Of a stretch of DNA of 64,000 nt, positions 1 to 64,000 are shown piece by piece. The notes beneath the pieces are model-generated. The model searched no databases and was not told the DNA's origin. It saw nothing but the letters and a program-made list of their open reading frames with translations. The stretch lies in assembly GCA_012518675.1 (NCBI GenBank), contig JAAYRR010000133.1, positions 7,015 through 71,014 of the forward strand. The letters run 5' to 3'. Each line of letters opens with the position of its first letter. Positions within the stretch are counted from its first letter, which is position 1. This DNA is from Bacillota bacterium (lineage in GTDB: Bacteria; Bacillota; Dethiobacteria; DTU022; UBA8154). The translations under genes and the position numbers were made by a program.

Positions 1-391
1 CAACGACAAACAGGACCAGCAATTTTTTGCGCAATTGTTTCCCCTCTCTTTTTTATGTATTTAAGGTATATTTCTGTCTATTTTTATACCTCTATTCATA
101 TAAACGTTTCAGTACAGGATAAGTTCCATTGCCAGCGCTGTAAATCCTGGGGGAAACTCCAAAAAAAACCGCCTCCTTCGGCCCGCCGGTTTTGGATACA
201 TAGAAAAAATACCCCCTTTACGGGGGCCCCCTCTAATAGTTGCCAGCCAGTTTGTTACCGGTAAAGGTTGCTAAACAGGCCCAACTTTTACCGGCAACAA
301 CAGGATATGCTCAGCCGCCAGCAATCCGGCGCCAAGCATGCAGCAAATCCAAAGTTTTTTATTTTACGGCAGCCATTCCTGGGTGTTCTTT

Positions 392-1690
392 CTAACTTAA
401 ATACCCCTTCGCCAACGCCTTTAAAAATTCTGCCCGGAAATGAAGGCTGGCAATATCTATTCTTTCATTTCTGCCATGAATCGTAGCCCCCAGTTCAGGA
501 TCGGCCTCCGGGGCCATATGCCCGATGCCATAGGCGGGTATGCCTGCTTCCCGTAAATACCGGGAGTCTGTAGCCCCGGTTGAAATATGCGGCAGGCAGG
601 GCACTCCTTCACCTGCCAGCTTCTGCGTCGTCGACACCAGCAGCCGGTAAGGATCGGTCTTTGCGGAAGAAAAGGTGGGGGCAACGAAGTTCCCAATTTC
701 CATGGTAATTCCCTCACCGATGCAGGAGTTTATGGCATCCAACACATAGTTTTGATCCTGACCCGGCAGGATACGGATATCCACGTTGGCCGTGCAGGCA
801 TCCGGAACAATGTTGGTTTTACTGCCCCCCGCAACCGTGTTGGGGGAAACAGTCATACGCGTCATCGCCCGCAGGCTTTCTGCAAAGCTGCGTTCCCTAA
901 ATTTGTCCAGCAACTGATCCACGTTGGCTTCACTTAACGGTTCTACCAGCCCCTTAACACGCAACAGCTCCTCCAACAGAAAACGGACTTCTGGAATAAA
1001 CTTTATTTCCGGCCGGTAGTCGCCAAGGGCAACCAGCGCCCGGGCCATTTTCAGCACGGCATTATCCCCCAGGGCGGGCACAGAACCATGACAGGAATGC
1101 CCTGTAGCCTGCAGTTTGCTCCAGGCGGTCCCTTTTTCACCCACCTGTATAAAATAGATCTGCCGGCCGTTAACCCGGCGCGGCCCTTCTCCTCCTTCAT
1201 TAACAGCAAAATCAGCCCTTATTTTTTCCGGGCAATTTTTAAGCAGATACTGTACACCGTGCAAACCGCCCTTTTCTTCATCAGCAGTTGCAGCAAAAAT
1301 CAGGGTTCCATTCAAAGCAGCAGCATCCCGGGCCAGTTTTAAAAAAGCATAAGCCTGGGGCGCCAATAAACCCTTACAGTCTAAAGCACCCCGCCCAAAG
1401 ACCATGCCTGCAGCTATTTCCCCTCCGAAAGGGTCAAAGTCCCAGTCATCCCCCGCCGGCACCACATCTGCATGACTAAGAAACAGCAGCTTTTTTGTAC
1501 CGGAACCGATCCGGGCTATAAAATTAGCCCGGCCTTTTTCACCTTCAATTATTTCACTGGAAACCCCCGCTGTTGTAAAAATTTCTTGCAGGTAACGGGC
1601 CACCTTAAATTCATTGCCCGGGGGGTTAACCGTGTTTAAACGGATCAGCTTAGACAACATCTGTTCCGGGGACGGGATCATCGGCATCAC
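392..1690 (-). CDS. M20 family metallopeptidase (ArgE/DapE/carboxypeptidase G2-like), 432 aa
   Basis: Full-length ORF. The HADVVPAGDDWDFDPFGG metal-binding motif and a dimerisation-domain region are typical of peptidase M20. Confidence 0.8.
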   Translation of the reverse strand: MMPMIPSPEQMLSKLIRLNTVNPPGNEFKVARYLQEIFTTAGVSSEIIEGEKGRANFIARIGSGTKKLLFLSHADVVPAGDDWDFDPFGGEIAAGMVFGRGALDCKGLLAPQAYAFLKLARDAAALNGTLIFAATADEEKGGLHGVQYLLKNCPEKIRADFAVNEGGEGPRRVNGRQIYFIQVGEKGTAWSKLQATGHSCHGSVPALGDNAVLKMARALVALGDYRPEIKFIPEVRFLLEELLRVKGLVEPLSEANVDQLLDKFRERSFAESLRAMTRMTVSPNTVAGGSKTNIVPDACTANVDIRILPGQDQNYVLDAINSCIGEGITMEIGNFVAPTFSSAKTDPYRLLVSTTQKLAGEGVPCLPHISTGATDSRYLREAGIPAYGIGHMAPEADPELGATIHGRNERIDIASLHFRAEFLKALAKGYLS

Positions 1691-1980
1691 TCCGCATCAG
1701 AAATATACATACTCTTTAAATTATATGGCCGCCGGCCGTATAAAGAACCTGAAAATTTAGTAAGCAAAACCACAACCCGGCCCCCCGCAGCAATTCTTGC
1801 CGGGCGCGTCGGGGTTGAAAAGGTGCATGGTTACAGCGGCGATTTTAACACAGCCAGTACGTCAGCAAAGACAAGAAACAGGTTTGTTCAGGAACTGAGC
1901 CCCTTAAAAAAACAACCGGGGCCGTTCACCCCCCAACAGGCACTAAAATTAAACTTTCTGCCTTTTTTCTTAAAAAACGC

Positions 1981-2742
1981 TTAGGCCAACAGTGATAACA
2001 CCTTGTTCATAATCTCACCGGCCTCCCCTTTAATCGCCACATCAGCAATTCTATCCAAAGGTGTGGGTTCCCTGTTAACAATAGCCAACTTAGCCCCTGC
2101 ATTTTTAGCTACTTCCGGCAGGCGGGCGGCAGGATAAACAGCTAAGGAAGAACCAATGCAAAGCAAAAGCTTGCATTGTGTACATTGATGCTGGGCCTCG
2201 TTAAGCACATCTGCCGGCAGGGATTGTCCAAAAGAAACGGTGGCTGGTTTTAACAGGCCCCCACACAGGCGGCAGTTTTCTATTTCTTTTTCTTCCTCCA
2301 AAAGCTGAAAAAAATCCTCCCAGGGGGAAATATCCCCACAGGAAAGACAGCCTACTTTCCACATCGTCCCGTGTATTTCCAGCACCTTCTCCGGGCTGCT
2401 GCCTGCTGCCTGGTGCAGCTCATCAATATTTTGGGTAACAACTGCATTTACCTTACCCTTTTTTTCCATTTCGGCAATTGCCAGGTGGGCCCTATTGGGT
2501 TTTGCAGCCCTGGAAACTTTCCAGTTTTCATGGTAAAACCGCCAAAAATTGCGGCGGGTTTCAGCACTGGCAGTAAACTTCTGCAGGGTAAACTCCGCCG
2601 GGTTAAAACGATCCCAAATACCCCCCGGACTGCGGAAATCAGACAAGCCGGATTCTGTACTGATCCCTGCACCTGTAAAAACAACCATACCCCCATCGTC
2701 TATCCAACCGGCCAGCTTTTTTAATGCACCTTCATTTTCCAT
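1981..2742 (-). CDS. cobB: NAD-dependent protein deacylase, Sir2 family (sirtuin)
   Basis: GAGISTESGLSDFRSPGGIWDRF Rossmann/NAD motif. Two Cys pairs (CLSCG...CRLCGG) form the zinc ribbon, and QNIDELH is present. At 253 aa it is a typical bacterial sirtuin. Confidence 0.85.
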   Translation of the reverse strand: MENEGALKKLAGWIDDGGMVVFTGAGISTESGLSDFRSPGGIWDRFNPAEFTLQKFTASAETRRNFWRFYHENWKVSRAAKPNRAHLAIAEMEKKGKVNAVVTQNIDELHQAAGSSPEKVLEIHGTMWKVGCLSCGDISPWEDFFQLLEEEKEIENCRLCGGLLKPATVSFGQSLPADVLNEAQHQCTQCKLLLCIGSSLAVYPAARLPEVAKNAGAKLAIVNREPTPLDRIADVAIKGEAGEIMNKVLSLLA

Positions 2743-2797
2743 GCCTGCCGCTCAGTCCTCCTTTTTTCATATTTACTGCATGTTTACTAGTTTATAA

Positions 2798-3241
2798 TCA
2801 ATGCAAATCTTCTTTTTTCTGATCGTCAGCGATAATGTCCTGATAATCATAGGTAAATTCCACCAGCCTGGGAGCCATATAGATGGCGGCCTCCCACCGC
2901 AAAGCCAGGGCAATAGCATCACTGGGCCTGGAATCCAAAATTAGCTCTTCCCCTTGATATTCTAGATAAAGTTCAGCATAAAAAGTACTTTCGATAATAT
3001 TTGTAATCACTATTTTTTTCAGGGTGCCCCCTAATTTTTCGCAAATAGATTTTAGCAAGTCATGCGTTAACGGACGCGGCGAGGCGCCGCCTTGTAACAC
3101 CAAGGCAATAGACTGGGCTTCAAAGGGCCCAATAGCTATCGGCAAAACCTTTGTTTCTGCCTGATCTACCAATAAAACTAAAAAGCCGCCACCCTGATCC
3201 AGGGTTACCGCTTTTACCTTCATTTCCAGCAGTTTAACCAT
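2798..3241 (-). CDS. Bifunctional nuclease (BFN/DUF151) domain protein
   Basis: 147 aa. The N-terminal MKVKAVTLDQGGGFLVLLVDQAETKVLPIAIGPFEAQSIA pattern matches BFN-domain proteins. Confidence 0.65.
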   Translation of the reverse strand: MVKLLEMKVKAVTLDQGGGFLVLLVDQAETKVLPIAIGPFEAQSIALVLQGGASPRPLTHDLLKSICEKLGGTLKKIVITNIIESTFYAELYLEYQGEELILDSRPSDAIALALRWEAAIYMAPRLVEFTYDYQDIIADDQKKEDLH

Positions 3242-3443
3242 CCCCTTTCAGGCTTTCCAAGCAAAATACGTCCCTCTGCCTGCAAACCTGTTCCAGTCAG
3301 CAAGAAAAAATTAGCCACCTTAGTTGTTTTTATTAACTGAAAAACATTGTACCAATTAGTTAAAAAGTGGTATACTGAATTAATTATACCAAACAAAAAT
3401 ACCCTTGTCAGAAATTTCTCAGGCCCCGTTCACATTCCGAAAA

Positions 3444-4712
3444 TTAGAAGGCAGGTTGAACCAGCCGTCGGAAAAGCCGCAGATAATGCAAAATGTTCCC
3501 GGTAACAAGGAATTCTTTTTTCACCTTTTCCCGGCCGGCATCCTTCATCTCTGCTGCCAAGAGGGGATTTCTCAACAGTGTAAGTGTTTTTTCTGCACAT
3601 TCCTCCACTGTTTCGACCAAGTAACCCGTTACCCCGTCTTCAATTTGCAGCTTGATACCACCGACGTTCCCGCCGATTACAGGGGTGCCTTTCCATAAAC
3701 CTTCGGCAACAGTCAAGCCAAATCCTTCCCGCAAAGACTTTTGCAAAATTATATCAGATACCGTCTGAAAGGCGTTAACCTCCAGATCAGAAATGCCGTT
3801 AAAGTTGGTAATCACTTTGATGTCATAATCCTCCCCGGCCCGGCGCAGGGTATTGTATAAATAGTCCCATCCTTCCGGATCATCGGTAGCCATAGAGCCC
3901 ACCAGCGCCAGCTGCACACTGGGAAATTCTTTTTTTACAATTTTATAAACATCAATTACCCCCAAGGGGTCTTTCCAGGGATCAAACCTGGAAACCTGGC
4001 AGATCAAAGGGCGTAGGGGATCAATACCAAACCTGCTGATGATTGCTTCCGCTTTTTCCTTGTCAAGCGCTATATTTTTAAGACTAAGCGGATCAATAGA
4101 AGGCGTAATAATGTCGGCCTTTTCAAAGTAATCCCCAAGAATATAATCCTTCATAGTAAAAATAACTGCATTATAGAGTTTGGTATACTGGTAAAGAAAG
4201 TCCCAGCAGTCTTTATTGGCTGTAGAGGTGTCAATATGGCAGCGCCAAAGCCAATTTTCGTGTTCCCTTTTTTCCCGGTAGGCAATCAAGGCTGCGGGCT
4301 GGGGATCGTGGATCACAAAAATATCATAAGGCCAGCCCTGCATGTGGGCAGCATTCGTTTGGTTATATCTGCGGTAAATTTCTTTTTGTTCCGGGGTTAA
4401 TTTACCTTCCTGGCCCTGCATCCTATTATGAAATGTTTTTGTAACCCCATAAAATTCATCATGCCCCAAAATCACCCACCAGTCTACCTGCAAACCCAAG
4501 TCCTGCATCAGCGGCACTAAGGAATGCATTTTCTCGGCCACGCCCCCGCCATAAGCTGTAGCACTAATCATAGCAATTTTTTTATTTTTTAACTTTTGTA
4601 CTAGAAAAGCCAGTTCATCCATGGTTTCTGTATCTATAAACTGCAGATAATCACTAAAGTTTTTCTTTTTTACTTCTACCAGCTGCAATTTTTCAGCCCC
4701 CTCTGCCTTCAA
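3444..4712 (-). CDS. treT: Trehalose glycosyltransferring synthase TreT (GT4 family)
   Basis: Collinear similarity to Pyrococcus/Thermococcus TreT as I recall it. Shared stretches include SATAYGGGVAE..HSLVPL, EFYGVTKTFHN..QG, HDPQPAALI, WRCHID, QVSRFDPWK, DDPEGW and EGFGLTV.E..WKG.PVIGG.VGGI. The start is a TTG with no clear RBS, so the 5' boundary is uncertain. Confidence 0.75.
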   Translation of the reverse strand: MKAEGAEKLQLVEVKKKNFSDYLQFIDTETMDELAFLVQKLKNKKIAMISATAYGGGVAEKMHSLVPLMQDLGLQVDWWVILGHDEFYGVTKTFHNRMQGQEGKLTPEQKEIYRRYNQTNAAHMQGWPYDIFVIHDPQPAALIAYREKREHENWLWRCHIDTSTANKDCWDFLYQYTKLYNAVIFTMKDYILGDYFEKADIITPSIDPLSLKNIALDKEKAEAIISRFGIDPLRPLICQVSRFDPWKDPLGVIDVYKIVKKEFPSVQLALVGSMATDDPEGWDYLYNTLRRAGEDYDIKVITNFNGISDLEVNAFQTVSDIILQKSLREGFGLTVAEGLWKGTPVIGGNVGGIKLQIEDGVTGYLVETVEECAEKTLTLLRNPLLAAEMKDAGREKVKKEFLVTGNILHYLRLFRRLVQPAF

Positions 4713-4974
4713 AAATAATTACTTCAAGCAAAAAATAAAACAAGACGGCTGCCGAAACGCCTTCCATCTGCCTGCCGGCGCCTACGCCTCCCTGAACGCG
4801 CATTACCCTGACCATCCTGCTGCTGCCCGTAGGCCACTCTTCCATAATTTACCCCCCTTGCCGGTTCTTCATCCCTGTAAAATATGGAACCCGGCGCCCT
4901 AAAAAAGCAACATATAAATTTTGCAAGATGGTTATGCTAGTATAAAAATGACCGGGGCCGGGAGGTAGACCCCC

Positions 4975-5012
4975 CCAAAAACAGACTGGGAAGCAAATTA
5001 AAAGGTCTGTTT
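4975..5012 (+). terminator. Stem-loop (AACAGAC...GTCTGTT) plus T5 in the treZ leader; possible attenuator
   Basis: Perfect 7-bp stem followed by TTTTT, about 60 nt upstream of the treZ start and downstream of a TTGCAA/TATAAA-like promoter. Confidence 0.45.
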
Positions 5013-5069
5013 TTCTTACCGGTATATCAAAATATCAAATACGTCTGGCAGATTTTTGAGGTGAATATT

Positions 5070-6875
5070 ATGAAAAATATGGGTGCAACTGTTTTGGATT
5101 CGCAAAGCAGCAAAGTTGAATTTCGCGTTTTTGCTTATGAAAAAAAGGGTGTTGCCCTCCTTTTGAAAAACGGTAAAGCAAGGGAACAGGTTATACCCCT
5201 GCAAGAGGAAGCCCCGCATATCTACAGTGTGATAATCGAGGGCAAGGGTTTGGACTTATACTATAAATTTAGGATTACAGACGAAGGCGATTTTCCCGAT
5301 CCCTGGTCGCGGTTTCAGCCGGAGGGTGTCCATGGTTTTTCCCAGGTTATAAATCCTCAAAGTTATCGTTGGCAAGCTGAAAACTGGAAAGGCAAGGATC
5401 TTGACGCACTGATTATTTATGAAATACACCCCGGCACTTTTACCCCGCAGGGCACCTTCAGGGCGATTTTAGAAAAAATTGGCTACCTGCAGGAATTGGG
5501 TATTACTGCCCTGGAACTCATGCCGGTGGCCCAAACACCGGGCAAATGGAACTGGGGATATGACGGCGCCAACTTATTCAGTGTTAATAAAAATTATGGC
5601 ACCCCCGACGATCTAAAAGAACTTATTGATACCTGTCACCAAAAAGAAATTGCCGTTATCCTTGATGTGGTCTACAACCATTTCGGCCCGGAGGGGAACT
5701 ATCTTTCTGTTTATGGCCCTTACTTTACTGCGAAGCACCAGACCGCCTGGGGTGCAGCTGTAAATTATGATGACCATTGTAGTAAATTTACACGGACAAT
5801 GGTTGTAGAAAATGCCCGCTACTGGCTGGAAGAATTTCGCTTTGATGGTTTGCGATTGGATGCTATACATGCCATCCGGGACGAAAGCAAAATCCATATT
5901 TTAAAAGAAATAGTAGCCACCGCCAAGGCAATTGCCAACAAACATCAGCGCAAAATAGCACTTATTGCTGAAACAGATGAAAATAATGTCGAAATTATTA
6001 ACCCCCCGGAAAAAGGGGGTTTTGGCCTCGACGCCCAATGGATGGACGACTTCCACCATGTTATCCACACTGCCTTGACTGCTGAAAAACAAGGTTATTA
6101 TCAAGACTATAATGGACTGGAAGACCTGGAAAAGGTTTATCAAAATTATCTTTATACCGGTGAATACTCGCACTTCTGGAAAAAAAACCGGGGCACTGAT
6201 GCCTTTCATAACCCGGGGAATCAGTTTATCGTATCCATCCAAAACCATGACCAGGTTGGCAACCGCGCCGGCGGTGAAAGACTTTCAGCGCTGGTGGATT
6301 TTTCTTTTTTAAAAGCAGCCTCTGGATTAATGTTTTTTTCACCTTATATACCCTTACTTTTCATGGGGGAAGAATATGCTGAAAAAAATCCTTTTCTCTT
6401 TTTCACCAATTATGAGGATCCCCGGCTGAAGGAAGCTGTTTCAAGCGGCCGGAGGGACGAATTTATGGATTTTGACTGGGGTGCATTTCCAGATCCGGAA
6501 GACGATCGTACTTTTTATAGGTCGAGATTAACACCCCGCAGCAATTGGCGGGAAGAAAATGAAGCCATCTTTAATTTTTATAAGGATCTGATCCATTTAA
6601 GAAAGACTCACCCGGCCCTTTGCCACCTGGAAAAAAAACAGACCAAAGTACAGGTGGACCAAAAAAAGAAAATAGTTACACTCATCAGGTGGCACCAAGG
6701 ATATCAATTAACTGCAGTTTTTAACCTTGGCAACAACAAAGTGGAGCTCACTCCCCCCCGGGGGGTACAGATCCTTAATTCTGAATGGAAAAAATACGGG
6801 GGACAGGTGGAAGGTGAAACCAAAACCCTATACAAGGGCAACTTGCTTGTTATAGAGGAAAAACCGCCGGCTTAG
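5070..6875 (+). CDS. treZ: Malto-oligosyltrehalose trehalohydrolase (TreZ, GH13 with N-terminal E-set/CBM48 domain)
   Basis: GH13 regions DVVYNHFGPEGNY, FDGLRLDAIHAI (TreZ-type DAxHAI), IAETDEN and IQNHDQVGNR. ATG at 5070 with GAGGTG RBS; the tracked ORF begins at an upstream GTG. Confidence 0.75.
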   Translation: MKNMGATVLDSQSSKVEFRVFAYEKKGVALLLKNGKAREQVIPLQEEAPHIYSVIIEGKGLDLYYKFRITDEGDFPDPWSRFQPEGVHGFSQVINPQSYRWQAENWKGKDLDALIIYEIHPGTFTPQGTFRAILEKIGYLQELGITALELMPVAQTPGKWNWGYDGANLFSVNKNYGTPDDLKELIDTCHQKEIAVILDVVYNHFGPEGNYLSVYGPYFTAKHQTAWGAAVNYDDHCSKFTRTMVVENARYWLEEFRFDGLRLDAIHAIRDESKIHILKEIVATAKAIANKHQRKIALIAETDENNVEIINPPEKGGFGLDAQWMDDFHHVIHTALTAEKQGYYQDYNGLEDLEKVYQNYLYTGEYSHFWKKNRGTDAFHNPGNQFIVSIQNHDQVGNRAGGERLSALVDFSFLKAASGLMFFSPYIPLLFMGEEYAEKNPFLFFTNYEDPRLKEAVSSGRRDEFMDFDWGAFPDPEDDRTFYRSRLTPRSNWREENEAIFNFYKDLIHLRKTHPALCHLEKKQTKVQVDQKKKIVTLIRWHQGYQLTAVFNLGNNKVELTPPRGVQILNSEWKKYGGQVEGETKTLYKGNLLVIEEKPPA

Positions 6876-7272
6876 GTCCTGGTTTCGATAGTACATTTTT
6901 GCACAGTTCGTCCTTCTATTTTTACCCTTGCAGCCGGTAAAGTTTTCTGTTTCCTGCCTTCTTTTTTGCCGGCCCGGGTTCTTACCCCGGCAAAAGGGGA
7001 AAAAATCTTTTTTTTATAATGGATACTATACTTTTAAAATATTATTGCATGTTTCATTGTTGCAAATATTTTTAAGAAAATTTCAAAACCGAATGTTTAC
7101 TTGAAACATTAGGGAAAAATTTTGTAGGCACAGAACCCTTTCCGTTTAGCTCTGCATCGCATTCCAGAAGAAATTAACTATAATTGGCATCTATTTTGCA
7201 TTATTAAATTGTTAATTTTACCAGAAAAATGAGTACCCTGGAAATTATTGTTTTAAGAACAGGAGGAAAATA

Positions 7273-7668
7273 ATGAAACTGGAAAAAGTTGACCACATCT
7301 GTATCGCAGTAAAAAACCTGAAGGAAGCAGAAAGTTATTTTTCCCGTATTTTTGGCTTGGAACCCGATGATCGCTATGTGGATGAAAAGGAAAAAATTGA
7401 CGTGGTGCGCTATTATATCGGTGAGGTAGGCCTCGAACTTGTAGCTTCCACCGCCCCGGATGGGGAGGTAGCAAGGTTTATTGAAAAAAGAGGCGAAGGG
7501 ATCTTCATCCTGTCCCTCAAGGTACCCGATGTAGAAGAAGCTGTAGTTGAGTTGCGTAAAAAAGGTGTTCCCATTCTGGATGAAGAGCCGCGTAAATGGC
7601 GGCAAAGCAAATATACCTTCATCAGCCCTAAGGATATGTTTGGGGTGCTGTTGGAGATTATTGATTAA
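7273..7668 (+). CDS. VOC/glyoxalase-family protein, probable methylmalonyl-CoA epimerase
   Basis: 131 aa. N-terminal KVDHICIAVKNL.EA and GEGIFILSLKV fit the paired beta-alpha-beta-beta-beta VOC fold seen in methylmalonyl-CoA epimerases. AGGAGGAAAATAATG RBS. Confidence 0.65.
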   Translation: MKLEKVDHICIAVKNLKEAESYFSRIFGLEPDDRYVDEKEKIDVVRYYIGEVGLELVASTAPDGEVARFIEKRGEGIFILSLKVPDVEEAVVELRKKGVPILDEEPRKWRQSKYTFISPKDMFGVLLEIID

Positions 7669-7714
7669 CAGGGCTTGGCGTATTACATAAACCTAAAACA
7701 AAGTTTAAAGTTTG

Positions 7715-7747
7715 CACCGGTGTATTGCTGTCCATCCGGTGTTTTTC
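7715..7747 (+). terminator. Rho-independent terminator after the epimerase gene
   Basis: CACCGG...CCGGTG stem followed by TTTTT. Confidence 0.55.
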
Positions 7748-8000
7748 CGCCAACACCTGTTTCCCTTCCCGGTTATAAACCAAGGTTTGCAATGTAACTA
7801 CGTTCTGCAGATCTTAAAAAAATAACAGGACCGTCTGTGTTGAATACTGTCCCGCTAGCTAAATATAAGGGCTGCTTCCTGCTTCATAGGAGCGGCCTTT
7901 ATATTTTTAAACACTGGCCCGTTCCGGGTTCTCCACCGGGGTTTACATGTTCCCCCGGCTTTCAGTATAATAGAGTCAGGAAGGTGGGGTGTCAGAAAAA

Positions 8001-9110
8001 ATGCGCACAGGCACTACCAGACTGCCCCTGCATGGGGGAAAATGTCCGTCCTGGCTTTTTCAGAAAATGAAATATCTTGGCGGCTTGATTATAGAAGCCG
8101 TTATCCTGGAATTTGGAGCTAAAGAAGTCTTGCGGCGGATGGCAGATCCTTATTGGTTTCAGGCCCTGGGCTGCATCTTAGGTTTTGACTGGCATTCTTC
8201 TGGCCTGACCACCACAACTTGCGCAGCCCTTAAAGAGGGGATTAAAAACCGGGAGGAAGAACTGGGTCTTTTCATTGCTGGGGGAAAAGGTAAAACCTCG
8301 CTGCAAACACCCCGGGAAATTGAAATCGCCGGCGACAAATATGCCCTGGAACAGCATGTAGCGGCTCTGCAAAAAACCAGTCGGCTGGTGGCTAAAGTGG
8401 ATAATACGGCCTTGCAAGACGGTTTTAACCTCTATCATCACTGCATCTTTTTTACAGGGGACGGTGACTGGTCTGTGGTGCAGCAAGGCCTGAACACAAG
8501 TTCGCGCTGGGCCAGGCGTTATCACTGGCTGGGGGAAGGGTTGAAAGATTTTGTTTCGGAACCCCACCACGCCATCTGCTGCGATTATCGCCAAGAAAAT
8601 ATTTTAAACCTGGTAGCCAAGGAAAGCAAAAAAAACAGGCAATCGAGCGTACTCCTGAGCAAGGAAAACCCGGAAAAGTTTTTACAGGAGTGGTCAAAAA
8701 TTAAAGAACATGAAACTTCACTGGATCTGCCCCGGCATCATCCCCTGCCCCGGGGAAAAAGAATAGCGGCTTCCCTGTATAAGGCTTTTCAGGAACAGCC
8801 GGCAGACTTTCAGGAACTTTTATCCATTTCTGGGGTGGGGCCACAAACTGTCAGGGCTTTGAGCCTGCTGGCAGAGCTAACCTATGGAACACCGCCCAGC
8901 CGCAAAGATCCGGCTCGCTACAGCTTTGCCCATGGCGGCAAAGACGGCCACCCCTACCCTGTAAACAAAAAAACCTACAATCAATCCCTGCAGGTTTTAC
9001 AAGAGGTTGTTTCCAAGGCCAAAATTGGCGAATATGACAAAATGAAAGCCTTTAAACGCCTGTCCGTCTTTAAAAATGAAAATGAAGGATTAAACGTGAA
9101 CGGTGATTGA
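8001..9110 (+). CDS. DUF763-family protein (function unknown), contains an HhH-like ISGVGPQTVRAL segment
   Basis: N-terminal MRTGTTRLPLHGGKCP matches my recollection of DUF763 N-termini. ATG at 8001 with AAGGTGGGG RBS. Confidence 0.55.
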   Translation: MRTGTTRLPLHGGKCPSWLFQKMKYLGGLIIEAVILEFGAKEVLRRMADPYWFQALGCILGFDWHSSGLTTTTCAALKEGIKNREEELGLFIAGGKGKTSLQTPREIEIAGDKYALEQHVAALQKTSRLVAKVDNTALQDGFNLYHHCIFFTGDGDWSVVQQGLNTSSRWARRYHWLGEGLKDFVSEPHHAICCDYRQENILNLVAKESKKNRQSSVLLSKENPEKFLQEWSKIKEHETSLDLPRHHPLPRGKRIAASLYKAFQEQPADFQELLSISGVGPQTVRALSLLAELTYGTPPSRKDPARYSFAHGGKDGHPYPVNKKTYNQSLQVLQEVVSKAKIGEYDKMKAFKRLSVFKNENEGLNVNGD

Positions 9111-9116
9111 TGTTTA

Positions 9117-9590
9117 ATGAAAATTGGAGCCCGCACACTTAAAACAGGTTTGGCGATTACCCTGACCATTTTCTTAGTAGTTGGGGATATTTCACATGCA
9201 AATATAAATTTGTTTAAAAGATACCGGCGTGCAATTAATGCTGTACAGTCAAACCTTGACAGGTTAATGGCCCTACCCAGGGGTATTGTTTTTATGCATG
9301 GCGGTTCAAAGTACTCTAAATTGCGGCAAGAGTTATATGAATATCTTCAATATTTATTAGCCCTGCATAAAAAAATTTATGACTGTATAGTTTTTAATAA
9401 AGGTTATCAAAAAGTTGAAAAAGACATAAATGCGGAAGAAATAAGAAAAAAAATAGTGAGATTCATTAAAACAGACAGCAACGACAATGTTTTTGAATTT
9501 TATAATATATATTTTGAAGCAACACGAATAAATGAAAAACTGGAACAGTTAAAAAATGAATTCGCATTGGATTTTTGTGGTACAGATTAA
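9117..9590 (+). CDS. Hypothetical 157-aa protein with one N-terminal TM helix and a Lys/Glu-rich helical tail
   Basis: AT-rich ORF with GGTGA RBS. Its stop overlaps the MATE ATG as TAATG, which points to translational coupling. The N-terminus MKIGARTLKTGLAITLTIFLVV resembles the first helix of FUSC/aromatic-acid-exporter (UPF0421) proteins, but the remainder is unrelated and shorter. Confidence 0.45.
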   Translation: MKIGARTLKTGLAITLTIFLVVGDISHANINLFKRYRRAINAVQSNLDRLMALPRGIVFMHGGSKYSKLRQELYEYLQYLLALHKKIYDCIVFNKGYQKVEKDINAEEIRKKIVRFIKTDSNDNVFEFYNIYFEATRINEKLEQLKNEFALDFCGTD

Positions 9591-10981
9591 TGACTACCAA
9601 GACCTTTGACTTGACTCAGGGAGGGATCTTAAAAAAGCTTTTGCTGGTAGCGCTGCCGATTATGGGCACGCAGCTGATGCAGATGGCCTATAACTTGACT
9701 GACATGTACTGGCTGGGACGCATGCCGGACTCGGTATCTGCAGTAGCTGCAGGCGGGTTGGGGGGCATGTTCCTGTGGCTGGGTATGGCCTTGATGATGA
9801 TTGGGCGCATGGGGGCAGAAATCGGCACGTCACAAAACTTAGGCCGGGGCGATGTTGACACTGCACGCGGCTACGCCCAAGACTCCACCCGGATCGCACT
9901 GGTTCTGGGTGTTTTGTATGGTTTGGTGTTGCTAACACTAGCCGGGCCATTGGTTTCTTTGCTGCAAGTCAGAGAGCTGCACGTTTTTGAAAACACCTGC
10001 ACCTACCTGCGCATTGTTGGACTGGGTATCCCGCTTACCTATATGTCTGCTGCAATCACAGGTATGTTTAACGGCGCCGGTAATTCCAGGCTTGGCTTCT
10101 GGGCCAACGCCGCAGGTTTGTTGTTTAACATGGTTCTGGACCCCTTAATGATCCTCAACCTTAATTGGGGCGTCAAGGGCGCTGCAATTGCCACGGTAAT
10201 CGCCCAGGGCATAGTCCTGGTCCTCTTTATAGTGTTCGCAAAACGCCATCCACAAAGGCCTTTCGTGCTTTTTCATATTTTAGGGCGGATAGATCCCAAA
10301 AAAATTGAACAAATTTTGCGTTGGAGCCTACCGGTTGCCCTCGAAAGCGGGGCCTTTACTGCGCTGGCCATGGTTGTAACCGGCATGGCCTCTGCATGGT
10401 ACGGGGAAACCGCAGTTGCTGTGCAGCGCGTGGGCAGCCAGATTGAATCCCTGTCCTGGCTAATTGGCGGCGGGTTTTCTTCGGCGACCACCGCGTTTGT
10501 TGGACAAAATTTTGGGGCACGCAAATGGGAGCGGATACGTCGCGGCTACCGTATTTCACTGGGCACATTGTTTATCTGGGAGGTGCTGGTTACACTGCTT
10601 TTGTTGTTGGGAGGCCGTTTTTTATTTTCTCTTTTCCTGCGGGAGCCACCGGTAATCCTGGATATGGGTGCCACTTACCTGCGCATCCTGGCCGGATGCC
10701 AGGTTTTTATGGCGCTGGAAGGCGCCTGTTCGGGCACCTTCCGGGGGTTGGGGAAAACACTGCCGCCCAGTTTAAGCAGCATCACATCTAACCTGTTGCG
10801 TCCGCTCTTATGCTGGTTGTTTGCACAATGGATTGGCCTCAACGGCCTTTGGTTAGGCATTGCTGTTTCAGCTGCGCTGCGGGGCCTGTTTATGTTTGTT
10901 TGGTATACGTTGTATGAACGGCAGATACCCCATACCGACGAACCGGCCACACCGGCAACCTGCGAGGAAATTCCAGTTTAA
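9590..10981 (+). CDS. MATE family multidrug/oligosaccharidyl-lipid efflux transporter
   Basis: About 12 predicted TM helices, MATE-like ILKKLLLVALPIMGTQLMQMAYNLTDMYWLGRM N-terminus, roughly 465 aa. Confidence 0.85.
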   Translation: MTTKTFDLTQGGILKKLLLVALPIMGTQLMQMAYNLTDMYWLGRMPDSVSAVAAGGLGGMFLWLGMALMMIGRMGAEIGTSQNLGRGDVDTARGYAQDSTRIALVLGVLYGLVLLTLAGPLVSLLQVRELHVFENTCTYLRIVGLGIPLTYMSAAITGMFNGAGNSRLGFWANAAGLLFNMVLDPLMILNLNWGVKGAAIATVIAQGIVLVLFIVFAKRHPQRPFVLFHILGRIDPKKIEQILRWSLPVALESGAFTALAMVVTGMASAWYGETAVAVQRVGSQIESLSWLIGGGFSSATTAFVGQNFGARKWERIRRGYRISLGTLFIWEVLVTLLLLLGGRFLFSLFLREPPVILDMGATYLRILAGCQVFMALEGACSGTFRGLGKTLPPSLSSITSNLLRPLLCWLFAQWIGLNGLWLGIAVSAALRGLFMFVWYTLYERQIPHTDEPATPATCEEIPV

Positions 10982-11034
10982 AAAGTCAACCCCGGGAAAG
11001 CATCCCTTGTTTGCCCCAGAAGGTTTTATAGCTG

Positions 11035-11259
11035 TCAGACTTTCCAACGCAACAGTCCCGCCTCCAGCCCCCGTAGTTCCTGCTGCAGGCGATACAGCTT
11101 TTCCCTGACCCTTTTCAAAGCCTGCCTGTAGTCTTCCTCGCGCAGGTAGGTAACAGCATCCAAAGCAGCCAGCTTTGTTTGCTGTGCCTTAATCATGCGC
11201 TGTACCTTTTCTTTGCGCCGGGTAATCCTTTGTTGAAATCTGCGCTCCCGGTTTTCCAT
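11035..11259 (-). CDS. Hypothetical small basic coiled-coil protein (74 aa)
   Basis: ORF only. Arg/Lys/Gln-rich heptad-like sequence with a weak RBS. It lies downstream of msrAB on the same strand. Confidence 0.3.
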   Translation of the reverse strand: MENRERRFQQRITRRKEKVQRMIKAQQTKLAALDAVTYLREEDYRQALKRVREKLYRLQQELRGLEAGLLRWKV

Positions 11260-11338
11260 ATTTCCTGATTCCCACCCCGTTTCCCTACAGCCGGCAATAA
11301 TTCTGGCAAACTGTATAAAATATTAAACAACGCTTATT

Positions 11339-12319
11339 TTATTTTTTGTTAACCGGCTTCACTTTAAATAGCGAAACATACTGCCCATAACCTTCTTTTT
11401 CCAGGTCCTCTTCCGGGATAAAGCGCAGGGCTGCCGAATTAATACAGTAACGTTTTCCCCCCGGGGCAGGCCCGTCGTCAAAAACATGCCCCAAGTGGGA
11501 ATCGGCCCCCTTACTGCGCACTTCAGTACGTATTAAACCGTGGGTATAGTCAACTTTTTCCTTAATGTTATCGGGTTGCAGGGGTTTTGTAAAGCTCGGC
11601 CAGCCGCAGCCGGCATCATATTGTTCGCGAGAACTGAAAAGAGGCTCCCCGGAAACAATATCTACATAAAGCCCCGGCTCCCGGTTGTCCCAATATTCAT
11701 TGTTAAAAGGCGGCTCTGTAGCGTTTTTTTGTGTAACCTCATACTGCAACCCGGTCAGTTTTTCTTTCAGATCCTCCCCATTTTTATTTTTTGCCTGTGC
11801 CCAATGTTTTTTAATAAATGCCTCCCGGCCTGAACCCTTACGGTAGCGGTTATAATGTCCTTCATTTTTTTTATAAAAATCCTGGTGATAATCTTCAGCA
11901 GCATAAAAGGGGCCAGCAGGCAAAATTTTAGTAGTCAGCGGCTGCTTAAACCTCCTGCTGGCCGCGAGCGCCTCCTTGGAGGCCTCTGCTTTTTCTTTCT
12001 GTCTGGCATTGTGGTAAAAAATAGCTGTCTGGTAGGGCTCTCCCCGATCAAAAAATTGCCCCCCGGGATCTGTAGGATCAATCTGCCGCCAATAGATGGC
12101 CAGCAGTTCTTCATAGGTTATGGTTTGGGGATCAAATGTAATCTGGACAGCTTCCCGGTGCCCGGTCTTTTTTGCACAAACCTCCTCATAGGAAGGGTTT
12201 TCCTTGTGACCACCGGTATAACCGGAAACAACCTTTTTCACACCTTGCATCTTATCAAAGGGGGCAACCATACACCAAAAACATCCCCCAGCAAAGGTTG
12301 CCAACTCATCATCTTTCAT
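11339..12319 (-). CDS. msrAB: Bifunctional peptide-methionine sulfoxide reductase MsrA/MsrB
   Basis: MsrA active site GCFWC near the N-terminus and MsrB motif [10 protein letters not shown] near the C-terminus. I chose the ATG at 12319 with a GGGGAGG RBS; the longer GTG ORF to 12409 has no RBS. Confidence 0.85.
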
Positions 12320-12645
12320 TTTGTAAATGTCAGCCTCCCCGAAAATATAATTCGAGCCTTTATTAGTTTTTACTGTCCGTGTATAATTTAAACAGTTTTT
12401 TAAAAACACCTTCCTGGCGGGGCAAACGTCATAAAACCGGGCATTAATAATCGCAGGCAGTTAAATTTACTGCATACATTGTCTTCTTCCCTTGGATCAA
12501 CCGTACATCGGCTGGGCAGAGTGCCCTGCCCGGCCTAAGAATCATTATTTTGAATATTTTTTACCTATAAACAGGTTTTTTGTATGTTTTGTAGAAAATA
12601 TGGGATACGGGATTATTTTATTTGATTAAAACAGGAGGCCTCATA

Positions 12646-14400
12646 ATGAAATCTGAAGAAATGGCTGCACTGATCAGGGTAGCCTTAGGTGACGAAAAAG
12701 CAGACTTGGTGATTACCGGTGGCTCACTGGTAAACGTTTATACTGGGGAACTGCTTAAAGGTTATGCAGTAGCCGTCAAAGGAAAGCGGATCGCTTATGT
12801 GGGACAAGATGCCGGGCACACAATAGGAACTGCAACAAAGGTTATAGATGCCACAGGCAAAATAATAGTTCCCGGCTTTATTGACAGCCACACCCATATG
12901 ACCCCCTATACGGTATATGAATTTCTCAGGTATGCACCCCGGGGGGGAACAACTACAATCATCACAGAAATGCTCGACATTTCCTTCGCTCTGGGTTTCC
13001 GGGGAACCCTGGAATTTTTGGAGTCATGCCGGGATCAGCCCATAAAAATGTTTGGCGTCGTGCCCACCATGGTTTCGCTTAGCCCCCGGTTTGACACAGA
13101 AGCCCTTAGTAAAGAACAAATTAGAGAACTTTTGCAGCGTGAAGATGTTTTAGGATTGGGGGAAACATATTGGTTCCCGGTAGTTGAACAGGAACCAAGG
13201 TTTCTGGAATTATTTGAGGAGGCTTTTAAGGCGGGAAAAAAAGTAACAGGCCATTCTGCCGGGGCCAGGGGCAATAAATTGATCGCCTATGCTGCCGGCG
13301 GGGTCTGTTCCTGCCATGAACCCATTACCGCTGCAGAGGTATTAGAAAGACTTCGCCTGGGAATGTATGTCCCCTCCAGGGAAGGTGAGATCCGCAAGGA
13401 TCTGGAAGCCATCGCTGAAATCAAGGATATGGACCTGGATCTGCGCCAATTTATTTTGGCGACGGATGGGACCTCCACCAAACAGATTTTGGAAAAAGGT
13501 TATATGGAGGTTGTCCTGGAAAAGGCTATTGCTTTGGGTTTTGACCCCATTACTGCCATTCAAATGGTAACTCTAAACCCCGCCCAATACCTGAATTTAG
13601 ACGATCGCCTCGGCGGAATAGCTCCGGGGAAATTTGCCGACATTGTAATCCTCCCAGATCTGCAGAACATAAAGGCTGAATATGTAATCAGCAACGGGCG
13701 CATCATCGCCCAGAACAGGGAGATGCTCGTCCAGCCCCGCAAACATGCCTACCCGGAATGGGCCCGGCAAAGTATCCGCCTGGCCCCCACATTTACACCA
13801 GAAGATTTTATGATTCACGTTTCTGGAACCAGCAGCACTGCACAGGTCAGGGCGATTGAACAAATAGCTGAACTGGTAACAAGCGAATTGCGCTTGGAGG
13901 TCCCTGTTTCCCGGGGAAAAATAACTGCCAATCTGGAACAGGACTTGATAAAGGTTGCTGCCATAGATTTCCTAGACGTGAAGGGGGAAAAATTTGTGGG
14001 ATTGTTAAAAGGATTTAAATTACAAAAAGGAGCGATCGCCAGCAGTACAGCCTGGGATCTGGCCAATATTGTCGCCGTTGGTGTCGATGAAAAAGATTTA
14101 GCCTTGGCTGTGAACAGGATTATAGAAATGCAAGGCGGAGCCGTAGTTTGTGCCGATGGCCGGGTGCTTGCAGAATTTTCCATGCCCATCGGAGGGTGTT
14201 TATCATCTGCCCCCCTTGAAACCCTTTTCCAAAAAACCGAGGAATTTCAGCGTGCCGCCGCCGCTTTGGGCTCGCCTTTTCAGGATACGCATCTGACGCT
14301 GATAACCCTCACTACACCTGCTATTCCCTTTTTTAGACTATGTGAAAAAGGGTTGGTTGATATCCGGACCAATGAAATGTTCGGTTTGTTGGTGAACTAA
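12646..14400 (+). CDS. ade: Adenine deaminase
   Basis: Amidohydrolase HxH metal motif in IVPGFIDSHTHM, about 585 aa and collinear with Ade. I chose the ATG at 12646 with an AGGAGG RBS rather than the upstream TTG at 12622. Confidence 0.85.
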   Translation: MKSEEMAALIRVALGDEKADLVITGGSLVNVYTGELLKGYAVAVKGKRIAYVGQDAGHTIGTATKVIDATGKIIVPGFIDSHTHMTPYTVYEFLRYAPRGGTTTIITEMLDISFALGFRGTLEFLESCRDQPIKMFGVVPTMVSLSPRFDTEALSKEQIRELLQREDVLGLGETYWFPVVEQEPRFLELFEEAFKAGKKVTGHSAGARGNKLIAYAAGGVCSCHEPITAAEVLERLRLGMYVPSREGEIRKDLEAIAEIKDMDLDLRQFILATDGTSTKQILEKGYMEVVLEKAIALGFDPITAIQMVTLNPAQYLNLDDRLGGIAPGKFADIVILPDLQNIKAEYVISNGRIIAQNREMLVQPRKHAYPEWARQSIRLAPTFTPEDFMIHVSGTSSTAQVRAIEQIAELVTSELRLEVPVSRGKITANLEQDLIKVAAIDFLDVKGEKFVGLLKGFKLQKGAIASSTAWDLANIVAVGVDEKDLALAVNRIIEMQGGAVVCADGRVLAEFSMPIGGCLSSAPLETLFQKTEEFQRAAAALGSPFQDTHLTLITLTTPAIPFFRLCEKGLVDIRTNEMFGLLVN

Positions 14401-14428
14401 TAATAAACTGCAAAAAGGGGGAAACCGC

Positions 14429-15094
14429 TTGCCGGCCGAAAGCAAAAGAAACTTAAACAAAAAAATAAACTGTTCAAATCAACAAAAAATACTGCAAATC
14501 CTTGCCAAGGAATACCCGCAGGTAACAACACTTTTAAAATACAGCAGTCCCTTTGAATTGCTTTTAGCGGTAATACTTTCTGCCCAGACCACAGACAAAC
14601 AAGTTAACAAAGTCACAGAAAAACTGTTCAAAATAATAAAGGAGCCCCGCGATGTTTTGCAGTTGGGTCCGGCCCGTCTGGAAAAAATGATTAAAGGATG
14701 TGGCTTGTATCGCCAGAAAAGCCGCCAGATTTTAGAAACATCCCGCCTTTTATGTATAAAGTTTGATGGCCGGGTACCACAAACCAGGGCAGAACTGCTG
14801 GAACTTCCCGGGGTGGGGCGCAAAACGGCAAATGTTGTTCTCAGCGTAGCTTTTGATATTCCTGCTTTTGCTGTAGACACCCATGTACAGCGGGTCAGCC
14901 GGCGGTTGGGGTTAAGCAAAGGGAAAAACGCCTTAGCCGTGGAAAAGGAAATTTGCAGCTTAGTACCTGCTGCGCTTTGGAAAAAAACCCACCGCCGGCT
15001 GATCGCCCATGGGCGCCAGGTGTGCCGTGCCCGGAACCCGCTGTGTGATTCCTGCCCCTTCAGCTCTTATTGCCCTACAGCCGGAAAGGAATAA
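14429..15094 (+). CDS. nth: Endonuclease III
   Basis: HhH-GPD motif LPGVGRKTANVVL and the C-terminal 4Fe-4S cluster loop C-x6-C-x2-C-x5-C (CRARNPLCDSCPFSSYC). Confidence 0.9.
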   Translation: MPAESKRNLNKKINCSNQQKILQILAKEYPQVTTLLKYSSPFELLLAVILSAQTTDKQVNKVTEKLFKIIKEPRDVLQLGPARLEKMIKGCGLYRQKSRQILETSRLLCIKFDGRVPQTRAELLELPGVGRKTANVVLSVAFDIPAFAVDTHVQRVSRRLGLSKGKNALAVEKEICSLVPAALWKKTHRRLIAHGRQVCRARNPLCDSCPFSSYCPTAGKE

Positions 15095-15258
15095 AAATTT
15101 TTTTGAAAAATAGCCTCCCTTTCTATACCGGGTTAAGAAACAGAAGGAGTACATGCAAATCGTCCATGTCTGCGGGCAGCTTTAGCTAATAATAAAGCAG
15201 AGTGAACGTCTCAGGTAATAATCCAGGCGGGGGGTAACAATCCTGACCTGCTTGATTA

Positions 15259-15291
15259 TTAATTAATAAGGGCAACCGACTTAGGTTGCCC
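15259..15291 (-). terminator. Terminator hairpin (GGGCAACC...GGTTGCCC) downstream of the 665-aa gene
   Basis: 8-bp GC-rich stem with a T-rich tract on the minus strand. Confidence 0.5.
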
Positions 15292-15330
15292 TCCTGGACT
15301 GTCGCCGGTATTTATACCTACACTGTGGGG

Positions 15331-17328
15331 TCAGGTAACCAAAAATTCGGCGCTTTGTTTTTCTGTCAGAGGTATGTTTTTTTTCAGATATGCAAAAAAA
15401 TCTTCAATTTCCCGCGGCCCCATGGAATCCAGATCATCGAGTAAGGAGGGAAAAAGTGGAGGATAGATCTCATAAAGATATTCATACATTTTTTCCACCA
15501 TGAATTCGGTGTCAGGCATGGCACCCCAAATCTTCTGGAGATGTTCGGTAGACATAAAGACCGCCTGGCAGTAATCACGCATCGCCATCAAGATTTTTGT
15601 CATCTTTTCAGGCCATTTTAAATCACTTTTGTTTACTGTATAGAGTTCAACAGCCTTTTTTACAGCCGTTTCTTTCCATTCCAAAGCCTTTTCAATTTCT
15701 TGATACTGCGTTGTCAGATCTTCTCCTTTTTCTGCAGCGTACTGTTCCATGCCATACTGCAAGTAGCTAATCCGTCCGTCAATAAAAATTTCCAGCGTCC
15801 TGACCAGACCGACAATATTTCTTTCTTCAATTTTTTTCAGATCATGTTTAAAAATCATCCCTGCTGGGCTGTCCGCCATGCTTTGCAAGAGGGTTGTGCA
15901 AAACAAATACCCTTTCAAGCAGGGCAGTTTTTGCCGGCCCTCCGTAGGCCGCCAGCCCCAGTTGCAAGCCCTTTTCATAATACGCAGGTAGAGAATAGCC
16001 CGGCTTTCCGGGCTTTCCCGGGGAAGATCATAACCGGCAGCGCTTAAATGTTCTCCGTGTACCGGGATATCCGGGAAAATACGGAAATTATCGGCTAATG
16101 TATCAAAGATGCCACAAAAATACTTGCCGTTTTCCCAAAAAACATGGGGGTGACGGTACAGGCCTGTTTTTTCCAGATCGTAACGACCTACATCGGTGAC
16201 ACCCAGAGGGGGGTAGTGACCATCGACCCTTAAAATCAACCTAATCTCCGGGGCCCAGGTCATTTCTTCAAATTCCAGCACCGGTAACTTTTCCAGGACC
16301 CCTCCCTGCAGGGTGGCATCAATATATTCGTCGGGAGTTACAAAATAAACCTGCAGATCGTCCCTTGTCTCCTGCAAAACCTCTTTCCAGGCCTGTTCCA
16401 TAATAATCAAAGCCAAGTCACCAAAGTCCATCAATTCCAGATCCTGAATATGAACCAGCACGCCATCGGGCGGGGCCTTTTCCAATTCTGCGTGCAATAC
16501 TTTTTTATAAAGCTCTATGCCGGCCTCTCTGGTAATAGGAAATTCCTCATGTTCCTGGTGGAGGTATTCATTCCCGAAAACAGGGTATTTCCCCAACATA
16601 TACCCCTGAAATTTAACATCTTCCCGTTTCATTTTCGTGATCGGGCGCCATATTTCCTGGGAAATGGGAAAATTACGGGGCAGAGCAAGCAGTTCCCCTT
16701 GGCTGGTTTTTAAGCGAAATGGTTTGTAGCGGTAATCACCTTCGCCCTGTAAACGAAAAGGTGCTTTTACTGTACTAAGATGTGGGAAAATAACATAGTC
16801 TATGTTTGCCTTTTTTATACCCGACATCTTATGGTAACTATAAGAGGCTTCCGGTGAAAAAAGGCCGTTGTATTTGGGATAAGGAACCTGCATATAATTA
16901 TGCAGAAACTGCCTATTCCAAAGAATTTCCTGAGTGATTTCCTTTTCTTGGAGCAAAGAAACATGCGTATGGTGCGCATGGCCGTAGAGGGGGTAAAGCC
17001 TGCCCCGAGCATAGCCCTCCTTCAGTTTTTGAAAGGCAGCAGGTACAACATTCTCAATCTGATGTAAAAGTTCATTGGAATATTCTACACATAAGGGCGC
17101 ATGCAAACTGTCACCAAATTCTATACTCTGGGAATAAATATCCCGTCCTTCTTCTTTCCTTTTTTGCATATAATTTTCATCTAAAATAGTTTTTTTCATA
17201 GGGTTTTGCTCATCCAAAGAAGAAAGCAGTATTTCCGGTAAATCCCAAAGCAGTTCATGGGCATGAAAAGCTAAAATAACATAAACTTTTTTCAAAAACA
17301 GGCCACCTCCAACTATCTTAGTTGTCAA
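15331..17328 (-). CDS. Large cytoplasmic protein of uncertain family, possibly GH57-like glycoside hydrolase (665 aa)
   Basis: Confident as a coding ORF. N-terminal ILAFHAHE, a W-A-P-E segment and a DGH segment loosely fit GH57 motifs (HxH, WLPE nucleophile, acid/base region). The family assignment is tentative. Confidence 0.4.
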   Translation of the reverse strand: MTTKIVGGGLFLKKVYVILAFHAHELLWDLPEILLSSLDEQNPMKKTILDENYMQKRKEEGRDIYSQSIEFGDSLHAPLCVEYSNELLHQIENVVPAAFQKLKEGYARGRLYPLYGHAHHTHVSLLQEKEITQEILWNRQFLHNYMQVPYPKYNGLFSPEASYSYHKMSGIKKANIDYVIFPHLSTVKAPFRLQGEGDYRYKPFRLKTSQGELLALPRNFPISQEIWRPITKMKREDVKFQGYMLGKYPVFGNEYLHQEHEEFPITREAGIELYKKVLHAELEKAPPDGVLVHIQDLELMDFGDLALIIMEQAWKEVLQETRDDLQVYFVTPDEYIDATLQGGVLEKLPVLEFEEMTWAPEIRLILRVDGHYPPLGVTDVGRYDLEKTGLYRHPHVFWENGKYFCGIFDTLADNFRIFPDIPVHGEHLSAAGYDLPRESPESRAILYLRIMKRACNWGWRPTEGRQKLPCLKGYLFCTTLLQSMADSPAGMIFKHDLKKIEERNIVGLVRTLEIFIDGRISYLQYGMEQYAAEKGEDLTTQYQEIEKALEWKETAVKKAVELYTVNKSDLKWPEKMTKILMAMRDYCQAVFMSTEHLQKIWGAMPDTEFMVEKMYEYLYEIYPPLFPSLLDDLDSMGPREIEDFFAYLKKNIPLTEKQSAEFLVT

Positions 17329-17564
17329 TAAACGTTAAACGTTAAAATATACTTGGTAGTTTTTTTGCCCTAACTTCCCCACCAGGCCTGGCCGGGGAAA
17401 AAAATGCCTTTGCATAACACTTTTTTTGCATAACATTTTTATAGTTTTGTCAGCCCCCCACATAAGGCTTTTATATCATTTCCATTAAGCAAAAAAGTAA
17501 ACAGGGTTGTTTCACCAAATTTTAGAATGCTTTTTGTACTTGCCTTTTTACAGCCGGGAATGTT

Positions 17565-17876
17565 TTATGCCGGTTGCCTTAAGCCCCAGAAAATTAAAGC
17601 AACCCCCAGATAAATGAAAAACATTTTATGAAAATTTACCTTCCGGGCCAGTCCGCTTAAACCCAGATACATTGCACCTAAAAAAATTAAAGGCCCAAGG
17701 GAGGCCAATAACGCGTTGATTTTTAAAGCATATTCCAAGCTATTAAACCTGTAGATCAAAAGGGCAGCCAAAACTTCAATACCCCCGGATAGCAGGCGCA
17801 GCAAAACAATACCCAATAATAATGAAGAAACCATCATTTCACCCCCCGGATTTTTCAAACCCTGTAAAAACACCAA
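17565..17876 (-). CDS. Small membrane protein, DUF2619/YqhV-like
   Basis: 103 aa with three hydrophobic helices; similar to Bacillus YqhV as I recall it. Confidence 0.5.
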   Translation of the reverse strand: MVFLQGLKNPGGEMMVSSLLLGIVLLRLLSGGIEVLAALLIYRFNSLEYALKINALLASLGPLIFLGAMYLGLSGLARKVNFHKMFFIYLGVALIFWGLRQPA

Positions 17877-18003
17877 ACAAAAGTATTTTTTCAGCTTTAT
17901 TTATTATATTCAAGCTACACTATATAAATAAGATGAAAATAAAACAGGGATAGAAGCTTTTTTTTCGGTAAAAATAAGATTGGCAGAAAGGAAGGTGGAA
18001 AAA

Positions 18004-18162
18004 ATGGCTAAAAAATATAATAAAGGTAGAAAGCAAAAACCAAACTTCTCCAAAAGAAACAGAGGCCGTTCCAACATGGAAACCGCCTCAGAATTGAGTC
18101 CCGAAAATAAAAGTTCAGACAAAAAAAGCGTTAAACAAAACGAACAGTCCCCCACCTCCTAA
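18004..18162 (+). CDS. Hypothetical small, very basic protein (about 52 aa)
   Basis: Strong RBS AGGAAGGTGG 7 nt before the ATG at 18004. Lys/Arg/Ser-rich. No homolog recognised. Confidence 0.35.
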   Translation: MAKKYNKGRKQKPNFSKRNRGRSNMETASELSPENKSSDKKSVKQNEQSPTS

Positions 18163-18289
18163 GGGAAAATAAACTTTTTTTCAAAACCCTTGTTTCCAAA
18201 GACAGTACTTTTTCCTAGGGGCGGGGGTAAATTGTTCGCTTGTTACCAATGGGGCAGCGGCCCTGGGCACAACTGCGGGGCCCGGGCCC

Positions 18290-19351
18290 TTATTTTTCCA
18301 GCGGCCCGTCAACCCCCGCGCCGGAAAAAGTAGCCATTTCATGTAATATTTTTACTGAAGCCTCGATAATATTCATGGCGAGAGCGGCACCTGTCCCCTC
18401 CCCCAAGCGCATATTCATAAAAAGTATGGGCTTTATGCCGATCATTTCTAGCATTTTTTTATGCCCTGGTTCGTCCGACAAATGTGAGGAAAGCAGGTAA
18501 CCCCTGACATACGGTTGCAAAGCAGTGGCTACCAAAGCGGCGGCCCCAGATATAAAACCATCTAAAACCACTGGAACCCGAAATGTTGCTCCTGCCAAAA
18601 TTACGCCTACAAGACCGGCAATTTCCAGCCCCCCAACTTTGGCCAAAGCTTCCAAAGGTTTTGCCGCCACCGGCGAATTTATTTTCAGGGCCTTTTCAAT
18701 GGCCTTTATTTTTTGTTTTAAAAGGGCATCGCTGGCCCCTGTTCCCCGGCCTGTAATACTTTCCACAGGAACACCTGAAAAAACTGCAAGTAGGGCCGTA
18801 CTGGCAGCCGTATTACCAATACCCATTTCCCCTATACCCAATAGATCGCTACCCTTTGAAAGGCAGCCCCGGGCCACTTCAAAACCTGTTTCAATCGCCT
18901 TTAAAGTCTGTGCGACAGTCATCGCCGGCCCCTTGGACATATTTTGGGTCCCGTAGGCAACCTTCCTGCTTAGAAGCAGAGGATGATCTTTAAAGTCAGC
19001 AGCCACGCCAACATCTACAATCAAAAGTTCTGCGCCTACATGACGTGAAAAAACATTCATGGCCGCCCCCCCGCTTAAAAAATTATAAACCATTTGGGCA
19101 GTTACCTCCTGGGGGTAAACATTGAAACCCTCCTCCAGAATACCGTGATCCCCTGCCATCAGAATACATGTTTTTTTGGTAATGGTAGGCAGTGCTTGAC
19201 CGGTGATCCCGGCAATTTTTTTGGCGATCTGCTCCATCACTCCCAGGCTGCCTTTGGGCTTCGTCAGATCATCTAACCGGGCTTGCGTCTGAGCCATGGC
19301 CTCCTCTTTTAAAGGTTTAATTTGAGCCAGCACCTTTTCCAGCTTAAACAT
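18290..19351 (-). CDS. cobT: Nicotinate-nucleotide--dimethylbenzimidazole phosphoribosyltransferase
   Basis: N-terminal DDLTKPKGSLG CobT hallmark, 353 aa, AAAGGGGG RBS. Confidence 0.9.
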   Translation of the reverse strand: MFKLEKVLAQIKPLKEEAMAQTQARLDDLTKPKGSLGVMEQIAKKIAGITGQALPTITKKTCILMAGDHGILEEGFNVYPQEVTAQMVYNFLSGGAAMNVFSRHVGAELLIVDVGVAADFKDHPLLLSRKVAYGTQNMSKGPAMTVAQTLKAIETGFEVARGCLSKGSDLLGIGEMGIGNTAASTALLAVFSGVPVESITGRGTGASDALLKQKIKAIEKALKINSPVAAKPLEALAKVGGLEIAGLVGVILAGATFRVPVVLDGFISGAAALVATALQPYVRGYLLSSHLSDEPGHKKMLEMIGIKPILFMNMRLGEGTGAALAMNIIEASVKILHEMATFSGAGVDGPLEK

Positions 19352-19734
19352 TTTAAAGAACCCCCTTTAATAAAAAAATTTATTACTTAATTTAAACCGG
19401 GTAAAACCTTCATCTTGATTTTTTGGTAACTTTTTTAAAAAAACCTACGGTAACTTTGAGCACCTGCCGGCACATCAATCGGGTGGGAGGCCACCATTAA
19501 TTGTGCGGCCGACCTCCCCCTCCACCGTACGTACCGTTCGGTATACGGCAGTTCTAAAGGTTACATATTACTTTGCAGGGTAACATGCAGTCAGACTGGG
19601 TTATCCGCTGCGTTTGAACCCTCCATTGGAAAGGGCAATTAAGGACATCCTTGCCTTCAGCTATGTGCTTGGCACTACCAATTCAGCACCTGGAGGACTT
19701 TCACCCGTCAGACTGCGCCCATGCCGGGCACACC

Positions 19735-19770
19735 AAAAACAAAGTTCCCGGCCATTTGGCCGGGAACTTT
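19735..19770 (-). terminator. Intrinsic terminator serving as the expression platform of the cobalamin riboswitch
   Basis: On the minus strand, AAAGTTCCCGGCC-AAAT-GGCCGGGAACTTT followed by GTTTTT. Confidence 0.7.
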
Positions 19771-19815
19771 ACCATCATCCCCTCACCTGCAAAAACCAGG
19801 CAGGTGCATACAGCT

Positions 19816-20000
19816 AAAGGCAGGTCTCCTGGCTTCCGGATCAAAACTTGTTTACTACACCTTAGTCCCTTCCCATTCCCCTTCCCTTTACGGTTAGGAA
19901 ACAGTGGCTTTGGCTGCAGCTCCCCGGTTACAGTGGCGGGACCGCGCAGGAATTACACCTGTCTTCCCTATTCTCCGCTAAAAACGGCACCTTTAGCAAC
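19816..20000 (-). promoter_or_regulatory. Cobalamin (AdoCbl) riboswitch aptamer
   Basis: The minus strand reads AAAGGTGCC...AATAGGGAAG...GGTGTAATTCC...GCGCGGTCCCGCCACTGTAACCGGGGAGC...GCCACTG...GGGAAGG...AGCCAGGAGACCTGCC. All canonical cobalamin-riboswitch core elements are present and in order, including the B12 box. Confidence 0.8.
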
Positions 20001-20015
20001 AATATTATTTGCTTT

Positions 20016-20044
20016 ATTATACTGGTTTTTACCCCCGGTGGCAA
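20016..20044 (-). promoter_or_regulatory. Sigma-A type promoter driving the riboswitch (TTGCCA-N17-TATAAT on the minus strand)
   Basis: Canonical -35/-10 hexamers with 17-nt spacing, ending about 10 nt upstream of the aptamer 5' end. Confidence 0.5.
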
Positions 20045-20135
20045 GTACAACAGTTATTATATTTTTTGATCCTGAAAGATTGCCAAGGATAATTATTAGT
20101 GAAAAAACAAAAGATAAAGATAAGGAGGGATAAAC

Positions 20136-20276
20136 ATGTCCGATGAAAGAAAGTACGACGATACAAAAAGTGTCAGTTATGCAGGAATAAAATATGGAAG
20201 TTGGTTGCTGGGTTTAATCATTATCCTTTATTTTGTTGGACGCCATCTTTTCCCTTTTATCCGCTCCCTGTTTTGA
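20136..20276 (+). CDS. Hypothetical 46-aa single-pass membrane protein
   Basis: Below the ORF-track size cut-off. Near-perfect RBS AAGGAGGG 6 nt upstream of the ATG, a hydrophobic core WLLGLIIILYFVG, and a strong terminator downstream. Confidence 0.45.
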   Translation: MSDERKYDDTKSVSYAGIKYGSWLLGLIIILYFVGRHLFPFIRSLF

Positions 20277-20374
20277 AAATTTGCCGTGATAATAACCCAT
20301 TTTATCCCATGGCAATGCTTTTTTAACTATTATATTAATAAAGGTTAACATATTGTTGTAAATTTTTCATGGTC

Positions 20375-20418
20375 AGAGCAGGGCAAGCATTAATAAGCTT
20401 GCCCTGCTCCCTTTTTTA
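20375..20418 (+). terminator. Rho-independent terminator
   Basis: AGAGCAGGGCAAGC-loop-GCTTGCCCTGCTC followed by TTTTTT. Confidence 0.8.
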
Positions 20419-20515
20419 GGTATACTAGGAGTTAACATAAATCTTCCTGAATGTAGCAGCCTTTTACAAAAATGAGGCTTGTTCACCTTCAGGAAAAAAT
20501 AACAGGAGGTAATCC

Positions 20516-21325
20516 ATGTTTAAACGAAAGCTTAAACACAAAATTTGGCGGAAGGTATTAACTATGTTGCTCATACCGGGAATGCTGTTGGCCCTTTGTC
20601 AGGCCGGTGCAGTAGCGCTTACTTACAACGTGGCCCCGCATGACACCCTTTTTCTAATTGCCCAAAGGTACAACACCACTGCAGCAGAACTGGCTCAGAT
20701 TAACAATATCACCAACCCAAACCTCATTTATCCCGGTCAGGCACTAACTGTTCCTACCCGAATACATACTGTTCTCCCGGGGGAAACCCTTTGGACCATT
20801 TCCCAAAAATATGGGGTGAACCTGACCGCGCTTAGTTCTGCCAACCCTGCATTGTCCCCACAAAATATTTATCCGGGTTTAAAGGTAAATTTACCCGCTG
20901 ACGCGGCAGCAGAAAGAACAACAGCCCCACCTTTAACCTCACGCGGTGGCAGAAGTTACTCCCCCAGCGAAATTGATCTTTTTGCACGCCTGGTCCATTC
21001 TGAAGCGGGAAGTGAACCTTATACCGGGCAGGTTGCTGTCGCCGCTTCTGTTTTAAACAGACTGGACAGCCCCCGTTACCCCTATTCACTGCCCGGCGTA
21101 ATATGCCAGGTTATTGACGGCTGCTACCAATATAGCCCTGTTCTGGATGGGAGAATAAACTTACCTGCCAACCAAACCGCTTACCAGGCTGTCTATGATG
21201 CTTTATCCGGTTGGGATCCCTCTCAAAATGCGCTTGGCTTTTATAATCCGGCCAAAACAAGCAATCAATGGGTTAGGCAACAGCAAGTTACAACCGTAAT
21301 CGGGAACCATGTTTTTTTCCGTTAA
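20516..21325 (+). CDS. SleB-family cell wall hydrolase with signal peptide and two LysM domains
   Basis: Two LysM repeats (YNVAPHDTLFLIAQRYN, HTVLPGETLWTISQKYG). The C-terminal Hydrolase_2/SleB catalytic domain carries LVHSEAGSEPYTGQVAVAASVLNRL...GFYNP. Confidence 0.8.
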   Translation: MFKRKLKHKIWRKVLTMLLIPGMLLALCQAGAVALTYNVAPHDTLFLIAQRYNTTAAELAQINNITNPNLIYPGQALTVPTRIHTVLPGETLWTISQKYGVNLTALSSANPALSPQNIYPGLKVNLPADAAAERTTAPPLTSRGGRSYSPSEIDLFARLVHSEAGSEPYTGQVAVAASVLNRLDSPRYPYSLPGVICQVIDGCYQYSPVLDGRINLPANQTAYQAVYDALSGWDPSQNALGFYNPAKTSNQWVRQQQVTTVIGNHVFFR

Positions 21326-21470
21326 GTAAAAAATTGAATTGTTTTAAATAAGTTTGTTCCAGATAAAAGGAAGGGGAGGCGTAAATGAAAGGATTGCCTT
21401 CCCTTCCATGTTTTTAGCGCAAAAAACCTGCCGTTAGAAAGAACGGCAGGTTAAAATATTAAAACCGTTA

Positions 21471-22862
21471 TTAACGTTTCGAAAGGGGAACATAATGACT
21501 TTTGGTTGCTACATTTTTGTAGGCCGGGCGAATGATACGTCCCCCGCTTACAATTTCCTCAAGGCGGTGGGCTGCCCAACCCGAAATTCTGGCTATGGCA
21601 AAGATGGGTGTATATAAGGCCGTGGGAATACCGAGCATTTTATAAACAAAACCCGAATAAAGGTCTACATTGGCAGCGATAGGCCGGTACATTTTTCTTT
21701 CTGCGGTGATAACCCGGGGGGCCATTTTTTCGACCATCTCGTAAAGTTTAAATTCTTTTTGCATTTCTTTTTCACGTGATAGTTCCGCTGCTTTTTCCTT
21801 AAGCAGCCTGGCCCGTGGATCAGAAAGACTGTACACCGCGTGCCCGATGCCATAAATTAAACCCTTCCTGTCAAAAGCTTTTTTATCCAAAATTTTCTTC
21901 AAATAAGCTGCTACTTCGCCTTCGTCTTCCCAGTCCTTGACGTTGGCTTTAATTTCATTGATCATGCCCATCACCTTAATATTGGCGCCCCCATGTTTGA
22001 AACCTTTTAGGGAACCGACAGCGGCTGCAATAGCAGAATAAGTATCTGTATCCGCCGAAGAAACTACATGGGTTGTAAAAGCAGAATTATTACCACCACC
22101 ATGTTCAGCATGAAGCATCAGGCTTAAGTCAAGGGTTTCTGCTTCTAATTTACTGTAGTGATTGTCGGGCCTAATCATATACAGAAAATTTTCAGAGAGG
22201 CTCAAGTCTTTCCTGGGATTATGGATATACAGGCTTTTGTTTCCATAGTAATGTGCCTTAGCCTGGTAGCCATAGGCCACCATGGTCGGAAAGCGGGCAA
22301 TCAATTCGATGGACTGTCTGAGAACATTTTCCAGGCTGTTTTCGTCCGGGTTGGGATCATATGAATAACTGGCCAGTACGCTCCGGGCCAGCTTGTTCAT
22401 GATGTTCTGACTGGGGGCCTTTAAAATCATATCTTCGGTAAAACCGTTGGGGAGCAGGCGGTTTTCAGCCAATATTTCCTTGAACCGTTTTAACTCTTGC
22501 AAGGTGGGCAATTCACCAAACAAAAGCAGATAACAGATTTCTTCAAAGCCATGCCTGTTTTCCTTTTGAAAACCTTTGACCAGTTCGTTGATTTCTATAC
22601 CACGGTAAAATAACTGGCCGTCGATAGGCACCCTTTCCCCCTGGTCATTGATAATGTAAGCATGAACATCACCGATCTCTGTCAGGCCTACCAAAACCCC
22701 GGTACCATCTATATTTCTTAACCCCCGTTTGGTGTCATACTTAGTATAAAGATCAAAATGAATATGATTGTTTTTTTCAACAAGGGCCGCCCAGTCTTTG
22801 TAACGATCCATATTAACATTTGACTGAACAATGGGAAAATTGTTGGGTACGTTTATGATCAT
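21471..22862 (-). CDS. Citrate synthase
   Basis: Citrate synthase signature GIGHAVYSLSDPRA and LHAEHGGGNNS, 463 aa. Confidence 0.85.
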   Translation of the reverse strand: MIINVPNNFPIVQSNVNMDRYKDWAALVEKNNHIHFDLYTKYDTKRGLRNIDGTGVLVGLTEIGDVHAYIINDQGERVPIDGQLFYRGIEINELVKGFQKENRHGFEEICYLLLFGELPTLQELKRFKEILAENRLLPNGFTEDMILKAPSQNIMNKLARSVLASYSYDPNPDENSLENVLRQSIELIARFPTMVAYGYQAKAHYYGNKSLYIHNPRKDLSLSENFLYMIRPDNHYSKLEAETLDLSLMLHAEHGGGNNSAFTTHVVSSADTDTYSAIAAAVGSLKGFKHGGANIKVMGMINEIKANVKDWEDEGEVAAYLKKILDKKAFDRKGLIYGIGHAVYSLSDPRARLLKEKAAELSREKEMQKEFKLYEMVEKMAPRVITAERKMYRPIAANVDLYSGFVYKMLGIPTALYTPIFAIARISGWAAHRLEEIVSGGRIIRPAYKNVATKSHYVPLSKR

Positions 22863-23098
22863 TTTATTCTCCTCATTTCCAGGGCAAGGTGGTTAAAAAA
22901 AGCCCTGCCCGAAAATACTTTTATTATTTCTTTATTATAAATTGCAACAGCTATAAATTACAACAGGTTTTTTGAATTAGCGGCCAAAAAAATTGGATTT
23001 CCTTCGTGGAATTATGGTAACATAATAAAACAACATAATTCACTTCGACATAAAAACAAAAAATCCTTTTTATTCATTTAAACTTATAACCTAATAAA

Positions 23099-23121
23099 GG
23101 CACTGCCCGATGCGCAGTGCC
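23099..23121. terminator. Bidirectional hairpin (GGCACTGC-CCGAT-GCGCAGTGCC) at the 3' end of rnpB
   Basis: Perfect 9-bp stem flanked by A/T runs on both sides. Confidence 0.6.
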
Positions 23122-23131
23122 TTTAAAATAT

Positions 23132-23505
23132 GCATGAGCAAACCTGTAAGCCGAGTTCTGTTCTCCTTAAAAGGAGCGGCAGCCATCTATCTAGGGCGCC
23201 AGTTGCCTGGCTCCTCCAGCGACTCACACCCGAGGGATTCGGCGGGCAACGTCATCTCCCTCCTATTCAGTCTTGCTCCGGGTGGGGTTTACCTAGCAGG
23301 CCGGTCACCCGGCCCCTGGTACGCTTTTACCGTACCGTTGCACCCTTACCCGGATAAAAAATAAATTTTTTACCCGGGCGGTTTATTTCTGTGGCACTAT
23401 CCTTGGGGTCGCCCCCACTGGGCGTTACCCAGCACCCTGCCCTGCGGAGCTCGGACTTTCCTCGGAAGTCATACTTACCCCCGCGACTGCCTAGTTTACT
23501 CATGT
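23132..23505 (-). ncRNA. rnpB: RNase P RNA, bacterial type A
   Basis: The minus strand contains GAGGAAAGTCCGAGCTCCGCAGGGCAGGGTGCTGGGTAACGCCCAGTGGGGGCGACCCCAAGGATAGTGCCACAGAAA...GGGTAAGGGTGCAACGGTACGGTAAAAGCGTACC...ACAGAACTCGGCTTACAGG, nearly collinear with E. coli M1 RNA conserved regions. The P1 ends pair. Confidence 0.85.
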
Positions 23506-23583
23506 AAACTTTTGTTTATTCTTCTGTTATAATTTTAACATACCATTCTTTCTTTGTCAAAATCAAAAGGAGGAGGAATCGCC

Positions 23584-24732
23584 CTATCCCATGATGGTAT
23601 GCCTGTATCTTGCACTAACAGCAGGGGGCAACAACCGGGGGGCTATAGCTGGGGGCAACCTGTTTATTTCCGGGGTTAACAAAGCTTTTTCGGAAACGCT
23701 GTGCAGGGTACCTAAAAAGTTTAGCGCTTCTTCCAGGTTGTCTACAGAAACCACCTGCAGGCGGGTTGCAACCTGCGAGGCCTCTTTGTAATTTTCGGCA
23801 GGCACCAGGAAATATTCCAAACCGGCCCCTTCTGCAGCCAGAACCTTTTGCTTAACCCCCCCGATACCGCCCACTTTACCGTCCAGGGCAATCGTGCCGG
23901 TACCCCCAATGCGATGGCCCCCTGTCAGGTTTTCAGGAAGCAACCTATCCAGGATTTCCAGAACAAACATCATCCCGGCGGAGGGGCCGCTTACCGGACC
24001 GGTTTCAATTTCAATTTTCAAAGGAAAAAGCGGTTTCCAATTTAAGGTACGCACATAAAGCCGCAGGGCTGCCTGGTAGGGGTCCTCCAGGTGGGAAACT
24101 GTTGGAATTGCAGCCTCTTTGTTTTCTTCTTTATGCTGAAATGCAATTTTAACCTTTTCCCCTACCGTTTTCTTTTGAATGCCGGCAACCACTTCCTCAG
24201 CCAAATAAACACTTTTTCCCCCAACTGCAGTAATAATATCCCCGGCCTGAAGAATGCCCCGGGCCGGGCTATCAGGCAAAACTTTGACAATTTCCACGCC
24301 ATCACTGACAATCGGCACCTCATAGCCGGCACGACGCAAGGCAATGACCCCGGCCAGATGCTTGCTTTCCTGCATCCAGCTCCGCATTAAATCGTTATAT
24401 TCTTCCATAGAAATATCGCTGGGCACTACCTTGGAAATAGGGCGTAAGTCCACAGCCGGGTGAAAATAACCATAAAGAAAACCCCATAAATTAGCCGGGT
24501 GTTGGGAAACGGTCAACATATAAAACTGCCCTTGTTCCTGGCGTGACTTTCCCTCTACTTGGATGAGGTTTCCCAGTTTTTCTGCAGAACCCGGTTTAAC
24601 AAGGAAATAGTTTAACTGCACCAAAAACCCCATTGTAAAAATAATGAGGATTATAAAACCTAAACTGACTGCTCTGCGCAAAAAACCGCTCCTTTCCCTT
24701 GATAGCATCGCAATAAAACTGCCCGCAGGCAA
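23584..24732 (-). CDS. YlbL/SepM-family Lon-like S16 peptidase with PDZ domain (membrane anchored)
   Basis: N-terminal TM helix, a PDZ region, and a C-terminal Lon proteolytic domain (IGGVKQKVLAAEGAGLEYFLVP). Confidence 0.75.
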   Translation of the reverse strand: MPAGSFIAMLSRERSGFLRRAVSLGFIILIIFTMGFLVQLNYFLVKPGSAEKLGNLIQVEGKSRQEQGQFYMLTVSQHPANLWGFLYGYFHPAVDLRPISKVVPSDISMEEYNDLMRSWMQESKHLAGVIALRRAGYEVPIVSDGVEIVKVLPDSPARGILQAGDIITAVGGKSVYLAEEVVAGIQKKTVGEKVKIAFQHKEENKEAAIPTVSHLEDPYQAALRLYVRTLNWKPLFPLKIEIETGPVSGPSAGMMFVLEILDRLLPENLTGGHRIGGTGTIALDGKVGGIGGVKQKVLAAEGAGLEYFLVPAENYKEASQVATRLQVVSVDNLEEALNFLGTLHSVSEKALLTPEINRLPPAIAPRLLPPAVSARYRHTIMG

Positions 24733-24800
24733 GAGGTCTATTATTTTTTAGCAGGCAATATATATTTATGGGGTTAAAATTTTTTTCTGGAGTAGATGAA

Positions 24801-26120
24801 ATGTTAAACACAATCTTCTTTATTTTACTTGGTCTATTTTTTTTATTATTACTGCTTACGTCTTTTAATACAAAAAGAAGGATCCTGCTTTTTTACCTGC
24901 CGGCCTGTTTGTCTGTATTATTAACCATTAGTATGATTATCTATCCGAAAGAAGCCTTTGAAGCAGCTGTGAACGGCCTGTCGATCTGGTGGAATATTGT
25001 TTTCCCCGGCCTACTGCCATTTTTTGTTTTATCACAGATCCTGATTGGTCTGGGGGTTGTTCATTTTTTAGGGGTTTTGCTGGAACCTATTATGCGCCCT
25101 CTTTTCAACGTGCCCGGCACGGGTTCTTTTGTTTTGGCTATGGGCTTGGCTTCCGGTTTTCCCTTAGGAGCTGTGCTCACCAATAAATTGCGGCTAGACG
25201 GGCTGTGCAGCAAGGTCGAGGCAGAGCGGTTGCTCAGTTTTACAAATACTGCCGATCCATTGTTCATGTTTGGAGCTGTAGCTGTCGGCATGATGCACGC
25301 CCCGCAAGCCGGCGCCCTGATCGCGGCGGCGCATTACCTTTCCAGCGTTACTGTTGGCTTATTAATGCGCTTTTACAAAGCCCGGCAGGAAAAAAGTACA
25401 GCGCCTAAAAATATTACATGGCATAAAAAAAACAGCCGCCAAGGCATTTTTCCCCAGGCCCTTACAGCCCTGATTCAGGCCAGGCAGAAAGATGGCCGTC
25501 CTTTTGGCCGGCTATTGGGGGAGGCAGTAAAAGAATCCGTAAATACCCTTTTGCTTGTTGGGGGATTTATTATCCTTTTTTCTGTAGTGATTAGCATTCT
25601 TGATTTGGCCGGGGTGGTAGATCTTTTTGCAGCAACATTTTCCTCTTTCCTTTCCTGGATCGGTTTGGAAGTAGCCCTTACCCCGGCATTTATCAGTGGT
25701 TTTTTTGAAATCGATCTGGGCTGTCAGCTGGCTGGTTCGATCGCCGCCGCCACTTTAAATGAAAAGGTTATGGCCGTCAGCTTTATCATAGCCTGGAGTG
25801 GGTTATCAGTTCATGCACAGGTAGCCAGTATTATCAGCTCTACAGACATAAGTATTTACCCTTACCTGCTGGCCCGCGTTGTGCACGCCTTTTTAGCCGC
25901 CCTTTATTGCTTTCTGCTGGCCGGCCCCCTGCCTCTTCCTTCATTTATTCAGCATAAAACTTTGCCCGTTTTTTTACAAACAGCACCGCGCAGCAATTTA
26001 TCTTACCTGTGTGCTAAACTGCTTTTTATGGGAGAACACGTGCTATTAATTTTAGGTTTTATGTTATTTGTTTCCCTTTTTGTTTACACTTATAAAAAAT
26101 ATAAAATGAAAAAAGAATAA
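24801..26120 (+). CDS. ylbJ: Sporulation integral membrane protein YlbJ (nucleoside-recognition/Gate-domain)
   Basis: Polytopic membrane protein of about 440 aa adjacent to ylbL and coaD, as in the Bacillus ylb cluster. ATG at 24801 with a GGAG RBS is preferred over 24768. Confidence 0.7.
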   Translation: MLNTIFFILLGLFFLLLLLTSFNTKRRILLFYLPACLSVLLTISMIIYPKEAFEAAVNGLSIWWNIVFPGLLPFFVLSQILIGLGVVHFLGVLLEPIMRPLFNVPGTGSFVLAMGLASGFPLGAVLTNKLRLDGLCSKVEAERLLSFTNTADPLFMFGAVAVGMMHAPQAGALIAAAHYLSSVTVGLLMRFYKARQEKSTAPKNITWHKKNSRQGIFPQALTALIQARQKDGRPFGRLLGEAVKESVNTLLLVGGFIILFSVVISILDLAGVVDLFAATFSSFLSWIGLEVALTPAFISGFFEIDLGCQLAGSIAAATLNEKVMAVSFIIAWSGLSVHAQVASIISSTDISIYPYLLARVVHAFLAALYCFLLAGPLPLPSFIQHKTLPVFLQTAPRSNLSYLCAKLLFMGEHVLLILGFMLFVSLFVYTYKKYKMKKE

Positions 26121-26150
26121 TAATGCAATCCTTGTTAATATCTCTGAAAT

Positions 26151-26636
26151 CTATTTAAGGTTTTCTATTTTATTAATTATTATTTCATAAACCTGCGGCG
26201 GAACCAGTTCGCTAATATCGCCACCGTAACTGGCTACTTCCTTCACAAGGCTGGAACTGATAAAAGAGTACTTATAGTCGGTCATCATAAACATGGTATC
26301 CACATTACGGTTCAATTTTTTATTAATCAAAGCCATTTGAAATTCAAATTCAAAATCCGAAATTGCACGCAGCCCCTTGACAATAATTGCCAAACTATTG
26401 TTTTCTGCATATTCTACCAAAAGACCCTGGTAATAGTCCACGTCTACGTTACCATAAGAGCTGGTGGTTTCCTCCAACATCTTTACCCTTTCTTCCATAG
26501 AAAATAGCGCATTCTTGCGGGGATTTTCCAAAACTGCTACAATTAGTCGATCAAAAACCTTACTGGCACGCTCAATAATATCCAAATGACCCTTGGTTAC
26601 AGGATCAAAACTTCCTGGATAAACGGCTTTTACCAC
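26151..26636 (-). CDS. coaD: Phosphopantetheine adenylyltransferase
   Basis: VYPGSFDPVTKGHLDII nucleotidyltransferase motif. GTG start at 26636 with an AAAGGGGGG RBS gives 161 aa. The longer ATG ORF to 26804 would overlap rsmD. Confidence 0.85.
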   Translation of the reverse strand: MVKAVYPGSFDPVTKGHLDIIERASKVFDRLIVAVLENPRKNALFSMEERVKMLEETTSSYGNVDVDYYQGLLVEYAENNSLAIIVKGLRAISDFEFEFQMALINKKLNRNVDTMFMMTDYKYSFISSSLVKEVASYGGDISELVPPQVYEIIINKIENLK

Positions 26637-26685
26637 TTTAAGCCCCCCTTTAATATAAATCAACCCCTGCCAGGAGTAAAGCCCT

Positions 26686-27234
26686 TCAATTTTTAAAAAA
26701 AAACAGTGAGACGCTGCCGTATACTTTAGTTTTCCATAGATTAAATGATGTTTTTTCCAATTCCCCGCCGCCACGGGAACTTCTTTCCAAAGCAACAATG
26801 CCACCTTTTTTTACAAGTGATCCCCTAAATAAGAATTCAAGCACTTTTATTGTTTCCCGGTAATTAAAAGGGGGATCCAGGTAAACAAGCTTAAAGGATC
26901 TGTTTCCCTGATGCAAATATTTTAAAGATTTAAAAATATCCGCTGTTAATACCTGCGTACGGTCTTCGGTAGCCGTAAGCTTAATATTACCTTGCAGTAT
27001 TTTTAAAGAATGACGGCTGTTTTCTACAAAAACAGCACACTGCGCACCACGGCTAAGCGCTTCCAACCCAATATTTCCCGTGCCAGAAAAAAGATCCAGG
27101 AAACAAGCGTCTAGCAGACGAGCACCGATTATATTAAAAAAGGCTGCTTTGACCTTGTCAGAGGTGGGGCGAATATTTTTATCTCGTGGTTTTTTTAGAA
27201 CCCTTCCCTTCAAAAAACCTGCACGTATTCTCAT
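26686..27234 (-). CDS. rsmD: 16S rRNA (guanine966-N2)-methyltransferase RsmD
   Basis: MRIRAGFLKGR N-terminus, SAM-binding LDLFSGTGNIGLEALSRGA, and the DPPF catalytic motif (VYLDPPFNY). Confidence 0.8.
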   Translation of the reverse strand: MRIRAGFLKGRVLKKPRDKNIRPTSDKVKAAFFNIIGARLLDACFLDLFSGTGNIGLEALSRGAQCAVFVENSRHSLKILQGNIKLTATEDRTQVLTADIFKSLKYLHQGNRSFKLVYLDPPFNYRETIKVLEFLFRGSLVKKGGIVALERSSRGGGELEKTSFNLWKTKVYGSVSLFFFKN

Positions 27235-27500
27235 AATTTTTTATATTGTCCTCCAAAAATCACGTGGGTATTTTATCATTAAGTTGCAAAAAAAGCAAGA
27301 ATATTGGATAAAACTACCATTACCTTGCCGGAGAATAAATTACAATAATATGCACATAATATAAAGGCATCAACAATATTCCCCATAAGCTCTTCCTCCG
27401 GTTTCTCCTCTCCCAACCCCTATGAGTGAAAATTTTTCATTCATAGGGGTCTTTTTTTGGATAAAATAAGAAATGTTGGAGAAAATAAAAATACAACAAT

Positions 27501-27526
27501 AAAAAAAGGCGGGCCAAGGCCCGCCA
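27501..27526. terminator. Bidirectional terminator (GGCGGGCC-AA-GGCCCGCC) after the SASP gene
   Basis: Perfect 8-bp GC stem flanked by an A7 and a T-rich tract. Confidence 0.75.
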
Positions 27527-27542
27527 GGTTGTTACAGTTTTA

Positions 27543-27872
27543 CTATAAAAGTTGTGTATCTTGCGGTTGTGCAGCTTGAGGCTGCTGTGTAACTTGGGTC
27601 TGTTCTTGGGGCTGTTTCGGGGCCGGTTGCTGGACCAGGTGAGCAGGTTGCAACTGGCCTCCGGCCAGCTGGGTTTCAACCTGTTGAATCATTTTCCTAA
27701 CCATAGTCCCGCCAACATAGCCGTTTTGTCGGGAGGTTAGCTCCCCCCTGTCTATACCAGTGTAGTTAGGAATGCCCAGTTCATTGGCGATTTCCTCTTT
27801 GAAGTTTTCCAAAGCCTGTTCTGCACCTGACACCAATATTCTATTACGTCCGGGTCTGGCTCTGTTTGGCAT
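27543..27872 (-). CDS. Alpha/beta-type small acid-soluble spore protein with a Gln/Pro-rich C-terminal extension
   Basis: Core matches alpha/beta SASP (GAEQALENFKEEIANELGI...GYVGGTMVRKMIQQVETQLAGG). A low-complexity tail of about 40 aa (QPAPKQPQEQTQVTQQPQAAQPQ) follows. GGGAGGTG RBS. Confidence 0.85.
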   Translation of the reverse strand: MPNRARPGRNRILVSGAEQALENFKEEIANELGIPNYTGIDRGELTSRQNGYVGGTMVRKMIQQVETQLAGGQLQPAHLVQQPAPKQPQEQTQVTQQPQAAQPQDTQLL

Positions 27873-28121
27873 TTGTTTTTCACCTCCCTCGCAAATTCTA
27901 TGTTTATTATTTGTTTAAAGGCGATAAATATACTTAGAAATTTCTCCTAAAATTATTATATTATTACCTTCCTATAACAAAAAAATTCCTTGAAAGTTTG
28001 ATTTTTTCAAGGTAATTTTAGGAAATTTTTTTAGGCGAAGGAGATTCTTTTTTCTTGTTTTTAAGGAGAAATTGTGTTAAAATCTATGGTGCTTGCTTTA
28101 AAGAGGAGGTTTTATGTAAAA

Positions 28122-28313
28122 ATGGCCAACAAATGCTACTATTGTGGAAAAGAAAAATCTAGCGGCTTTACCATCAGTCATTCCCATATTAAAACTAAAC
28201 GCACCTGGAAGCCCAATATTCAAAAGGTAAAGGCTATTGTGGGAGGGGTTCCCCAAAGGATTAAGGTTTGTACCCGCTGTTTAAAAGCAGGAAAAGTAAA
28301 AAGGGCTCATTAA
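28122..28313 (+). CDS. rpmB: 50S ribosomal protein L28 (zinc-ribbon type)
   Basis: 63 aa beginning MANKCYYCGK, with a second CxxC (CTRCLKAGKVKR) and KRTWKPN. GAGGAGG RBS; the ORF track begins at an upstream in-frame ATG. Confidence 0.8.
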   Translation: MANKCYYCGKEKSSGFTISHSHIKTKRTWKPNIQKVKAIVGGVPQRIKVCTRCLKAGKVKRAH

Positions 28314-28368
28314 AACTGCCCTCCCATTTAATTGTAGTTCACAGCCAGTATTAAAAAAAATAATCTCT

Positions 28369-28396
28369 GTTCCAGATACAAGCGCAACATTTTTGC
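28369..28396 (+). terminator. Rho-independent terminator after rpmB
   Basis: AAGCGCAA-CATTT-TTGCGCTT followed by TTTTT. Confidence 0.7.
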
Positions 28397-28878
28397 GCTT
28401 TTTTATTATATCCTTTATTTTGCCCTTTAGTGTTTTCCCAACAACCCTATTATAATACGGCTGATAAACCGGGGCAATTTAATAACATAAAATTTCATTT
28501 TACCGTCCTCCCTTTCTCATTTAATCCCCAACCCTCTTATTTGCCTGGCCAGTCAAATTATTATAATACAGTATATAGCCGCCAACCCAACCAGATCAGA
28601 AAAAAACCTATTAATAGGGGCCACAAATACAGGGGCAGAGCGCTTACAACCAACCCTATGCCGGCAACTGCGATAAAAACACCACCGCACCTGCGAAAAA
28701 AACTGTTGAAACGGTACCTTCTCAGCTGTAACACCCCCGTTTTTCGGGTTTATTGCATTATATGTAATCCGGACAAAAAGGGTTAAAAACGTTTACTTAT
28801 TTTCAATTTGGGGATATGGTATAATATAGGTTGTAAATTAATTGTGCCTTCAAAGTGTCATGAAAGGGTGAAAAATAG

Positions 28879-29169
28879 TTGAAAGCAGTGCAAGAAGAAC
28901 TCAAGGGTGCCGCCTGGGACGCCAGGATTGAATTGACCGCTACAGAAACAAAGGAACTTCTACAAGAATTGCAAAACTTTTTCAAACTGACCAGGCAGTT
29001 ACAAAAAATAAATTTAGAAAAAACCCCGGCGACATATTATGGTTCGGAAAAAACAAACACCCTGCGGGAAGACGTTGTTCAGCCTTCTTTGCCGCTGGAT
29101 GTATCCCTGGTAAACGCCCCGGAAACTGATGACTCCTGTTTCCTGGTCCCCAGAATCATTGAAGAATAA
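28879..29169 (+). CDS. gatC: Asp/Glu-tRNA amidotransferase subunit C
   Basis: 96 aa. The C-terminal LREDVVQPSLPLDVSLVNAPETDDSCFLVPRIIE is a typical GatC ending. TTG start with a GAAAGGGTG RBS; a TGnTATAAT extended -10 lies upstream. Confidence 0.8.
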   Translation: MKAVQEELKGAAWDARIELTATETKELLQELQNFFKLTRQLQKINLEKTPATYYGSEKTNTLREDVVQPSLPLDVSLVNAPETDDSCFLVPRIIEE

Positions 29170-29198
29170 AAATTCCTTAAGGAAAGGAGGAATATTTT

Positions 29199-30647
29199 AT
29201 GGATCCTGCCAACCTCTCTGTACAGCAGATTACTGCTAAAATTAATAAAAAAGAACTTTTATTGACTGAACTGGGAGCAATACTGGCCGGCCGCAGCAAA
29301 TACGCACAAAAAAAATTAAACCTTTTTATATCTTTTGATCCGCAGCTGTTCACTGAACAAATTAAAAAGAATGAACAAAGCACGCAAGTTAACCGTCCCC
29401 CCCTTTGGGGCGTACCTGTAGCCATAGCCGACAACATTACCACAGTAGATCAAAAAACAACCTGCGCTTCCCGGCTGCTGGCTGCTTACCAACCCCCCTT
29501 TGAAGCACAGGCCGTTTCCCTGCTGCAAGAAAATGGCGCTTTACTCATCGGTAAAACAAATTTAGAGGAATTTGGCCTTGGTTGTGCCGGCAACAGCTCT
29601 TATTTTAAACCGGTAAAAAACCCCTGGGACATAAAACGTACTGCCGGCAGCGGCGCAGCGGCAGCCGTCGCCAGCGGCCTGGCAACCTTTGCCCTGGCCA
29701 GCGACGTACGTGGAGAAATAAGACAAGCAGCCTCCTATTGTGGTGTTATAGCCTTAAAACCAACTTATGGGAAAATTCCCCGTGAAGGTTTAATCGACAG
29801 CGCTTCTTCCCTGGAACAAACCGGTATTTTAGCCCGGCGGGTTTCAGATTTAGCCTGGGCCTTGCAGGTTCTTGCCGTGCCGGGGAACAATAACCCCCCG
29901 GCGGTAAAGAGGCCCCTGTACCCAGAAATTTTGGGAAATATTCCCGCAAAAACACGCATTGCTGTTCCTGCCGACTGGGACCAAGCACCGCTCCTGGAGG
30001 AGGGGATTAAAAATAACTTCCGGGAACAGCTTAACAAATTGGCCCGGGTTGGCTTGGAGATCAACTATGTTACCCTGCCCCATTTTCAATACGCCTCCCT
30101 GGTAGCCACCATAATCGGTGCCGTCGAGGCTTTTTCCAACCTATCCAACTTAGATGGGGTGCGCTTTGGATACAGGAAGGAAGGCAAACACCTGCAAGAA
30201 ATGTATATCAAAACCCGCAGTGCAGGTTTTAGTAGTAAATTAAAAAAATTTCTTACTTTGGGAGGGTTGCTTTCCACCAAAAAATATTATAACAGCCACT
30301 TCCTACAGGGACAAAAAATGCGGAGTATAATCAAAAAGGAGCTATTAGACTGCCTGCAAGAAAACGAATTACTTCTGACACCGACAACACCTTGCAACGC
30401 AATATTATTAGACAGCAGCCCACCAGCTGGGGAGGAGCTGCCCGATCCTGCAGCCTATTATACGGCAGCGGCCAATCTTGCCGGTTTCCCCTCCCTGAAT
30501 TTCCCTGTCAGCACCAACGGGCTGCCCTACGGCCTACAATTTATGGCCAAAAAGGAAGATGAAGGGGTTTTATTACAAATAGCTTTTCTGCTTGAAAAAG
30601 AACCTATAAAATGGCCAATTTTTGCGCTAGAATTGCAGGAGGTGTAA
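29199..30647 (+). CDS. gatA: GatA-like amidotransferase subunit A with degenerate amidase signature (probable pseudo-glutaminase)
   Basis: Collinear with GatA (GKTNLEEF..., RFGYR, TPTTP). In the amidase signature region, GGSSGGSAAAVAAG...LGSDTGGSIRQP is replaced by AGSGAAAAVASG...LASDVRGEIRQA: the nucleophile Ser is Glu and the Gly-rich loop is altered. Confidence 0.8.
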   Translation: MDPANLSVQQITAKINKKELLLTELGAILAGRSKYAQKKLNLFISFDPQLFTEQIKKNEQSTQVNRPPLWGVPVAIADNITTVDQKTTCASRLLAAYQPPFEAQAVSLLQENGALLIGKTNLEEFGLGCAGNSSYFKPVKNPWDIKRTAGSGAAAAVASGLATFALASDVRGEIRQAASYCGVIALKPTYGKIPREGLIDSASSLEQTGILARRVSDLAWALQVLAVPGNNNPPAVKRPLYPEILGNIPAKTRIAVPADWDQAPLLEEGIKNNFREQLNKLARVGLEINYVTLPHFQYASLVATIIGAVEAFSNLSNLDGVRFGYRKEGKHLQEMYIKTRSAGFSSKLKKFLTLGGLLSTKKYYNSHFLQGQKMRSIIKKELLDCLQENELLLTPTTPCNAILLDSSPPAGEELPDPAAYYTAAANLAGFPSLNFPVSTNGLPYGLQFMAKKEDEGVLLQIAFLLEKEPIKWPIFALELQEV

Positions 30648-30651
30648 TTAA

Positions 30652-32094
30652 TTGACTGCATTTGAAGCTGTTATCGGTCTGGAGGTACATGTTGAACTTT
30701 TAACACAAACCAAATTATTCTGCAGTTGCAGCACGGACTTTGGCGCCGCTCCCAATACCCAGGTTTGCCCCATATGTCTGGGCCTGCCCGGAGGCAACAC
30801 GCCACGTCTTAACAAAAAAGCGGTTGCATACGCTATTAAAACTGCCCTGGCTTTAAACTGCCAGGTTGCGCAAGAGATAACCTTTGACCGTAAAAACTAT
30901 TTTTATGCCGACTTACCAAACGGCTACCAGATAACCCAGCACTTTCATCCTATGGGGAAAAAAGGCTTTCTCCCGGTTAATGTCGCAGAAAAAACAAAAA
31001 ATATTGGCATCCACCAGGTTCATCTGGAAGAGGATGCGGGTAAAATGTTCCATGTAGGCGATATTCTTTCCTCCCCTTTCAGCAGGGTGGATTTTAACCG
31101 GGCCAGCGTGCCCCTAGTAGAAATTGTCACAGAGCCCGACCTACGCACAGCAGAAGAAGCCAGACTTTTTCTCCAAAAATTACGCAATACATTACTCTAT
31201 ATTGGCATTTCAGATTGTAAGATGGAGGAAGGTTCCCTGCGCTGCGATGCCAATATTAGCCTGCGTCCCTTGGGAAGCAAGGAACTAGGCGTGAAAACAG
31301 AGCTTAAAAATATGAATTCTTTTCGTGCCGTTTACCGGGGCATTGAATACGAAATCGAAAGGCAAACTGGTATCCTGCAAGAAGGGGGCACAGTCATTCC
31401 AGAAACCAGACATTGGGATGAAGAAATAGGTGCCACTAAATCCATGCGGGAAAAACTTTCAGAGAGCTACCGCTATTTTCCCGATCCGGTTTTGCTGCCT
31501 TTGAAAACTGATACAAAATGGTTGGAAGAGATCCTTTATTCGATCCCGGAACTTCCTGATTCCCGTTACAAAAGGTTTACTGAAGACTATGGCTTACCGC
31601 CCTATGATGCCGAAGTTCTAACCTCTTCCCGTGATTTGGCTGACTACTATGAACAAGCCCTGCAAACATACCCTGAACATAAGAATTTAAGCAACTGGAT
31701 CATGAGTGAATTAATGGGACTCTTAAATGCCAATAATATGGAGATCACAGCCTGCAAGGTAGAACCCCCGGAATTGGGCGATCTTTTAAAATTAATTGAT
31801 CAGGGTACAATCAGTGGCAAGATTGCTAAAACGGTCTTTGAGGAGATGTTTACCACCGGGGAAAAACCGGAAAAAATTATTAGGGAAAAGGGACTCACGC
31901 AAATTTCTGATGAAGAAACCCTGCTTAAAATTGTGGATACAGTGGTAACAGCCCACCCCGGTTCAGTAGAGGATTATCATAACGGTAAAAATAAGGCACT
32001 GGGGTTTCTTGTCGGGCAAGTAATGAAAGAAACAAAAGGCCAGGCCAATCCGCGGTTGGTAAACAAACTGTTGCAAAAAAAATTAAGCAATTAA
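30652..32094 (+). CDS. gatB: Asp/Glu-tRNA amidotransferase subunit B
   Basis: AVIGLEVHVELLTQTKLFCSC...CPICLGLPG N-terminus and canonical GatB throughout, 480 aa. Confidence 0.9.
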   Translation: MTAFEAVIGLEVHVELLTQTKLFCSCSTDFGAAPNTQVCPICLGLPGGNTPRLNKKAVAYAIKTALALNCQVAQEITFDRKNYFYADLPNGYQITQHFHPMGKKGFLPVNVAEKTKNIGIHQVHLEEDAGKMFHVGDILSSPFSRVDFNRASVPLVEIVTEPDLRTAEEARLFLQKLRNTLLYIGISDCKMEEGSLRCDANISLRPLGSKELGVKTELKNMNSFRAVYRGIEYEIERQTGILQEGGTVIPETRHWDEEIGATKSMREKLSESYRYFPDPVLLPLKTDTKWLEEILYSIPELPDSRYKRFTEDYGLPPYDAEVLTSSRDLADYYEQALQTYPEHKNLSNWIMSELMGLLNANNMEITACKVEPPELGDLLKLIDQGTISGKIAKTVFEEMFTTGEKPEKIIREKGLTQISDEETLLKIVDTVVTAHPGSVEDYHNGKNKALGFLVGQVMKETKGQANPRLVNKLLQKKLSN

Positions 32095-32331
32095 AAATCT
32101 GCAGCCCAAAAACAACCGGGCTGCAGACTGGCAAAAGAAACAACAATTATTATACCCGCTTGTTGCATATGATACATTCCCTTCTGTAAATGTTCCTACT
32201 TCATCCTATTAAGATTTAGATGGACTGGGCCGGAAAAAATTGCATCCCTTGGGTAAAACTACATCTTGACGACAACCAACAACACGCAAAAAATCAAAAA
32301 AATATACCCCCGAAGCATGATGCTGCAAGAG

Positions 32332-32415
32332 TTTTGGGGTTTAGGTTTGGGTTTTGGGTTTTGGGGTTTGGGTTTTTGGGGTTTTGGGGTTTGGGTTTGG
32401 GGGCTTGGGGTGGGG
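32332..32415 (+). repeat. Telomere-like G/T microsatellite, about 12 units of T3-5G3-5 (TTTTGGGG/TTTGGG)
   Basis: Direct reading: TTTTGGGGTTTAGGTTTGGGTTTTGGGTTTTGGGGTTTGGGTTTTTGGGGTTTTGGGGTTTGGGTTTGGGGGCTTGGGGTGGGG. It is intergenic between gatB and the tRNA. A G-quadruplex could form on the + strand and an i-motif on the - strand. Confidence 0.85.
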
Positions 32416-32604
32416 AGCTTTCATTTTTAAATGGGGTACAAAGCAAACGTGGTGCTCACAGCATCATTGTTTGGTTAATGACCCGCAACCTGGTAATTTC
32501 CCGCAGGGTCATAATAAATGTCTCCTCTCTCAGAGGTGACATTTTATCAGAACAAATTCAACATGACATTATTATAGAATAACTACATAACGGCCCCAAT
32601 TTAT

Positions 32605-32632
32605 TTGACATATTTTAAGCTTCAGTTATAAT
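32605..32632 (+). promoter_or_regulatory. Sigma-A promoter (TTGACA-N16-TATAAT) upstream of tRNA-Leu
   Basis: Perfect consensus hexamers about 60 nt upstream of the tRNA 5' end. Confidence 0.5.
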
Positions 32633-32692
32633 ATATGTTAGGGTCTTAGCATCACATTAATATTATAAAGATCTGTTTTTTTTCTTCCGCTT

Positions 32693-32778
32693 GCCCGAGT
32701 GTCGGAACCGGCAGACGAGACGGTCTCAAAAACCGTTGTCCTTTGGACGTGTGAGTTCGAGTCTCACCTCGGGCACCA
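32693..32778 (+). tRNA. tRNA-Leu (anticodon CAA), class II with long variable arm, CCA encoded
   Basis: Acceptor stem GCCCGAG/CTCGGGC. Anticodon stem ACGGT/ACCGT with loop CUCAAAA (U33, CAA, A37). T-arm GTGAG-TTCGAGT-CTCAC. 3' ACCA. Confidence 0.8.
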
Positions 32779-32786
32779 ACCTTTTT

Positions 32787-32832
32787 AAAGGGGTTCATAA
32801 AGGCTGGCTGCACAGCCTGGTGGACCCCTTTT
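32787..32832 (+). terminator. Hairpin plus T-run downstream of the tRNA
   Basis: AAAGGGGT...GACCCCTTTT with an internal GGCTG-CAC-AGCC hairpin. Confidence 0.5.
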
Positions 32833-33199
32833 AATTTTTGAACTGTGTATCAACTGCAAAGACCCCCTTTTAACATTGCCTGCCAATATCTTAAAATTTT
32901 TAACCGGACAAATTACAACAATGTTTTTAAAATTCCTGACAAACCTTTTACCCCGAACATCAACAATCTGTCCACAAAACAAAATATCTAAGAACCCTAG
33001 AATAGGGTATAGCCTAAACATAGCTATGCAAAAAATGTCTTTAAAACATTTAAACAGCTTTGCCTAAATGATCCCTTAAAAAAGTATGATCCGGACATCT
33101 TTAAACTAGCAGGCTATACCCCAGGCCCTATTCCCGCTTACAGAAAAAGAGCCCGCTTTACCGGCCTTTGGACAGACATATCCAGCACCCTTCCAGCAT

Positions 33200-34015
33200 T
33201 TAGCGTTGTATTTCAAGCCAATCCTTATCTTCTTTTTCCAGCTTACCAAGCAGATACGGGTTTAAAACCCTTAAATAGGTTCCCTTCATACCCAAAGAAT
33301 GGGTTTCAATTACGCCTGCACTTTTAAGTTTTCGCAAGGCATTAACAATTACCGACCTGGTAATATTCAATTTATCAGCAACCTTACTGGTCACAATCAG
33401 GCCCTCATTTGCTTCTAATTCTTTAAATACCCGGACCGCTGCTTCCAATTCAGAATACGACAGCGCCCCTATCGCTTGCTGTACGGCAGCCTTGTTTCTG
33501 ATTTTTTCTTCGGTTATTCCTGATTCTAAATTTAAGATTTCTATGCCTGCAACAGTAGCCACTGTCTCCGCAAGAATCAAATCACCTGTATCAAAAGGTT
33601 TGTGGGGACGAATTAAAATAAGAACCCCCAACCTTTTATTGCGGCCCAAAATAGGAACAAAGGTGGTAAATATATTTTTAAAAATACATGTTTCCGCCCT
33701 GTTAAAAATACATTTGTTATTACTTTGCGCCAAGTTTACCTTGCCCCGGCCTTCCAAGCCATACAACATAGGGTCTTGAAAGTTTTCCGGAAACTGTCCT
33801 TTCTTTAAGAAACCGTCCATCAGCCCACAACTGTATTCATTTACAAGTGCATACCGTAAAATTTTGCCTTCGGTATCAGTAATATATACGTTAGCATGAA
33901 TTACATTTTTTAAAACCTTGATTACTTCAAAATGCTTCACTTTTTGTTCTGTTTGCAGTGTTTTACGAATAAAACGAGTCTTTTCCAGCAAAGAAGAATT
34001 AATCACTTTTACCAC
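33200..34015 (-). CDS. CodY-family GAF/wHTH transcriptional regulator, paralog 1
   Basis: The C-terminal 100 aa is nearly identical to the B. subtilis CodY HTH region (ADKLNITRSVIVNALRKLKSAGVIETHSLGMKGTYLRVLN). ILAETVATVAGIEIL and AVQQAIGALSYSELEA are also present. The N-terminal GAF portion is diverged. Confidence 0.8.
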   Translation of the reverse strand: MVKVINSSLLEKTRFIRKTLQTEQKVKHFEVIKVLKNVIHANVYITDTEGKILRYALVNEYSCGLMDGFLKKGQFPENFQDPMLYGLEGRGKVNLAQSNNKCIFNRAETCIFKNIFTTFVPILGRNKRLGVLILIRPHKPFDTGDLILAETVATVAGIEILNLESGITEEKIRNKAAVQQAIGALSYSELEAAVRVFKELEANEGLIVTSKVADKLNITRSVIVNALRKLKSAGVIETHSLGMKGTYLRVLNPYLLGKLEKEDKDWLEIQR

Positions 34016-34146
34016 CTCACTTTTTTTCTATATAAGGGTAATTTTTGTTAAAGGGACCTCCTTTTTGCCAAAAGAGCTGGAAGGAAGAACAAAAACAGAG
34101 GCCCCTGTAACAAAATAAGGGATCTTTCTGACAAATAACTGTAAAA

Positions 34147-35730
34147 TTATTCTACCTTCTCACCAATTTTACGTAATTTAAACCGCTGTATTTTCCCGGT
34201 TGCACTCTTGGGCAGTTCAGAAACAATTTCTACAAAGCGGGGGTATTTAAATTTGGCCAACCGATCCAAGGACCACTGTTTGAGTTCGTTTATTAGTTCA
34301 TCCGAACCGGTAAAGCCTTCCTTAAGTACCACAAAAGCTTTGGGTTTAATTAAATTTTTATGATCAGGGTACCCGATCACTGCACATTCCAGCACCGCAG
34401 GATGTTCAATCAGGCAACCTTCCACTTCTACCGGTGAAACCCAGATACCGCCAACTTTCAGCATGTCATCGTCCCTGCCCGCACAATGGTAATAACCATT
34501 TTCGTCTTGGTAGTAAGTGTCCCCAGTGTTCAGCCATTCACCTTGCATCGTAGAACGGGTTTTTTCCACCTTACGCCAATAATTTTGGGCAGCACTGCGG
34601 CCCTTCACATGCAGGGTTCCGATTTCGCCCTGTGGTACTTCCTTCCCTTCATTATCAACAATCCTTATTTCATACCCGGGAACAGGCTTCCCGGTTGCGC
34701 CCGGTTTAATGTCGCCAGGTCTGTTGGAAATATAGATATGCAACATTTCTGTTGAACCGATACCATCCAAAATATCGATACCAAAACGTTCCTTCCAGCG
34801 GCGGATGATATCTACCGGCAAAGCCTCACCTGCCGACACACATAATCTTACGGAAGTTAGTTCGTGATCGTTGGGATCCGCCTTGGCACCTGTTTCCTTT
34901 TCTTGGCGAGCCTTGTATTCAAGCATCTGCCCGTAGAGGGTGGGTACACCAAAGAAAATTGTAGGACGGAAACGTTCAATGTGACTAAATACACTTTCGG
35001 GAGTCGGGCGGGATTTGTTTAAAATCACTGAACCGCCTACAGCCAAGGGGAAAAACAAACCGTTCCCGATACCATAGGCAAAAAATAACCGGGCTGCTGA
35101 AAAACAGATATCATTTTCATTCATTCCCAAAACTCCCTGGGCAAAATTTTCAGAAGCAACCAGGGGGCTTTCCATACAGTGTACAGCTCCCTTGGGGGGG
35201 CCTGTTGAACCTGAACTGTAAAGCCAGAACCCTACATCGTCCTTGGTTGTTTTCACAGTTTCCAAAATAGGAGAAGCATTTTTTACCTTTTGCCTGAAGG
35301 GGATTAACGGTTCATCATCTGCAACAACAATCATATCCCTAAGGTAAAGCAGATCACCTTTAATATCATTAATCAACGGTACCAGGTCTTCCGATATAAT
35401 CAAGGCCTTGGCCCGGCTGTCGTTAAGTAAGTATTCATAATCGTTGGGTGTAAGCATGGTGTTGATTGGAATGGGCACAGCCCCAATTTTCATGGCACCG
35501 AAAAACATTACAAGAAATTGAGGTTCATCCAGCATCATGAGCATAATGCGATCATCTATACCCAAACCCATTTCACGAAAAGCGTTGCCGGTTTTATTGG
35601 CCATTTCCTGCAGTTCGCTATAAGTGTAGTTGCGCCTTTCAGTATAAATGGCAACTTTATGACCTCTTCCCTGCCGAATATTTCTATCTAAAAAATAATC
35701 TGCCGCGTTAAAAAAAGGTTGGTTTTTCAT
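34147..35730 (-). CDS. Aromatic-acid--CoA ligase, benzoate-CoA ligase family (AMP-forming), copy 1
   Basis: AMP-binding motifs WLYSSGSTGPPKGAVH and GYGxTE-like GIGSTEMLH, the C-terminal ATGKIQR, and 527 aa, typical for BCL/4-hydroxybenzoate-CoA ligases. Confidence 0.75.
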   Translation of the reverse strand: MKNQPFFNAADYFLDRNIRQGRGHKVAIYTERRNYTYSELQEMANKTGNAFREMGLGIDDRIMLMMLDEPQFLVMFFGAMKIGAVPIPINTMLTPNDYEYLLNDSRAKALIISEDLVPLINDIKGDLLYLRDMIVVADDEPLIPFRQKVKNASPILETVKTTKDDVGFWLYSSGSTGPPKGAVHCMESPLVASENFAQGVLGMNENDICFSAARLFFAYGIGNGLFFPLAVGGSVILNKSRPTPESVFSHIERFRPTIFFGVPTLYGQMLEYKARQEKETGAKADPNDHELTSVRLCVSAGEALPVDIIRRWKERFGIDILDGIGSTEMLHIYISNRPGDIKPGATGKPVPGYEIRIVDNEGKEVPQGEIGTLHVKGRSAAQNYWRKVEKTRSTMQGEWLNTGDTYYQDENGYYHCAGRDDDMLKVGGIWVSPVEVEGCLIEHPAVLECAVIGYPDHKNLIKPKAFVVLKEGFTGSDELINELKQWSLDRLAKFKYPRFVEIVSELPKSATGKIQRFKLRKIGEKVE

Positions 35731-36241
35731 TATTTATCCCCCCACTAAGTTGAATTTAATACACTAAGATTCCCAGAAAATCTTCCAGCCCTGTTTCCCT
35801 GCTCATTAAATAATTTTATATTGACAAAATACACCTTAAATTTTACATTACCCTACCCCCTCTTTGATGCTTGAAATATGTTAAAAAACTAGATATTTTT
35901 CTCAAAATTGCCTGAAAATATTTTTCTTGCGGGAAAAGGTTCACTGCTTTAAAAAATTCAAAGAGTCAAACTTCTTTTATTGTTATACCATGCAAGATAA
36001 GTACCATTAAAGTACATTTTTCTTCTAATTGCGATAGAACCGTAACCAGACCAGCCTTGATTATTCTTCCTGGCCTGCCTACCCATGTAAAATGTAGGTC
36101 ATTTTTGAAATTTAATTTTGAAAGATTGCAATATTGAAATGTATGTTAATGTTGTTTTTTTGCATTTTTTAGGGCTTTTGGAATCTTCAAACACTATTTA
36201 TTGTTCCCCTACTCGCTAATCTACAGATGCATAATGGACAT

Positions 36242-36266
36242 AAAAAAGCAGCTCCTGACGGAGCTA
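36242..36266 (-). terminator. Terminator (AGCTCC-GTCA-GGAGCT followed by T6 on the minus strand)
   Basis: Perfect 6-bp stem with a T-run, immediately downstream of the 70-aa ORF. Confidence 0.55.
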
Positions 36267-36306
36267 TCTTGGACACAATATTTTTTTTCGCTTAAATTTC
36301 CCAGCA

Positions 36307-36519
36307 CTACTCCCCGCTCATTTTTACAACGCTAATGAAAGAGTTCCCGGGGACCATTTCCCGACCACAGTTTAATTTTTCTGCTCCTGCCGCCATTTTT
36401 TTCTTTACGCCTGGCGCATCAAGTGTTTTTTCAATTTCTGAAAATTCCCTTAAAATATTGGAGAGTTTAACATCAACCAAGATCAGTTCTCTTTTCAATT
36501 TTTCAATTCTATTTAACAT
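36307..36519 (-). CDS. Hypothetical 70-aa helical protein (weak Spo0E-like resemblance)
   Basis: ORF sits between the CodY-like paralog 2 gene and a terminator. The IEKLKRELILV...SEIEKTLD pattern is reminiscent of Spo0E-family helical hairpins, but the signature is not exact. Confidence 0.35.
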   Translation of the reverse strand: MLNRIEKLKRELILVDVKLSNILREFSEIEKTLDAPGVKKKMAAGAEKLNCGREMVPGNSFISVVKMSGE

Positions 36520-36638
36520 TTTTACCCTTGCCTCCCGGATAAAAAATTATATTCTGCACATGCTTTCAATCTATTTTATAAGCCCTGGTCGGCAGTTTTT
36601 ACCACCGTTTTTGAATCCCGTAATTAATAAACGGCATG

Positions 36639-37451
36639 CTAGCGCATCCCAAGCCAATTTTTATCCTCTTTTTCCAGTCGATCCAGTAAATACGGGTTTA
36701 AGACCCTTAAATAGGTTCCTTTCATCCCCAGGGAATGAGTTTCTATTACGCCGGCACTTTTAAGCTTACGCAATGCGTTAACAATAACAGACCTGGTTAT
36801 GCTCAATTTATCTGCAACCTTGCTGGTCACAATCAAACCTTCATCTGTATCCAATTCTTTAAAAACTCGTACCGCTGCCTCCAACTCTGAATAGGACAGC
36901 GCTCCTATTGCTTGCTGCACGATCATCTTGTTTCTGATCTTCTTTTCAAGTTTTTCAGATTTTGAATTCAGAATTGACATCCCGGAAACCGTTGCCACTG
37001 TTTCAGCCAAAATTAAATCCCCGGTATCAAAAGGTTTCAGGGGACGGGTTAAAATTAGTGTTCCTATTCTTTTATTCTGGCCAATAATGGGCACCAGCGT
37101 TGTAAATATATTTTTAAAAACACAGTTTTCGGCCTGTGTAAATATGCACCTGCTAACTTCCTGTGTTAAATTTATCCTGCTTCGGTTGTCGATCCCATGC
37201 AACAGGGAATCCTGATATTTTTCAGTAAATTTGCCTTTTTTAAGGAACCTATCCAGAAGCTCACAACTGTATTCATCCACCAAGGCATGCCCCAAAATAA
37301 GACCATCGGTATCAATAATAAACACATTGGCATGAATGACGTTCTTTAAAACTTCAATTATTTCGAAGAGTTTTACCCCCTGTTCTGTTTGCAAAGTTTT
37401 GCGAATAAAGCGGGTTTTTTCCAACAAAGAAGAATTAAGCAATGTTATCAC
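36639..37451 (-). CDS. CodY-family GAF/wHTH transcriptional regulator, paralog 2
   Basis: About 75 percent identical to paralog 1. The C-terminal HTH is essentially identical, while the N-terminal GAF differs at many positions. Confidence 0.8.
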   Translation of the reverse strand: MITLLNSSLLEKTRFIRKTLQTEQGVKLFEIIEVLKNVIHANVFIIDTDGLILGHALVDEYSCELLDRFLKKGKFTEKYQDSLLHGIDNRSRINLTQEVSRCIFTQAENCVFKNIFTTLVPIIGQNKRIGTLILTRPLKPFDTGDLILAETVATVSGMSILNSKSEKLEKKIRNKMIVQQAIGALSYSELEAAVRVFKELDTDEGLIVTSKVADKLSITRSVIVNALRKLKSAGVIETHSLGMKGTYLRVLNPYLLDRLEKEDKNWLGMR

Positions 37452-37615
37452 CTCCTCAACTCCTTATGTTTATATTAAAAATAGAGGGGCCTCCTCTTTA
37501 ATGCAAACGCTGCCTAAACAAATAAAACGGAGGCCCCTGGTACCAAAAATCTGCACAATTATAAATATTTAACTATTGATATTTAACGGCTTTTGAACAA
37601 CCGTATCTTACTTGG

Positions 37616-39211
37616 TTATTTGGAAGCGGCGTCAGCCTTTTCACTTGCCAAGCGCAGTTTAAACCGCTGAATTTTGCCGGTTGCACTCTTGGGTAGTTCA
37701 GAAATAAATTCTATCCAACGCGGATACTTATATTTGGCCATCCGCTCCAGGGCAAACTGCTTCAGTTCATTGGCCAGCTCTTCAGAACCGGCCGATCCAT
37801 CCTTGAGCACAACATAAGCCTTGGGTTTAATTAAATTCTTTTCATCAGGATGCCCGATCACTGCAGATTCCAGAACAGCAGGGTGTTCAATTAAACAGGC
37901 TTCCACCTCAACCGGCGATACCCAGATACCGCCTACCTTCAGCATATCATCGCCCCTGCCGGCACAGCGGTAATAGCCTTCGTCGTCTACATAATAGCTG
38001 TCACCGGTATCAAGCCATTCCCCCCGCATTGTGGAACGGGTTTTATCTACCTTGCGCCAGTAATTCTGGGCGGCACTGCGGCCTTTTGCCAACAGCCTGC
38101 CTATTTCCCCCTGGGGAACCTCGTTCCCTTCATCATCGACAATTTTAATTTCATAACCAGGGACCGGTTTGCCGGAGGTACCGGGCCTGACATCACCGGG
38201 CAGGTTGGAAATATAGATGTGCAACATTTCTGTAGAGCCGATGCCGTCTAAAATATCTACGCCAAAACGTTCCTTCCAGCGGCGGAGAATATCTTCCGGC
38301 AGGGCTTCCCCGGCCGAAACACACATCCGTACAGAAGAAAGTTCGTGGACTTCAGGATCGGGATCTACACCCTTTTCCTTATCCTGGCGTGCCTTGTATT
38401 CAAGCATCTGCCCATACAAGGTGGGTACACCGAAGAAAAGGGTAGGCCGGAAACGTTCCAGTACGCTAAACACACTTTCGGGAGTCGGGCGGGATTTATT
38501 TAAAACCACTGATCCGCCGGCGGCCATGGGGAAAAACATGCTGTTACCGATACCGTAGGCAAAAAACAGCCGTGCTGCCGAAAAACAGATGTCATCCTCG
38601 GTTACCCCCAACACACCTTTGCCATAGTTTGTGGCGGCAACCAGCGGGCTTTCCATACAGTGCACAGCACCCTTGGGGGGGCCAGTAGAACCTGAGCTGT
38701 AAAGCCAAAATCCCACATCGTCCTTGGTTGTATATTCAGCATCCAAAATAGGAGAAGCGTTTTTGACTTTTTGTCGGAAAGGAACTTGTGGTTCATCATC
38801 AGAGACAACAATCATATCCCTGAGATAAAGAAGATCCCCTTTAATACCACTGATTAATGGTACCAGTTCTTCAGAAATTACCAGCGCCTTGGCCCGGCTG
38901 TCATTTAGCAGGTATTCATAGTCGCTAGGTGTAAGCATGGTGTTAATCGGAACAGGTACAGCACCGATTTTGATGGCACCGAAGTACATTACAAAAAATT
39001 GGGGTTCATCCAGCATCAACAGTATAATCCGGTCGCCGACTTCTAAACCCAGCTCACGGAAAGCGTTGCCTGTTTTGTTGGCCATTTCCTGAATTTCACT
39101 GTAAGTATAATTGCGCCTGTCGGTATAAATGGCAACCTTATGTCCCCTGCCCTGTCGAATGTTCCGATCTAAAAAATAATCCGCAATGTTAAAGAAAGAT
39201 TGATTTTTCAT
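37616..39211 (-). CDS. Aromatic-acid--CoA ligase, benzoate-CoA ligase family, copy 2
   Basis: About 80 percent identical to copy 1, with the same AMP-binding motifs, 531 aa. Confidence 0.75.
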   Translation of the reverse strand: MKNQSFFNIADYFLDRNIRQGRGHKVAIYTDRRNYTYSEIQEMANKTGNAFRELGLEVGDRIILLMLDEPQFFVMYFGAIKIGAVPVPINTMLTPSDYEYLLNDSRAKALVISEELVPLISGIKGDLLYLRDMIVVSDDEPQVPFRQKVKNASPILDAEYTTKDDVGFWLYSSGSTGPPKGAVHCMESPLVAATNYGKGVLGVTEDDICFSAARLFFAYGIGNSMFFPMAAGGSVVLNKSRPTPESVFSVLERFRPTLFFGVPTLYGQMLEYKARQDKEKGVDPDPEVHELSSVRMCVSAGEALPEDILRRWKERFGVDILDGIGSTEMLHIYISNLPGDVRPGTSGKPVPGYEIKIVDDEGNEVPQGEIGRLLAKGRSAAQNYWRKVDKTRSTMRGEWLDTGDSYYVDDEGYYRCAGRGDDMLKVGGIWVSPVEVEACLIEHPAVLESAVIGHPDEKNLIKPKAYVVLKDGSAGSEELANELKQFALERMAKYKYPRWIEFISELPKSATGKIQRFKLRLASEKADAASK

Positions 39212-39360
39212 GATATGATCACCCCGTAAAATTTATAATTTTTAATAGGCTTATTGCCCTCAATAAACAATACCATTAATATTTCGCAAATATTTCAGAA
39301 AATGTGAGTACTTATTTTAAAAATTACATTCATCCAACCTCCTTTTACTGGGTGGGTACC

Positions 39361-39378
39361 TTAGCTGGGGTGTGCCAA
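39361..39378 (-). promoter_or_regulatory. Candidate sigma-54 (-24/-12) promoter TTGGCAC-N5-AGCTA
   Basis: The minus strand reads TTGGCACACCCCAGCTAA, with GG-N10-GC spacing correct. It lies about 150 nt upstream of ligase copy 2 and downstream of a sigma-54 activator gene. Confidence 0.4.
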
Positions 39379-39752
39379 ATCAGTTTCCAGAACCATTTTT
39401 CTTAAGATTGCTAAAAAGATTTTTTTGCGGCAAAAAACCCACAGGTTTCAAAACTTTAAAGAGTCCCACTAATTTTAATAATTAATTATGCAAAATAGGT
39501 GCCAGTTGAAACATCTATGTTTGCCAAGTGCGACTAAACCAGCCTGCGGGGGTCTTTTGAACTGCCCGGCCGCCCTTGAAACCTGCCCAAGAATCAAATC
39601 ATTTATGAAACTTATTTTAAAATAATTGCAAAACTGAAATGCGTAAATATGCTTTATATTAAAATAAAAAAAGCAGTTCCCTGGGGAGCTGTCCTAATTT
39701 TTAAGCGGAAAACAAGGCGGGCACTGCATAGGCAGGGTAGCCCAACCTTTGC

Positions 39753-41129
39753 CTATCCTCTCAGCTTTCTGGAAAGACTGGAAAAGCTGATGCCCAGCAT
39801 TTCCGCAGCCTCTTTCTGACTTTTACTTTGTTCCATTGCTTTGGTAATCACCGCCAGTTCAAATTCCTTGGTCATCTCTTTTAACGGTGCTATATCGTGA
39901 ACTGTAAACTTATCCTCAGGTTGATGCCCTGTATAGTTAATATAGGGAGCAGGAAGATCAGCAACTGTAATCACATTTTCCTTGGCCACTATCAAGAGCC
40001 GTTCCACCAGATTAGCCAATTCTCTGATGTTGCCCGGCCAGGGATACCAGTACAAATGCTTGATTACCTCCGGGCTGATTTTTTTATTGCGAATAGCATA
40101 TTTTTGCAAGAATTTGTCTTGAAAATAGGAAATTAACATGGGTATTTCCACCTTGCGATCCCGCAAAGGGGGCACCTCTACAGGAACAACATGCAACCTG
40201 AAATACAGGTCCTCCCGAAATTTACCTTCTTCAACCATTTTTTTAAGATCCCTGTTTGTCGCCCCCACGATACGCACATCCACAGGCAATAATTCTGTAC
40301 CACCCACCCTGGATACCTTTTTATCCTGCAAAACGTTAAGTAGTTTGGGCTGAACCGCCAGCGGCAGTTCACCTATTTCATCCAGAAAAAGTGTACCCCC
40401 ATCCGCCAGTTCAAAATAGCCTTTTTTGCCCCTTTTTAGGGCACCGGTAAAGGAACCCGGTTCATAACCAAACAGTTCGGTTTCAACTAAATTTATAGGT
40501 ATGGAGGCACAGTTAATTTTAACAAAGGGGCCGGTCATGTTACGGGGACTGCGTACGTGAATAAGGTGCGCAATCAATTCCTTACCTACACCTGTTTCAC
40601 CGTGCAGCAGCACGGTGGAGTCTACCTTGCTTAAATTAACAGCCAAGTCAATTATTGCCTCCATCATGCTGCTGCCAAATACTAATTCATAATCAGAATG
40701 TTGGCCTTTAATCTGTACAATTTTGTAAGGATCCTTGAAATTCACTTTTCCGCCGGGCCGTGGCAGGGGGTTATTTTTTTTAGCCTCTAAATAGGAGGCA
40801 TAGCTTCTAATATTGCATATTACCTTATTCAATTTTCCTGCAAGATCAAAAACAGGTGCTGAGGTAGCAATCACCTTGTGGCCGGTAATACATTTGACCT
40901 CCCCGGTAACAGCACTTTTTTTTTGAATAGCCTCCAGGGCTGTAGATCTGTCGATTATTTTTTTTGCGAGTAAAACATTTAGGCTTTCATATGCAAACAT
41001 ATCCATACCCATTAAAGAGTGGATTACCGGATTACAATAAAGAAACATCCCCTGAACATCGGTAATAAAAAAACCGTCGCCGGAGTGCTCAAAAAGTTCT
41101 GCCAAATTTACGGTACCCTTTACTTTCAA
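39753..41129 (-). CDS. Sigma-54-dependent transcriptional activator with N-terminal PAS sensor and C-terminal Fis-type HTH
   Basis: AAA+ sigma-54 interaction domain (GETGVGKE Walker A, GSFTGA, ESELFGY...), C-terminal HTH (EAAEMLGISFSSLSRKL), and an N-terminal PAS-like region of about 110 aa. Confidence 0.85.
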   Translation of the reverse strand: MKVKGTVNLAELFEHSGDGFFITDVQGMFLYCNPVIHSLMGMDMFAYESLNVLLAKKIIDRSTALEAIQKKSAVTGEVKCITGHKVIATSAPVFDLAGKLNKVICNIRSYASYLEAKKNNPLPRPGGKVNFKDPYKIVQIKGQHSDYELVFGSSMMEAIIDLAVNLSKVDSTVLLHGETGVGKELIAHLIHVRSPRNMTGPFVKINCASIPINLVETELFGYEPGSFTGALKRGKKGYFELADGGTLFLDEIGELPLAVQPKLLNVLQDKKVSRVGGTELLPVDVRIVGATNRDLKKMVEEGKFREDLYFRLHVVPVEVPPLRDRKVEIPMLISYFQDKFLQKYAIRNKKISPEVIKHLYWYPWPGNIRELANLVERLLIVAKENVITVADLPAPYINYTGHQPEDKFTVHDIAPLKEMTKEFELAVITKAMEQSKSQKEAAEMLGISFSSLSRKLRG

Positions 41130-41497
41130 AAAAAACCTCCCCTCCCCCCAAAAGACTTTTCCCCAGGGTAAACTGGCAAAATTGATAAAAATAATAGCAA
41201 ATAATGTCTAAGTTTAATTGAATATACTAAAAAAGTATCTTTGTTTAATTATTTCATAGAATCATCTCAATTATCAATCTTGGTAATTGTATGAATAATT
41301 ATATCATAAATGGTCTCCCCTTTCAACAGACAAAAACAGACACCCGGCTGCCGGGGCGCTTAAGGCCCGCACCGGTTTAAAGGTGCAAAGTCTGTATTTA
41401 CAGTTTTTATTTCCGGTAAGCGCCCTTTCTATTCGCCGGCAGTTTCTTCTTTAATTTGATGGGCAAGGCAAGGTGCGGTAACACACGGCGCGGACCT

Positions 41498-42901
41498 TCA
41501 TTCGATGGCGGCCTCTTCCTTGGTTTGATAGTTGTACTGCCGGTAAACATCGGCCGTTCTGTCCTGAAGATAGAGATGATCAAAGTGCCCCCGGGAATCC
41601 TTGCGCATTTTTTCATAATAAGCCCGGGCTTCCGCCTGGCAGTTGGAACAGCCCTGGATGGGGATATTTATACAGCAGACCCTGCTACTCACCTTCCGAC
41701 CAGAAGCTTCCGAGTCTATTAACAGGTAACCCGGGCAGTCACCACATACCTTTAGCGTTTCCAGCTGTGTTTCCCTAATCTGATCGGTATCATAATAAAT
41801 CTGGCGTTTTCTTTGTACCCGCGCACCCGCTTTTTGGCGGGCGGCTGCTGCCAGGCTGTGACGCTGCTGAAAAATACCGTGTAGTTCATGTACAGTTTTT
41901 TTCAGTATATTTAAACGTTCCTGTTCCTCCTGCAGATATTGTTCCCGGTAATCAGGTTCATAAAGATGGGAATAATCTATGCCGGCCATCGCCATGATAA
42001 TACCCATGTTAACATATGGGAGGGCGGTTTCAATCGAATACCCCCCTTCCAATACAGCGATATCGGGGGCAAGCTTTTCATTTAACAGGGCATATCCGCG
42101 GGCGGAAAAGGACATATTGGCCAGTGGATCGCTGTAATGATTATCCTGCCCGGCAGAATTCACAATCAGCTCCGGTTGGAATTCATCCAGCACAGGGAGC
42201 ACCAGGTTGTCCAAAACGAAAAGAATACCTTCATCGGTAGTTCCCGGAGGCAGGGGAATATTCAGTGTAGTTCCTGCTGCCAGAGGCCCGCCAATTTCGC
42301 CCTTAAAGCCGCTGCCCGGGTAAAGGGTGCGCCCGTCCTGATGAAAAGAGATAAAAAGGGTATCAGGGTCGTGCCAGTAGATATCCTGTGTACCGTCCCC
42401 ATGGTGGACATCGGTGTCTATGACAGCTACACGCCGCAGCCCATATTTTTGGCGCAGGTATTCCACCATCACCGGTTCATTGTTAATATTACAAAAACCG
42501 CGATTGCCGTGGACCACCCGCAGCGCATGGTGCCCCGGGGGCCTGATCAAGGCAAAACCATTCTTAATTTCCCGCTTCATCAGGGCATCGGCAATGACCA
42601 GCGCCCCGCCGGCGGCAATCAGGTGTGCTTCTGTGGCCTGCGTGCCGACAGTGGGCACACAAAAATGTACCCGGGCAATGTCTTTGGATGCGGCTAAACG
42701 TGGCTGGTACTGGCGAATTTGGGGAAGATCCATAATCCCTTCCTCAAAAAGCTGATCCCTGGTATAAAGAAGCCTTTCTTCCCGTTCAGGGTGAGTAGGG
42801 GAAATGGCCCAGTCGAAGGCCGGGAAAAAAACCAGGCCGGTTTGGACAGGTGGTTTTTGGGCCGGTGGGTGAACACCGCTGTTTATATTTTTCTTTTTCA
42901 T
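41498..42901 (-). CDS. Histone deacetylase/acetoin-utilisation (AcuC/Aph) family deacetylase with Cys-rich C-terminal tail
   Basis: Arginase/deacetylase-fold motifs IRPPGHHA and DTDVHHGDGTQ, plus a C-terminal segment of about 90 aa containing seven Cys (CGDCPGY...CCINIPIQGCSNC). Confidence 0.75.
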   Translation of the reverse strand: MKKKNINSGVHPPAQKPPVQTGLVFFPAFDWAISPTHPEREERLLYTRDQLFEEGIMDLPQIRQYQPRLAASKDIARVHFCVPTVGTQATEAHLIAAGGALVIADALMKREIKNGFALIRPPGHHALRVVHGNRGFCNINNEPVMVEYLRQKYGLRRVAVIDTDVHHGDGTQDIYWHDPDTLFISFHQDGRTLYPGSGFKGEIGGPLAAGTTLNIPLPPGTTDEGILFVLDNLVLPVLDEFQPELIVNSAGQDNHYSDPLANMSFSARGYALLNEKLAPDIAVLEGGYSIETALPYVNMGIIMAMAGIDYSHLYEPDYREQYLQEEQERLNILKKTVHELHGIFQQRHSLAAAARQKAGARVQRKRQIYYDTDQIRETQLETLKVCGDCPGYLLIDSEASGRKVSSRVCCINIPIQGCSNCQAEARAYYEKMRKDSRGHFDHLYLQDRTADVYRQYNYQTKEEAAIE

Positions 42902-44574
42902 GGCTGCACCCCTTTAAATTCTTCAATAACCCCGGAGGCAATCTGGACACCAACGTCAAAAAGCCTGCCAGCTGTGTCCCAACCCCGGATCATATTAAAT
43001 TGTTCTTCCAGAAAAAATTCATAGCGGTTTGCATACTTTGCAATACCCCTGCGGGCAGCAATCTCTTGCAGCTTTTCTCTAGCCAGTTCTTTAGCCTCTG
43101 TTAGCTGCCAGTCGGGGTTGAATTTACCGGTAATTCCTTCCAAATTTAAGGAATAGGTTTGTTTTTCTGTATCAGCATGCAAGAGCAAAGCAAGGGTGGG
43201 CCTGGCCACTGCAGTGCCCAAGGCGTTGGCCACCGGGGAGTAACGGTGCACCAGCGCCCGGCAACCAAGGCCAGCCGCCAAAGCAGGAACAAAAGCCCCG
43301 GCTGCAGCACCAATTCCCACCACACGTTCCGGCCCCACCTGCCGTTTATTAATGATTTCCCAAATTTTATAAGCAGGTTCCTGTTCCCAGGATTTAAACA
43401 TTTCTTCAATACCTTCCTCCAGCCTGCTGTTTATCAGTTTAACTACCCGGCGGGCAAATCCCTTTACCGTCAGCCCTGCCTGGCTGGCAACCTTTCCCAG
43501 AGCGCTGCCGGAAAGAGCCAACGGGCCCAATTTGCCGCCCCCCAAAAGGTTTACAGCATCGGTGGGGGTGGCTGCCGGACCGCCAAAACAGGCTGCAGGG
43601 CCCAAACGATCCGGGCCGATAGTTATTTTTTCGCCGTCCCACCGCAAGGTACTGTCCCCCCCTAAGGCCATTGAACGCAGGGCAAAAGAACGCACATGGG
43701 AATAACGGCCTTCAATCAAGGCTCCCCGGGAGGCATAAAGCGGTTCCCCTTCCAGGATGAGTGCCAAGTCGGTGGTGGTACCGCCAATATCCACTACTAC
43801 AGAAGTTTGCCGATCCATGGTCAGGGCAAAGGCGCCCATTACACTTGCTGCCGGGCCGGAAAAAACGGTTTCACAAGGGTAACGCAGGGAGACCTCCAAA
43901 GGCATCGTTCCCCCGTCAGCCTTGAGAATGTTGATCGGAACAGTAATCCCGCGTTCACGTATAGCTTCCTCAATTTCAGCGGCAAAACCGGCCCATTTTT
44001 CCCTGGTTACCGCAGTATAGTAAGTTGTTACCGCCCGGCGAAGAAAATTAAGCTGTCCGGAAACTTCAAAACCCCTGATTATCTCCAGGTGGGGGTAGTT
44101 TTCCTTTAAAATCCTTTCAACCTGGCGTTCCTGGCTGTTGTTACGCTGGGAGAACTTGCCAACCACCGCCACTTTACGCCGGCCGGCAGTTGCAATGAGC
44201 CTGCCAACTTCTTCAACCTGCGCTTGCTCCAGCGGTTCTATAATGCGACCACGAAAATCTGTAGCCCCCTTTAGAAAATAGGCCCCCGGAAAAAAGCCCA
44301 GGCTGTGCAAATTGAGGCCCGGGCCGGGGATAAGAATTAGCGCCACCTGTTCTCCCCCGCCCGTAGCCAAAAGGTTGGTGACCAGCGTAGTGCTAAGCAC
44401 CACCTGTTTAACCCCGCTGCCTTCTATCCCCTGCAGCAGTTCATCCAACACAGTAAAAATAGAACATTGCAGGTTGTCTGCCTGTGTCGGCTGTTTGGCA
44501 GTTTTTAAGATTTGCCCTGTGGAAAAAAGCACCCCGTCGGTAAAGGTACCCCCTACATCGATGCCAATCAGCAT
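42898..44574 (-). CDS. Hydantoinase/oxoprolinase (HyuA N-terminal) family protein
   Basis: MLIGIDVGGTFTDGVLF ASKHA-fold N-terminus, 558 aa. Overlaps the downstream deacetylase gene by 4 nt (ATGA), so probably one operon. Confidence 0.6.
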   Translation of the reverse strand: MLIGIDVGGTFTDGVLFSTGQILKTAKQPTQADNLQCSIFTVLDELLQGIEGSGVKQVVLSTTLVTNLLATGGGEQVALILIPGPGLNLHSLGFFPGAYFLKGATDFRGRIIEPLEQAQVEEVGRLIATAGRRKVAVVGKFSQRNNSQERQVERILKENYPHLEIIRGFEVSGQLNFLRRAVTTYYTAVTREKWAGFAAEIEEAIRERGITVPINILKADGGTMPLEVSLRYPCETVFSGPAASVMGAFALTMDRQTSVVVDIGGTTTDLALILEGEPLYASRGALIEGRYSHVRSFALRSMALGGDSTLRWDGEKITIGPDRLGPAACFGGPAATPTDAVNLLGGGKLGPLALSGSALGKVASQAGLTVKGFARRVVKLINSRLEEGIEEMFKSWEQEPAYKIWEIINKRQVGPERVVGIGAAAGAFVPALAAGLGCRALVHRYSPVANALGTAVARPTLALLLHADTEKQTYSLNLEGITGKFNPDWQLTEAKELAREKLQEIAARRGIAKYANRYEFFLEEQFNMIRGWDTAGRLFDVGVQIASGVIEEFKGVQP

Positions 44575-44904
44575 TCAGTCACCTTCTTTCTTTACCTTAA
44601 ACAGTTATTACCAGTGCTGCAACGGTTAAATTATCCGGTGCACCTCCCCCCGTACATGTTCTGAAATATTAATCGGGGCATGGGGACCGGCAGGGTTAAA
44701 CCCCCGGCTGCAGAGCCGCTGCCGGTCACAATTCTTTCTTTTGTTCTCTTAACTTCTGACCGCTGTTCCTGTTTCCCTTCTTTTCGGGGAAATTATGTCA
44801 ACCCCGGTGCCGCCGGCGCCCTTTTACTTGTTTTTTACCGGCAATTATAATAAAATTTAAGCGATGTCGGAATAAGGGTATAAAAACAACACGGAGGTTT
44901 TAAA

Positions 44905-46200
44905 ATGACAATTGTCCTGCCAATCAAAGGTCTGCGGTTTTCTGACGCTGCGGGTAGCCCTGCAGAGGTTATTGCACCCCCCTATGATGTTATTGACAGC
45001 GAACTGCAGCAAAGACTTTTTGAAAAAAGTCCTTACAATATTATCCGCCTGGAATACACCCCCTCCAGGCCCGGGGACAATCACCTGGTTAATAAATATA
45101 CACGGGCGGCCGAAACCTTTCGCAACTGGCTGCAGGAGGGGATCCTGATCCGGGAAGAAAAACCGGCCTTTTATCTATATGAACAATATTTTACCTATAA
45201 TCAAAAGAAATATAAACGTCAAGGATTTTATTGCGGGGTGGAGCTGTCACCCTTTGAAAAAGGCAGGATTATCCCCCACGAAGAAACCCTACAGCAGCCG
45301 AAAAAGGACCGTCGACAGCTTTTGGAACATTGCCAGGCCCAATTTAGCCCCATTTTCGGCCTCTACAAGGATCCGGAAAAATATGTTGATCACCAGGTGG
45401 CACATTACAAAAAGGAACAAAAACCGATCCTGAATTTTCAGGATCACGAAGGGCAGTTACATATCCTCTGGGCTGTTACCGATACAAAACTTATTTCCGT
45501 CATCCAGACTTTTTTTCAAAATCAAAATATTTTTATAGCTGACGGTCACCACCGCTATGAAACAGCCCTGCAGTATTACCTGGACCATAAAGATGAAAAA
45601 CACAGTAAGGAAAAATACGGCTATGCGCTGATGGCCCTGGTTAACATTTACGACGCCGGCCTGCAGGCCTTTCCCACCCACCGGGTGATTAAACAAAGTG
45701 ACCTTCACAGCCGGGACCTGGTGGAGAAACTGCAAAAACATTTTCAATGGGAAGCGCTTCCTGCGGCGGAAACACAGGCAGAACTGCTGACACTGCTAAA
45801 TAAAAAATTGTATAACGCTGCAGACGCAAAATTACGTTTCGGGCTTTATACACCGGGAAAGAAGCTTTTTCTTCTAACCCTAAAAGATTTGCGGGAAGAG
45901 GAAAAACCTTTCCCCTGGCTCGACACGGTCATCCTACAGGAACTTATTCTAAATAATATTTTTGGTATGGATGAAGAAGAAATAAAAAGGGGATCGCTTT
46001 TAGGCTACATCCGGGATGAATGGGCAGCAAAACAGAAGGTAGACCAGGGCGCTGCAGCTTATGTTTTTTTCTTGAACAGCTCCTCACTGGAAAAAATAAT
46101 TAAATATGCCGAACAGGGACTTCGCATGCCCCAAAAATCTACCTATTTTTATCCCAAATTAGTGAGCGGCCTGTTAGTCCTGCAGCTGGGAAATTTTTAA
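44905..46200 (+). CDS. DUF1015 domain protein
   Basis: N-terminal IKGLRFSDAAGS..EVIAPPYDVIDSELQ matches the DUF1015 hallmark. Confidence 0.6.
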   Translation: MTIVLPIKGLRFSDAAGSPAEVIAPPYDVIDSELQQRLFEKSPYNIIRLEYTPSRPGDNHLVNKYTRAAETFRNWLQEGILIREEKPAFYLYEQYFTYNQKKYKRQGFYCGVELSPFEKGRIIPHEETLQQPKKDRRQLLEHCQAQFSPIFGLYKDPEKYVDHQVAHYKKEQKPILNFQDHEGQLHILWAVTDTKLISVIQTFFQNQNIFIADGHHRYETALQYYLDHKDEKHSKEKYGYALMALVNIYDAGLQAFPTHRVIKQSDLHSRDLVEKLQKHFQWEALPAAETQAELLTLLNKKLYNAADAKLRFGLYTPGKKLFLLTLKDLREEEKPFPWLDTVILQELILNNIFGMDEEEIKRGSLLGYIRDEWAAKQKVDQGAAAYVFFLNSSSLEKIIKYAEQGLRMPQKSTYFYPKLVSGLLVLQLGNF

Positions 46201-46202
46201 AT

Positions 46203-46634
46203 TCAGACGTCTTTTTCCTCCTGAATTTTATCTTTGATCAGCTTCCAGAAGAAAGGGTTTCGTTTTCGCAAGGCCACCGGTTTCCCGTCCTTATTTACAA
46301 AAGCATGTGTTGTCTGACCTGTGGCCAGCAGCGTTGCCTTTTCAGCATGTGTAATTTCATATTGAAAACCTAACTTAACCTCCTGCAGGAAATTAAGTTT
46401 GGTGGTAATTTTGAGCAGATCATCATAACGGGCTGGGCTCTTGTATTGACAATACGCCTCAATTACCGGTAAAAATATTTCGTTTTGTTCCAGGTATTTA
46501 TAGTCCATGCCCATCGCCCGGAAAAACTCGCTGCGCCCAACTTCAAACCAGATAAAATAGTTGGCGTAATAAACCACCCCCATCTGATCAGTATCCTTAT
46601 AACGAACCCGCTGGATTATCTCATTGTAGTTCAT
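46203..46634 (-). CDS. Acyl-CoA thioesterase, hotdog fold (YbgC/4HBT family)
   Basis: RVRYKDTDQMGVVYYANYFIWFEVGR, about 140 aa. Confidence 0.75.
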   Translation of the reverse strand: MNYNEIIQRVRYKDTDQMGVVYYANYFIWFEVGRSEFFRAMGMDYKYLEQNEIFLPVIEAYCQYKSPARYDDLLKITTKLNFLQEVKLGFQYEITHAEKATLLATGQTTHAFVNKDGKPVALRKRNPFFWKLIKDKIQEEKDV

Positions 46635-46673
46635 TTAGCTTCAGTCTCCTCCGGCACAAACTACCTTTTTTAC

Positions 46674-48422
46674 TTAAATTACTGTAGCACGCCCCCGGTA
46701 AACCAAGCCCCGGACAGCATCTACAGTAATGAGCTGCCCGGTAAAAAGTTCCTTGGTGGCCTGGGCAGCACCGACAATCACTGGCCGTCCCAAGTTTAAA
46801 CAAACGATGGCCGCATGGGAAGTGAGGCCACCCACTTCTGTAATAACCGCTGCCGCTTTTTCCATAGCCGGTAAATATTCCCGATCGGTATGGGTGCAGA
46901 CTAAAATTTGATTTTCCTCTATTTCCTGTGCAGCAGCGGCGTCCTTAGCCACATGAACAATACCGGTTACAGCTGTCTTCCCGATACCCTGGCCCTGAAT
47001 TATAATTTCCCCGACGGTGTCAATGCGCAGGAAATTTGTTGTCCCGGGCACCCCTACCGGCACCCCCGCAGTTAAAATAATCAGATCTCCATGGTGGATT
47101 AGCTCTGCATCCAAGGCCACCTGGATAGCAGTATCAAAAATTTCATCGGTGCTGGCTGTCGGCGGACATAGAAGAGGGTAGACACCCCAGGTCAGGGTCA
47201 ACGCTGCGGCCACCCTTTCAGAGGGCGTTACGGCTATAATCGGCGCCCGTGGTTTATACTTGGAAACCATACGCGCCGTAAAACCTGATTGTGTAGCGGT
47301 AATAATCGCCGCGGCCCCCAAATCCTGTGCCGCCTGACAGGTTGCATGGCCGATGGCGTCTGTAACCGTATGGTGTACTATGCGTTCCAAGCTTTCCTGC
47401 AGTTCCCAGTATTCAGCAGCTTCTTCTGTTCGCCGGGCGATGCGAGCCATTGTTTCGGCTGCCTTTTGGGGAAAAGCCCCCACAGCCGTTTCACCGGAAA
47501 GCATGACGGCATCACTGCCGTCAAAAATGGCGTTGGCCACATCGCTGGCTTCGGCCCTGGTGGGCCGGGGGTAGCGAACCATGGAATCGAGCATCTGCGT
47601 GGCAGTAATAACAGGCTTCCCCGCAAGGTTACAGGCAGTAATCAAGTTCTTTTGGACCAGGGGTACATCCTCTGCCGGAATTTCTACACCCAGATCACCG
47701 CGTGCAACCATAATCCCGTCAGCTACCTGCAGTATTTCCGCAAAGTTTTCCACACCTTCATAGTTTTCAATTTTGGCGATAATCCGGGCGTCTGCCTTGT
47801 TCTTTTCCACAAGGTACCTGATATCCAGAACATCTACAGCGCACCGAATAAAAGATGCAGCAATAAAATCAACCCCCTGCTGCAGGGCAAATTCAATATC
47901 CCTTTCATCCTCAGGTGAAATCACCGGCAGGTTAACCTTAATTCCGGGCAGGTTTAAGCCTTTGCGCGAAGAAAGAACCCCCCCGTGAACCACTACTGTT
48001 TTAATCTCTGCAGGAGTTATCTTTACCACTCGGAGTTCAATTAAACCGTCGTCCAATAAAATGCGATCGCCTTCTTTTAAATCTGCGGGCAGACCAGGGT
48101 AGGTTATACTTACCTTATATTGATCCCCGGCATAATCGGCAGTTGTCAGAACAAAGCCTGCCCCTTCAACAAGTTCCACCTCTTTTTGTTGAAAGTCCCT
48201 GATCCTTATTTCCGGCCCGCGGGTGTCAACTAAAATCGCCACCCTTTTGCCTGCCTGCCGGCTTGCCTGACGTATTTTTTTAATACTGGTTGCATGCAGT
48301 TCCAGGTTGCCGTGGGAAAAATTTATGCGCGCTACATCCATGCCACTTTCAATCAAATTCGTAATTGTCTGTAAGTCATCTGAAGCCGGCCCGATGGTAC
48401 ATATTAATTTAGTCCGCCGCAC
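46674..48422 (-). CDS. pyk: Pyruvate kinase with C-terminal PEP-utilising mobile domain
   Basis: MRRTKLICTIGPASD and canonical PK motifs. The C-terminal extension of about 100 aa (GGLTSHAAIVCLNLGRPVIVG) matches Bacillus-type PK. Confidence 0.9.
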   Translation of the reverse strand: MRRTKLICTIGPASDDLQTITNLIESGMDVARINFSHGNLELHATSIKKIRQASRQAGKRVAILVDTRGPEIRIRDFQQKEVELVEGAGFVLTTADYAGDQYKVSITYPGLPADLKEGDRILLDDGLIELRVVKITPAEIKTVVVHGGVLSSRKGLNLPGIKVNLPVISPEDERDIEFALQQGVDFIAASFIRCAVDVLDIRYLVEKNKADARIIAKIENYEGVENFAEILQVADGIMVARGDLGVEIPAEDVPLVQKNLITACNLAGKPVITATQMLDSMVRYPRPTRAEASDVANAIFDGSDAVMLSGETAVGAFPQKAAETMARIARRTEEAAEYWELQESLERIVHHTVTDAIGHATCQAAQDLGAAAIITATQSGFTARMVSKYKPRAPIIAVTPSERVAAALTLTWGVYPLLCPPTASTDEIFDTAIQVALDAELIHHGDLIILTAGVPVGVPGTTNFLRIDTVGEIIIQGQGIGKTAVTGIVHVAKDAAAAQEIEENQILVCTHTDREYLPAMEKAAAVITEVGGLTSHAAIVCLNLGRPVIVGAAQATKELFTGQLITVDAVRGLVYRGRATVI

Positions 48423-48435
48423 CCCGTTTCACCCC

Positions 48436-49395
48436 TTAAATAGCCAAAATACCGGCTAGATCGTAATCACTCCATAGAAATTCTTTTTTACTGTTAAATA
48501 TTTCCTCATAGGTGGAACCCCTGACTTCACCTTGCCAATACCCAAGGGCCTGGTTCCCTTTATTTGCCAGAAGCAGGTCGACTGCTTTACCCCCCATGCG
48601 GCTGGCCAGAACACGATCAAAGGCTGTCGGGGTGCCGCCCCTTTGCAGATGCCCCAAAATGATAACCCGCACTTCCATCTGCAGCAGCCTTTTGATGCCC
48701 TGTCCTACACTTACTGCATTGGCTGCACCTTCCGCCACTAAAATAACACTATGGCGTTTTCCTCTTTTTACACCACGCAGCAAACGGCTGCACACCTCTT
48801 CAAGACTGAAAGGCACTTCAGGAATAATAATTGATTCTGCACCCCCGGCCAACCCGGCCGCCAAAGCTATATGCCCCGTATCGCGCCCCATTACCTCAAT
48901 AACGTAGGTTCTCTCATGTGAGGTGGCTGTATCCCGCACCTTGTTAATCGCATCAATTACCGTATTGACAGCCGTATCAAAGCCGATACAAAAATCAGTG
49001 CGGGGGATATCATTATCAATGGTTGCCGGAATGCCTACTGTACAAAAACCCATTTCCTCCAAAACCCGGGCTCCCCTGAAGGAGCCGTCCCCGCCAATTA
49101 CAACAACCCCTTCAATACCCCGTTCCCGCAAATAGGCGGCGGCTTTTTCCTGTCCTTCCGGGGTCTGAAAACTGTGGCTTCTGGCTGTACGCAAGATCGT
49201 ACCTCCCCGGTGGATAATATCAGCCACAGAACCCAATTCCAGAGGTATGATCTCCCTGTTTATTAGTCCGGAATAACCACGCTGCACACCAAAGATCTCC
49301 AGCTGATGATAGATACTTTTACGAACCACCGCCCGGATGGCCGCATTCATGCCCGGGGCATCACCCCCGCTGGTTAGAACAGCGATTCTATTCAA
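48436..49395 (-). CDS. pfkA: ATP-dependent 6-phosphofructokinase
   Basis: MNRIAVLTSGGDAPGMNAAIRAVV and GGDGS, 319 aa. Confidence 0.9.
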   Translation of the reverse strand: MNRIAVLTSGGDAPGMNAAIRAVVRKSIYHQLEIFGVQRGYSGLINREIIPLELGSVADIIHRGGTILRTARSHSFQTPEGQEKAAAYLRERGIEGVVVIGGDGSFRGARVLEEMGFCTVGIPATIDNDIPRTDFCIGFDTAVNTVIDAINKVRDTATSHERTYVIEVMGRDTGHIALAAGLAGGAESIIIPEVPFSLEEVCSRLLRGVKRGKRHSVILVAEGAANAVSVGQGIKRLLQMEVRVIILGHLQRGGTPTAFDRVLASRMGGKAVDLLLANKGNQALGYWQGEVRGSTYEEIFNSKKEFLWSDYDLAGILAI

Positions 49396-49450
49396 TTTAC
49401 CTTCCTCCTCTGGACAATTTCAAATACCTGTAAACCCTGGCCTTTATATT

Positions 49451-52400
49451 TCAGTATTTGCGTGTGTCGGGGATGTAATCCCCCTGAACCTGGCCTGCAG
49501 CTGTTAGTTCCTGGATTTTCAAGCAACCCGGCCCTAAAAGTTCTTCCACACGCTTAGACAACTGTTCTTCATCCCCTTTAACCCAACATGCCTGTCCGGT
49601 AAGCAACAACCGGGCCTGCTCTTCGAAATAAAGATAAACCGGGTTTCCCCCGTGGTACGCTGTTAAAATATCCTTCAAGGCAACCATTTCTGCCAAAGGT
49701 CTTTCCGCATCAATACGGATAAACAGTTGCCGGGGTTCAGCAGGAAAGATGGTAACCTCCCGGCAGATAATTTTAACTTCCCCTTCTTCCTTATAATCGG
49801 TTTGCCCTTTTAACAGAACAACCCTGTCTACCTGCAGGTCTTCCTGGTGTTTTTCATACAAATCGCTGAAAACTACCACCTCCACCTCGCCGGTCAGATC
49901 CTCCACCAGCAAAAACGTCATAGGGCGTCCTTTTTTTGTATAGATGACGCGCTGTGCAGCGATCATCCCCGCAAGGGAAACGTTGCGCCGGTCACCGACC
50001 TCCGGCAATACGCCAAGAGGAATAATTCCGCGCAGGTTTTCAAGAACAGTACTGTACTGATCCAAAGGGTGGCCGGAAATATAAAGACCGACCATTTCTT
50101 TTTCCAGGGCCAATTTTTCACGTGGCGAAAATTCATCCAGAGCTGGGAGTTCATCCCCCGGGGCCTGCACAGGGGACTGGCCGGCGTTAAGATAAGAAAA
50201 CATGGATATCTGCCCGTTTAAACGATCTTTTTGCGTTTGCTGCCCATAGGCCAGTGCCTTTTCCATGATGTTCAGGTACTGGGCGCGCTTGCCGCCCAAG
50301 GAATCAAAAGCCCCGCTTTTAATCAGGCTTTCCAATACCTTACGGTTGCAGGTGCGCAGGCCCACCTTGCTGCAAAAATCATGCAGGCTTTCAAATTTCC
50401 CCTCTTTTTGCCGCGTGGCCATAATTGATTCGATCGCACCCTTACCAACATTTTTAATGGCAGCCAAGCCAAAACGAATTCGGTTTTGGCCCACCGCGGT
50501 AAAGTTAACATCACTTTCGTTTACATCGGGCGGCAGTATTTCGATCCCCTGGCGGCGGCAGTCAGCAATATAAAGGGCTATTTTTTCACTGCTGGACATC
50601 ACTCCGGTAAGCAAAGCTGCCATAAATTCCAAAGGATGGTTTGCTTTGAGGTAGGCTGTCTGATAGGCGATCAGGGCATAAGCGGCGGCATGTGACTTGT
50701 TAAAACCATAAGAGGCAAATTTTACAATCAGATCGTAAAGTTCCTCCCCCAACTTATTGGGGTAACCCTTTTCCACCAAACCCCGGATAAAAATAACCCT
50801 TTGTTCATCTAAAATTTCCCGCTTCTTTTTACCGATGGCCCGGCGTAGCAGATCAGCCTGTCCCAATGTGAAACCGGCCATCTTGGCCGCTATTTCCATA
50901 ATCTGTTCCTGGTAAACAATCACGCCGTAAGTTTCCTTGAGAATGGGTTCCAGATCGGGGTGCAGGTATTTGATGGGCTTTAAACCATGCTTACTTTCTA
51001 CAAAAACAGGAATCTGTTCCATGGGCCCGGGGCGGTAAAGCGCTACAACAGCAATAATGTCTTCAAACTTACCGGGTTTCAAATCCCGCAGGGCAGAGCG
51101 CATCCCGCTGCTTTCCAACTGAAAAACGCCGGCGGTTTCACCCTGGGACAAAAGCCTATAAGTGGAAGCATCATCTAAGGGAATGGTCTCCAGTGTAACT
51201 TTTTCTTTTTCTCCCCGCCGGGCATTAACCTGCCGGATGGTTTCCCCCATGATCGTCAGGGTGCGTAAGCCTAAAAAGTCCATTTTCAACAGCCCCAGTT
51301 CCTCCAGGGTATTCATCGGAAACTGGGTTGCAACCACGCCGCCGGTAACTTTTTGTAAAGGAACATGTTCCACCAACGGCCGGCCGGCAATAACCACCCC
51401 GGCAGCGTGAGTAGAAGCATGGCGGGGAAGCCCCTCCAGCGCCCGCGAGGTGTCGAGTAAAAGGCGGTAGCGTGGTTCTTTCCGGTATAGCTCCAAGAGA
51501 TCTTTATTCATTTTTAGCGCCTTTTCGATGGTCATCCCCACCTCAAAAGGGATCATTTTTGCCAGGCGATCTGTTTCGCCGTAAGAAACATCCAGGGCCC
51601 GGCCTACATCCCGTACGGCCAGCCGGGCCGCCATTGTGCCAAAGGTGGTAATCTGGGCAACCCTATCTTCACCGTATTTTTCCACGACATAGCGGATCAC
51701 CTCATCGCGGCGTTCGTAACAAAAGTCGATATCAATATCCGGCATGGAAACCCTTTCCGGGTTTAAAAACCTTTCAAAGAGCAGGCCGTAGCGCAAGGGA
51801 TTGATGTTGGTAATAGAAAGGGTGTAGGCTACCAGGCTGCCGGCAGCAGAACCGCGGCCCGGCCCCACCAAAATACCCTGTTCGTGGGCAAAACGCACAA
51901 AGTCCCAGACGATCAAAAAATAACCGGCATATCCCATCTGGCTGATAACCTGCAGTTCGTAACTTAAACGTTCTTCAATCTCCGGCGTTATAGTTGTAAA
52001 TTTTTCCTGCAGCCCTTGTCTGCAGAGGGCCTCTAAATAGTCCCCGGCATTTTTATAGGAGGGAGGTATTTCATAGGGGGGCAGGTGCATCTGGCCAAAA
52101 GAAAGCTCCAAATCAACCTGGGAGGCTATTTTGACAGTGTTTGCAAACACCTCTTCCGGAAAGCCGCTGAATGCCACCCGCATTTCCTCTTCATCCTTAA
52201 AGTAAAATTCGGTTCCTTCAAATTTTAAACGATTTTCATCCTCCACGCTCTTTCCGGTCTGGATGCAGAGTAATACATCATGGGCGCGGGCGTCCTCCCG
52301 TTCCAGGTAATGGACGTCGTTGCTGGCAACTAAGGGGATACCCGTTTCTTTCCCCAGCGCCAAAAGTTTTTTATTGAGCATTTCCTGTTCCGGCAGCCCA

Positions 52401-52927
52401 TGTGCCTGCAGCTCCAGGTAAAAATTGCCCGGGCCAAAAGTGTCCCGGTACCAGCAGGCTGTTTGCAAAGCCTTTTCTTCCTCTCCGGCCAGCAACAACC
52501 TGGGGATTTCACCGGCCTGGCAGGCGCTTAAAACAATCAGCCCTTCCTTATATTTTTCCAGGATTTCCCGATCCACGCGGGGTTTATAGTAAAAGCCCTC
52601 TACATAACCTGCTGTCACCAACTGCATTAGGTTTTGATAACCTTGCATATTTTTTGCCAGCAGGACTAGATGAAAGCGGGTGTCGTCAATTCCCGGTTCT
52701 TTTTGCAGGCGACTTCTGGGGGCCACATAAACTTCACACCCCAAAATTGGTTTAATGCCCTTTTTTTTTGCTGCTTTATAAAAGTCAATAACCCCGTAAA
52801 GGTTGCCATGATCGGTAATCGCCACTGCCGGCATGCCGAGCCTACACGCTTTTCCCACCACTTGTTCGATACGCGCAGCCCCGTCCAGCAGGCTGTATTC
52901 AGTGTGTACATGTAAATGAATAAACAA
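49451..52927 (-). CDS. dnaE: DNA polymerase III alpha subunit
   Basis: PHP domain HLHVHTEYSLLDGA and the polymerase core, 1158 aa. Confidence 0.95.
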   Translation of the reverse strand: MFIHLHVHTEYSLLDGAARIEQVVGKACRLGMPAVAITDHGNLYGVIDFYKAAKKKGIKPILGCEVYVAPRSRLQKEPGIDDTRFHLVLLAKNMQGYQNLMQLVTAGYVEGFYYKPRVDREILEKYKEGLIVLSACQAGEIPRLLLAGEEEKALQTACWYRDTFGPGNFYLELQAHGLPEQEMLNKKLLALGKETGIPLVASNDVHYLEREDARAHDVLLCIQTGKSVEDENRLKFEGTEFYFKDEEEMRVAFSGFPEEVFANTVKIASQVDLELSFGQMHLPPYEIPPSYKNAGDYLEALCRQGLQEKFTTITPEIEERLSYELQVISQMGYAGYFLIVWDFVRFAHEQGILVGPGRGSAAGSLVAYTLSITNINPLRYGLLFERFLNPERVSMPDIDIDFCYERRDEVIRYVVEKYGEDRVAQITTFGTMAARLAVRDVGRALDVSYGETDRLAKMIPFEVGMTIEKALKMNKDLLELYRKEPRYRLLLDTSRALEGLPRHASTHAAGVVIAGRPLVEHVPLQKVTGGVVATQFPMNTLEELGLLKMDFLGLRTLTIMGETIRQVNARRGEKEKVTLETIPLDDASTYRLLSQGETAGVFQLESSGMRSALRDLKPGKFEDIIAVVALYRPGPMEQIPVFVESKHGLKPIKYLHPDLEPILKETYGVIVYQEQIMEIAAKMAGFTLGQADLLRRAIGKKKREILDEQRVIFIRGLVEKGYPNKLGEELYDLIVKFASYGFNKSHAAAYALIAYQTAYLKANHPLEFMAALLTGVMSSSEKIALYIADCRRQGIEILPPDVNESDVNFTAVGQNRIRFGLAAIKNVGKGAIESIMATRQKEGKFESLHDFCSKVGLRTCNRKVLESLIKSGAFDSLGGKRAQYLNIMEKALAYGQQTQKDRLNGQISMFSYLNAGQSPVQAPGDELPALDEFSPREKLALEKEMVGLYISGHPLDQYSTVLENLRGIIPLGVLPEVGDRRNVSLAGMIAAQRVIYTKKGRPMTFLLVEDLTGEVEVVVFSDLYEKHQEDLQVDRVVLLKGQTDYKEEGEVKIICREVTIFPAEPRQLFIRIDAERPLAEMVALKDILTAYHGGNPVYLYFEEQARLLLTGQACWVKGDEEQLSKRVEELLGPGCLKIQELTAAGQVQGDYIPDTRKY

Positions 52928-53401
52928 AAAAATTCCTCCGACCGTTTTTATTATGTTCTAGTATTTCGACCCTTAGTAAAAAAACCCTTTTAAAACTAAA
53001 AAAGGGGCAGCACAAACCGTCCCGCCCAACAGGGCGGTTTGCCGCCGGGCAAACCCGGCGGTTTAACTGCCGGCAGACAGCCAAGGATTATAACTTAACG
53101 GCGGATGGAAAAATTTTTTAGGAAAGCAGCTGCCACCAGCACACAAAGCCCTGTCCAGGCCGTAGTAAAAAGACCTTCCAAGGTGGAAAACCCTATCCGG
53201 GGCAGGGTTAGCATCCCTACCGTTAAAAGAAGACAGGACAATAGTGAACCCCATTCGTCTACCTTCATGGCTAAGCAGACCCCATTCCTACACAGAAAAT
53301 TTGTTGCCAGTATTATTATATGCCGGTCACCAAACGTTTTTACCGGCAATAGCCAATAAAAAAAGAAATTCCAAACAGCAGCAGGGTTCAGGAAGAAGGT
53401 G

Positions 53402-53863
53402 CTATTGCATACCGGGGTAGGCCAGCTGGCGCAGGGCCTCATAAAGAACTACTGCCACGGCGTTGGCCAGGTTTAAGGAACGGGGGATATCTTGCGTTAT
53501 CGGTATTCTAAAACAGCGTTCCGGCCACCTGCTTAGCAGTTCCGGCGCCAAACCTGCAGTCTCCTTGCCAAAAACCAAGAAGTCTGCCGCTGTATAAGCA
53601 ATTTCTGTATAAAACTTTTGGGCCCGCGTGGTAAAAAAATAAAAATTACAGCCTAAATTGTTTTTATAAAGGCTGTCAAAGTCGCCGTAGGTATGCCAGG
53701 CAAGATAAGGCCAGTAGTCCAGACCGGCACGGCGCAGGTAGCGATCTGCCAAAGAAAACCCCAAATTACCGACAAGGTGCAAACTGGTATTGGTCAACAC
53801 ACATGTCCGGGCTATATTACCTGTATTTGGCGGTATTTCCGGTTCAATCAGCACCACATGCAC
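53402..53863 (-). CDS. trmL: tRNA (cytidine/uridine-34 2'-O)-methyltransferase, SpoU/TrmL family
   Basis: MHVVLIEPEIPPNTGNIARTC SPOUT N-terminus, 153 aa. Confidence 0.8.
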   Translation of the reverse strand: MHVVLIEPEIPPNTGNIARTCVLTNTSLHLVGNLGFSLADRYLRRAGLDYWPYLAWHTYGDFDSLYKNNLGCNFYFFTTRAQKFYTEIAYTAADFLVFGKETAGLAPELLSRWPERCFRIPITQDIPRSLNLANAVAVVLYEALRQLAYPGMQ

Positions 53864-53866
53864 AGC

Positions 53867-54646
53867 TCAGCCCTCCCGCCGCAAAACATAAAATATATTC
53901 CGATCTGCCGGCAAGGGTTCCGTGAGGGTAAAGGCCCTGTAACAGGATTTTAGCTGCCAGCCGGTTTCCAACAAAATTGGTTCCAGTTCTGCACGGGAAT
54001 AAGAGCGTTCCCGATGTTCTTCCTGAATCTTTTTATAAAGCCCTTTCTCCTTGCGGACAAAGGCTGTAAATTTAATTTTCCAAATTTTTTTCCCTGGCTC
54101 CAAGCAGCTTTCCCAAATTAAGGTAATTCCTTCGTCTTCGTCTTCAAACCATGAAACCTCCGGCATGGTGCCAACAGGAAGCTTCTCCACTAAGTTTAAA
54201 TTGAAAATGAAATACCCCCCCGGGCGCAAAGCAGCCCGGATATTCTGCAAAGCTTTTTTTAAGTCCTCCCTGGTCAAAAGATAATTCAGGCCGTCCTGAT
54301 AAAGCACAATCACATCGGCCTGAAAAGGCAGTTGCAAATTACGCATATCCTGCTGGTAAAATTTTATTTCCAGGCCGGCGGCCCGGGCCTTCTGCCTGGC
54401 CAGCCCCAGCATTTCCGGGGAGATATCCACACCAAAAACAGCATAACCCTTTTCTGCCCAGGGAAAAGTGGAATTTCCCGTCCCACAGGCCAAGTCAATA
54501 ATCAGCCGGCGGGGCAGTACCTGAAAGTGTGCAAATATTTCCTCCAGGTAGTCGGCCCACTCCCGGTAGTTTACCCCGCTTAAAAGATAATCATAAACAC
54601 CGGCCAGGCCTTTATAAACCTGTACCATCTTTTTCACCCCCTGCAA
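53867..54646 (-). CDS. Class I SAM-dependent methyltransferase
   Basis: Motif I DLACGTGNSTF and an acidic motif II (VFGVDIS). Confidence 0.75.
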   Translation of the reverse strand: MQGVKKMVQVYKGLAGVYDYLLSGVNYREWADYLEEIFAHFQVLPRRLIIDLACGTGNSTFPWAEKGYAVFGVDISPEMLGLARQKARAAGLEIKFYQQDMRNLQLPFQADVIVLYQDGLNYLLTREDLKKALQNIRAALRPGGYFIFNLNLVEKLPVGTMPEVSWFEDEDEGITLIWESCLEPGKKIWKIKFTAFVRKEKGLYKKIQEEHRERSYSRAELEPILLETGWQLKSCYRAFTLTEPLPADRNIFYVLRREG

Positions 54647-54852
54647 TCAGACTACAGCCCCCAGTTTTGATCTGCCTTTACAACACTGTGTTTTGGGCGG
54701 CACAAATATAGGGCGTAGCATTTTATAATCAAGTGGCTAACCGCCGTTTACATTGTATCAGCTACAGAAGCCGGCCTGGGTTTCTGCAATATTTTTGTTT
54801 TTTCCCAGACTGCCGAGCACCAGCAAAATTTTAGGAAAATTCATCTGGAAAA

Positions 54853-57327
54853 TTAAAACAAGGCATTATTATCCCGCTGTTCATCGTTTATTTCCAATTC
54901 ACCCTGCTTATCGGCCTCAGGAGTCTTTTTACCCAGCAATTTATGGTATTCCTTTAAATTCCTTTCAATTAGGGCATTGATGGTCCCCGCAGGATATTCA
55001 CCATTTTTGTCCCGTTCCCCTGCCGGGGTACCAGTAAGAATCTCCAAGCCCTCGTCGATAGTTTTAATAGCATAAATGTGAAATTTGTTTTCCCGCACGG
55101 CCTCTACAACCTCAGCATTCAACATCAGGTTGACAACATTCTGTGCGGGAATCAGCACCCCTTGTTCCCCGGTAAGACCCTGCAACTTGCAGGCGGTGAA
55201 AAAACCTTCAATTTTTCTGGTGATACCCCCTACAGGCTGAATTTCACCCTTCTGGTTTACCGAACCCGTAACGGCAAGGCCTTGCTTTAAAGGAACGGCA
55301 CTGATGCTGGAAAGCAGGGCATAAAGTTCAGCACTGGAGGCGCTGTCGCCGTCAACCCCATCGTAAGACTGTTCAAAACAAATACTGGCTGTCAGAGACA
55401 GCGGTATGTTCCGGGCATATTTTTGACCCAAATAGCCGCTGATAATCAACATCCCCTTATCATGGATCCGGCCGCTCATTTTACTTTCCCTTTCAATGTT
55501 CACAATACCCCGCCGTCCCAGGTAGGCAGCAGCCGTAATCCGGGAGGGTTTGCCAAAGGTATAATCCCCCTGGTTTATAACCGCCAAACCGTTAACCTGC
55601 CCTACCTTTACCCCGGAAAAATCCAATAAAATCTGTCCTTCATTCACCATTTCCAACAATCTTTTTTCGTATTTATCAGACCGGAAAACTTTTTCCCGGA
55701 TTGCTTTATCCACGTGTGGGGCGCTAACATAATCCTGGCCACCCAAACCCGCCCAAGCATCAGCTTCGTAAAGAATTTCCACAATTTCATTAAAACGGGT
55801 TGACAGTTTTTCCTGGTGTTCAGCCAGACGGGAACTGTATTCTACAACCCTGGCCACACCGGCACAGTCAAAATGCCTTAAATTTTCCTTTTGACAATGT
55901 GAGGAAATAAAGTTTGCCATCTGGGCTTCATTCTGGGGTGAACGTTCCATCATGACATCAAAATCCGCTTTGATTTTAAAAAGTTTGCGGAAATCTTCAT
56001 CATAGCGGTACAGTAGATGATAAAGCAGGGGGTTGCCGATTAAGATCACTTTAATATCCAAAGGAATCGGTTCGGGTTTAAGCGTGGTCATCGTTAGCAG
56101 GGCGTACTGTTCTCCAATAGTTTCAATGCGCACTTCTTTTGTTTTTAAAACACGCTTCAAAACCTCCCAGGATTGAAAATTTTGCAAAAGATCATTGGCC
56201 TGCAAAATCAGGTAGCCTCCGTTGGCACGGTGCAAGGCGCCACCTTTAACCATGGTAAAATCTGTAGTGATCATACCCAACCTGTTTTCATGTTCGATCC
56301 TGCCGATCAGATTATAATAGGTCGGGTTGGATTCTACAACAACAGGTGCCCCCTTGGTTTCCCGGTTGTCAATAACTAAGTTGACTTTATATTTTACAGC
56401 TGTTACCTCGCGGCCATAGTGCCGTAACCAGGGCAGGGAAAGCTGTTTTTCATCTTCATCGTCTTTAAAATCATTGATATTGTTCAAAACATCTTCATGC
56501 AGGCTTTCCAGGTAATGGATCACCTTGGGAAACTGTTCGTATTTTTCCTGAAGCCCTTCCATGAGATGCCTGGTGGCATGCAAGATTGTCTTATAGTCCA
56601 GATCTTTAATTTCGTCCTTCAAATTTTTTTCTTCACTTTGGATGCGCCGGGAAATTTTTACCGCTTTCCGCTGCACCTTACGTGATTTTTTTTCCAGTTC
56701 CTCTTTTTCCTGTTCTTCCAACTGAGCAAACTCTTCCTCGCTCATCTCCTGGCCCCCTTTTAAGGGGACGCTTAAAAACCCTGTGCTGGTCCGTTTAAGC
56801 ATAAAACTGTTTTCCCGAGCCACTTCATTAAGGCTGTCCATCAAGTTTTTCCTAACTTCTTGGAATCTTTTGACAACGGCCCCCTTCTGGCGTTCATATT
56901 CTTCGGTATGCATGGCTTCCAGGATTGTTTCTTTTAACTCCTCCAGCAGGCTGTCCATATCCCGCGCAAAAACACTGCCCCTCCCGGCCGGCAAATTCAG
57001 GGCTAGCGGTTCGTCCGGGTTTTTAAAATTATAAAGATAGCACCAGTCGTCAGGAACAGGTTCACGGCAGGCTATTTCCCCGGCAACAGCCCGGGCGTAA
57101 CCGGTCTTCCCTGTGCCGGTAATCCCCGTCATAAAAATATTATAGCCGTGCCCCTTGATTTTTAACCCAAAATCCAGTGCCTGCACTGCCCTTTCCTGAC
57201 CCACAATACCTTTTAATGGCACAAGTTCTTCTGTTGTGCTAAAACTAAATGTGTCCGGGGCACACTTTTTAAATAATTTTTCTGCACTCAGCCTCCGGTC
57301 ATCAACCATTGTTCTCCTCCTGTTCAA
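54853..57327 (-). CDS. Lon-family ATP-dependent protease, LonC-like (endospore-former type) with coiled-coil insertion
   Basis: N-terminal P-loop GITGTGKTGYA. The C-terminal Lon proteolytic domain carries the Ser-Lys dyad context (GDSASSAELYALLSSIS...GGITRKIEG). A Glu/Lys-rich coiled-coil insert is present. 824 aa. Confidence 0.75.
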   Translation of the reverse strand: MNRRRTMVDDRRLSAEKLFKKCAPDTFSFSTTEELVPLKGIVGQERAVQALDFGLKIKGHGYNIFMTGITGTGKTGYARAVAGEIACREPVPDDWCYLYNFKNPDEPLALNLPAGRGSVFARDMDSLLEELKETILEAMHTEEYERQKGAVVKRFQEVRKNLMDSLNEVARENSFMLKRTSTGFLSVPLKGGQEMSEEEFAQLEEQEKEELEKKSRKVQRKAVKISRRIQSEEKNLKDEIKDLDYKTILHATRHLMEGLQEKYEQFPKVIHYLESLHEDVLNNINDFKDDEDEKQLSLPWLRHYGREVTAVKYKVNLVIDNRETKGAPVVVESNPTYYNLIGRIEHENRLGMITTDFTMVKGGALHRANGGYLILQANDLLQNFQSWEVLKRVLKTKEVRIETIGEQYALLTMTTLKPEPIPLDIKVILIGNPLLYHLLYRYDEDFRKLFKIKADFDVMMERSPQNEAQMANFISSHCQKENLRHFDCAGVARVVEYSSRLAEHQEKLSTRFNEIVEILYEADAWAGLGGQDYVSAPHVDKAIREKVFRSDKYEKRLLEMVNEGQILLDFSGVKVGQVNGLAVINQGDYTFGKPSRITAAAYLGRRGIVNIERESKMSGRIHDKGMLIISGYLGQKYARNIPLSLTASICFEQSYDGVDGDSASSAELYALLSSISAVPLKQGLAVTGSVNQKGEIQPVGGITRKIEGFFTACKLQGLTGEQGVLIPAQNVVNLMLNAEVVEAVRENKFHIYAIKTIDEGLEILTGTPAGERDKNGEYPAGTINALIERNLKEYHKLLGKKTPEADKQGELEINDEQRDNNALF

Positions 57328-57622
57328 AAGATTCTTCCCTTACTAAAGCGAATACCCTTTTCAGGCGAATATACCTCCATAGTCCTTTTGCTTTCAAATA
57401 ATATGATTTCGTTTTTTGAACAGCCTTTTCCTTTTTGATGAAAAATATACACTTAAAATAAGGATAATAAAATCTATGTTCTGCTAACTTTTTCTTTTCT
57501 AAAGTTAATTAGAAACAACATTACTTGAAATGTTCTATTGTTTGCGTTTTACAAATTAAAGAGTTATACTCTTAAAGGATTTGGATCCTAAAATATCTTA
57601 CAACTACTAAGGGGTAGGAAAA

Positions 57623-59917
57623 TTGCTTACCAAAGAACAAACTTTAACCGAACAAACGTTAGCCAAATTTTTTGTGCCCCAGGGTGTCGCTGTCATTGGA
57701 GCATCCAAAGACCCTGCCAAAGTAGGAAATGCCGTTGTAAAAAATTTGTTAGCCAGCAACTATGGTGGCAATATTTATCCGGTTAATCCGAAGGAGGAGG
57801 AGATTTTTGGGCTCAAATGCTATCCGAACGTAAAGGATATACCGCCAAAAACCAAGGACGGAGACGGTGATAATGTAGAACTGGCAGTGATTGCTATTCC
57901 TGCTGCCTTCGTCCTTAAAGCCCTGGAAGACTGTGCCCAAAGAGGTATCCGTTACACTATTGTTATTACTGCCGGTTTCAAAGAAATAGGACCACAGGGG
58001 ATGGAACTGGAAAAAAAATTGACTGCTTTTTGCCGTGAACAAAAAATTCGTCTTTTGGGGCCCAACTGTGTAGGGCTTATCCATACCCATACCCCAATTA
58101 ATGCCTCCTTTAGCCGGGGCATTCCCCACAAGGGCAACATTGCCTTTATTTCTCAAAGCGGTGCCATTCTGCTTTCCATCCTGGACTGGAGTCAGATGGC
58201 CGGCATTGGTTTTTCACATTTTGTCAGCTTAGGTAATAAGGCTGACCTACAAGAAACAGATTTTTTGGAATATGCCGCCTGGGATCCGGCTACAAAAGTA
58301 ATCCTCTGCTATTTGGAAGATATTACTTTTGGGCAAAAATTTTTGGAGGTAGCCACACGTGTTTCTGCACATAAACCAATCGTCGTTTTAAAATCAGGAT
58401 CCAGCCCCTCGGGGGCCCGGGCCGCCTCATCCCATACCGGCGCCCTGGCAGGAACCGATAATGCCTATGATGCAGCCTTTCGAAAAAGTGCTGTGCTCCG
58501 GGCCCACAACATGGGGGAACTTTTTGATATAGCAGCTGCTTTTGCCCACCAGCCCCTGCCGGTGGGAGATAAAATTGCCATTGTAACCAATTCCGGCGGG
58601 CCGGGAATTTTAGCCACAGACCGGATTGAAAAAACGGGGTTGAGAATGGCTGGTTTTACTACAGAAACAAAAAAACAACTGCGTTCGCACCTGCCAAAAG
58701 AGGCCAGCATTTATAACCCGGTGGATATCTTGGGTGATGCCGGGGCAGATCGCTACTATTTCACCTTGGAAAAGGTGCTCCAGGATCCGCAAGTAGAAGC
58801 TGTAATAGCTTTGTTTTGCCCCACCGCCCTGTCCGACCCGGCAGAAATTTCCCGGGCAATTGTTGATGTGCAGCAAAAGGCACCCCAAAAACCCTTGTTA
58901 ACGGTTCTCATGGGTGGCAAAGAAATACAAGCTGGAAAAGATGTCCTCTTAGAAGCCGGCATACCGTCCTATACCTTTCCTGAAAACGCCGTTACGGCTT
59001 TAGAAGGTATGGTCCGTTACGCCAAAAATAAAAACCGGCTTATGCAAAGAAAAACTGTACAGCCCGGTGAAGTTAAAATAACTGCAGCAAAAAAAGGAGA
59101 TATGCAGTTACCTGAAAAACAGCTTTATAATACAACACAGGTTAAGGCCTCCTTTTACGATGCTTTGATGGAAAGAAGGGTAGTACTTTCAGAACATGAA
59201 GGAATAGAGACCCTAAACGCCTTCAACATCCCAACCGCTAAAACGTTTTTAGCCAAGGATCCCCAGGAGGCAGCAGAAAAGGCGGAACTGGCCGGGTTCC
59301 CTGTAGTGCTTAAAGTTGCTTCCCCACAGATTTTGCATAAAAGTGATATTGGCGGGGTAGTACCAAACCTTAATAACCCTGAAGAAGTTAAAAAGCATTT
59401 CCGGGAGATCATGCAAAGGGTGCAACATTTTTATCCGAATGCCCCTTTATTTGGCATTACAGTGCAGAAAATGATGCCCCCGGGCATGGAAATTATTATC
59501 GGCTCCTCAGAGGATGTCCAGTTTGGACCCTTGCTTGTTTTCGGACTTGGTGGCATCTATGTTAACCTCTTTGAAGACGTTTCCATGCGGTTGGCCGCAA
59601 ACCTCCACGAACAGGATGTCGAGGAAATGATCAAAGAAACAAAGGCATACAACCTTATAAAAGGCTTTCGGGGAAGCAATCCTTTGGATCTGCAGGCCCT
59701 GAAAAACGCTATTTTAAACACTGCCCAGCTTGTTACCAATTTCCCGGAAATTAAAGAAATGGACATTAACCCCCTACTGGTTTATGAAAAGGGTGTCTGT
59801 GCAGTCGATGTAAAGATCACACTTTCCCACCGCCTGCTGAACAACACCTTCTCTCCCCGGGAACAGGCGGTACACCAAGAAAATTTAGCAGCAGAGCTAA
59901 CAGAAAGGAGCGTCTAG
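57623..59917 (+). CDS. Acetyl-CoA synthetase (ADP-forming), fused alpha/beta (CoA-binding + ATP-grasp)
   Basis: N-terminal CoA-binding domain (VAVIGASKDPAKVGN), ligase-CoA middle domain, and C-terminal ATP-grasp. 764 aa. TTG start with a GGGGTAGGA RBS. Confidence 0.8.
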   Translation: MLTKEQTLTEQTLAKFFVPQGVAVIGASKDPAKVGNAVVKNLLASNYGGNIYPVNPKEEEIFGLKCYPNVKDIPPKTKDGDGDNVELAVIAIPAAFVLKALEDCAQRGIRYTIVITAGFKEIGPQGMELEKKLTAFCREQKIRLLGPNCVGLIHTHTPINASFSRGIPHKGNIAFISQSGAILLSILDWSQMAGIGFSHFVSLGNKADLQETDFLEYAAWDPATKVILCYLEDITFGQKFLEVATRVSAHKPIVVLKSGSSPSGARAASSHTGALAGTDNAYDAAFRKSAVLRAHNMGELFDIAAAFAHQPLPVGDKIAIVTNSGGPGILATDRIEKTGLRMAGFTTETKKQLRSHLPKEASIYNPVDILGDAGADRYYFTLEKVLQDPQVEAVIALFCPTALSDPAEISRAIVDVQQKAPQKPLLTVLMGGKEIQAGKDVLLEAGIPSYTFPENAVTALEGMVRYAKNKNRLMQRKTVQPGEVKITAAKKGDMQLPEKQLYNTTQVKASFYDALMERRVVLSEHEGIETLNAFNIPTAKTFLAKDPQEAAEKAELAGFPVVLKVASPQILHKSDIGGVVPNLNNPEEVKKHFREIMQRVQHFYPNAPLFGITVQKMMPPGMEIIIGSSEDVQFGPLLVFGLGGIYVNLFEDVSMRLAANLHEQDVEEMIKETKAYNLIKGFRGSNPLDLQALKNAILNTAQLVTNFPEIKEMDINPLLVYEKGVCAVDVKITLSHRLLNNTFSPREQAVHQENLAAELTERSV

Positions 59918-59918
59918 C

Positions 59919-61022
59919 TTGTTAAATAAGTTATACTTGATGGGTGAATCTGGTGCCGGTAAAACAACTATTGCCCTGAGCTTCGCCCTGCACCTTCAGG
60001 AAAAAGGGTTACAGGTTGCCTATTTTAAACCCAAAACTGCTTCCCGGCATTTGCCTCTTAACCAGGATGCCGATGCTTACCTGATGAAAAGGACGCTGGA
60101 ACTCCCTTGGGAAACAGAACAAATCGCACCGTTGAATTTTGAATCAATTTATATCTTTGGGCCCTCTGAACACATTCAGTCTTCGGCAAGAGAAATGGCC
60201 GGCAAACTGGAAAAAAACTTGCATGAAATATCCAGCAACTCCGAACTGGTCCTGATCGAAGGGGGAAAATATCCTGGTGATTGTTTTTCCCTTTCACTCG
60301 ACGATCTCAGTCTTGCCATAAAATGGCAAACACCGGTAATCCTTGTTTCCGAGTTAAAAAAGGACACTGACCTGGACCGGCTTCTTTTCTATAACAATCT
60401 GATGCAGTCCCGGGGGGTTTTTCTACTGGGAAATATATTTAACAATATCCCACAGACCATCTTGAATAAAGCCCGGGAAGTCTACCGCCCTTTGATGGAG
60501 GAAAAAGGATGCCGGCTCTTAGGGATTATCCCTTCCCAGCCCATGTTTACTTTTCCAACGGTTGCTGAATTTTGTGAAGCTCTGCGGGGGGAAATCCTCA
60601 CAGGTGAAGAACATCTGGACCTGCCAGTAGAAGAAATTGTGATCGGAACCATGACTATTGAGGGCGCCTTAAGCTACCTGCGGAGGGCTATCAACAAAGC
60701 GGTTATTACAGGCGGGGATCGCAGTGACATGGCCCTTACCGCTTTGGAAACAAGTATTTCAGCCCTTATTCTGACCGGGGGTCTTTATCCCGACATCAGG
60801 GTGATTACACGTGCCCGGGAAAGAAATGTGCCCGTGCTGCTTGTGCAGTGCGACACTTATACAACAATTGGCCTGCTACAGGGCATTGTCAGGCAAATTC
60901 GCCCCGACGATGCCCAGACTATTGCCCTGTTCAAAGAAGAAGTCATCCGTCACTGCCCCTGGGAAAAAATTGTTGCAGAGGCCAATGCCCAGGAAGGTTA
61001 TTTTCCAACAAAGGAAAAATAA
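59919..61022 (+). CDS. DRTGG-domain protein (phosphotransacetylase N-terminal-like, P-loop)
   Basis: P-loop GESGAGKTT and the DRTGG motif VITGGDRSD. Starts 2 nt after the acd stop; TTG with an AAAGGAG RBS. Confidence 0.65.
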   Translation: MLNKLYLMGESGAGKTTIALSFALHLQEKGLQVAYFKPKTASRHLPLNQDADAYLMKRTLELPWETEQIAPLNFESIYIFGPSEHIQSSAREMAGKLEKNLHEISSNSELVLIEGGKYPGDCFSLSLDDLSLAIKWQTPVILVSELKKDTDLDRLLFYNNLMQSRGVFLLGNIFNNIPQTILNKAREVYRPLMEEKGCRLLGIIPSQPMFTFPTVAEFCEALRGEILTGEEHLDLPVEEIVIGTMTIEGALSYLRRAINKAVITGGDRSDMALTALETSISALILTGGLYPDIRVITRARERNVPVLLVQCDTYTTIGLLQGIVRQIRPDDAQTIALFKEEVIRHCPWEKIVAEANAQEGYFPTKEK

Positions 61023-61097
61023 CAGACCGGAGGAATACTAAAAGCCGCCGGCATTAAACCCTGTTTTGTCAGCAATCTTTTACACAGAAATACTTCT

Positions 61098-61123
61098 AAG
61101 AGCCCTGAGTGGCTCTTTTTTTT
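61098..61123 (+). terminator. Rho-independent terminator (bidirectional)
   Basis: AAGAGCCCTGAGTGGCTCTT followed by T8 then A8. Confidence 0.7.
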
Positions 61124-61297
61124 AAAAAAAATGAAATGTTTTTTTGCGCATGAATAGAAAAAACAACGTAAAATATGGTATAAATAACTGAGGTAATAAA
61201 AATGAACCACTTAAGCTGGTCAGCTTGGATTATCATTTTTAAAAAATGCAGCAGCAGTTTGTTATATTAAATAACATTAAACCATGGAGGGATACCC

Positions 61298-62569
61298 TTG
61301 TCAAACCAAGCCAAGGAAAGAATTAACACCTATGAGGTTGCCAAGAAGCGCCTACAAAAAGCAACAGAAGAACTGGCTCTGCCGGCAAGCGTTTATGAAC
61401 GTTTAAAAGATTGCGATCGCGTTGTGGAAGCAGCCCTGCCGGTAGAAATGGATGGTGGCACATTGCGTGTCTTTAAGGGCTACCGTGCCCAGCACAATAA
61501 CGTTTTTGGACCATATAAGGGAGGAGTCCGTTTCCACCCGGAAGTTGATCTTGACGAAGCAAAGGCCCTTTCCATCTGGATGACGATTAAATGTGCTGTG
61601 GCCCGGGTCCCCTATGGCGGGGGTAAAGGAGCCGTAGCCTGCGATCCTTTGCAGATGTCTGCAGGGGAAATCGAACGCCTTAGCCGGCAGTATATCAGGG
61701 CTATGGCCCCTGTTCTAGGACCCCACAAAGACATTCCGGCTCCCGACGTAAATACCAATGCCCAGGTGATGGCCTGGATGACCGATGAATATTGTAACAT
61801 TCAGGGATATGATGCCTTAGGCGTAATTACCGGCAAGCCCCTGGAAATGGGCGGCAGTGCCGGAAGGGAAACAGCTACCGGGCAGGGTGTAATGTTTTCC
61901 GTACGTGAAGCGGCCAAAATCAAAGGCCTGGACCTTAAAAATGCAACCTTAGCCGTACAGGGTTATGGCAATGTCGGTTCTGCTACCGCCCGTTTCTTGG
62001 CCAGGGAAGGCTGCAAGTTGATCGCCGTAGCAGATATTTTCGGCGGTGTCTATGATCAGGACGGCCTTGATGCAGAAGCGCTTTACCGGTACTGCCGGGA
62101 AAAAGGTACTGTTAAAGACTTTCCAGGCAGTAAGGACAGCATTACAACAGAAGAACTTTTTGCTTTGGACTGTGATATTATCGTGCCGGCAGCCATGGAA
62201 AACCAGATTACCCCGCAGGTTGCCCAAAACATTAAAGCCAAAATTATTGGAGAAGGGGCCAACGGGCCCACCACCCCCGAGGCAGACGAAATTTTGCAGG
62301 AAAAAGATATTTTTGTTGTTCCTGATATCCTGGCCAATAGCGGCGGTGTTGTCACCTCTTATTTTGAATGGGTCCAGAACAACTATTCCTATTATTGGAC
62401 AGCAGAGGAAGTGGCTAAACGCCTGGAACTGAAAATGGTGGAAGCCTTTAACCATGTTTATGATTACCAGCGTAATTTTGGTAAAAGTATTACCATGCGG
62501 GAAGCAGCCTTCATGTATGCACTGCAGAGGCTGGCAGATGCCATGAAAATAAGGGGTTGGATCAGATAA
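61298..62569 (+). CDS. gdh: NAD(P)-specific glutamate dehydrogenase
   Basis: Glu/Leu/Phe/Val dehydrogenase motifs: K in GGGKGAV, then the Rossmann GYGNVG. 423 aa. TTG start with a GGAGGG RBS. Confidence 0.85.
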   Translation: MSNQAKERINTYEVAKKRLQKATEELALPASVYERLKDCDRVVEAALPVEMDGGTLRVFKGYRAQHNNVFGPYKGGVRFHPEVDLDEAKALSIWMTIKCAVARVPYGGGKGAVACDPLQMSAGEIERLSRQYIRAMAPVLGPHKDIPAPDVNTNAQVMAWMTDEYCNIQGYDALGVITGKPLEMGGSAGRETATGQGVMFSVREAAKIKGLDLKNATLAVQGYGNVGSATARFLAREGCKLIAVADIFGGVYDQDGLDAEALYRYCREKGTVKDFPGSKDSITTEELFALDCDIIVPAAMENQITPQVAQNIKAKIIGEGANGPTTPEADEILQEKDIFVVPDILANSGGVVTSYFEWVQNNYSYYWTAEEVAKRLELKMVEAFNHVYDYQRNFGKSITMREAAFMYALQRLADAMKIRGWIR

Positions 62570-62636
62570 AACAAAAGAACATGGAAATTGCACAGGCCGC
62601 ATGGCCACAGCAAAGCAGCCTGTAATGTCTGCAAAA

Positions 62637-62666
62637 CTTTTGCCGGCAGACAGCTGCCGGCAAAAA
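62637..62666. terminator. Bidirectional terminator TTTTGCCGGCAG-ACAG-CTGCCGGCAAAAAA
   Basis: Perfect palindrome flanked by a T-run and an A-run. Confidence 0.7.
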
Positions 62667-62802
62667 AGGGATTTTCTACGGGGAACTGTTACTTTACTAT
62701 TTATATTTAGCAGAAACTATAAGATAACCCGGGGGTAATTACCTCCGGGTTATCTGTTTTCCCTGAATACCAGTTGTCTATAAAAGTGTTATTATACCTT
62801 TT

Positions 62803-64000
62803 TCAGTGTACTGCCGGCAGATATAACTTTAGCTCACCGCCATTGTTAAAGGTTTCCCTGCCCAGAAAACAATAGGCCGGCAGCCGTTGTTTTTGGGGCG
62901 CATCATGAACTCCCACTGGAAAATCGTAATAGGTTAAGTACACCTCCTGGAAGGAAAAATCCAGTCGGGGTGAGGCTGCATACCATTCTACACCCTGCAC
63001 CTGTTCAAAGGCCTTGGCAGGCGACAGAAGGGCGTAAAAACCAGGCGGCAACACTTTTCCGTCTTCCTGGTAGTAATAAGCTATAATACCCTTTCCTTCC
63101 TCGTAGTGCAAAACCACCGGCAGTTCCTGCAGGGAACCTTTGTGGGGAAGGTAAGACACCTCTACCAAGGCGCCTGCAGATGTTTCACGCAGCCTGCTTT
63201 CCAGGGTATCACCTTCCCTGACAGGAAAACCTTCATTAGTAAGGATTTCCTTGGCCCATTCCGGCGTAGCGATGGACCGGGCTTCGCTTTGCAGCATGGA
63301 AACAACAGTTTTCCGTGGTTTCCAGGCCTGGTTAATTTTTTCAACCGGCGTAGCGGTTTCAGCAGGCGTGGTTCTATAAAAAACTGGGGGCAGGCTAATC
63401 TTACCCGCAGCTTTAAAACTTCGCAGATTTTGTTCTACTTTAAAATCTGTTTCCGGCGGAGGTGTTTCTGCTTGGACGGCAGGGGGAACAGGTTCGTTGG
63501 GATCTTCCTTCGGTTCTGTTCCGACACCGGGTTCAGGTTCATTTGCCGGTTGCCCTGGCGCAGGAAAGACATCTCCGCCCGGGGGTATTGCAGGTGTTTC
63601 TCCGGCTCCTTCAGTTCCAACTCCCTCCAGCCCTGTTTCCGGCCCTGATGCGGGGGGTTTAACCGCAGGGCCTTCCTCAATTATCGAAGGAAAGGTTTCG
63701 CTGCTTGGAACCTGCCCGGCAGGCTTCTTTTGTTCGGTCATAGCTGTGTAAGGATCGGGGAGCTTATCATTTCCCAGGCCTGACCCAACCAGACCCCCGT
63801 TGTGGAACAAAGCCAGCGCCACAACCATAATCACTGTGGCAGCTGTGAGGGCATAATAGGAAAGGTGTTTTTGAGAAAATTTTAAAACGCCGGCGAACAG
63901 ATCGTTCGTTTTGTTTTTTTGGGTAACGTTCCCGCCTGTCCCCCAGCCTTTTTCCAGCAAAGACTGCCGGAGTTCGTCCTGAAAAGAAGAAGAGGACTGT
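62803..64000 (-). CDS. Membrane-anchored protein with Pro/Glu/Thr-rich linker and C-terminal globular domain; 5' end runs off the window
   Basis: The reading frame stays open to position 64000. It has a TM helix (YYALTAATVIMVVALALF) and a low-complexity linker. No family recognised; the topology is like an anti-sigma factor. Confidence 0.5.
   Translation of the reverse strand, partial: QSSSSFQDELRQSLLEKGWGTGGNVTQKNKTNDLFAGVLKFSQKHLSYYALTAATVIMVVALALFHNGGLVGSGLGNDKLPDPYTAMTEQKKPAGQVPSSETFPSIIEEGPAVKPPASGPETGLEGVGTEGAGETPAIPPGGDVFPAPGQPANEPEPGVGTEPKEDPNEPVPPAVQAETPPPETDFKVEQNLRSFKAAGKISLPPVFYRTTPAETATPVEKINQAWKPRKTVVSMLQSEARSIATPEWAKEILTNEGFPVREGDTLESRLRETSAGALVEVSYLPHKGSLQELPVVLHYEEGKGIIAYYYQEDGKVLPPGFYALLSPAKAFEQVQGVEWYAASPRLDFSFQEVYLTYYDFPVGVHDAPQKQRLPAYCFLGRETFNNGGELKLYLPAVH

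Follow-up and report, generated by a model that had tools for sequence, protein, structure and literature searches.

In the window, by which we mean the whole 64 kb stretch of DNA analysed here, three consecutive genes lie in the order gatC-gatA*-gatB (Table 1), with the Pfam domains GatC, Amidase, and GatB_N plus GatB_Yqey. GatC, the small subunit, wraps around the interface of GatA and GatB. The asterisk denotes a GatA that has lost its triad; we call the proteins sharing this state the star clade, and their operon gatCA*B or the star operon. Where the contig reaches far enough, gatC is found 5' of gatA* in all of the approximately 37 related loci examined, and gatB is found 3' of it in all but one. 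The terminator-like hairpin that follows rpmB suggests that gatCA*B forms a separate transcription unit. The palindrome after gatB, which likely ends the operon, could also act on the plus strand. No T-box or other Rfam element was detected in the operon leader, either at the Rfam gathering scores or at E<=1.

Table 1. Features of the gatCA*B locus (positions in the window; reference residues numbered as in S. aureus GatA)
Feature	Position	Strand	Remarks
Terminator-like hairpin after rpmB	28380..28400	+	Upstream gene encodes ribosomal protein L28
gatC (96 aa)	28879..29169	+	Pfam PF02686 6e-12; TIGR00135 56.7 vs cutoff 47.1
gatA* (482 aa), GatA-fold pseudoenzyme without amidase triad and glutamine-binding residues	29199..30647	+	
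Catalytic Lys79 to Ala77, codon GCC	29427..29429	+	Alignment and DNA
Gly150-Ser151 junction, in-frame 3-residue deletion	29646..29651	+	Removes Gly153-Ser154(cis-Ser)-Ser155 of GGSSGGS
Nucleophile Ser178 to Glu173, codon GAA	29715..29717	+	Alignment and DNA
Substrate-binding Tyr309 to Ala303	30105..30107	+	
Substrate-binding Arg358 to Phe351	30249..30251	+	
Remodelled, shortened loop PAAYY replacing xSD425IxT	30447..30461	+	HMMER: 5-residue deletion; MAFFT mapping
gatB (480 aa), tRNA-dependent kinase/transamidase subunit, divergent 'type-2' lineage	30652..32094	+	
14-bp GC-rich hairpin directly 3' of the gatB stop codon, likely operon end	32096..32129	- (scored strand)	

An earlier note on this DNA had recognized a GatA fold in the middle protein, and structure prediction agrees. 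The single-chain AlphaFold model of GatA* is confident (pLDDT 91.4, pTM 0.93) and superposes by Foldseek on the GatA chains 3h0l_A, 4wj3_A and 2df4_A with TM scores of 0.89-0.90; GatAs are also the best phmmer matches in the PDB (3h0l_A, 5e-88; 2df4_A, 1.6e-75). The Pfam family PF01425 is matched at 4e-89 (300 bits) over profile positions 9-445 of 445. The score against the NCBIfam gatA equivalog TIGR00132 is 371.5, under the cutoff of 481.1. Of 69 canonically invariant GatA columns 49 are kept, the triad and the glutamine-binding positions being among those lost. The databases differ in how they name clade members, JGI using GatA and NCBI 'amidase family protein'.

Residues were mapped onto S. 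aureus GatA by pairwise HMMER and by MAFFT alignments. In the phmmer alignments to PDB GatAs, AG---SGAAAAV of the window protein faces PGGSSGGSAAAV, and DVRGEIRQA faces DTGGSIRQP; where the amidase signature reads GGSSGGS...GSDxGGSIR, with both serines, GatA* has AG---SGAAAAV...ASDVRGEIRQA. The replacement of the nucleophile by glutamate and the loss of the Gly/Ser-rich signature, both proposed in the earlier note, are thus confirmed by HMMER and MAFFT alike, and the loss of the two serines extends to the whole clade: the nucleophile column holds Glu in 53 members, Gly in 7 and Asn in 1, and the cis-Ser deletion is common to 61 of 61. An error of alignment register was discarded, since the HMMER pairings with four GatAs of solved structure were concordant with two MAFFT alignments. 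The same note had taken the catalytic lysine to be retained, which proved mistaken. The lysine of GKTN is Lys119 (S. aureus Lys121), part of the motif GKxNxDEF and not of the triad, and the true Lys79 of GIPxxIK79DN is an alanine in the sequence GVPVAIADN. This column never holds lysine in the star clade (Ala 40, Gly 14, Glu 3, Ser 2, Asp 1 and one gap), whereas canonical GatAs have it in 58 of 59 cases. With Lys79 lost as well, the loss covers the complete Ser-cisSer-Lys triad instead of two thirds.

The glutamine-binding residues of GatA are Tyr309, Arg358 and Asp425 (bioRxiv 10.1101/733030). All three are replaced in GatA*, the Asp425 position being Ala419, adjoining the 5-residue deletion. 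Taken together, the six sites show the dead state across 61 clusters and across 37 loci, while 53 canonical loci read KSSYRD. Because the triad and the Tyr/Arg/Asp clamp are all missing, GatA* is predicted to be unable to bind or hydrolyse glutamine. We also considered substitutes for the lost chemistry. The conserved cysteines of the TTCAS and SYCG motifs are present in canonical GatAs as well, and hence offer no candidate for a new nucleophile. Similarly, the idea that Glu173 is an essential new catalytic or ammonium-binding residue is weakened because 8 of the 61 clade members have Gly or Asn at this position, which means that it cannot be essential.

The triad-less state was found in about 61 protein clusters and in about 35 genome species, mostly Dethiobacteria. 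According to record titles and samples (soda-lake sediment, CROMO, a Tomsk aquifer, biogas), these come from soda lakes and serpentinite as well as from deep aquifers and biogas reactors. It is a deep clade, with identities down to 37% and conserved clade-specific motifs, and together with its relatives it forms a graded series, in which the triad is intact in L052, L058 and L039, partly lost in L040, lost independently in L035 and wholly lost in the star clade. In unsaturated pairs dN/dS is 0.19-0.23 for GatA* and 0.055-0.07 for GatB, so that GatA* is clearly under purifying selection. The glutaminase-dead scaffold subunit predicted in the earlier note is therefore well supported, the fold being intact, the triad and pocket gone, the gene under selection and flanked by gatC and gatB. 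Operon conservation and purifying selection also lend indirect support to a putative GatC-GatA*-GatB heterotrimer.

The partner GatB, previously described as textbook, deserves this description for its catalytic residues but not for its lineage. It scores 667 bits against its NCBIfam equivalog (cutoff 338) and has E10, H12, K79, Y81, K88, E124, E125, E150, N194, S196, E210 and K212; the Mg2+, ATP and catalytic residues are kept in 30 of 30 star GatBs (K88 in 27 of 30). When the phmmer alignment with S. aureus GatB is read by eye, it shows a Lys-rich tail segment (YHNGKNKALGF) that fits KxGKxK, the tRNA-binding motif of the GatB tail (PMC2811023). Star GatB is predicted to be catalytically functional. 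It nonetheless carries seven changes at sites that are invariant in the 27 canonical GatBs compared (in most members P84A, R120Q, A127T, Q243P, E262F/L/Y, Y269C and D274N), which points to some functional shift. The identical seven changes occur in the relatives with a triad-intact GatA. By neighbour-joining, computed without support values, star GatB clusters with the Desulforudis/Peptococcaceae-type GatB and apart from the GatB of Dethiobacteria canonical operons. A recent tandem duplication of the canonical operon is supported neither by this grouping nor by the seven shared substitutions.

In Dethiobacter-like relatives a canonical gatCAB adjoining ligA lies 7-12 kb upstream of gatCA*B on the same contig, which makes gatCA*B a second paralog in these organisms. 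One contig of 12.9 kb (L086) carries the canonical gatCAB, then nth and lonC, then gatCA*B; L089 and L017 place both operons in one organism, and three more cases of coexistence are implied by contigs of equal length (P0253 with L021, P0255 with P0046, P0259 with P0037). At least one GatCAB is among the entries listed in the D. alkaliphilus proteome supplements. The earlier proposal of a second, non-catalytic gatCAB paralog thus holds directly for Dethiobacter-like relatives, and the overall interpretation given in that note is partly supported.

We put at roughly one half the probability that GatA* serves as a non-catalytic scaffold in an amidotransferase dependent on free ammonia, and that this enzyme is a second isoform where a canonical gatCAB coexists. 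GatA* would be kept as a structural partner needed by GatB and GatC, and the complex would still phosphorylate and amidate Glu-tRNA(Gln) and/or Asp-tRNA(Asn) in GatB. Being unable to make its own ammonia, such an enzyme would most likely use free ammonia as donor, that is, cytoplasmic NH3/NH4+ and not the product of a glutaminase site. There is a precedent: once the glutaminase is bypassed, NH4Cl supports transamidation by tRNA-dependent amidotransferases, as in yeast GatFAB (PMC4027206), so that free ammonia can feed the GatB reaction by the mechanism that we propose for gatCA*B. In Dethiobacter-like relatives an ammonia-using isoform alongside the canonical glutamine-dependent one would suit NH3-rich habitats, by which we mean soda lakes, serpentinite waters and high-ammonia digesters, and direct use of ammonia would save the ATP of glutamine synthesis. 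As regards the habitat argument, biogas reactors are only mildly alkaline, which speaks against it. Against the reading as a whole, in organisms that also have a canonical GatCAB the star complex may not function as an amidotransferase at all.

It is possible, if rather unlikely, that the star complex is the sole and obligately ammonia-dependent amidotransferase of the window organism and of the Contubernalis group, both having lost the canonical gatCAB. No canonical copy was found in the roughly 40 kb upstream and 32 kb downstream of the operon, and no second gatA, asnS, glnS or asnB among the approximately 40 annotated ORFs of the window or in the next 10 kb or so upstream along the ENA contig, a span that exceeds the short distance separating the two operons in Dethiobacter-like relatives. 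Furthermore, the gene preceding nth in the window encodes adenine deaminase, whereas in relatives nth comes after the canonical operon. The complete genome of Ca. Contubernalis alkaliaceticus (CP054699) has gatCA*B, and no protein of its 3.56 Mb contig is among the 120 best relatives of a Dethiobacter canonical GatA, which include proteins from complete genomes of other Firmicutes classes. The GatB of the star operon is also the more conserved one: in one genome pair its N-terminal part is 87% identical, against 81% for the canonical-operon GatB, and in one lineage, known from its canonical operon alone, two independent assemblies show the canonical gatB cut to 303 aa, leaving only the cradle domain. 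However, the absence from the window and its surroundings covers about 100 kb of a multi-megabase genome and proves nothing, the GatA comparison is one of the best 120 relatives, most of them unnamed, and both operons are present in every case with informative neighbouring sequence.

We consider improbable a mixing of subunits in which the working glutaminase comes from the canonical operon (GatA, with GatC) and the working tRNA-binding GatB from the star operon, GatA* being a decaying protein or a regulatory competitor and not the functional partner. Conservation within the same genome pair is reciprocal, with 80% identity for canonical GatA and 73.5% for its GatB against 64% for GatA* and 87% for star GatB. 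The truncated canonical gatB is relevant here too, given that removing GatB's C-terminal part abolishes tRNA binding (PMC2811023). Yet a mere relic would not show purifying selection and clade-specific motifs across a deep clade, and gatC* and gatA* are always kept beside gatB. Moreover, the two operons of one genome share only 40% identity in GatA and 53% in GatB, which makes cross-assembly doubtful.

Equally hard to favour is a star complex that has left tRNA transamidation, either to sequester tRNA or regulate, or to give GatB a different substrate, perhaps connected with the metabolism of arginine or carbamoyl phosphate. The seven GatB substitutions would fit such a change, as would the neighbourhood of the operon in the Contubernalis group, where it lies inside argCJBD-carB-[gatCA*B]-argFGH, and in L031 and L037, where arg or carB genes are near. 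On the other hand, the Mg2+, ATP and catalytic residues of GatB are all kept and its tail fits the tRNA-binding motif, the same seven changes accompany intact-triad GatAs, and the arg linkage is missing from the window and from most loci. A lineage-wide loss of glutaminase subunits is not supported in general either. Only in the Contubernalis group does carB stand without carA beside it, L031 having carA-carB, and related genomes encode a PurF that keeps its glutaminase domain, showing no lineage-wide abandonment of glutamine amidotransfer. Finally, sequencing or assembly error, a misregistered alignment or a decaying pseudogene is refuted as the origin of the triad-less state, since the ORF is intact and a biogas assembly made independently and deposited in ENA has a 100% identical protein, the changes span several nucleotides without breaking the frame (Ser to Glu needs at least two base changes) and are common to 61 clusters, the dN/dS of GatA* is about 0.2, the AlphaFold model is confident and the HMMER and MAFFT alignments agree.

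Among the closest known systems to the proposed ammonia-dependent enzyme is the canonical GatCAB of S. aureus (2DF4/2F2A), A. aeolicus (3H0L) and T. maritima (3AL0), with which gatCA*B shares operon order, the GatA fold (TM 0.9), and the catalytic residues and Lys-rich tail of GatB; it differs from it in lacking Lys79, cis-Ser154, Ser178, Tyr309, Arg358 and Asp425 of GatA and in the seven lineage-specific changes of GatB. Harpel et al. reportedly observed in 2002 that an S. pyogenes GatA with its nucleophile changed from Ser to Ala loses glutaminase activity and keeps ammonia-dependent transamidation. Mutants and NH4Cl assays of this sort belong to the laboratory, whereas the dead site of GatA* is natural, ancient, extensively remodelled and conserved in a clade. 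A GatA-derived amidase fold with a GatC-like partner outside the canonical role is found in AtzE-AtzG, the 1-carboxybiuret hydrolase described as a 'vestigial protein complex' (PDB 6C62/6C6G), which is among the Foldseek matches of GatA*. AtzE still has an active triad and hydrolyses a new substrate, and it is not known to work with a GatB; the gatA* locus, in contrast, has lost the triad and kept GatB. Multiple gatCAB operons occur in Firmicutes genomes, for example in Clostridium acetobutylicum, and some of these paralogs are T-box regulated. To our knowledge their GatAs are catalytically intact, unlike that of the star operon, which also has no T-box by Rfam. Synthetases can do without a glutaminase partner, the large subunit CarB alone being a further case besides NAD synthetase. 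NadE exists in ammonia- and glutamine-dependent forms, its synthetase module coming with or without a glutaminase according to lineage (PMC3376133). In NadE and CarB the glutaminase domain is simply absent, whereas GatA* is retained as a dead structural subunit. Finally, Tse8, a type VI secretion effector of P. aeruginosa, has a GatA fold in which Tyr309, Arg358 and Asp425 are likewise not conserved, and is proposed to act by binding the transamidosome and not through GatA chemistry (10.1101/733030). Tse8 differs from GatA* in keeping its catalytic triad, in being secreted as a toxin and in its gene not lying between gatC and gatB.

In textbooks GatCAB exemplifies the coupling of a glutaminase and a tRNA-dependent transamidase by an ammonia tunnel of 30 Å, GatA being assumed to be the source of ammonia. 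We found no prior report of a triad-less GatA in the literature. Here, a clade of anaerobic Firmicutes keeps GatC, GatA and GatB under selection with every glutaminase residue erased, a natural experiment on the roles of GatA beyond glutamine hydrolysis, namely scaffolding, the tunnel and coupling to GatB. The series leading from L052, L058 and L039 through L040 and L035 to the star clade further provides material on how an enzyme subunit becomes a pseudoenzyme. For annotation, our results call for caution, as it may be a mistake to treat a 'gatCAB' as glutamine-dependent in metabolic reconstructions of Dethiobacteria. The operon also offers a cheap and concrete test of whether free ammonia feeds translation in vivo. 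If the star complex were the sole tRNA-dependent amidotransferase of the window organism and the Contubernalis group, it would be the first natural glutaminase-free GatCAB, Gln and/or Asn codons would be served entirely via free ammonia, and the translation apparatus itself would be adapted to niches rich in NH3 and poor in energy, among them soda lakes, serpentinite fluids and high-ammonia digesters.

The window operon (gatCA*B) encodes, between GatC and GatB, a GatA without its catalytic triad (GatA*). Terminator-like hairpins are found 3′ of the upstream L28 gene and 3′ of gatB, and the 565-nt leader of the operon contains no Rfam element, neither a T-box nor any other. GatC, described as textbook in the earlier note, indeed scores over its NCBIfam equivalog cutoff (56.7 versus 47.1), as does GatB (667 versus 338); GatA* scores under that of TIGR00132 (gatA; 371.5 versus 481.1).

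The top PDB matches of GatA* in phmmer searches are GatA subunits (A. aeolicus, 5e-88; T. maritima, 5e-86; S. aureus, 1.6e-75), and the phmmer alignments and two MAFFT alignments agree on the register. They confirm the replacement of the nucleophile proposed by the earlier note: Ser178 (S. aureus numbering, used hereafter unless the window is named) is Glu173 in the window. The Gly/Ser-rich signature is lost too, as had been claimed, through an in-frame deletion of Gly153-Ser154-Ser155, including the cis-Ser (Ser154), following window Gly150. The catalytic lysine had been thought to persist in GKTNLEEF, but that residue (window Lys119) is equivalent to Lys121, outside the triad, and the true catalytic Lys79 (GIPxGIK79DN) is Ala77 in the window (GVPVAIADN). 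Furthermore, the residues that bioRxiv 10.1101/733030 names as glutamine-binding, with reference to Nakamura et al. 2006, are all replaced in the window: Tyr309 by Ala303, Arg358 by Phe351 and Asp425 by Ala419, the latter adjoining a 5-residue deletion. The window DNA is clean at gatA*, and the changes are in frame and multi-nucleotide. The initial observation was hence correct but understated, since the entire glutaminase site is gone. Our alignments show that GatA* lacks the glutamine clamp and is incapable of amidase chemistry through Ser-cisSer-Lys.

The GatA fold is present, as the note had held: an AlphaFold2 model with the clade alignment as input reaches pLDDT 91.4 and pTM 0.93, and its first Foldseek matches are GatA chains (TM 0.89-0.90). 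GatA* keeps 49 of the 69 columns for which conservation in canonical GatA is 95% or higher; among the 20 lost ones are those of the triad, of the Gly-rich loop and of the substrate-binding positions. For pairs with unsaturated dS (0.26-0.43), dN/dS was 0.19-0.23 for gatA* versus 0.055-0.07 for the adjacent gatB. GatA* is 3-4 times freer in its evolution than its GatB partner, yet clearly constrained, and canonical operons show the opposite relation, with GatB dN exceeding GatA dN.

A search of 5.8 billion proteins recovered a protein identical to the window GatA*, in an independent biogas-fermenter assembly. The same search yielded ~61 clusters, at 100% to 37% identity, all with the 3-residue deletion. 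Position 79 is never Lys in these clusters and the nucleophile position is Glu (53), Gly (7) or Asn (1), Ser being found in none; the next matches beyond the clade (~36% identity) carry GGSSGGS...GGSIRQP and are canonical GatAs. A separate scan, in which each GTDB species was represented by one genome, recovered ~35 triad-less loci. Their records bear the labels Dethiobacteria, Dethiobacter, Bacillota or (mis)binned names, and their sources are sediments of soda lakes, a serpentinite observatory, a Tomsk aquifer and many biogas MAGs. The six key sites read KSSYRD in 53 canonical loci and [A/G/S/E/D]-gap-[E/G/N/A]-[A/T/G]-[F/Y/L]-variable in the star clade. At every star locus gatC lies 5′ of gatA*, and gatB lies 3′ wherever the contig is long enough. 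Clade members are annotated as 'amidase family protein' by NCBI and as GatA by JGI. The triad-less GatA is a conserved family and no accident.

The catalytic residues checked in GatB (E10, H12, K79, Y81, K88, E124, E125, E150, N194, S196, E210 and K212, chosen partly from PMC2330236 and partly from other GatB/GatE literature) are kept in 30 of 30 star-operon proteins, with the exception of K88 (27 of 30). In the window GatB, a Lys-rich tail segment (YHNGKNKALGF), read by eye where phmmer aligns the protein with S. aureus GatB, fits the KxGKxK tRNA-binding motif (PMC2811023). This GatB is textbook in its score and catalytic residues, but belongs to a distinct lineage. Most star GatBs, or all of them, differ at seven positions that are invariant among the 27 canonical GatBs compared (P84A, R120Q, A127T, Q243P, E262F/L/Y, Y269C and D274N). 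The same changes are found in a small group of Desulforudis/Peptococcaceae-type operons (L035, L039, L040, L052 and L058). In a neighbour-joining tree, the GatBs of this group join those of star operons and are separate from those of Dethiobacteria canonical operons. These substitutions define a 'type-2' GatB lineage, having members with active and with dead GatA. The GatAs of the group make up a graded series. The GatA triad is intact in L039, L052 and L058. In L035 (a MAG, Desulforudis sp. Kmv41; protein P0067), gatA lies between gatC and gatB and its product shows K79→A, S154→P and S178→A, GGSSGGS having become GGPGWAP, with Arg358 and Asp425 kept; this loss is independent of the star clade and took place in another Firmicutes lineage. 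The GatA of L040 (MAG 'bacterium SBF912LR0HQ0128') has the star-type 3-residue deletion and Lys79→Gln, keeps Ser178 and Tyr309, and looks like an intermediate between the intact and the star state; its operon directly follows ligA, as in other phyla, with a ~720-aa ORF farther upstream. GatA* and the type-2 group also have derived motifs in common (for example, AEAFSNLSNFD versus canonical EASSNLARYD). Separately, an otherwise canonical GatA (P0110) carries Ala at the nucleophile position (GGAIRQP), which may reflect either a sequencing error or a further GatA that is naturally dead.

The suggestion that gatCA*B is a second, non-catalytic paralog holds in Dethiobacter-like relatives. A 12.9 kb JGI contig (L086) bears both operons, in the order gatC, canonical gatA, gatB, nth, lonC, DUF503, acylphosphatase gene, HTH gene, mobB, gatC, gatA*, gatB, and its canonical GatA has all six key residues. 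In Dethiobacter sp. Tomsk_51_21 (L017), a fragment of a second gatB lies 9 kb upstream of gatCA*B. Its product is 100% identical to the GatB of L089 (pur operon - ligA - comFB - canonical gatCAB - nth - lonC - ... - mobB), hence one organism has both operons. Three further pairs of a canonical GatA with a star protein or locus are implied by contigs of equal length (P0253 with L021, P0255 with P0046 and P0259 with P0037), and all five two-operon cases fall within one Dethiobacter-like subclade. The ligA-gatCAB position is common to Atribacterota and L040; ligA is upstream of gatCA*B in no star locus. In L090 and L091, which stem from a Dethiobacteria-like MAG of biogas origin (GCA_012728375.1) and from a Logan assembly independent of it, the gatB after canonical gatC-gatA encodes only 303 aa, the cradle domain alone, and a fumarase gene starts directly after. 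In S. aureus, GatB without its C-terminal part no longer binds tRNA (PMC2811023).

The paralog suggestion does not extend to the surroundings of the window operon. No second gatA, glnS, asnS or asnB is found within the 64 kb, where the genes are otherwise ordinary housekeeping genes. An ENA contig of the same organism reaches ~38 kb farther upstream, and the 10 kb read contain peptidase, NamZ and sbcCD-like genes. The window nth is preceded by adenine deaminase, the place of the canonical operon in relatives, and lonC-spoU is inverted, at 53-57 kb. Together with the lack of a canonical gatA in the window and these 10 kb, this indicates that no canonical operon is nearby, unlike in Dethiobacter-like genomes. 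The complete genome of Ca. Contubernalis alkaliaceticus carries gatCA*B, and the 120 best relatives of a Dethiobacter canonical GatA include none encoded on its 3.56 Mb contig, which is suggestive, not conclusive, of the absence of a canonical GatA. It is possible, if rather doubtful, that gatCA*B is the sole enzyme in some genomes, perhaps that of the window organism too.

In Contubernalis (L001) and two soda-lake MAGs (L024, L029), gatC-gatA*-gatB lies inside the arginine operon (argC-argJ-argB-argD-carB-[gatCA*B]-argF-argG-argH). No carA (glutaminase subunit) precedes carB at these loci, so that two glutaminase-less amidotransferase modules stand in one operon. At L018 and L013, a gene divergent from gatCA*B encodes an ATP-grasp protein that resembles CarB (49% identity with that of Contubernalis); it adjoins DUF1786 and a nicotinate phosphoribosyltransferase gene, with no carA beside.

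Elsewhere in the window, a two-gene unit of codY and an AMP-binding acyl-CoA synthetase-like gene is duplicated in tandem, and three ORFs have no Pfam match at E<=0.001.

Coordinates of features in the window and in loci of relatives
Feature	Sequence	Position	Strand	Remarks
gatC	window	28879..29169	+	96 aa; Pfam GatC
gatA*	window	29199..30647	+	482 aa; Pfam Amidase
Glu173 codon	window	29715-29717		GAA
gatB	window	30652..32094	+	480 aa; Pfam GatB_N + GatB_Yqey
nth	window	14429..15094
ORF	window	9117-9590	+	157 aa; no Pfam match
ORF	window	15331-17328	-	665 aa; no Pfam match
ORF	window	62803-63960	-	385 aa; no Pfam match
DBI_PRT/CobT-type phosphoribosyltransferase gene	window	18290-19351
Cobalamin riboswitch	window	19802-20009	-	104 bits; upstream of the preceding gene
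Bacterial RNase P RNA class A	window	23131-23502	-	308 bits
ORF upstream of rpmB	window	27543-27872	-	109 aa; by eye, candidate small acid-soluble spore protein; long Gln/Pro-rich C-terminal tail
Duplicated two-gene unit	window	33200-39211	-
codY copies	window	33200-34015; 36639-37451	-
AMP-binding acyl-CoA synthetase-like genes	window	34147-35730; 37616-39211	-	one per codY copy
gatA, triad lost	L035	7033-8514
gatA, intermediate	L040	9893-11194
gatB, 303 aa	L090	11484-12395
gatB, 303 aa	L091	1882-2793
Arginine operon with gatCA*B	L001	1782-16619
CarB-like region	L018	3544-9502
CarB-like region	L013	1-3840

GatA* has kept its fold and is conserved, and its gene always accompanies those of GatC and an intact GatB. 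A stable complex requires GatC and GatA, and amidotransferases of this class can transamidate with ammonium chloride if the glutaminase is bypassed (PMC4027206; PMC2330236). GatA* would act as a scaffold, perhaps with the tunnel still supplied, in a complex drawing on free ammonia, which is abundant as NH3 where the clade lives, in alkaline or ammonia-rich settings. Beside a canonical GatCAB, the star complex would serve as an isoform running on ammonia and spare the ATP cost of glutamine. We give this reading a probability of about 0.5; what it chiefly leaves without explanation is why GatB has its seven substitutions and why Glu173 varies. The proposed working mode is that of GatCAB assayed with NH4Cl. 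Of the glutaminase-dead scaffold predicted by the earlier note, the loss of triad and clamp is plain and the scaffold part is what we infer. Mixing of subunits between canonical and star operons is suggested by their reciprocal conservation pattern and by the canonical gatB of L090 and L091, of which the cradle domain alone is left, and is improbable; a non-transamidation role for the star complex has a similarly small chance.

GatA* has the fold, profile and operon of GatA but not the catalytic features that define it (triad, substrate residues and a score above the equivalog cutoff), and is best called a GatA-derived pseudoenzyme subunit. Among its nearest precedents is AtzE-AtzG, a pair derived from GatA and GatC that has an active site but lacks GatB. 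Tse8, with a GatA fold, is without the glutamine clamp as GatA* is, but keeps the triad (10.1101/733030). NAD synthetase and like families are a precedent for ammonia/glutamine alternation. In a full-text literature search, no gatCAB operon turned up for which a naturally triad-less GatA had been described. That a paralogous operon should have a degenerate subunit is an ordinary part of the explanation, and the physiological claim is what we infer. The triad-less GatA in gatCAB is real and conserved, which is surprising to specialists and directly testable.

Follow-up and report, generated by a model that had tools for sequence, protein, structure and literature searches.

Heptamer repeats able to form G-quadruplexes (G4s) have been described in intergenic DNA of Xanthomonas (GGGAATC) and Nostoc (GGGGA(C/T)T), where they have no assigned function and usually lie close to gene ends (Rehm et al. 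2015, PMC4692102); the same paper cites an over-representation of long simple-sequence repeats (SSRs) in prokaryotes. The tract described here resembles these heptamers in that it is built of G-rich units of about 7 nt, lies between genes and is predicted to be G4-competent, and both vary in length and sequence between close relatives. It differs in that the Xanthomonas and Nostoc repeats are near-perfect and occupy about 100 or more sites per genome, whereas the tract is degenerate, is spaced by T-runs and was seen as one copy in 64 kb. Ciliate telomeres (T4G4, T2G4) share its motif and its G4-forming chemistry, but the tract is internal and irregular, and is neither at a replicon end nor made by telomerase. 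Contingency SSRs of the Haemophilus and Neisseria type are slippage-prone short tandem repeats, as is the tract, which, however, lies outside any promoter spacer or ORF 5' end and shows no length switching among near-identical strains. [quoted passage not shown] Read on the minus strand, the tract is alike in being about 80 nt long, C-rich, nearly G-free and unstructured, with spaced C-runs and a downstream hairpin, although natural RUT sites are not tandem repeats and a sister allele exists without the tract.

The host is an uncultured member of the Bacillota from biogas fermenters, and its GatB is identical to NCBI NLJ57045.1. Within the window (the whole 64-kb stretch of DNA analysed), the tract sits in the non-coding spacer between gatCAB, whose last gene gatB ends at 32094, and a tRNA-Leu gene; the -35 element of the tRNA promoter lies 190 bp downstream of it. 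For about 10 kb to either side the genes are of the housekeeping kind, including those for SASP, L28, GatCAB, CodY (33200-34015, minus strand), AMP-binding enzymes and citrate synthase, and no integrase, transposase or reverse transcriptase is found among them. An earlier reading made from the sequence alone (the sequence-only reading) had placed the tract between a gatCAB terminator and the tRNA-Leu promoter. The position between gatB and the promoter stands, but the hairpin directly after gatB is oriented for the other strand and reads as a putative terminator of minus-strand transcription heading towards gatB. The features of the spacer are as follows; L215 is the related metagenome contig discussed below.

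32096-32129, minus strand: hairpin with a 14-bp stem directly 3' of gatB, with a T-run on the minus strand only
32101-32582, no strand assigned: lineage-specific, hairpin-rich non-coding spacer of about 480 bp, missing from the closest relative
32288-32306, minus strand: U-run UAUAUUUUUUUGAUUUUUU, 3' of the following hairpin on the minus-strand RNA
32307-32331, minus strand: hairpin adjoining the tract, minus-strand RNA CUCUUGCAGCA-UCA-UGCUUCGGGGG, 10 of 11 pairs formed, including G-U wobbles
32332-32415, plus strand: the 84-nt tract
32344-32403, plus strand: G/T-only core of 60 nt, compared with at most 17 nt for any other run of this kind in the 64-kb window
32450-32459, plus strand: 10-nt insertion TGGTGCTCAC relative to the L215 allele, creating a hairpin at 32449-32467
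32516-32544, no strand assigned: hairpin with 13-nt arms, T-rich on both sides, overlapping a weak minus-strand promoter-like site (32569-32541)
32605-32632, plus strand: perfect TTGACA-16-TATAAT promoter of tRNA-Leu
32693-32778, plus strand: tRNA-Leu(CAA), a neighbouring gene outside the repeat

The tract consists of 12 TTTGGG-like units of the form T3-5G3-5, in the order TTTTGGGG TTTAGG TTTGGG TTTTGGG TTTTGGGG TTTGGG TTTTTGGGG TTTTGGGG TTTGGG TTTGGGGG CTTGGGG TGGGG, which bears out the telomere-like tandem G/T repeat seen in the sequence-only reading. It is G-rich on the plus strand and C/A-rich on the minus strand, and is interrupted by one A and one C. Tandem Repeats Finder (TRF) describes it either with period 7 (11.1 copies, 76% matches) or with period 15 (4.6 copies, 81% matches), and a higher-order unit of 14-15 nt is apparent, with six in-register copies spaced 13-15 nt. 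The units follow one another head to tail well beyond chance, as in prokaryotic SSRs (units of 1-9 nt), but they fall short of the near-perfect units of that class, being 5-9 nt long with 76-81% matches and 3-15% indels. Judged by its letters, the tract is a degenerate SSR with a 14-15 nt higher-order unit. A degenerate motif search of the window returned 10 matches, all of them within the tract, whereas shuffles predicted 0.93. The tract is single in the 64-kb window, and blastn with the 506-bp spacer as query found no further copy there, in phages or in plasmids.

The highest G4Hunter value of the window, 2.44, falls in the tract, as do both of the canonical plus-strand G4 motifs that the window contains. 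Like the G4-forming heptamer class, it offers at least four G-runs of three or more residues separated by short loops, from which G4 formation is predicted. Folding with ViennaRNA under DNA parameters yields two tandem predicted G-quadruplexes in the core at -32.5 kcal/mol when G4s are allowed, and 0 when they are not. By these calculations no other site in the window is as strongly predicted to form a G-quadruplex, and the strong potential claimed from the sequence alone is upheld.

The tract is base-for-base identical in four other metagenome assemblies, L001 (ERZ773357), L002 (ERZ925054), L003 (ERZ925076) and L214 (ERZ925077). Because of this identity an assembly artefact, which the sequence-only reading had allowed for, is ruled out, and the tract is real. 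Single-nucleotide differences from the window occur in the flanks of L002 (at 32141) and L001 (at 32533). The expanded allele has the same length in all five assemblies, which speaks against instability, with the caveat that several of the five come from one biogas project and that consensus sequences mask minority length variants. A different allele is found in L215 (ERZ27280805), reached through a CodY look-up. From codY to 32460 this contig is identical to the window at 741 of 741 positions; beyond 32460 it remains homologous at 72% (84/117), and the boundary between the two blocks falls at 32459/32460. At the site of the tract, L215 carries the 15-nt, two-unit sequence GGGTTTTGGGATTTT in place of the 84 nt. 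The surrounding sequence reads ...GCTGCAAGGGTTTTGGGATTTTCATTTTTAAGG..., the two units being GGGTTTT and GGGATTTT, and the 10-nt insertion of the window (32450-32459) is missing. Copy number at the site thus differs between related strains, at 84 nt in the window, L001-L003 and L214 versus 15 nt in L215, with no intermediate lengths seen. The proposal of an SSR whose length varies between lineages is in this respect correct. Contig ends cluster near the tract, at 32412 in L216, 32460 in L217 and 32538 in L003, a pattern that fits two alleles coexisting in the reactors. Two scans of JGI metagenomes, a collection that lacks the source genome, one for the two flanks with a gap between them and one for the right flank alone, gave no matches and no extra alleles.

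The hairpin next to the tract (32307-32331) is kept in the expanded and the unexpanded allele; both differences between the alleles preserve pairs, and the predicted energies are -10.8 and -13.0 kcal/mol. It is weaker on the plus strand, where its G-U wobbles become C-A mismatches. Together with the U-run, it looks like an intrinsic terminator, and a putative minus-strand transcript ending there would bear the C-rich tract near its 3' end.

Comparison with more distant relatives shows a conserved gene order around a spacer that is not conserved. The succession SASP, L28, gatCAB, tRNA-Leu, codY and AMP-binding enzyme is kept, in contrast to the stretch from gatB to the tRNA. In the closest relative (L004-L006, GatB 93% identical), tRNA-Leu follows the gatB stop after only 86 bp, and alignment with the window picks up again only at the tRNA promoter; the approximately 480 bp at 32101-32582 are therefore specific to the lineage of the window. 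At GatB identities of 78-81% the spacers are unrelated and measure about 190-230 bp, the relative L011 (82%) has an unrelated GC-rich element downstream of gatB that extends up to the contig end, and in a relative with 85% the locus is rearranged. No G tract was found at the locus in any of the relatives with GatB at 78-93%. The locus shows that a spacer next to core genes may change by hundreds of bases between near-identical strains. The segment of L011 (4447-4600) is about 150 nt long, GC-rich and apparently structured, at a position 3' of gatB where other relatives have AT-rich spacers; it has no Rfam match at the gathering threshold.

Taken as a whole, the tract is probably a lineage-specific, degenerate and neutral SSR that grew by slippage or unequal exchange from a two-unit seed in a fast-changing spacer, an account that we hold with reasonable though limited confidence. 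The two-unit proto-repeat GGGTTTTGGGATTTT would have been the starting seed, formed as the T-rich flank of a terminator hairpin in the rapidly changing stretch that separates gatCAB from tRNA-Leu. An array of about 5-6 copies of the 14-15 nt unit may then have grown out of this seed, through replication slippage or through unequal recombination, and have been blurred later by slippage inside the G-runs and T-runs and by two substitutions. The G4 potential of the plus strand and the C-rich, unstructured nature of a minus-strand RNA would be by-products of this composition rather than evolved functions. Expansion is the simplest reading because the higher-order unit of the tract matches the two-unit seed in size. 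With only two alleles and an outgroup that lacks the whole spacer, L215 could instead carry a collapsed array. Expansion rather than collapse, slippage as the mechanism and neutrality are what we infer from these comparisons. In either direction, to judge from the aligned alleles, the repeat is dispensable and varies in length from one lineage to another. It would be a clean natural case of a G4-prone repeat present in one lineage, with a short-seed allele preserved in a sister strain.

A functional role is nevertheless conceivable, given the extreme excess of C over G on the minus strand directly upstream of a conserved hairpin; the candidate roles, a RUT site or C-rich RNA on one strand and a G4 or R-loop on the other, are drawn from base composition. 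On the plus strand, a predicted G4 or R-loop arising from gatCAB read-through, which would yield G-rich RNA and leave a G-rich non-template strand, could insulate the tRNA-Leu promoter or pause replication. The G4Hunter value and the two tandem predicted G4s are consistent with such a roadblock. Read-through is plausible since the hairpin after gatB has no plus-strand T-run, and the plus-strand GC skew of -0.074 weakly suggests that the G-rich strand is the leading-strand template. Set against this, the closest relative has its tRNA promoter within the 86-bp gatB spacer and no insulator, L215 does without the tract, and several further hairpins already lie between tract and promoter, and we consider a roadblock unlikely. 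The minus strand of the tract contains 43 C, 39 A, 1 G and 1 U, all unpaired in the predicted fold. A stretch of 78 nt has 41 C and 1 G, and this C-minus-G value of 40 is the extreme of the window on either strand, the next best being 24-26. The RNA is therefore predicted to have the sequence properties of a RUT site, namely 78 nt with more C than G, regular C spacing, lack of structure and a downstream hairpin. The C/A-only RNA could act as such a site, with the hairpin and U-run reinforcing termination before antisense transcription of gatCAB. Both elements come directly after the tract and are conserved in the two alleles, and a transcript could start from the weak promoter-like site at 32569-32541. 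L215, however, has no tract yet retains the hairpin and U-run, and the whole region is absent from relatives, which argues that the tract is dispensable. A predicted intrinsic terminator is also already at the site and RUT-like composition is a loose criterion, so this role too appears improbable. A C-rich regulatory sRNA encoded on the minus strand is very doubtful. Its seed would be the C-run UCCCAAAACCC of L215, pairing with G-rich Shine-Dalgarno sequences and multiplied by the expansion. Unpaired C-rich motifs are known from Firmicute sRNAs, RsaE/RoxS among them, and in both alleles C-runs stand unpaired just upstream of a terminator-like hairpin and its U-run, with a promoter-like site as well, but there is no Rfam match, the region is missing from relatives, and the whole-RNA fold z-scores are -0.41 (window) and -2.29 (L215). 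More generally, we think it quite improbable that the expansion created or amplified a working minus-strand RNA module, in which the 84-nt C-rich, G-free unpaired segment, set right before the conserved terminator hairpin, would serve as a Rho platform or, through its C-runs, as a multivalent sponge or seed for G-rich sequences. If it did, the minus-strand role would represent a rare regulatory RNA element born by microsatellite expansion and caught in the act, and the unexpanded allele would still be circulating in the same habitat as the newborn element.

The remaining explanations concern switching and foreign or coding origin. A phase-variable contingency repeat, in which gain or loss of units switches a neighbouring gene, had been among the possibilities raised by the sequence-only reading. 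The tract is indeed a tandem repeat whose length differs between lineages, and contigs break nearby (L216, L217 and L003). The breaks are, however, explained by the two coexisting alleles with their boundary at 32459/32460. Five assemblies with differing flank SNPs agree in tract length, with no unit-step differences seen among them, and irregular units slip poorly. Moreover, the tract occupies neither a promoter spacer nor an ORF or its 5' end, lying well upstream of the -35 element, and phase variation is accordingly a very remote prospect. Exceedingly unlikely, finally, is that the tract is a tRNA integration scar, foreign DNA (for example ciliate telomeric DNA) or a short Pro/Lys-rich peptide gene. 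A tRNA gene is near, the sequence recalls ciliate telomeres, and a 27-aa minus-strand ORF, MKAPHPKPPNPNPKTPKTQTPKPKTQT, runs through the tract. The idea of a scar, also raised earlier, fails on several counts. The tract is on the 5' side of both the tRNA and the tRNA promoter, a search of the window allowing up to 3 mismatches found no second copy of the tRNA-Leu 3' end, no integrase is encoded among the neighbours, and the seed allele is in place in L215. Because L215 holds this unexpanded allele at the same site, the tract most likely originated in place from local sequence. There is no phage or plasmid match, and irregular units do not fit a telomerase product; nor is the tract terminal, being internal between gatCAB and tRNA-Leu/codY in contigs of at least 27 kb. 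As for the 27-aa ORF, it lacks a Shine-Dalgarno sequence, terminates within the tract and is not conserved. Signals of coding sequence, of mobile elements and of RNA families are absent from the tract. A permissive Rfam search (E up to 10) of 31500-33500 matched only the tRNA, and at the gathering threshold the whole window, L011 and L215 gave nothing at the tract.

Several open reading frames in and around the tract were considered as genes and rejected. Open frames through the tract reach 360 nt at most, and a 120-aa plus-strand ORF is not conserved; ORFs across the tract are short and have no ribosome-binding site. On the minus strand, Pro/Lys-rich ORFs of 27 and 50 aa have no Shine-Dalgarno sequence, and their frame is not kept relative to L215. 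An 18-aa ORF, MTLREITRLRVINQTMML (32459-32512, minus strand), is preceded by a Shine-Dalgarno sequence, AGGAGA, 8 nt before its ATG, but is not conserved and is probably not a gene; its TGA in the window is made by the 10-nt insertion, and in L215 the frame continues to 54 aa, through the terminator hairpin. A hydrophobic ORF of 25-28 aa, MYHMQQAGIIIVVSFASLQPGCFWAADF (32091-32177, minus strand), has a GAAGGGA motif upstream and is likewise not conserved. It ends inside the minus-oriented terminator next to gatB, and in its predicted shape it resembles a type I toxin.

The tract matters little on its own, as an ordinary and probably neutral example of a kind of sequence already known. It does help to separate the telomere-like tracts of prokaryote assemblies, which fall into degenerate local repeats, strict (TTTTGGG)n arrays (common in Bacteroidota), period-6 arrays that are likely to encode Pro-Lys repeats, and ciliate-like T4G4 ends. 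When one genome per prokaryotic species was scanned for the pattern, at least 120 matches came up (L093-L212), which marks G-rich repeats of comparable unit length as a recurrent class; the source genome of the tract is not among the matches listed. Among the matches listed, most are strict (TTTTGGG)n arrays of 40-524 nt in Bacteroidota, Verrucomicrobiota and some Gammaproteobacteria, the longest (524 nt) being that of Kordia jejudonensis. Their hosts, among the matches listed, include Kordia, Flavobacterium, Siphonobacter, Saprospiraceae, Nitrosomonas aestuarii and Pseudomonas; example loci are L101 (2110-2633), L107, L118 and L164. About half of the (TTTTGGG)n matches listed lie outside long ORFs, and convergent flanking gene pairs outnumber divergent ones (14 vs 5). 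These arrays have the composition and unit type of our tract, but they are mostly strict heptamers in other phyla, and their flanks are not homologous to those of the tract. A word search of the literature found no description of (TTTTGGG)n arrays in bacteria.

Internal matches in Bacillota number 3 among the at least 120 listed, which is consistent with the rarity in this phylum that had been supposed at the outset. One of them, in the MAG Bacillota bacterium FM_60_G117_V (L133, 1150-1310), is an intergenic stretch of irregular T3-6G2-5 units, about 150 nt long and broken by A residues; directly downstream of it comes a terminator-like hairpin, CCCTCCACGCTGCCGCGGAGGG, with a T-run behind it. 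Perfect (TTTTGGGG)n repeats also occur in bacterial MAG bins exactly at the ends of contigs of 1-4 kb (one of about 10 kb), in L106, L171, L187 and L207 (Desulfosporosinus MAG_CO4), in L145 and L184 (Ignavibacteriaceae MAG) and in L140, L167, L194 and L202. These ends look like ciliate nanochromosome telomeres contaminating the bins. Among viral contigs, 76 (L012-L087) carry TTTGGG-type tracts. Most of these are strict period-6 (TTTGGG)n, whose translation would give Pro-Lys repeats; many belong to giant-virus MAGs, and some occupy contig ends.

Other features of the region were recorded in passing. In L218 (Logan SRR5185872), 41 bp are deleted relative to window positions 32786-32826, just downstream of tRNA-Leu at its terminator hairpin, which is further evidence that these spacers are indel-rich. 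The tRNA-Leu itself (32693-32778) scores 51.5 bits (gathering score 29) in the local Rfam search and is unlisted in the whole-window search at the gathering threshold. Elsewhere in the window, both on the minus strand, are a class A RNase P RNA at 23131-23502 (308 bits) and a cobalamin riboswitch at 19802-20009 (104 bits). The pair formed by codY and the AMP-binding enzyme gene is duplicated in tandem on the minus strand of the window (33200-35730 and 36639-39211), and each copy encodes full CodY GAF and HTH domains and an acyl/aryl-CoA-ligase-like protein.

Follow-up and report, generated by a model that had tools for sequence, protein, structure and literature searches.

The window, by which we mean the whole 64-kb stretch of DNA analysed, carries a cassette of 8 kb in which five open reading frames, all on the minus strand, were confirmed at the coordinates given in an earlier note on this DNA. 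The first encodes a sigma-54 enhancer-binding protein (EBP; 39753..41129, 458 aa), and 3' of it lie two co-directional modules that each pair a ligase gene with a gene for a CodY-like regulator: ligA (37616..39211, 531 aa) with codY-A (36639..37451), and ligB (34147..35730, 527 aa) with codY-B (33200..34015). The features described below are also on the minus strand unless stated otherwise. The EBP consists of an N-terminal PAS domain, an AAA+ domain (Walker A GETGVGKE, GSFTGA loop), and a C-terminal Fis-type helix-turn-helix (HTH_8), with matches to PF00158 (E 1.7e-64), PF25601 and PF02954 and weak matches to PAS_8/PAS_9; its top NCBIfam match is PrdR-like and falls far under the cut-off. An intrinsic terminator (GGACAGCTCCCCAGGGAACTGC followed by a T-run, 39661..39694), flagged as a palindrome, is positioned 3' of the EBP gene.

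Both ligases score far above the 375-bit cut-off of TIGR02262, the benzoate-CoA ligase family (657.9 bits for LigA and 644.8 for LigB), bearing out by profile search their original assignment as AMP-forming aryl-CoA ligases of this family. The closest solved structures to LigA are the anthranilate-CoA ligase 4WV3 (527 bits) and the benzoate-CoA ligases 2V7B and 4EAT, and the two window enzymes are 67-71% identical to benzoate/4-hydroxybenzoate ligases of the Syntrophorhabdus type. LigA has the A3 motif SSGSTGPPKG, and the A10 lysine motif PKSATGK is retained in both enzymes. The locus had also been called a catabolic cassette, a description that its surroundings do not sustain, as no genes for benzoyl-CoA reductase or an aromatic ring-degradation pathway were found within the 64-kb window.

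Duplication of the module and its occurrence in relatives

The ligase genes are 78.6% identical in nucleotide and 81.4% in protein sequence, and the regulator genes 75.9% and 75.2%, respectively, close to the approximately 80% (nucleotide) and 75-80% (protein) first proposed. The duplicated stretch extends about 450 nt 5' of each ligase gene, taking in the promoter, the activator site and the leader. Synonymous divergence between the copies is high (dS 1.3-1.5), with a dN/dS of 0.08 between the ligases and of 0.10 between the regulators, and in trees the copy-A and copy-B proteins of different species cluster by copy rather than by species. Judged from these sequence comparisons, the tandem duplication is old and has been maintained, as the earlier note had supposed, with purifying selection acting on both copies, and dN/dS values of 0.08-0.13 indicate that both genes are functional.

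Double modules occur in MAGs of at least three Dethiobacteria species, and single EBP-ligase-CodY modules occur in related lineages, at the same gatCAB-adjacent site and also at one different site. Because the unit is single in related lineages and double in several Dethiobacteria MAGs, the pairing of ligase and CodY predates the duplication; the EBP-ligase-CodY unit is ancestral in a Dethiobacteria-like lineage, and the tandem duplication took place in the sub-lineage of the window. EBP orthologues, 64-100% identical, lie directly upstream of every ligase-CodY module. The neighbourhood survey found the operon in a narrow clade of Dethiobacteria-like MAGs only, and thus not as a common gene pair, and no description of the arrangement under a sigma-54 activator was found in the literature searched, in line with the earlier note, which could not place it in a described regulon.

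Promoters, activator sites and leaders

The placement of the modules under a sigma-54 activator, first proposed in the earlier note, is strengthened by perfect -24/-12 promoters 5' of both ligase genes: promoter A (TGGCACctattTTGCA, 39489..39504) lies 293 nt 5' of the ligA ATG, and promoter B (TGGTACttatcTTGCA, 35991..36006) 276 nt 5' of the ligB ATG. The motif TGGYAY-N5-TTGCW is matched three times in 64 kb, compared to 0.5 expected, and in 10 loci a sigma-54 promoter is found 275-320 nt 5' of every ligase gene and nowhere else in the compared loci. Upstream activator site A (39599..39640; PWM score 61.9) is composed of the quasi-palindromes ATTTCA-N4-TGCAAT and GTTTCA-N4-TGA, two halves 29 nt apart that lie roughly 100-150 nt upstream of promoter A; its counterpart, site B (36099..36140; 57.8), is composed of ATTTCA-N4-TGCAAT and ATTTCA-N4-TGA. 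This two-part site is conserved at all ligase promoters of all loci compared, and is presumably where the EBP binds. A third sigma-54 promoter (7185-7200) with the same two-part activator site (7051-7066 and 7080-7095) was found on the plus strand at 7047..7200, about 30 kb from the cassette. With a matrix trained on the ligase sites only, this activator site scored 18.0, the top non-self match in the window (next best 9.4; 99.99th percentile 7.4). This promoter precedes a gene for a 131-aa, methylmalonyl-CoA-epimerase-like protein of the VOC superfamily (7273..7668, plus strand; PF13669, PF00903), which scores 89.9 bits against TIGR03081, under the cut-off of 115, and is a probable third target of the EBP.

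Each ligase gene is preceded by a long 5' leader of roughly 280 nt. Leader A (39212..39488) contains a CodY-box-like site (39395-39411) and a Shine-Dalgarno sequence with an ATG-TAA start-stop (39324-39345), and leader B (35731..35990) likewise contains a CodY-box-like site with 2 mismatches (35895-35911) and the same start-stop arrangement (35843-35863). No Rfam family and no consensus RNA structure was found for leader A. The window holds 19 CodY-box-like sites against 7.9 expected, six of them within the 8-kb cassette, where leaders A and B carry them at homologous positions; the leader sites depart from the box at 2-4 positions, share the AT-richness of their flanks, and are not conserved in single-module loci. 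Near the third promoter, the CodY-box-like site that matches best (7068-7082, 2 mismatches) falls exactly between the two halves of the activator site, a position that would suit regulators acting as dedicated anti-activators, at or near the upstream sites or on the EBP itself, that would close the three sigma-54 promoters when ligase has reached a sufficient level and would involve no CodY regulon. Operon structure, by which the regulators appear only once the EBP has been activated, fits such a role. However, the corresponding stretch in sites A and B resembles a CodY box poorly, and contact between the two proteins is a supposition, and we regard this reading as very unlikely.

Between the genes of each module lies a stem: in the spacer of ligA and codY-A (37485..37538) it is formed by AGGGGCCTCC ... 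GGAGGCCCCT and leads into a T-rich tract, and in that of ligB and codY-B (34052..34106) it is a hairpin, AGGGGCCTCT ... GGAGGTCCCT. RNAalifold over eight loci recovered nine pairs, four of them with compensatory changes; pairing was 93%, and none of 500 shuffles matched the score, though slide controls were high too. The ligA/codY-A stem is a possible partial terminator or RNA-stability element, with moderate support. A weak, miRNA-precursor-like Rfam match at the ligB/codY-B stem reflects hairpin shape only and was set aside. No strong sigma-70 promoter was found in either ligase-codY spacer. Operon A is closed by an intrinsic terminator (36239..36265; flagged at 36266-36249), a 7-bp stem with CTTTTTTATG.

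Two divergent members of the CodY family

Both regulators consist of the CodY GAF-like domain PF06018 (E 9e-43 for CodY-A, 2e-40 for CodY-B) and the CodY helix-turn-helix PF08222 (E 8e-26 and 2e-25), and pass the 255-bit cut-off of the CodY equivalog NF003170 (292.9 and 287.6 bits), so that profile search names both as CodY; they fail the 267.2-bit cut-off of TIGR02787 (262.6 and 256.3 bits). An AF2 model of CodY-A superimposes on CodY structures with TM scores of 0.7-0.86, and the DNA-contact motifs LSYS, ITRSVIVNALRK and SLGMKGTY are the same as in canonical CodY. By profile, fold and DNA-contact residues, the window regulators belong to the CodY family proper and are encoded outside its canonical context. 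The listed frames encode 270 and 271 aa; database orthologues are 267-268 aa long, so translation probably starts three codons 3' of each listed GTG (near 37442 and near 34006), giving proteins of 267 and 268 aa, respectively. The original description of both as CodY paralogs is borne out for the family but not for the paralogy, as no canonical codY was found in any cassette-bearing assembly examined; canonical hslVU-linked codY loci are present in the class, and those examined belong to other organisms.

[quoted passage not shown] The equivalog scores, the canonical DNA-contact residues and the amino-acid-pocket residues F40, F71 and F98, whose retention in the ligase-linked proteins suggests that branched-chain amino-acid sensing may persist, are all in keeping with an ordinary CodY, as are the failure to find a canonical codY in the cassette-bearing assemblies examined and a relocated canonical-type codY known in the class, P0172 beside MarR. 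Yet a change of locus does not by itself bring about such divergence, as P0172 is still 73% identical to the canonical P0044, whereas the ligase-linked proteins form a monophyletic, narrow, long-branch clade with no more than 53-58% identity to canonical CodYs, which are themselves 73-90% identical across classes. Furthermore, a global housekeeping regulator is unlikely to be expressed only from an EBP-dependent sigma-54 promoter, with a ligase gene of 1.6 kb and a terminator-like hairpin in between, and the ligase pairing has persisted in at least four lineages and at two genomic sites, and survived a duplication in which both genes were copied. With the replacement of conserved GTP-site positions in both copies, described below, these observations make an ordinary CodY unlikely.

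The divergence is greatest in the sensor and linker, with identities to canonical CodYs of 49, 56 and 70% for the GAF domain, linker and DNA-binding domain, compared to 71, 84 and 90% amongst canonical proteins. Between CodY-A and CodY-B, the DNA-binding domain is 92% identical and the GAF domain 68%, and of the 16 fixed differences between the copies, 8 map to the linker helix (150-171) that makes up the GTP site and the dimer bundle. Canonical relatives conserve F24, R/K44, E153 and K/R158 at the GTP site; these positions read L, T, S and K in copy A and H, T, E and E in copy B. The single-module proteins retain F24, E153 and K/R158, so GTP binding may still have been a property of the ancestor of the ligase-linked proteins. 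In the pocket, ligase-linked CodYs have Phe at position 65, as opposed to Val or Met. The loss of Arg61, which contacts the isoleucine carboxylate, was considered as a sign of changed sensing and dropped, because it is not clade-specific: Arg61 is also missing in canonical hslVU-linked relatives and in most family representatives. Thus, of the case for GAF domains that sense the substrate or product of the adjacent ligase, the diverged sensor and linker and the replaced GTP-site positions stand and the Arg61 argument falls, and such sensing may be entertained as a prediction.

A possible operon-specific circuit and its neighbours

We put the chances at about even that the locus is a sigma-54-dependent unit in which a one-component, PAS-type EBP governs an operon of an aryl-CoA ligase and a specialised CodY-family regulator with a non-canonical effector. 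The signal sensed by the PAS domain would be a small molecule, in the simplest case an aromatic acid or something related, and the EBP would assemble on the upstream sites to open the three sigma-54 promoters. The ligases would turn one or two related aryl carboxylates into CoA thioesters. Because they are co-transcribed with the ligases, the CodY-like proteins would be present only when the EBP is active and, having kept the full DNA-reading surface of CodY, would bind AT-rich, CodY-box-type sites. Binding at the candidate leader sites, downstream of the promoters, could impose negative feedback by roadblock, and CodY-box genes elsewhere could also be affected. Divergence of sensor and linker suggests an effector other than, or additional to, GTP, for which the most economical candidates would be the ligase product (aryl-CoA or aryl-AMP) or substrate, and the two copies may each answer to a ligand of their own and be kept from forming heterodimers. 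The ligands proposed for regulators and ligases alike are predictions from sequence. With such a circuit, a CodY-family protein would be given an operon-specific role that has not been described.

Upstream of the EBP gene lies a gene for an HDAC-family (PF00850, E 4e-65) amidohydrolase/deacylase-like protein with a Cys-rich C-terminal extension (41498..42901), whose start overlaps by 4 nt a Hydantoinase_A-family ATPase-like gene (42898..44574; PF01968, PF05378). Both are syntenic in two-module loci, the HDAC-like gene in all of them. It also lies directly upstream of the EBP gene in the P0015 lineage, where the downstream context differs (L019, 80% identity), and is not upstream in L034. In BadA-type ligases, the A10 lysine is a target of acetylation and deacetylases reactivate the enzyme (reviewed in PMC8388817). 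The A10 motif in both ligases, a Sir2 gene elsewhere in the window, and an HDAC-family gene that accompanies the unit in two genomic contexts would accord with a circuit in which aryl-CoA, made by the ligase and reactive as an acyl donor, leads to acylation of lysines in the ligase, the CodY-like protein or both, the HDAC-family enzyme removes the modification, and regulator activity is set by acylation state rather than by a pocket ligand. We consider this the least probable of the readings, since the cassette has no acyltransferase gene, the L034 lineage does without the upstream HDAC-like gene, and nothing ties the CodY-like protein itself to acylation. Translational coupling to the hydantoinase_A-like gene and a gap of about 370 nt to the EBP gene suggest that the HDAC-like gene may be an independent operon; it is possibly part of the system.

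The last gene of operon A, orf70 (36307..36519), encodes a conserved 70-aa protein with no match in Pfam or NCBIfam. It was called in all two-module loci and is restricted to them, with 70-100% identity by tblastn and a dN/dS of 0.08 against L004.

The duplicated cassette and its sigma-54 wiring

Between 33.2 and 41.1 kb, the minus strand of the window carries five co-directional genes: a PAS/sigma-54 enhancer-binding protein (EBP, 39753-41129), ligA (37616-39211), codY-A (36639-37451), ligB (34147-35730) and codY-B (33200-34015), with both ligases belonging to the TIGR02262 family and both regulators carrying PF06018 and PF08222. The two co-directional modules of ligase and CodY-like regulator described in the earlier note are thus present at the expected coordinates with five open reading frames, and its estimate of about 80% nucleotide and 75-80% protein identity lies close to what was measured, 78.6% (nucleotide) and 81.4% (protein) for ligA and ligB, and 75.9% and 75.2% for codY-A and codY-B. 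The view that the duplication is old and maintained also held: dS between the copies is 1.3-1.5, or near saturation, with dN/dS values of 0.08 (ligases) and 0.10 (regulators); in the latter the ratio falls from 0.13 in the GAF domain and 0.12 in the linker to 0.04 in the DNA-binding domain. At least three species of Dethiobacteria, represented by MAGs from biogas reactors and comparable samples, have the double module in the same position by gatCAB and rpmB. Proteins of different species cluster in the tree by copy, first or second, and the tree therefore places the duplication before those speciations, with both copies retained. A conserved 70-codon ORF after codY-A (orf70, 36307-36519, minus strand) is confined to two-module loci and encodes a 70-aa product without a family match; its dN/dS of 0.08 indicates a real gene.

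The EBP consists of PAS, AAA+ and Fis-HTH domains (PF00158, E 2e-64), with a Walker A motif and GSFTGA at residue 225. One-component EBPs of the PAS type are the commonest in Clostridiales (PMC6615313), and the window protein resembles the Clostridia activators PrdR and AdhR in its PAS, AAA+ (GSFTGA) and HTH_8 domains, and in its association with -24/-12 promoters and upstream sites. Its best NCBIfam match is PrdR, but at 360 bits, far under the cut-off of 795, and its predicted targets here (aryl-CoA ligase, CodY-like protein and VOC protein) fall outside the reconstructed Clostridiales sigma-54 regulons, in which there is no mention of benzoate or aromatics, CoA ligases or CodY (PMC6615313).

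The pattern TGGYAY-N5-TTGCW has three matches in 64 kb, against 0.5 expected, and the window promoters read TGGCAC-N5-TTGCA, of the -24 GG/-12 GC type. Two of the three lie 293 nt and 276 nt upstream of the ligA and ligB start codons; in the fetched loci the motif precedes every ligase gene, at a distance of 275-320 nt, and is absent elsewhere. About 100-150 nt upstream of each ligase promoter is a two-part element, conserved among the loci, TTTCA-N4-TGCAAT followed 29 nt on by TTTCA-N4-TGA, which has the form expected of an EBP binding site and which we infer to be bound by the EBP. When a weight matrix trained on the ligase sites alone was run over the whole window, the best non-ligase match, at 7047-7096, scored 18.0 (next best 9.4; 99.99th percentile 7.4), and it lies directly upstream of the third sigma-54 promoter (7185-7200, plus strand). 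Downstream of this promoter, about 30 kb from the cassette, is a plus-strand gene ending at 7668 for a VOC-family, methylmalonyl-CoA-epimerase-like protein of 131 aa. Because the third promoter carries the two-part site found by the ligase-trained matrix, the EBP probably controls three promoters, with the VOC gene in the same regulon.

The EBP gene and orf70 are each followed by an intrinsic terminator, and no strong sigma-70 promoter was found in either ligase-codY spacer; the likely transcription units are EBP, ligA-codY-A-orf70 and ligB-codY-B. Unlike canonical codY, the hslVU-linked type, each window codY gene is thus predicted to share a sigma-54-driven transcript with an aryl-CoA ligase gene. 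Each spacer contains a GC-rich stem and T-rich tract on the minus strand (37485-37538 between ligA and codY-A; 34052-34106 between ligB and codY-B), in which pairing is kept across lineages by compensatory changes, such as GGAGAGCCTCC/GGAGGCTCTCC in single-module lineages. Slide controls also score high, which leaves the support for the stem's conservation moderate; the stem may serve as a partial terminator that adjusts the ratio of ligase to regulator.

A riboswitch or other structured element in the long leaders between promoter and ligase start codon was rejected, there being no Rfam match at E <= 1 and no RNAalifold consensus pairs over nine leaders; identity between leaders A and B is 0.60, slightly above the 0.52-0.55 of shuffled sequences. 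Both leaders (39324-39345 and 35843-35863, minus strand) contain a Shine-Dalgarno sequence followed by an ATG-TAA "start-stop" ORF (ATG-TAG in the related locus L001), which is kept in the leaders of all two-module loci, and leader A has in addition an overlapping 12-codon ORF beginning 4 nt upstream of it.

CodY proteins with diverged sensor domains

The description of the regulators as CodY-like was upheld by profile search, which returned full-length matches to PF06018 (E 1e-40 to 1e-43) and PF08222 (E 1e-25 to 1e-26) rather than a known non-CodY family. Both proteins exceed the cut-off of the CodY equivalog model NF003170 (288 and 293 bits; cut-off 255) and fall under that of TIGR02787 (256 and 263 bits; cut-off 267.2). 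In the AF2 model (pLDDT 72) the linker helix is 41 residues long and the pocket loops (residues 83-113) are of low confidence, and all of the model's top Foldseek matches in the PDB are CodY (TM 0.7-0.86), so that the predicted fold is that of CodY: GAF domain, long linker helix and winged HTH. Complexes of the S. aureus and E. faecalis proteins identify as DNA-contact or cross-dimer residues T213, S215, V216, V218 and R222, the wing L235-G236-M237, and LSYS at 179-182 (PMC10415144); the motifs LSYS, ITRSVIVNALRK and SLGMKGTY are identical to canonical CodY in both window proteins. By HMM, predicted fold and DNA-contact residues, the ligase-linked proteins, that is, the clade containing the products of codY-A and codY-B, are assigned to the CodY family. 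[quoted passage not shown]

Identity among the canonical CodYs of Dethiobacter, Ca. Contubernalis, Ca. Syntrophonatronum and Natranaerobius is 73-90%, whereas the ligase-linked proteins are 53-58% identical to that group and form a single clade on a long stem. Identity between ligase-linked and canonical proteins is 49% in the GAF domain, 56% in the linker and 70% in the DNA-binding domain, as against 71%, 84% and 90% among canonical proteins and 68%, 74% and 92% between window copies A and B. A concentration of switched canonical-invariant positions in the GAF domain was not seen (8 in GAF, 5 in the linker, 7 in the DNA-binding domain), although divergence overall is still greatest in GAF. 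Two residues are also deleted in the ligase-linked clade from the loop forming GTP motif 1, and at pocket position 65 the clade has Phe where canonical relatives have Val.

The GTP site of S. aureus CodY is formed by V22, F24, S43, R45, K47, H70, E153 and K158 (PMC5100569). At these positions copy A has V, L, D, D, L, K, S and K, and copy B has V, H, D, E, K, Q, E and E. Among 108 canonical relatives F24 is conserved in 103, E153 in 106 and K/R158 in 102, and each window copy is without two of these three; near-invariant contact positions replaced in the window copies are F24, R/K44, and E153 or K158. Judged by these residues, neither copy would preserve the canonical GTP site. Half of the fixed differences between A and B fall in linker helix 150-171, which is part both of the GTP site and of the dimer four-helix bundle (PMC10415144), a distribution that would fit ligand re-tuning, insulation against heterodimers, or both.

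The branched-chain amino-acid pocket comprises R61, M62, M65, F71, P72, Y75 and P99, together with F40 and F98 (PMC5314169, PMC9318921), with Arg61 as the partner of the isoleucine carboxylate (PMC5314169). The window copies keep F40, F71 and F98, have Leu for R61, and differ from each other at P72, Y75 and P99. The argument that loss of Arg61 proves a new ligand was rejected, as the residue is Leu or Ile in the hslVU-linked canonical relatives too. Arg occupies the position of B. subtilis Arg61 in only 11 of 129 full-length top family representatives, a rarity that reflects either an alignment shift there or a family most of whose members bind the amino-acid ligand otherwise than the Bacilli models do.

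A search with the clade profile against 1.84 billion representatives (50% clustering) gave 1,481 CodY-family representatives, none of which has the clade's signature residues, and the clade is without a 50%-identity representative of its own. On this evidence the ligase-linked lineage is narrow, and the exhaustive search shows a CodY family much more diverse than its characterised members.

The ligase-CodY pairing and its genomic setting

A survey of genome neighbourhoods, suggested in the earlier note, finds that ligase-CodY pairs recur, doubled in the Dethiobacteria species and single in remoter lineages. Among the loci examined, remoter relatives have a single EBP-ligase-CodY module, at the same gatCAB-adjacent site where its CodY is 63-65% identical, and in another neighbourhood in the lineage of relative P0015. 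Thus the conserved entity is the three-gene unit, the pairing of its members predating the duplication. The most diverged member of the ligase-linked clade, P0020, was rejected as another ligase-CodY pair, as the 535 nt upstream encode no benzoate-type ligase. At its locus (L037, JGI24712J26585_10007580, 536-7033) the CodY gene lies upstream of the gene for another AMP-forming acyl-CoA ligase, which shares 32% identity with ligA, and the further neighbours encode an acyl-CoA dehydrogenase, an SCP-x-type thiolase and a DUF35 protein, which is another CoA-thioester context.

CodY relatives at or below 57-58% identity lie in the canonical dprA-topA-xerC-hslV-hslU-codY-rpsB context. This agrees with the xerC-hslVU setting that had been named for canonical CodY and is confirmed for four canonical relatives (P0016, P0025, P0042 and P0044); the window copies lie by gatCAB in ligase-codY pairs, and not in topA/xerC-hslV-hslU-codY-rpsB. 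A rival reading is that the window proteins are ordinary CodY, relocated. Canonical-type codY is present in the class, in some cases hslVU-linked in Dethiobacter-labelled MAGs. In the P0172 cluster (loci L028-L033, other Dethiobacteria MAGs of about 55% GC) a canonical-type protein, 73% identical to Dethiobacter CodY, is encoded away from hslVU, after a MarR gene and by a flavodoxin-like gene and a TRAP transporter, so relocation without strong divergence also occurs in the class. Among the canonical-type genes examined, accession-number proximity linked none to a cassette-bearing assembly, and the contigs with canonical-type codY, whose GC content is about 55%, correlate with the window in tetranucleotide composition at about 0.64 (0.94-0.99 for same-genus cassette loci), which assigns them to other organisms. 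A scan of genome collections with very specific peptides returned two MAGs only. The mode of expression and the divergence argue against a plain global-CodY role, for a paralog and a relocated orthologue alike, and relocation of an ordinary CodY seems a rather unlikely explanation.

The ligases score 645 and 658 bits against TIGR02262 (benzoate-CoA ligase family; cut-off 375), as their earlier assignment to that family would predict. Their closest solved relatives are anthranilate-CoA ligase AuaEII (4WV3) and the benzoate-CoA ligases BCL (2V7B) and BadA (4EAT), at 450-527 bits, and outside the clade they come nearest, with 67-71% identity, to Syntrophorhabdus-type benzoate/4-hydroxybenzoate-CoA ligases of syntrophic aromatic degraders. 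Because the catalytic motifs (A3 SSGSTGPPKG and the A10-lysine motif PKSATGK) are intact in both and the 67-71% relatives are aromatic-acid ligases, ligA and ligB almost certainly encode active aryl-CoA ligases. Both score about 400 bits against the 3-hydroxybenzoate equivalog model, far under its cut-off of 1000. The binding pocket varies even between iso-functional ligases and does not predict substrate (PMC8388817); for this reason substrate prediction from pocket residues was dropped, and the exact acid cannot be read from the ligase sequence.

No benzoyl-CoA reductase or ring-hydrolysis genes occur within the 64-kb window or in the flanks of related loci, and the rest of the window consists of housekeeping genes; the label "catabolic cassette" used in the earlier note is therefore unproven. 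Most such ligases have degradation genes nearby (PMC8388817); those of the window do not, and they are duplicated, each with a regulator. BzdR of Azoarcus, encoded beside the benzoate-CoA ligase gene, senses benzoyl-CoA and so reads the product of the ligase (PMC8388817). Regulators of anaerobic benzoate degradation that respond to aryl-CoA, such as BzdR and BadR/BadM of R. palustris, serve as the working model for the window CodYs, but their genes belong to complete clusters for reduction and ring cleavage, of a kind that the window does not contain. BzdR joins an XRE-HTH to a shikimate-kinase-like domain, BadM is an Rrf2 protein and BadR a MarR protein, families unrelated to CodY.

A candidate circuit

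In the circuit that we propose, the PAS domain of the EBP would sense a small molecule and the EBP would switch on three sigma-54 promoters, the ligases would thioesterify one or two related aryl acids, and the co-made CodY-like proteins would bind CodY-box-type DNA. The window contains 19 CodY-box-like sites against 7.9 expected, with six in the cassette, including sites at homologous positions in leaders A (39395-39411) and B (35895-35911). Because box-like sites are enriched and lie downstream of the promoters in both leaders, negative feedback by roadblock is plausible, and the CodY-like proteins could equally well act on CodY boxes at other places. That the regulators would act instead as anti-activators at the EBP sites is improbable. 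The residue changes in the sensor suggest that the CodY-like proteins probably respond to an effector other than canonical GTP, for which an aryl-CoA, acyl-adenylate or acid would be the most economical guess by analogy with the benzoyl-CoA-sensing BzdR. The chances that this circuit of EBP, ligase and CodY is correct as a whole are about even, with much higher confidence in the wiring than in the ligand assignment.

Upstream of the EBP, at 41498-44574 on the minus strand, are genes for an HDAC-family amidohydrolase whose C-terminal extension is Cys-rich and, translationally coupled to it, a hydantoinase_A-family protein. In two different genomic settings the EBP-ligase-CodY unit is found with the HDAC-like gene (L019, 80% identity), and HDAC-type deacetylases are described in the literature as reactivating acetylated benzoate-CoA ligase in R. 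palustris. An acylation circuit involving this neighbour draws on that association, and is nevertheless very improbable. Elsewhere the window has other genes that concern acyl-CoA or acyl-lysine, for a YbgC/FadM-type acyl-CoA thioesterase (46203-46634, minus strand), a Sir2-family deacylase (1981-2742, minus strand) and an ADP-forming acyl-CoA synthetase (57623-59917, plus strand).

CodY is regarded as a global sensor of nutrients that is present in one copy, at a fixed place in the genome, and that has two known effectors. The lineage described here is one in which the CodY scaffold appears to have been recruited into a small sigma-54-driven aryl-CoA ligase operon that was then duplicated, with the DNA-reading head intact and the sensor and linker diverged. 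The CodY sub-lineage has probably been re-purposed. More speculatively, and on balance unlikely, its members would be conditionally expressed alternative CodYs that read the same boxes with an aryl-CoA-type or other non-GTP effector, made only when the sigma-54 activator detects an aromatic substrate, the two copies being insulated by linker-helix changes and serving two inputs. If so, one catabolic signal would re-programme part of the global CodY regulon through two separate input channels, and this would be the first neofunctionalisation of the CodY family into pathway-specific, CoA-thioester-sensing regulators. A changed effector would make the cassette a tractable system for the re-tuning of GAF-type sensors in global regulators, the insulation of paralogous dimeric regulators and the wiring of catabolic signals into a global regulon.

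The component families are already known and databases auto-annotate the genes as "CodY" and "benzoate-CoA ligase family protein"; the arrangement is new, the literature searched containing no report that pairs CodY with a benzoate-CoA ligase or with sigma-54 control. The "CodY-like" proteins of Synergistetes are encoded in a xerC operon (PMC9318921). There is also a problem of annotation, as pipelines name such proteins "GTP-sensing pleiotropic transcriptional regulator CodY" despite their missing conserved GTP-site residues.

The 1.1-kb non-coding gap between gatB and codY-B contains, at 32333-32411, a G-rich telomere-like microsatellite of about 11 copies, (TTTGGGG)n, that could form a G-quadruplex; the repeat itself gives rise to a spurious 120-aa "ORF" there. 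The stretch from gatB to the cassette end also holds an 83-nt tRNA gene (32693-32775, plus strand; Rfam tRNA, 51.5 bits), preceded by a perfect sigma-70-like promoter (32605-32632).

Follow-up and report, generated by a model that had tools for sequence, protein, structure and literature searches.

A tandem pair of CodY-family paralogs behind aryl-CoA ligase genes: probable pathway-specific regulators with a diverged sensor domain

In Bacillus subtilis and Staphylococcus aureus, CodY is a global repressor activated by branched-chain amino acids (BCAA) and GTP (PDB 5LOE, 5EY0, 8C7U). A 64-kb stretch of DNA from a Dethiobacteria genome (hereafter the window) carries two genes of this family, W1 and W2, which lie outside the hslVU-codY locus, each behind an aryl-CoA ligase gene under a sigma-54 promoter (Table 1). 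This arrangement raises the question of whether the two proteins still act as global nutrient sensors or have been recruited to a more local task. Their membership of the CodY family, observed in the first-pass annotation as that of a diverged pair, is confirmed by profile searches: both contain the CodY GAF-like domain PF06018 (138 bits in W1, 146 in W2) and HTH_CodY PF08222 (88 and 90 bits), both exceed the 255-bit cut-off of the CodY equivalog model NF003170 (288 and 293 bits), both are named CodY by the NCBI pipeline, and they reach 256 and 263 bits on TIGR02787 (cut-off 267). An AF2 model of W1 (mean pLDDT 77, with low-confidence pocket loops at 57-71) matches full-length CodY structures in Foldseek with query-normalised TM-scores of 0.64-0.83, the best being 5ey0_A (0.83), and the GAF, long linker helix and wHTH architecture and fold are shared with the B. 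subtilis and S. aureus proteins. The tandem pair is real, since it recurs in separately assembled sequences from at least three related lineages; in other assemblies gene callers start W1 9 nt later, yielding the 268-aa protein P0001, and W2, whose orthologous lineage is P0008/P0003/P0004/P0006, is called as 267 aa. The true starts are probably the GTG at 34006 and the TTG at 37442, respectively.

Within the window, the module formed by a ligase gene and a CodY-like gene occurs as a tandem duplication. The best solved relatives of ligase 1 are the anthranilate-CoA ligase 4WV3 (512 bits) and the benzoate-CoA ligases 2V7B and 4RLF, with which it has the FFAYG and GSTEMLHI pocket motifs in common. 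A TGGCAC-N5-TTGCA element is found 265-320 nt upstream of all ligase genes examined, and the conserved blocks located further upstream in both modules are candidate binding sites for the sigma-54 activator, whose own gene is followed by a terminator. The weak hairpin between ligase 2 and W2 is a possible attenuator or partial terminator, and the small gene downstream of W2 (69-70 aa) is conserved in all double-module loci. No further aromatic-catabolic genes were found in the 64-kb window. It is of note that the conserved association of the CodY-like genes with genes for a sigma-54 activator and a benzoate-CoA-type ligase, the main clue offered by this locus, had been overlooked in the first-pass annotation.

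Table 1. Features of the two ligase modules and the adjacent activator gene, in window coordinates.
Feature	Position	Strand	Details
W1, CodY-family regulator (GAF, linker helix, wHTH)	33200..34015	-	271 aa ORF
Ligase 1, benzoate-CoA ligase family (AMP-forming aryl-CoA ligase)	34147..35730	-	TIGR02262 645 bits (cut-off 375)
Two overlapping CodY-box-like sites, ligase 1 leader	35895..35920	.	AATTTTGAGAAAAAT, 2 mismatches; TATTTTCAGGCAATT, 3 mismatches
Sigma-54 promoter (-24/-12), module 1	35991..36006	-	TGGTACTTATCTTGCA; 276 nt 5' of ligase 1 ATG
Conserved upstream block, module 1	36099..36143	-	CATTTCA..TTGCAAT..TTTCAAAAATGA; alignment of 7 ligase upstream regions
Intrinsic-terminator-like hairpin and T-run, end of module 2	36249..36266	-	
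70-aa ORF downstream of W2	36307..36519	-	no Pfam match
W2, CodY-family regulator, paralog of W1	36639..37451	-	270 aa ORF
Weak hairpin and T-run between ligase 2 and W2	37483..37497	-	
Ligase 2, benzoate-CoA ligase family	37616..39211	-	TIGR02262 658 bits; 81% identical to ligase 1
Ligase 2 leader with two CodY-box-like sites	39290..39409	.	39290-39304, CATTTTCTGAAATAT; 39395-39409, AATCTTAAGAAAAAT; 3 mismatches each
Sigma-54 promoter, module 2	39489..39504	-	perfect consensus TGGCACCTATTTTGCA; 293 nt 5' of ligase 2 ATG
Conserved upstream block, module 2	39598..39643	-	alignment of 7 ligase upstream regions
Sigma-54-dependent activator (PAS, AAA+, HTH_8)	39753..41129	-	Pfam Sigma54_activat 217 bits, HTH_8

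In a phylogenetic tree, the ligase-linked CodY-like sequences form a single clade on a long stem, nested within canonical CodYs. Eight clade loci were checked, including double modules (P0001, P0002, P0006), single modules (P0010, P0012, P0014, one of which has different flanks) and P0013; a PAS/sigma-54 activator gene adjoins the CodY-like gene in all eight, all eight have a sigma-54 promoter, and a benzoate-CoA-ligase-type gene is present in seven. None of the three CodY homologues inspected outside the clade (P0017, in an hslVU-codY-rpsB locus, P0107 and P0204) displays the activator, promoter or ligase linkage.

The recognition region quoted in the first-pass annotation, ITRSVIVNALRKL.SAGVIE..SLGMKGTY..VLN, is correct for both W1 and W2, and 34 of its 39 residues are those of B. 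subtilis CodY. Across the whole DNA-binding domain, however, identity is just 70% (76% over residues 203-243), so that the description of the head as almost residue-for-residue identical does not hold overall; P0017, a canonical-locus CodY from a related lineage, reaches 89% and 93% over the same two regions. What alignment indicates to be conserved is the set of contact residues, and here the claim that canonical DNA-reading residues are retained was well founded: of the 13 DNA-contacting residues in the S. aureus CodY-DNA structure (PMC10415144), 12 are identical in W1 and W2, including the base-specific contacts Ser215 and Met237, the sole change being A203 to Thr. Also kept are the LSYS motif and, for dimerisation, residues R8, Q15, E144 and T148. 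Arg233, which makes a cross-dimer contact and has been described as strictly invariant among CodYs, is replaced by His in 16/16 members of the ligase-linked clade, which argues for an altered, and possibly insulated, mode of cooperative DNA binding. [quoted passage not shown] The Synergistetes proteins are single-copy, presumed global, and follow the species tree, whereas W1 and W2 belong to a derived clade inside Firmicutes CodYs, are duplicated, and are tied to one operon type.

The ligand pocket was mapped onto solved CodY structures by sequence alignment only. Arg61, which anchors the Ile carboxylate in B. subtilis and S. aureus CodY, is Leu in W1 and W2; it is also missing in all 120 closest homologues, including the CodY of the hslVU-codY-rpsB locus and that of Natranaerobius, and comparison with the B. 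subtilis pocket is therefore non-discriminating. The claim of a diverged sensor, although argued from the wrong reference, stands in that the known effector contacts are lost. The more informative case is C. difficile CodY (PDB 5N0L), which also lacks Arg61, shares with W1 and W2 the Asn-x-Tyr motif on strand beta1 (N40/Y42), and binds Ile differently, through K110, Y42, N40 and E104 (PMC6353076). Position K109, which aligns with K110, the Ile-carboxylate anchor of C. difficile CodY, is Lys in 105/105 canonical relatives but Ile, Leu, Met or Val in 16/16 members of the ligase-linked clade. In W1 and W2 the equivalents of K110, E104 and R107 are Ile, Ala and Cys, and the zwitterion-binding residues of the C. 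difficile mode are therefore gone; in W2, Tyr42 is moreover replaced by Phe. GTP contacts F24, S43, R44 and R45 are replaced in both proteins, as are K158 in W1 and K47 and E153 in W2, several of the replacements being acidic, and GTP motif 1 is shortened by a 2-residue deletion. Bulkier hydrophobic residues have been gained in the pocket (V65F, K109I, I110F), and most clade members carry a new Arg or Lys at position 50, beside Tyr40. As aligned, the pocket thus lacks the amino-acid anchors of both known modes as well as the GTP site. The hydrophobic lining is largely retained (M62, F71, P72, Y75/F, F98, N38, Y40), and a BCAA-like ligand may be held in a third binding mode.

W1 and W2 are 76% identical, with no gaps. 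By domain, in B. subtilis CodY numbering (wHTH, residues 180-250), identity is 70.6% in the GAF, 66.7% in the linker and 94.4% in the wHTH; 45 of approximately 65 differences are located in the GAF domain versus 4 in the wHTH, as the first-pass annotation had proposed. The maximum of dN (0.42) coincides with codons 76-105, which correspond to loops closing over the ligand pocket in CodYs of known structure. Pocket positions 40, 50 and 100 are Tyr, Arg and Arg in W1, and Phe, Gly and Gln in W2, and the two proteins probably read different ligands. Since dS is saturated along the whole gene (1.38 in the wHTH, where dN is 0.025), the shared wHTH reflects purifying selection, and gene conversion or an assembly artefact is ruled out as its source. 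The dN/dS ratio is 0.02-0.11, with 0.02 for the wHTH and about 0.1 for the GAF domain.

The leaders of their own modules hold the best operator candidates for W1 and W2, namely four CodY-box-like sites against 0.37 expected (P about 0.001), with 2-3 mismatches and in AT-rich DNA. Those of the ligase 1 leader are conserved in L016/L023, an 88%-identity lineage, and none is recognisable, at up to 3 mismatches, in the leaders of L005, L013 and L017. A further site, AATTTTCAGAAATTG, lies inside the 70-aa ORF (36432-36446).

Preservation of the DNA contacts and loss of the amino-acid and GTP contacts suggest that the regulatory role of W1 and W2 is probably pathway-specific, contrary to their annotation as the global CodY. 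The interpretation preferred here, with a probability of roughly one half, is that they control the ligase operons locally and respond to an effector that is neither BCAA nor GTP. A less likely interpretation is that of a duplicated global CodY, sensing BCAA, and perhaps GTP, by a novel mode, for which the ligase operons are merely an adjacent target. The NF003170 scores, the CodY name, the intact DNA-contact and dimerisation residues, several hydrophobic residues remaining in the pocket and the retention of N38/Y40 from the C. difficile mode would all be compatible with this possibility, and a third Ile-binding mode is conceivable because the family already has two. Moreover, the window contains no canonical codY, and none could be tied to these genomes. 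On the two NCBIfam CodY equivalog models, however, clade members reach 264-305 and 236-286 bits and canonical relatives 364-396 and 334-377, a deficit of 70-100 bits that accompanies the long branch; loss of the otherwise invariant K109 and of the GTP contacts is specific to the ligase-linked clade; Arg233 is changed; canonical-type CodYs are present in other Dethiobacteria MAGs; and the strict sigma-54 activator and promoter linkage would make a global nutrient sensor dependent on a specific signal. More doubtful still is the proposal, which takes up the competition suggested in the first-pass annotation, that W1 and W2 act mainly through a canonical CodY network, by box competition, mixed dimers or cross-dimer contacts that re-tune its regulon whenever the sigma-54 circuit is active. 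Identical base-reading residues, conserved dimerisation residues and the window-wide enrichment of CodY-box-like sites (19 versus 7.9 expected) speak for it, but the clade-specific interface changes (G119 in the GGG loop, a deletion in the H1-H2 loop, R233H) are of the kind that insulates paralogs and does not mix them, the conserved gene neighbourhood favours a local role, and the window holds no canonical codY. That W1 and W2 lack a function of their own, whether as duplicates in decay, as neutral copies or as an assembly artefact, is highly improbable: tandem duplication and the MAG and metagenome origin of the data invite the suspicion, which is already contradicted by intact ORFs, by the low dN/dS ratios with saturated dS, and by the persistence of both paralog lineages in three or more species-level lineages, as well as in numerous independent assemblies.

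Each module forms one transcription unit that comprises, in order, the sigma-54 promoter, presumably fired by the neighbouring PAS-domain activator, a leader of approximately 265-280 nt, the benzoate-CoA-ligase-type gene, a weak hairpin and the CodY-like gene. W1 and W2 would be expected to retain dimerisation and, with their unchanged recognition helix and wing, to recognise AT-rich DNA of the CodY-box type, and a dimer bound to the leader sites, downstream of the promoter, would block elongation or promoter clearance; DNA target, effector and sign of regulation are all inferred here. The effector would presumably be the ligase's aromatic acid substrate or its CoA thioester. Local regulators that respond to acyl- or aryl-CoA and are encoded beside CoA ligase genes include BzdR/BoxR, PaaX, CouR and FadR. 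The likeness to W1 and W2 would reside in a regulator gene placed beside the ligase whose product is the effector, and FadR, like CodY, also inserts the recognition helices of a dimer into a single major groove; the sensor folds and families of these regulators are unrelated to W1 and W2, and the more acidic nucleotide (GTP) site of the latter does not favour binding of a CoA phosphate there. Within the ligase-linked clade, a global CodY scaffold would thus have been turned into a pathway-specific regulator, and an aromatic acid or its CoA thioester as effector would mean feedback control of the ligase.

The paralogous proteins W1 and W2 each combine, over their full lengths, an N-terminal CodY-type GAF domain (PF06018) with a C-terminal CodY winged helix-turn-helix (wHTH; PF08222) within one protein of ~260 residues, the arrangement by which CodY-family membership was judged. 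With the equivalog model NF003170 they reach 288 (W1) and 293 bits (W2), above the cut-off of 255, and with TIGR02787 256 and 263 bits, below the cut-off of 267. Canonical relatives yield 364-396 and 334-377 bits with the two models, and members of the clade that includes both paralogs (a ligase-linked CodY-like group, of which 16 members were tallied against 105 canonical relatives) yield 264-305 and 236-286 bits. In the NCBI pipeline, clade members carry the name 'GTP-sensing pleiotropic transcriptional regulator CodY', a label that is probably wrong for them. The first-pass annotation had proposed structure prediction of the GAF pockets; an AF2 model (mean pLDDT 77) recovers the CodY fold, with Foldseek TMq values of 0.64-0.83 against full-length CodY chains (best 0.83, 5ey0_A), but is of low confidence in the pocket loops.

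Each paralog gene follows a ligase gene of benzoate-CoA-ligase type. The two ligases are 81% identical to each other, W1 and W2 are 76% identical without gaps, and a two-gene module has thus been duplicated in tandem. Both ligases exceed the TIGR02262 cut-off of 375 bits and share the FFAYG and GSTEMLHI motifs with the solved benzoate-CoA ligases 2V7B and 4RLF; their top PDB match is an anthranilate-CoA ligase, and by sequence both belong to the benzoate-CoA ligase family. The element TGGCAC-N5-TTGCA is found 265-320 nt upstream of each ligase gene examined and is conserved at eight loci; with the adjacent Sigma54_activat-bearing activator, this predicted -24/-12 element identifies the arrangement as a sigma-54 operon. 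A further conserved block, ~100-150 nt upstream of the predicted promoter, is probably where the activator binds. Hairpins resembling terminators lie downstream of the activator gene and of the 70-aa ORF; between each ligase and its CodY-like gene there is no more than a weak hairpin. No third CodY gene occurs within the 64-kb window, whose remaining genes are housekeeping.

Features of the tandem ligase modules and of their surroundings
Feature	Position	Strand	Remarks
Hydantoinase-A-like gene	42898-44574
HDAC-type deacetylase	41498-42901	-
Sigma-54-dependent activator (PAS, AAA+, HTH_8)	39753-41129	-	Sigma54_activat 217 bits
Sigma-54 -24/-12 element, predicted	39489-39504		perfect match, ligase 2
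GGAGG start-stop ORF	~39325-39350	-
Ligase 2	37616-39211	-	TIGR02262 658 bits
CodY-like W2	36639-37451	-	PF06018 146 bits, PF08222 90 bits
70-aa ORF	36307-36519	-	no Pfam match; good terminator downstream, 36249-36266
Sigma-54 -24/-12 element, predicted	35991-36006		1 mismatch, ligase 1
GGAGG start-stop ORF	~35845-35870	-
Ligase 1	34147-35730	-	TIGR02262 645 bits
CodY-like W1	33200-34015	-	PF06018 138 bits, PF08222 88 bits
tRNA-Leu(CAA)	32693-32778		beyond W1, then gatB on opposite strand
TTTGGGG tandem repeat	32333-32411		telomere-like, ~11 copies; intergenic between gatB and tRNA-Leu(CAA)
Sir2 deacetylase	1981-2742	-
CodY-box matches, 2 mismatches	54827-54841, 7068-7082, 17622-17636		outside the modules

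Several neighboring elements deserve mention in their own right. The short ORF between W2 and the second module (69-70 aa) is kept in every double-module locus and contains a CodY-box-like motif that is kept across lineages. In all Dethiobacteria loci the HDAC-type deacetylase gene lies directly upstream of the activator, and it is translationally coupled to the hydantoinase-A-like gene. Lysine acetylation switches AMP-forming ligases such as benzoate-CoA ligase; by analogy, the deacetylases near the activator and elsewhere in the window may add a layer of control over the ligases.

In a neighbor-joining tree, W1, W2 and the homologous proteins P0001-P0014/P0020 form one clade, which emerges on a long stem from inside the canonical CodYs, and the W1-type and W2-type lineages separate within it, so that the duplication is older than several species splits. 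Double modules were found in three lineages, from Dethiobacteria MAGs and digester metagenomes, along with three single modules of activator, ligase and CodY-like gene, one of which has unrelated flanks. A divergent clade member, P0013, lacks a ligase; its gene carries a predicted TGGCAC-N5-TTGCA promoter of its own 80 nt upstream, with a divergently transcribed PAS/sigma-54 activator. P0013 shares its sequencing runs with P0002 and P0014, so that at least three regulators of this kind may be present in some communities or genomes. P0204, which resembles clade members (I109, T203, K225), is not linked to a ligase. Three homologues from outside the clade sit in other contexts, the classical one in the case of P0017 (dprA-topA-trmFO-xerC-hslV-hslU-codY-rpsB-tsf); the xerC-hslV-hslU-codY setting is not that of W1 and W2, which follow a ligase under a predicted sigma-54 promoter. 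A clade-only alignment scan of metagenomes, run with the general pattern RSV[IT]VNALR, gave, among the matches listed, no new clade loci and only canonical CodYs at ≤58% identity.

The wHTH of both paralogs had been described in the first-pass annotation as almost residue-for-residue identical to that of B. subtilis CodY. This holds for the stretch on which it was based, ITRSVIVNALRKL.SAGVIE..SLGMKGTY..VLN, which is quoted exactly and matches B. subtilis CodY at 34 of 39 residues, but not for the whole DNA-binding domain, where identity is only 70% for W1 and W2 against 89% for P0017 (93% is reported for C. difficile CodY). The head is conserved at DNA-contacting residues and not throughout. 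In the CodY-DNA complexes of S. aureus and E. faecalis (PMC10415144), thirteen residues touch the DNA: R167, S180, S182, A203, S204, T213, S215, V216, V218, R222, G236, M237 and T240 (B. subtilis numbering, as elsewhere unless stated). Twelve are unchanged in both paralogs and in almost every clade member; the exception, A203, which is Thr, makes its contact through the main chain, and Ser215 and Met237, the only base-specific contacts (PMC10415144), are both retained. The dimerization residues R8, Q15, E144 and T148 are invariant. A further set, LSYS, R233, L235 and Y/F241, makes the cross-dimer contacts of cooperative binding and has been described as strictly conserved across CodYs; it is broken here, LSYS, L235 and Y241 being retained and R233 being His in 16/16 clade members. 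This R233H change is fixed in the clade together with E188V, H189R, E225K and I242L. W1 and W2 would thus be expected to keep a CodY-box-like specificity with altered cooperativity, and the latter may insulate them from canonical CodY.

The GAF domain presents a different picture. In B. subtilis CodY, branched-chain amino acids (BCAA) are held by a salt bridge to R61, within a pocket lined by M62, M65, F71, P72, Y75 and P99. Conservation of these residues would have contradicted the predicted divergence of the sensor domains; R61 is Leu in both W1 and W2, and only 4 of 11 pocket positions match B. subtilis in each. Arg61 is, however, missing from all 120 closest homologues, including P0017 from the canonical locus and Natranaerobius CodY, and its absence is therefore a lineage trait and not a sign of a new effector. 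The predicted divergence thus stands in that known BCAA and GTP contacts are lost, but the Arg61 comparison with B. subtilis does not discriminate. A second mode of isoleucine binding is known from C. difficile CodY, with the carboxylate held by K110, S130, Y42 and N40, the amine by E104, S62 and D60, and R107 bracing E104 (PMC6353076). For this comparison the 5N0L sequence was retrieved with a chimeric query, which was assembled from mutagenesis primers listed in S10 Table of that paper. C. difficile K110 aligns with B. subtilis position 109, which is Lys in 105/105 canonical relatives and Ile, Leu, Met or Val in 16/16 clade members. In W1 and W2 the equivalents of K110, E104 and R107 are Ile, Ala and Cys, respectively; N40 is retained in both, and Y42 is retained in W1 and is Phe in W2. 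With Arg61 lost and these three residues replaced, neither known mode of amino-acid anchoring is present in the two proteins.

The GTP site has fared no better. Of the contacts known from S. aureus CodY (the V22/F24 loop, S43, R44, R45, K47, H70, E153 and K158), W1 carries F24H, S43D, R44T, R45E and K158E, and W2 carries F24L, S43D, R44T, R45D, K47L and E153S; in both, the H1-H2 loop is shorter by two residues. Canonical relatives retain F24 (97%), R/K44, E153 (100%) and K/R158 (100%). Judged by these alignments, the GTP-binding residues are largely lost in W1 and W2. Also specific to the clade are V65F and I110F, G119Q/R within the GGG hairpin, two extra residues after position 84, and Arg or Lys in place of G50 in 13 of 16 members, Gly being kept in the W2 sub-lineage; the strand pairing of the AF2 model places position 50 next to Tyr40 on the adjacent strand.

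Two observations concern the wider family. Three Cys of W1 (C63, C102 and C110) are shared without exception by the 58-120 closest CodY homologues, those from canonical loci included, but the CodYs of B. subtilis, S. aureus and C. difficile lack them. In C. difficile CodY the aligned residues are S61, E99 and R107, which surround the Ile site, and the three Cys may represent a redox- or metal-related trait common to a large 'Cys-type' subfamily of CodYs in anaerobic Firmicutes. In a 50%-identity representative library, which does not separate the clade (best match 47% identity), 115 full-length CodY-like representatives (P0144-P0293) have Arg or Lys at the Arg61 position in 10 cases, Lys or Arg at that of K109 in 48, and neither in 57, with the restriction that many representatives match from the linker onward only and that the most distant alignments are unreliable. 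Effector diversity in the GAF-wHTH family thus seems, from these alignments, much wider than the literature assumes.

That differences between the paralogs are concentrated in the GAF region, as first proposed, is borne out by their identity, which stands at 70.6% for the GAF domain and 66.7% for the linker helix and reaches 94.4% in the wHTH. Of 18 mapped pocket positions, 8 carry different residues in W1 and W2, including 40 (Y/F), 72 (P/T), 99 (N/T), 100 (R/Q) and 129 (I/T), and the two also differ at position 50 (R/G), which lies outside that set. Synonymous divergence is saturated over the whole gene (dS 1.2-1.9), and dN, 0.20 over the GAF domain and 0.025 over the wHTH, reaches a maximum of 0.42 at codons 76-105, the loops around the ligand in solved CodYs. 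Saturated dS with low dN indicates an old duplication followed by purifying selection on both copies, and implies that wHTH identity stems from selection and not from homogenization.

Candidate operators lie in the two leaders, which hold 4 CodY-box-like sites at ≤3 mismatches against 0.37 expected (P ~0.001), the whole window holding 19 against 7.9 expected. Those of the ligase 1 leader are kept in the lineage at 88% identity. The leaders of three other homologous loci (L005, L013 and L017) contain no recognizable sites at this threshold, and a clade-wide operator is not claimed. The leaders match no known RNA family in Rfam. Among the double-module loci of Dethiobacteria, alignment of the leaders of the window, L005 and L016 (the 88%-identity lineage) reveals, ~100 nt upstream of the ligase start, a Shine-Dalgarno-like GGAGG followed by a minimal start-stop ORF (ATG-TAA/ATG-TAG) that may act as a translational control element. 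Among the 2-mismatch CodY-box matches elsewhere in the window, one, AATTTTAGGAAAATT, lies between a LonC-like gene and a methyltransferase gene; such matches outside the modules could serve as targets for a CodY-type protein encoded by this genome.

The main, less probable alternative is that W1 and W2 are the organism's ordinary CodY and use a third mode of BCAA binding. It may be set beside the scores above the NF003170 cut-off and the outcome of searches for a separate canonical protein: a scan of genome contigs with W1 returned a single locus, that of the 88% lineage, and no canonical CodY, and a protein search seeded with P0107, the canonical CodY of Dethiobacteria, gave no close relative assignable to assemblies of the W type; the NCBI accession series of the P0006/P0002 clusters and of the P0107 cluster do not overlap. 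On the other side stand the replacement of a Lys109 found in every canonical relative, the degraded GTP site and the strict linkage to a sigma-54 activator and promoter.

The most economical reading is that W1 and W2 are CodY-family regulators dedicated to one pathway, which control the sigma-54-driven ligase operons that encode them. Their operators would be AT-rich, CodY-like sites located downstream of the promoter, and their ligand would be something other than a BCAA or GTP, most obviously the aromatic acid or its CoA ester. CodY binds DNA once activated by its ligand, so the simplest logic would be feedback repression of the ligase operon, activated by the product. A fuller version, to which we give a probability of roughly 0.3, holds that the CodY scaffold has been re-tooled in a Dethiobacteria-centered clade into dedicated sensors of aromatic acids or CoA thioesters inside a sigma-54 circuit, that the two recognize different ligands, W1 through an Arg/Tyr carboxylate site that W2 lacks, and that R233H insulates them from canonical CodY on DNA.

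To our knowledge, the CodY scaffold has been encountered only as a single-copy global nutrient sensor, and literature searches covering CodY paralogs, CodY-like proteins, the CodY family, and CodY with benzoate-CoA ligase turned up no account of such a clade. The nearest precedent is provided by CodY-like proteins of Synergistetes, in which, as in W1 and W2, the wHTH is conserved and the GAF domain divergent, and one of which was shown to bind the CodY box; unlike the duplicated, operon-linked W1 and W2, the Synergistetes protein is single-copy and presumed global. The usual assumption is a single CodY per Firmicute genome, acting as a global sensor of BCAA and GTP, and annotation pipelines name the clade accordingly. 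[quoted passage not shown]
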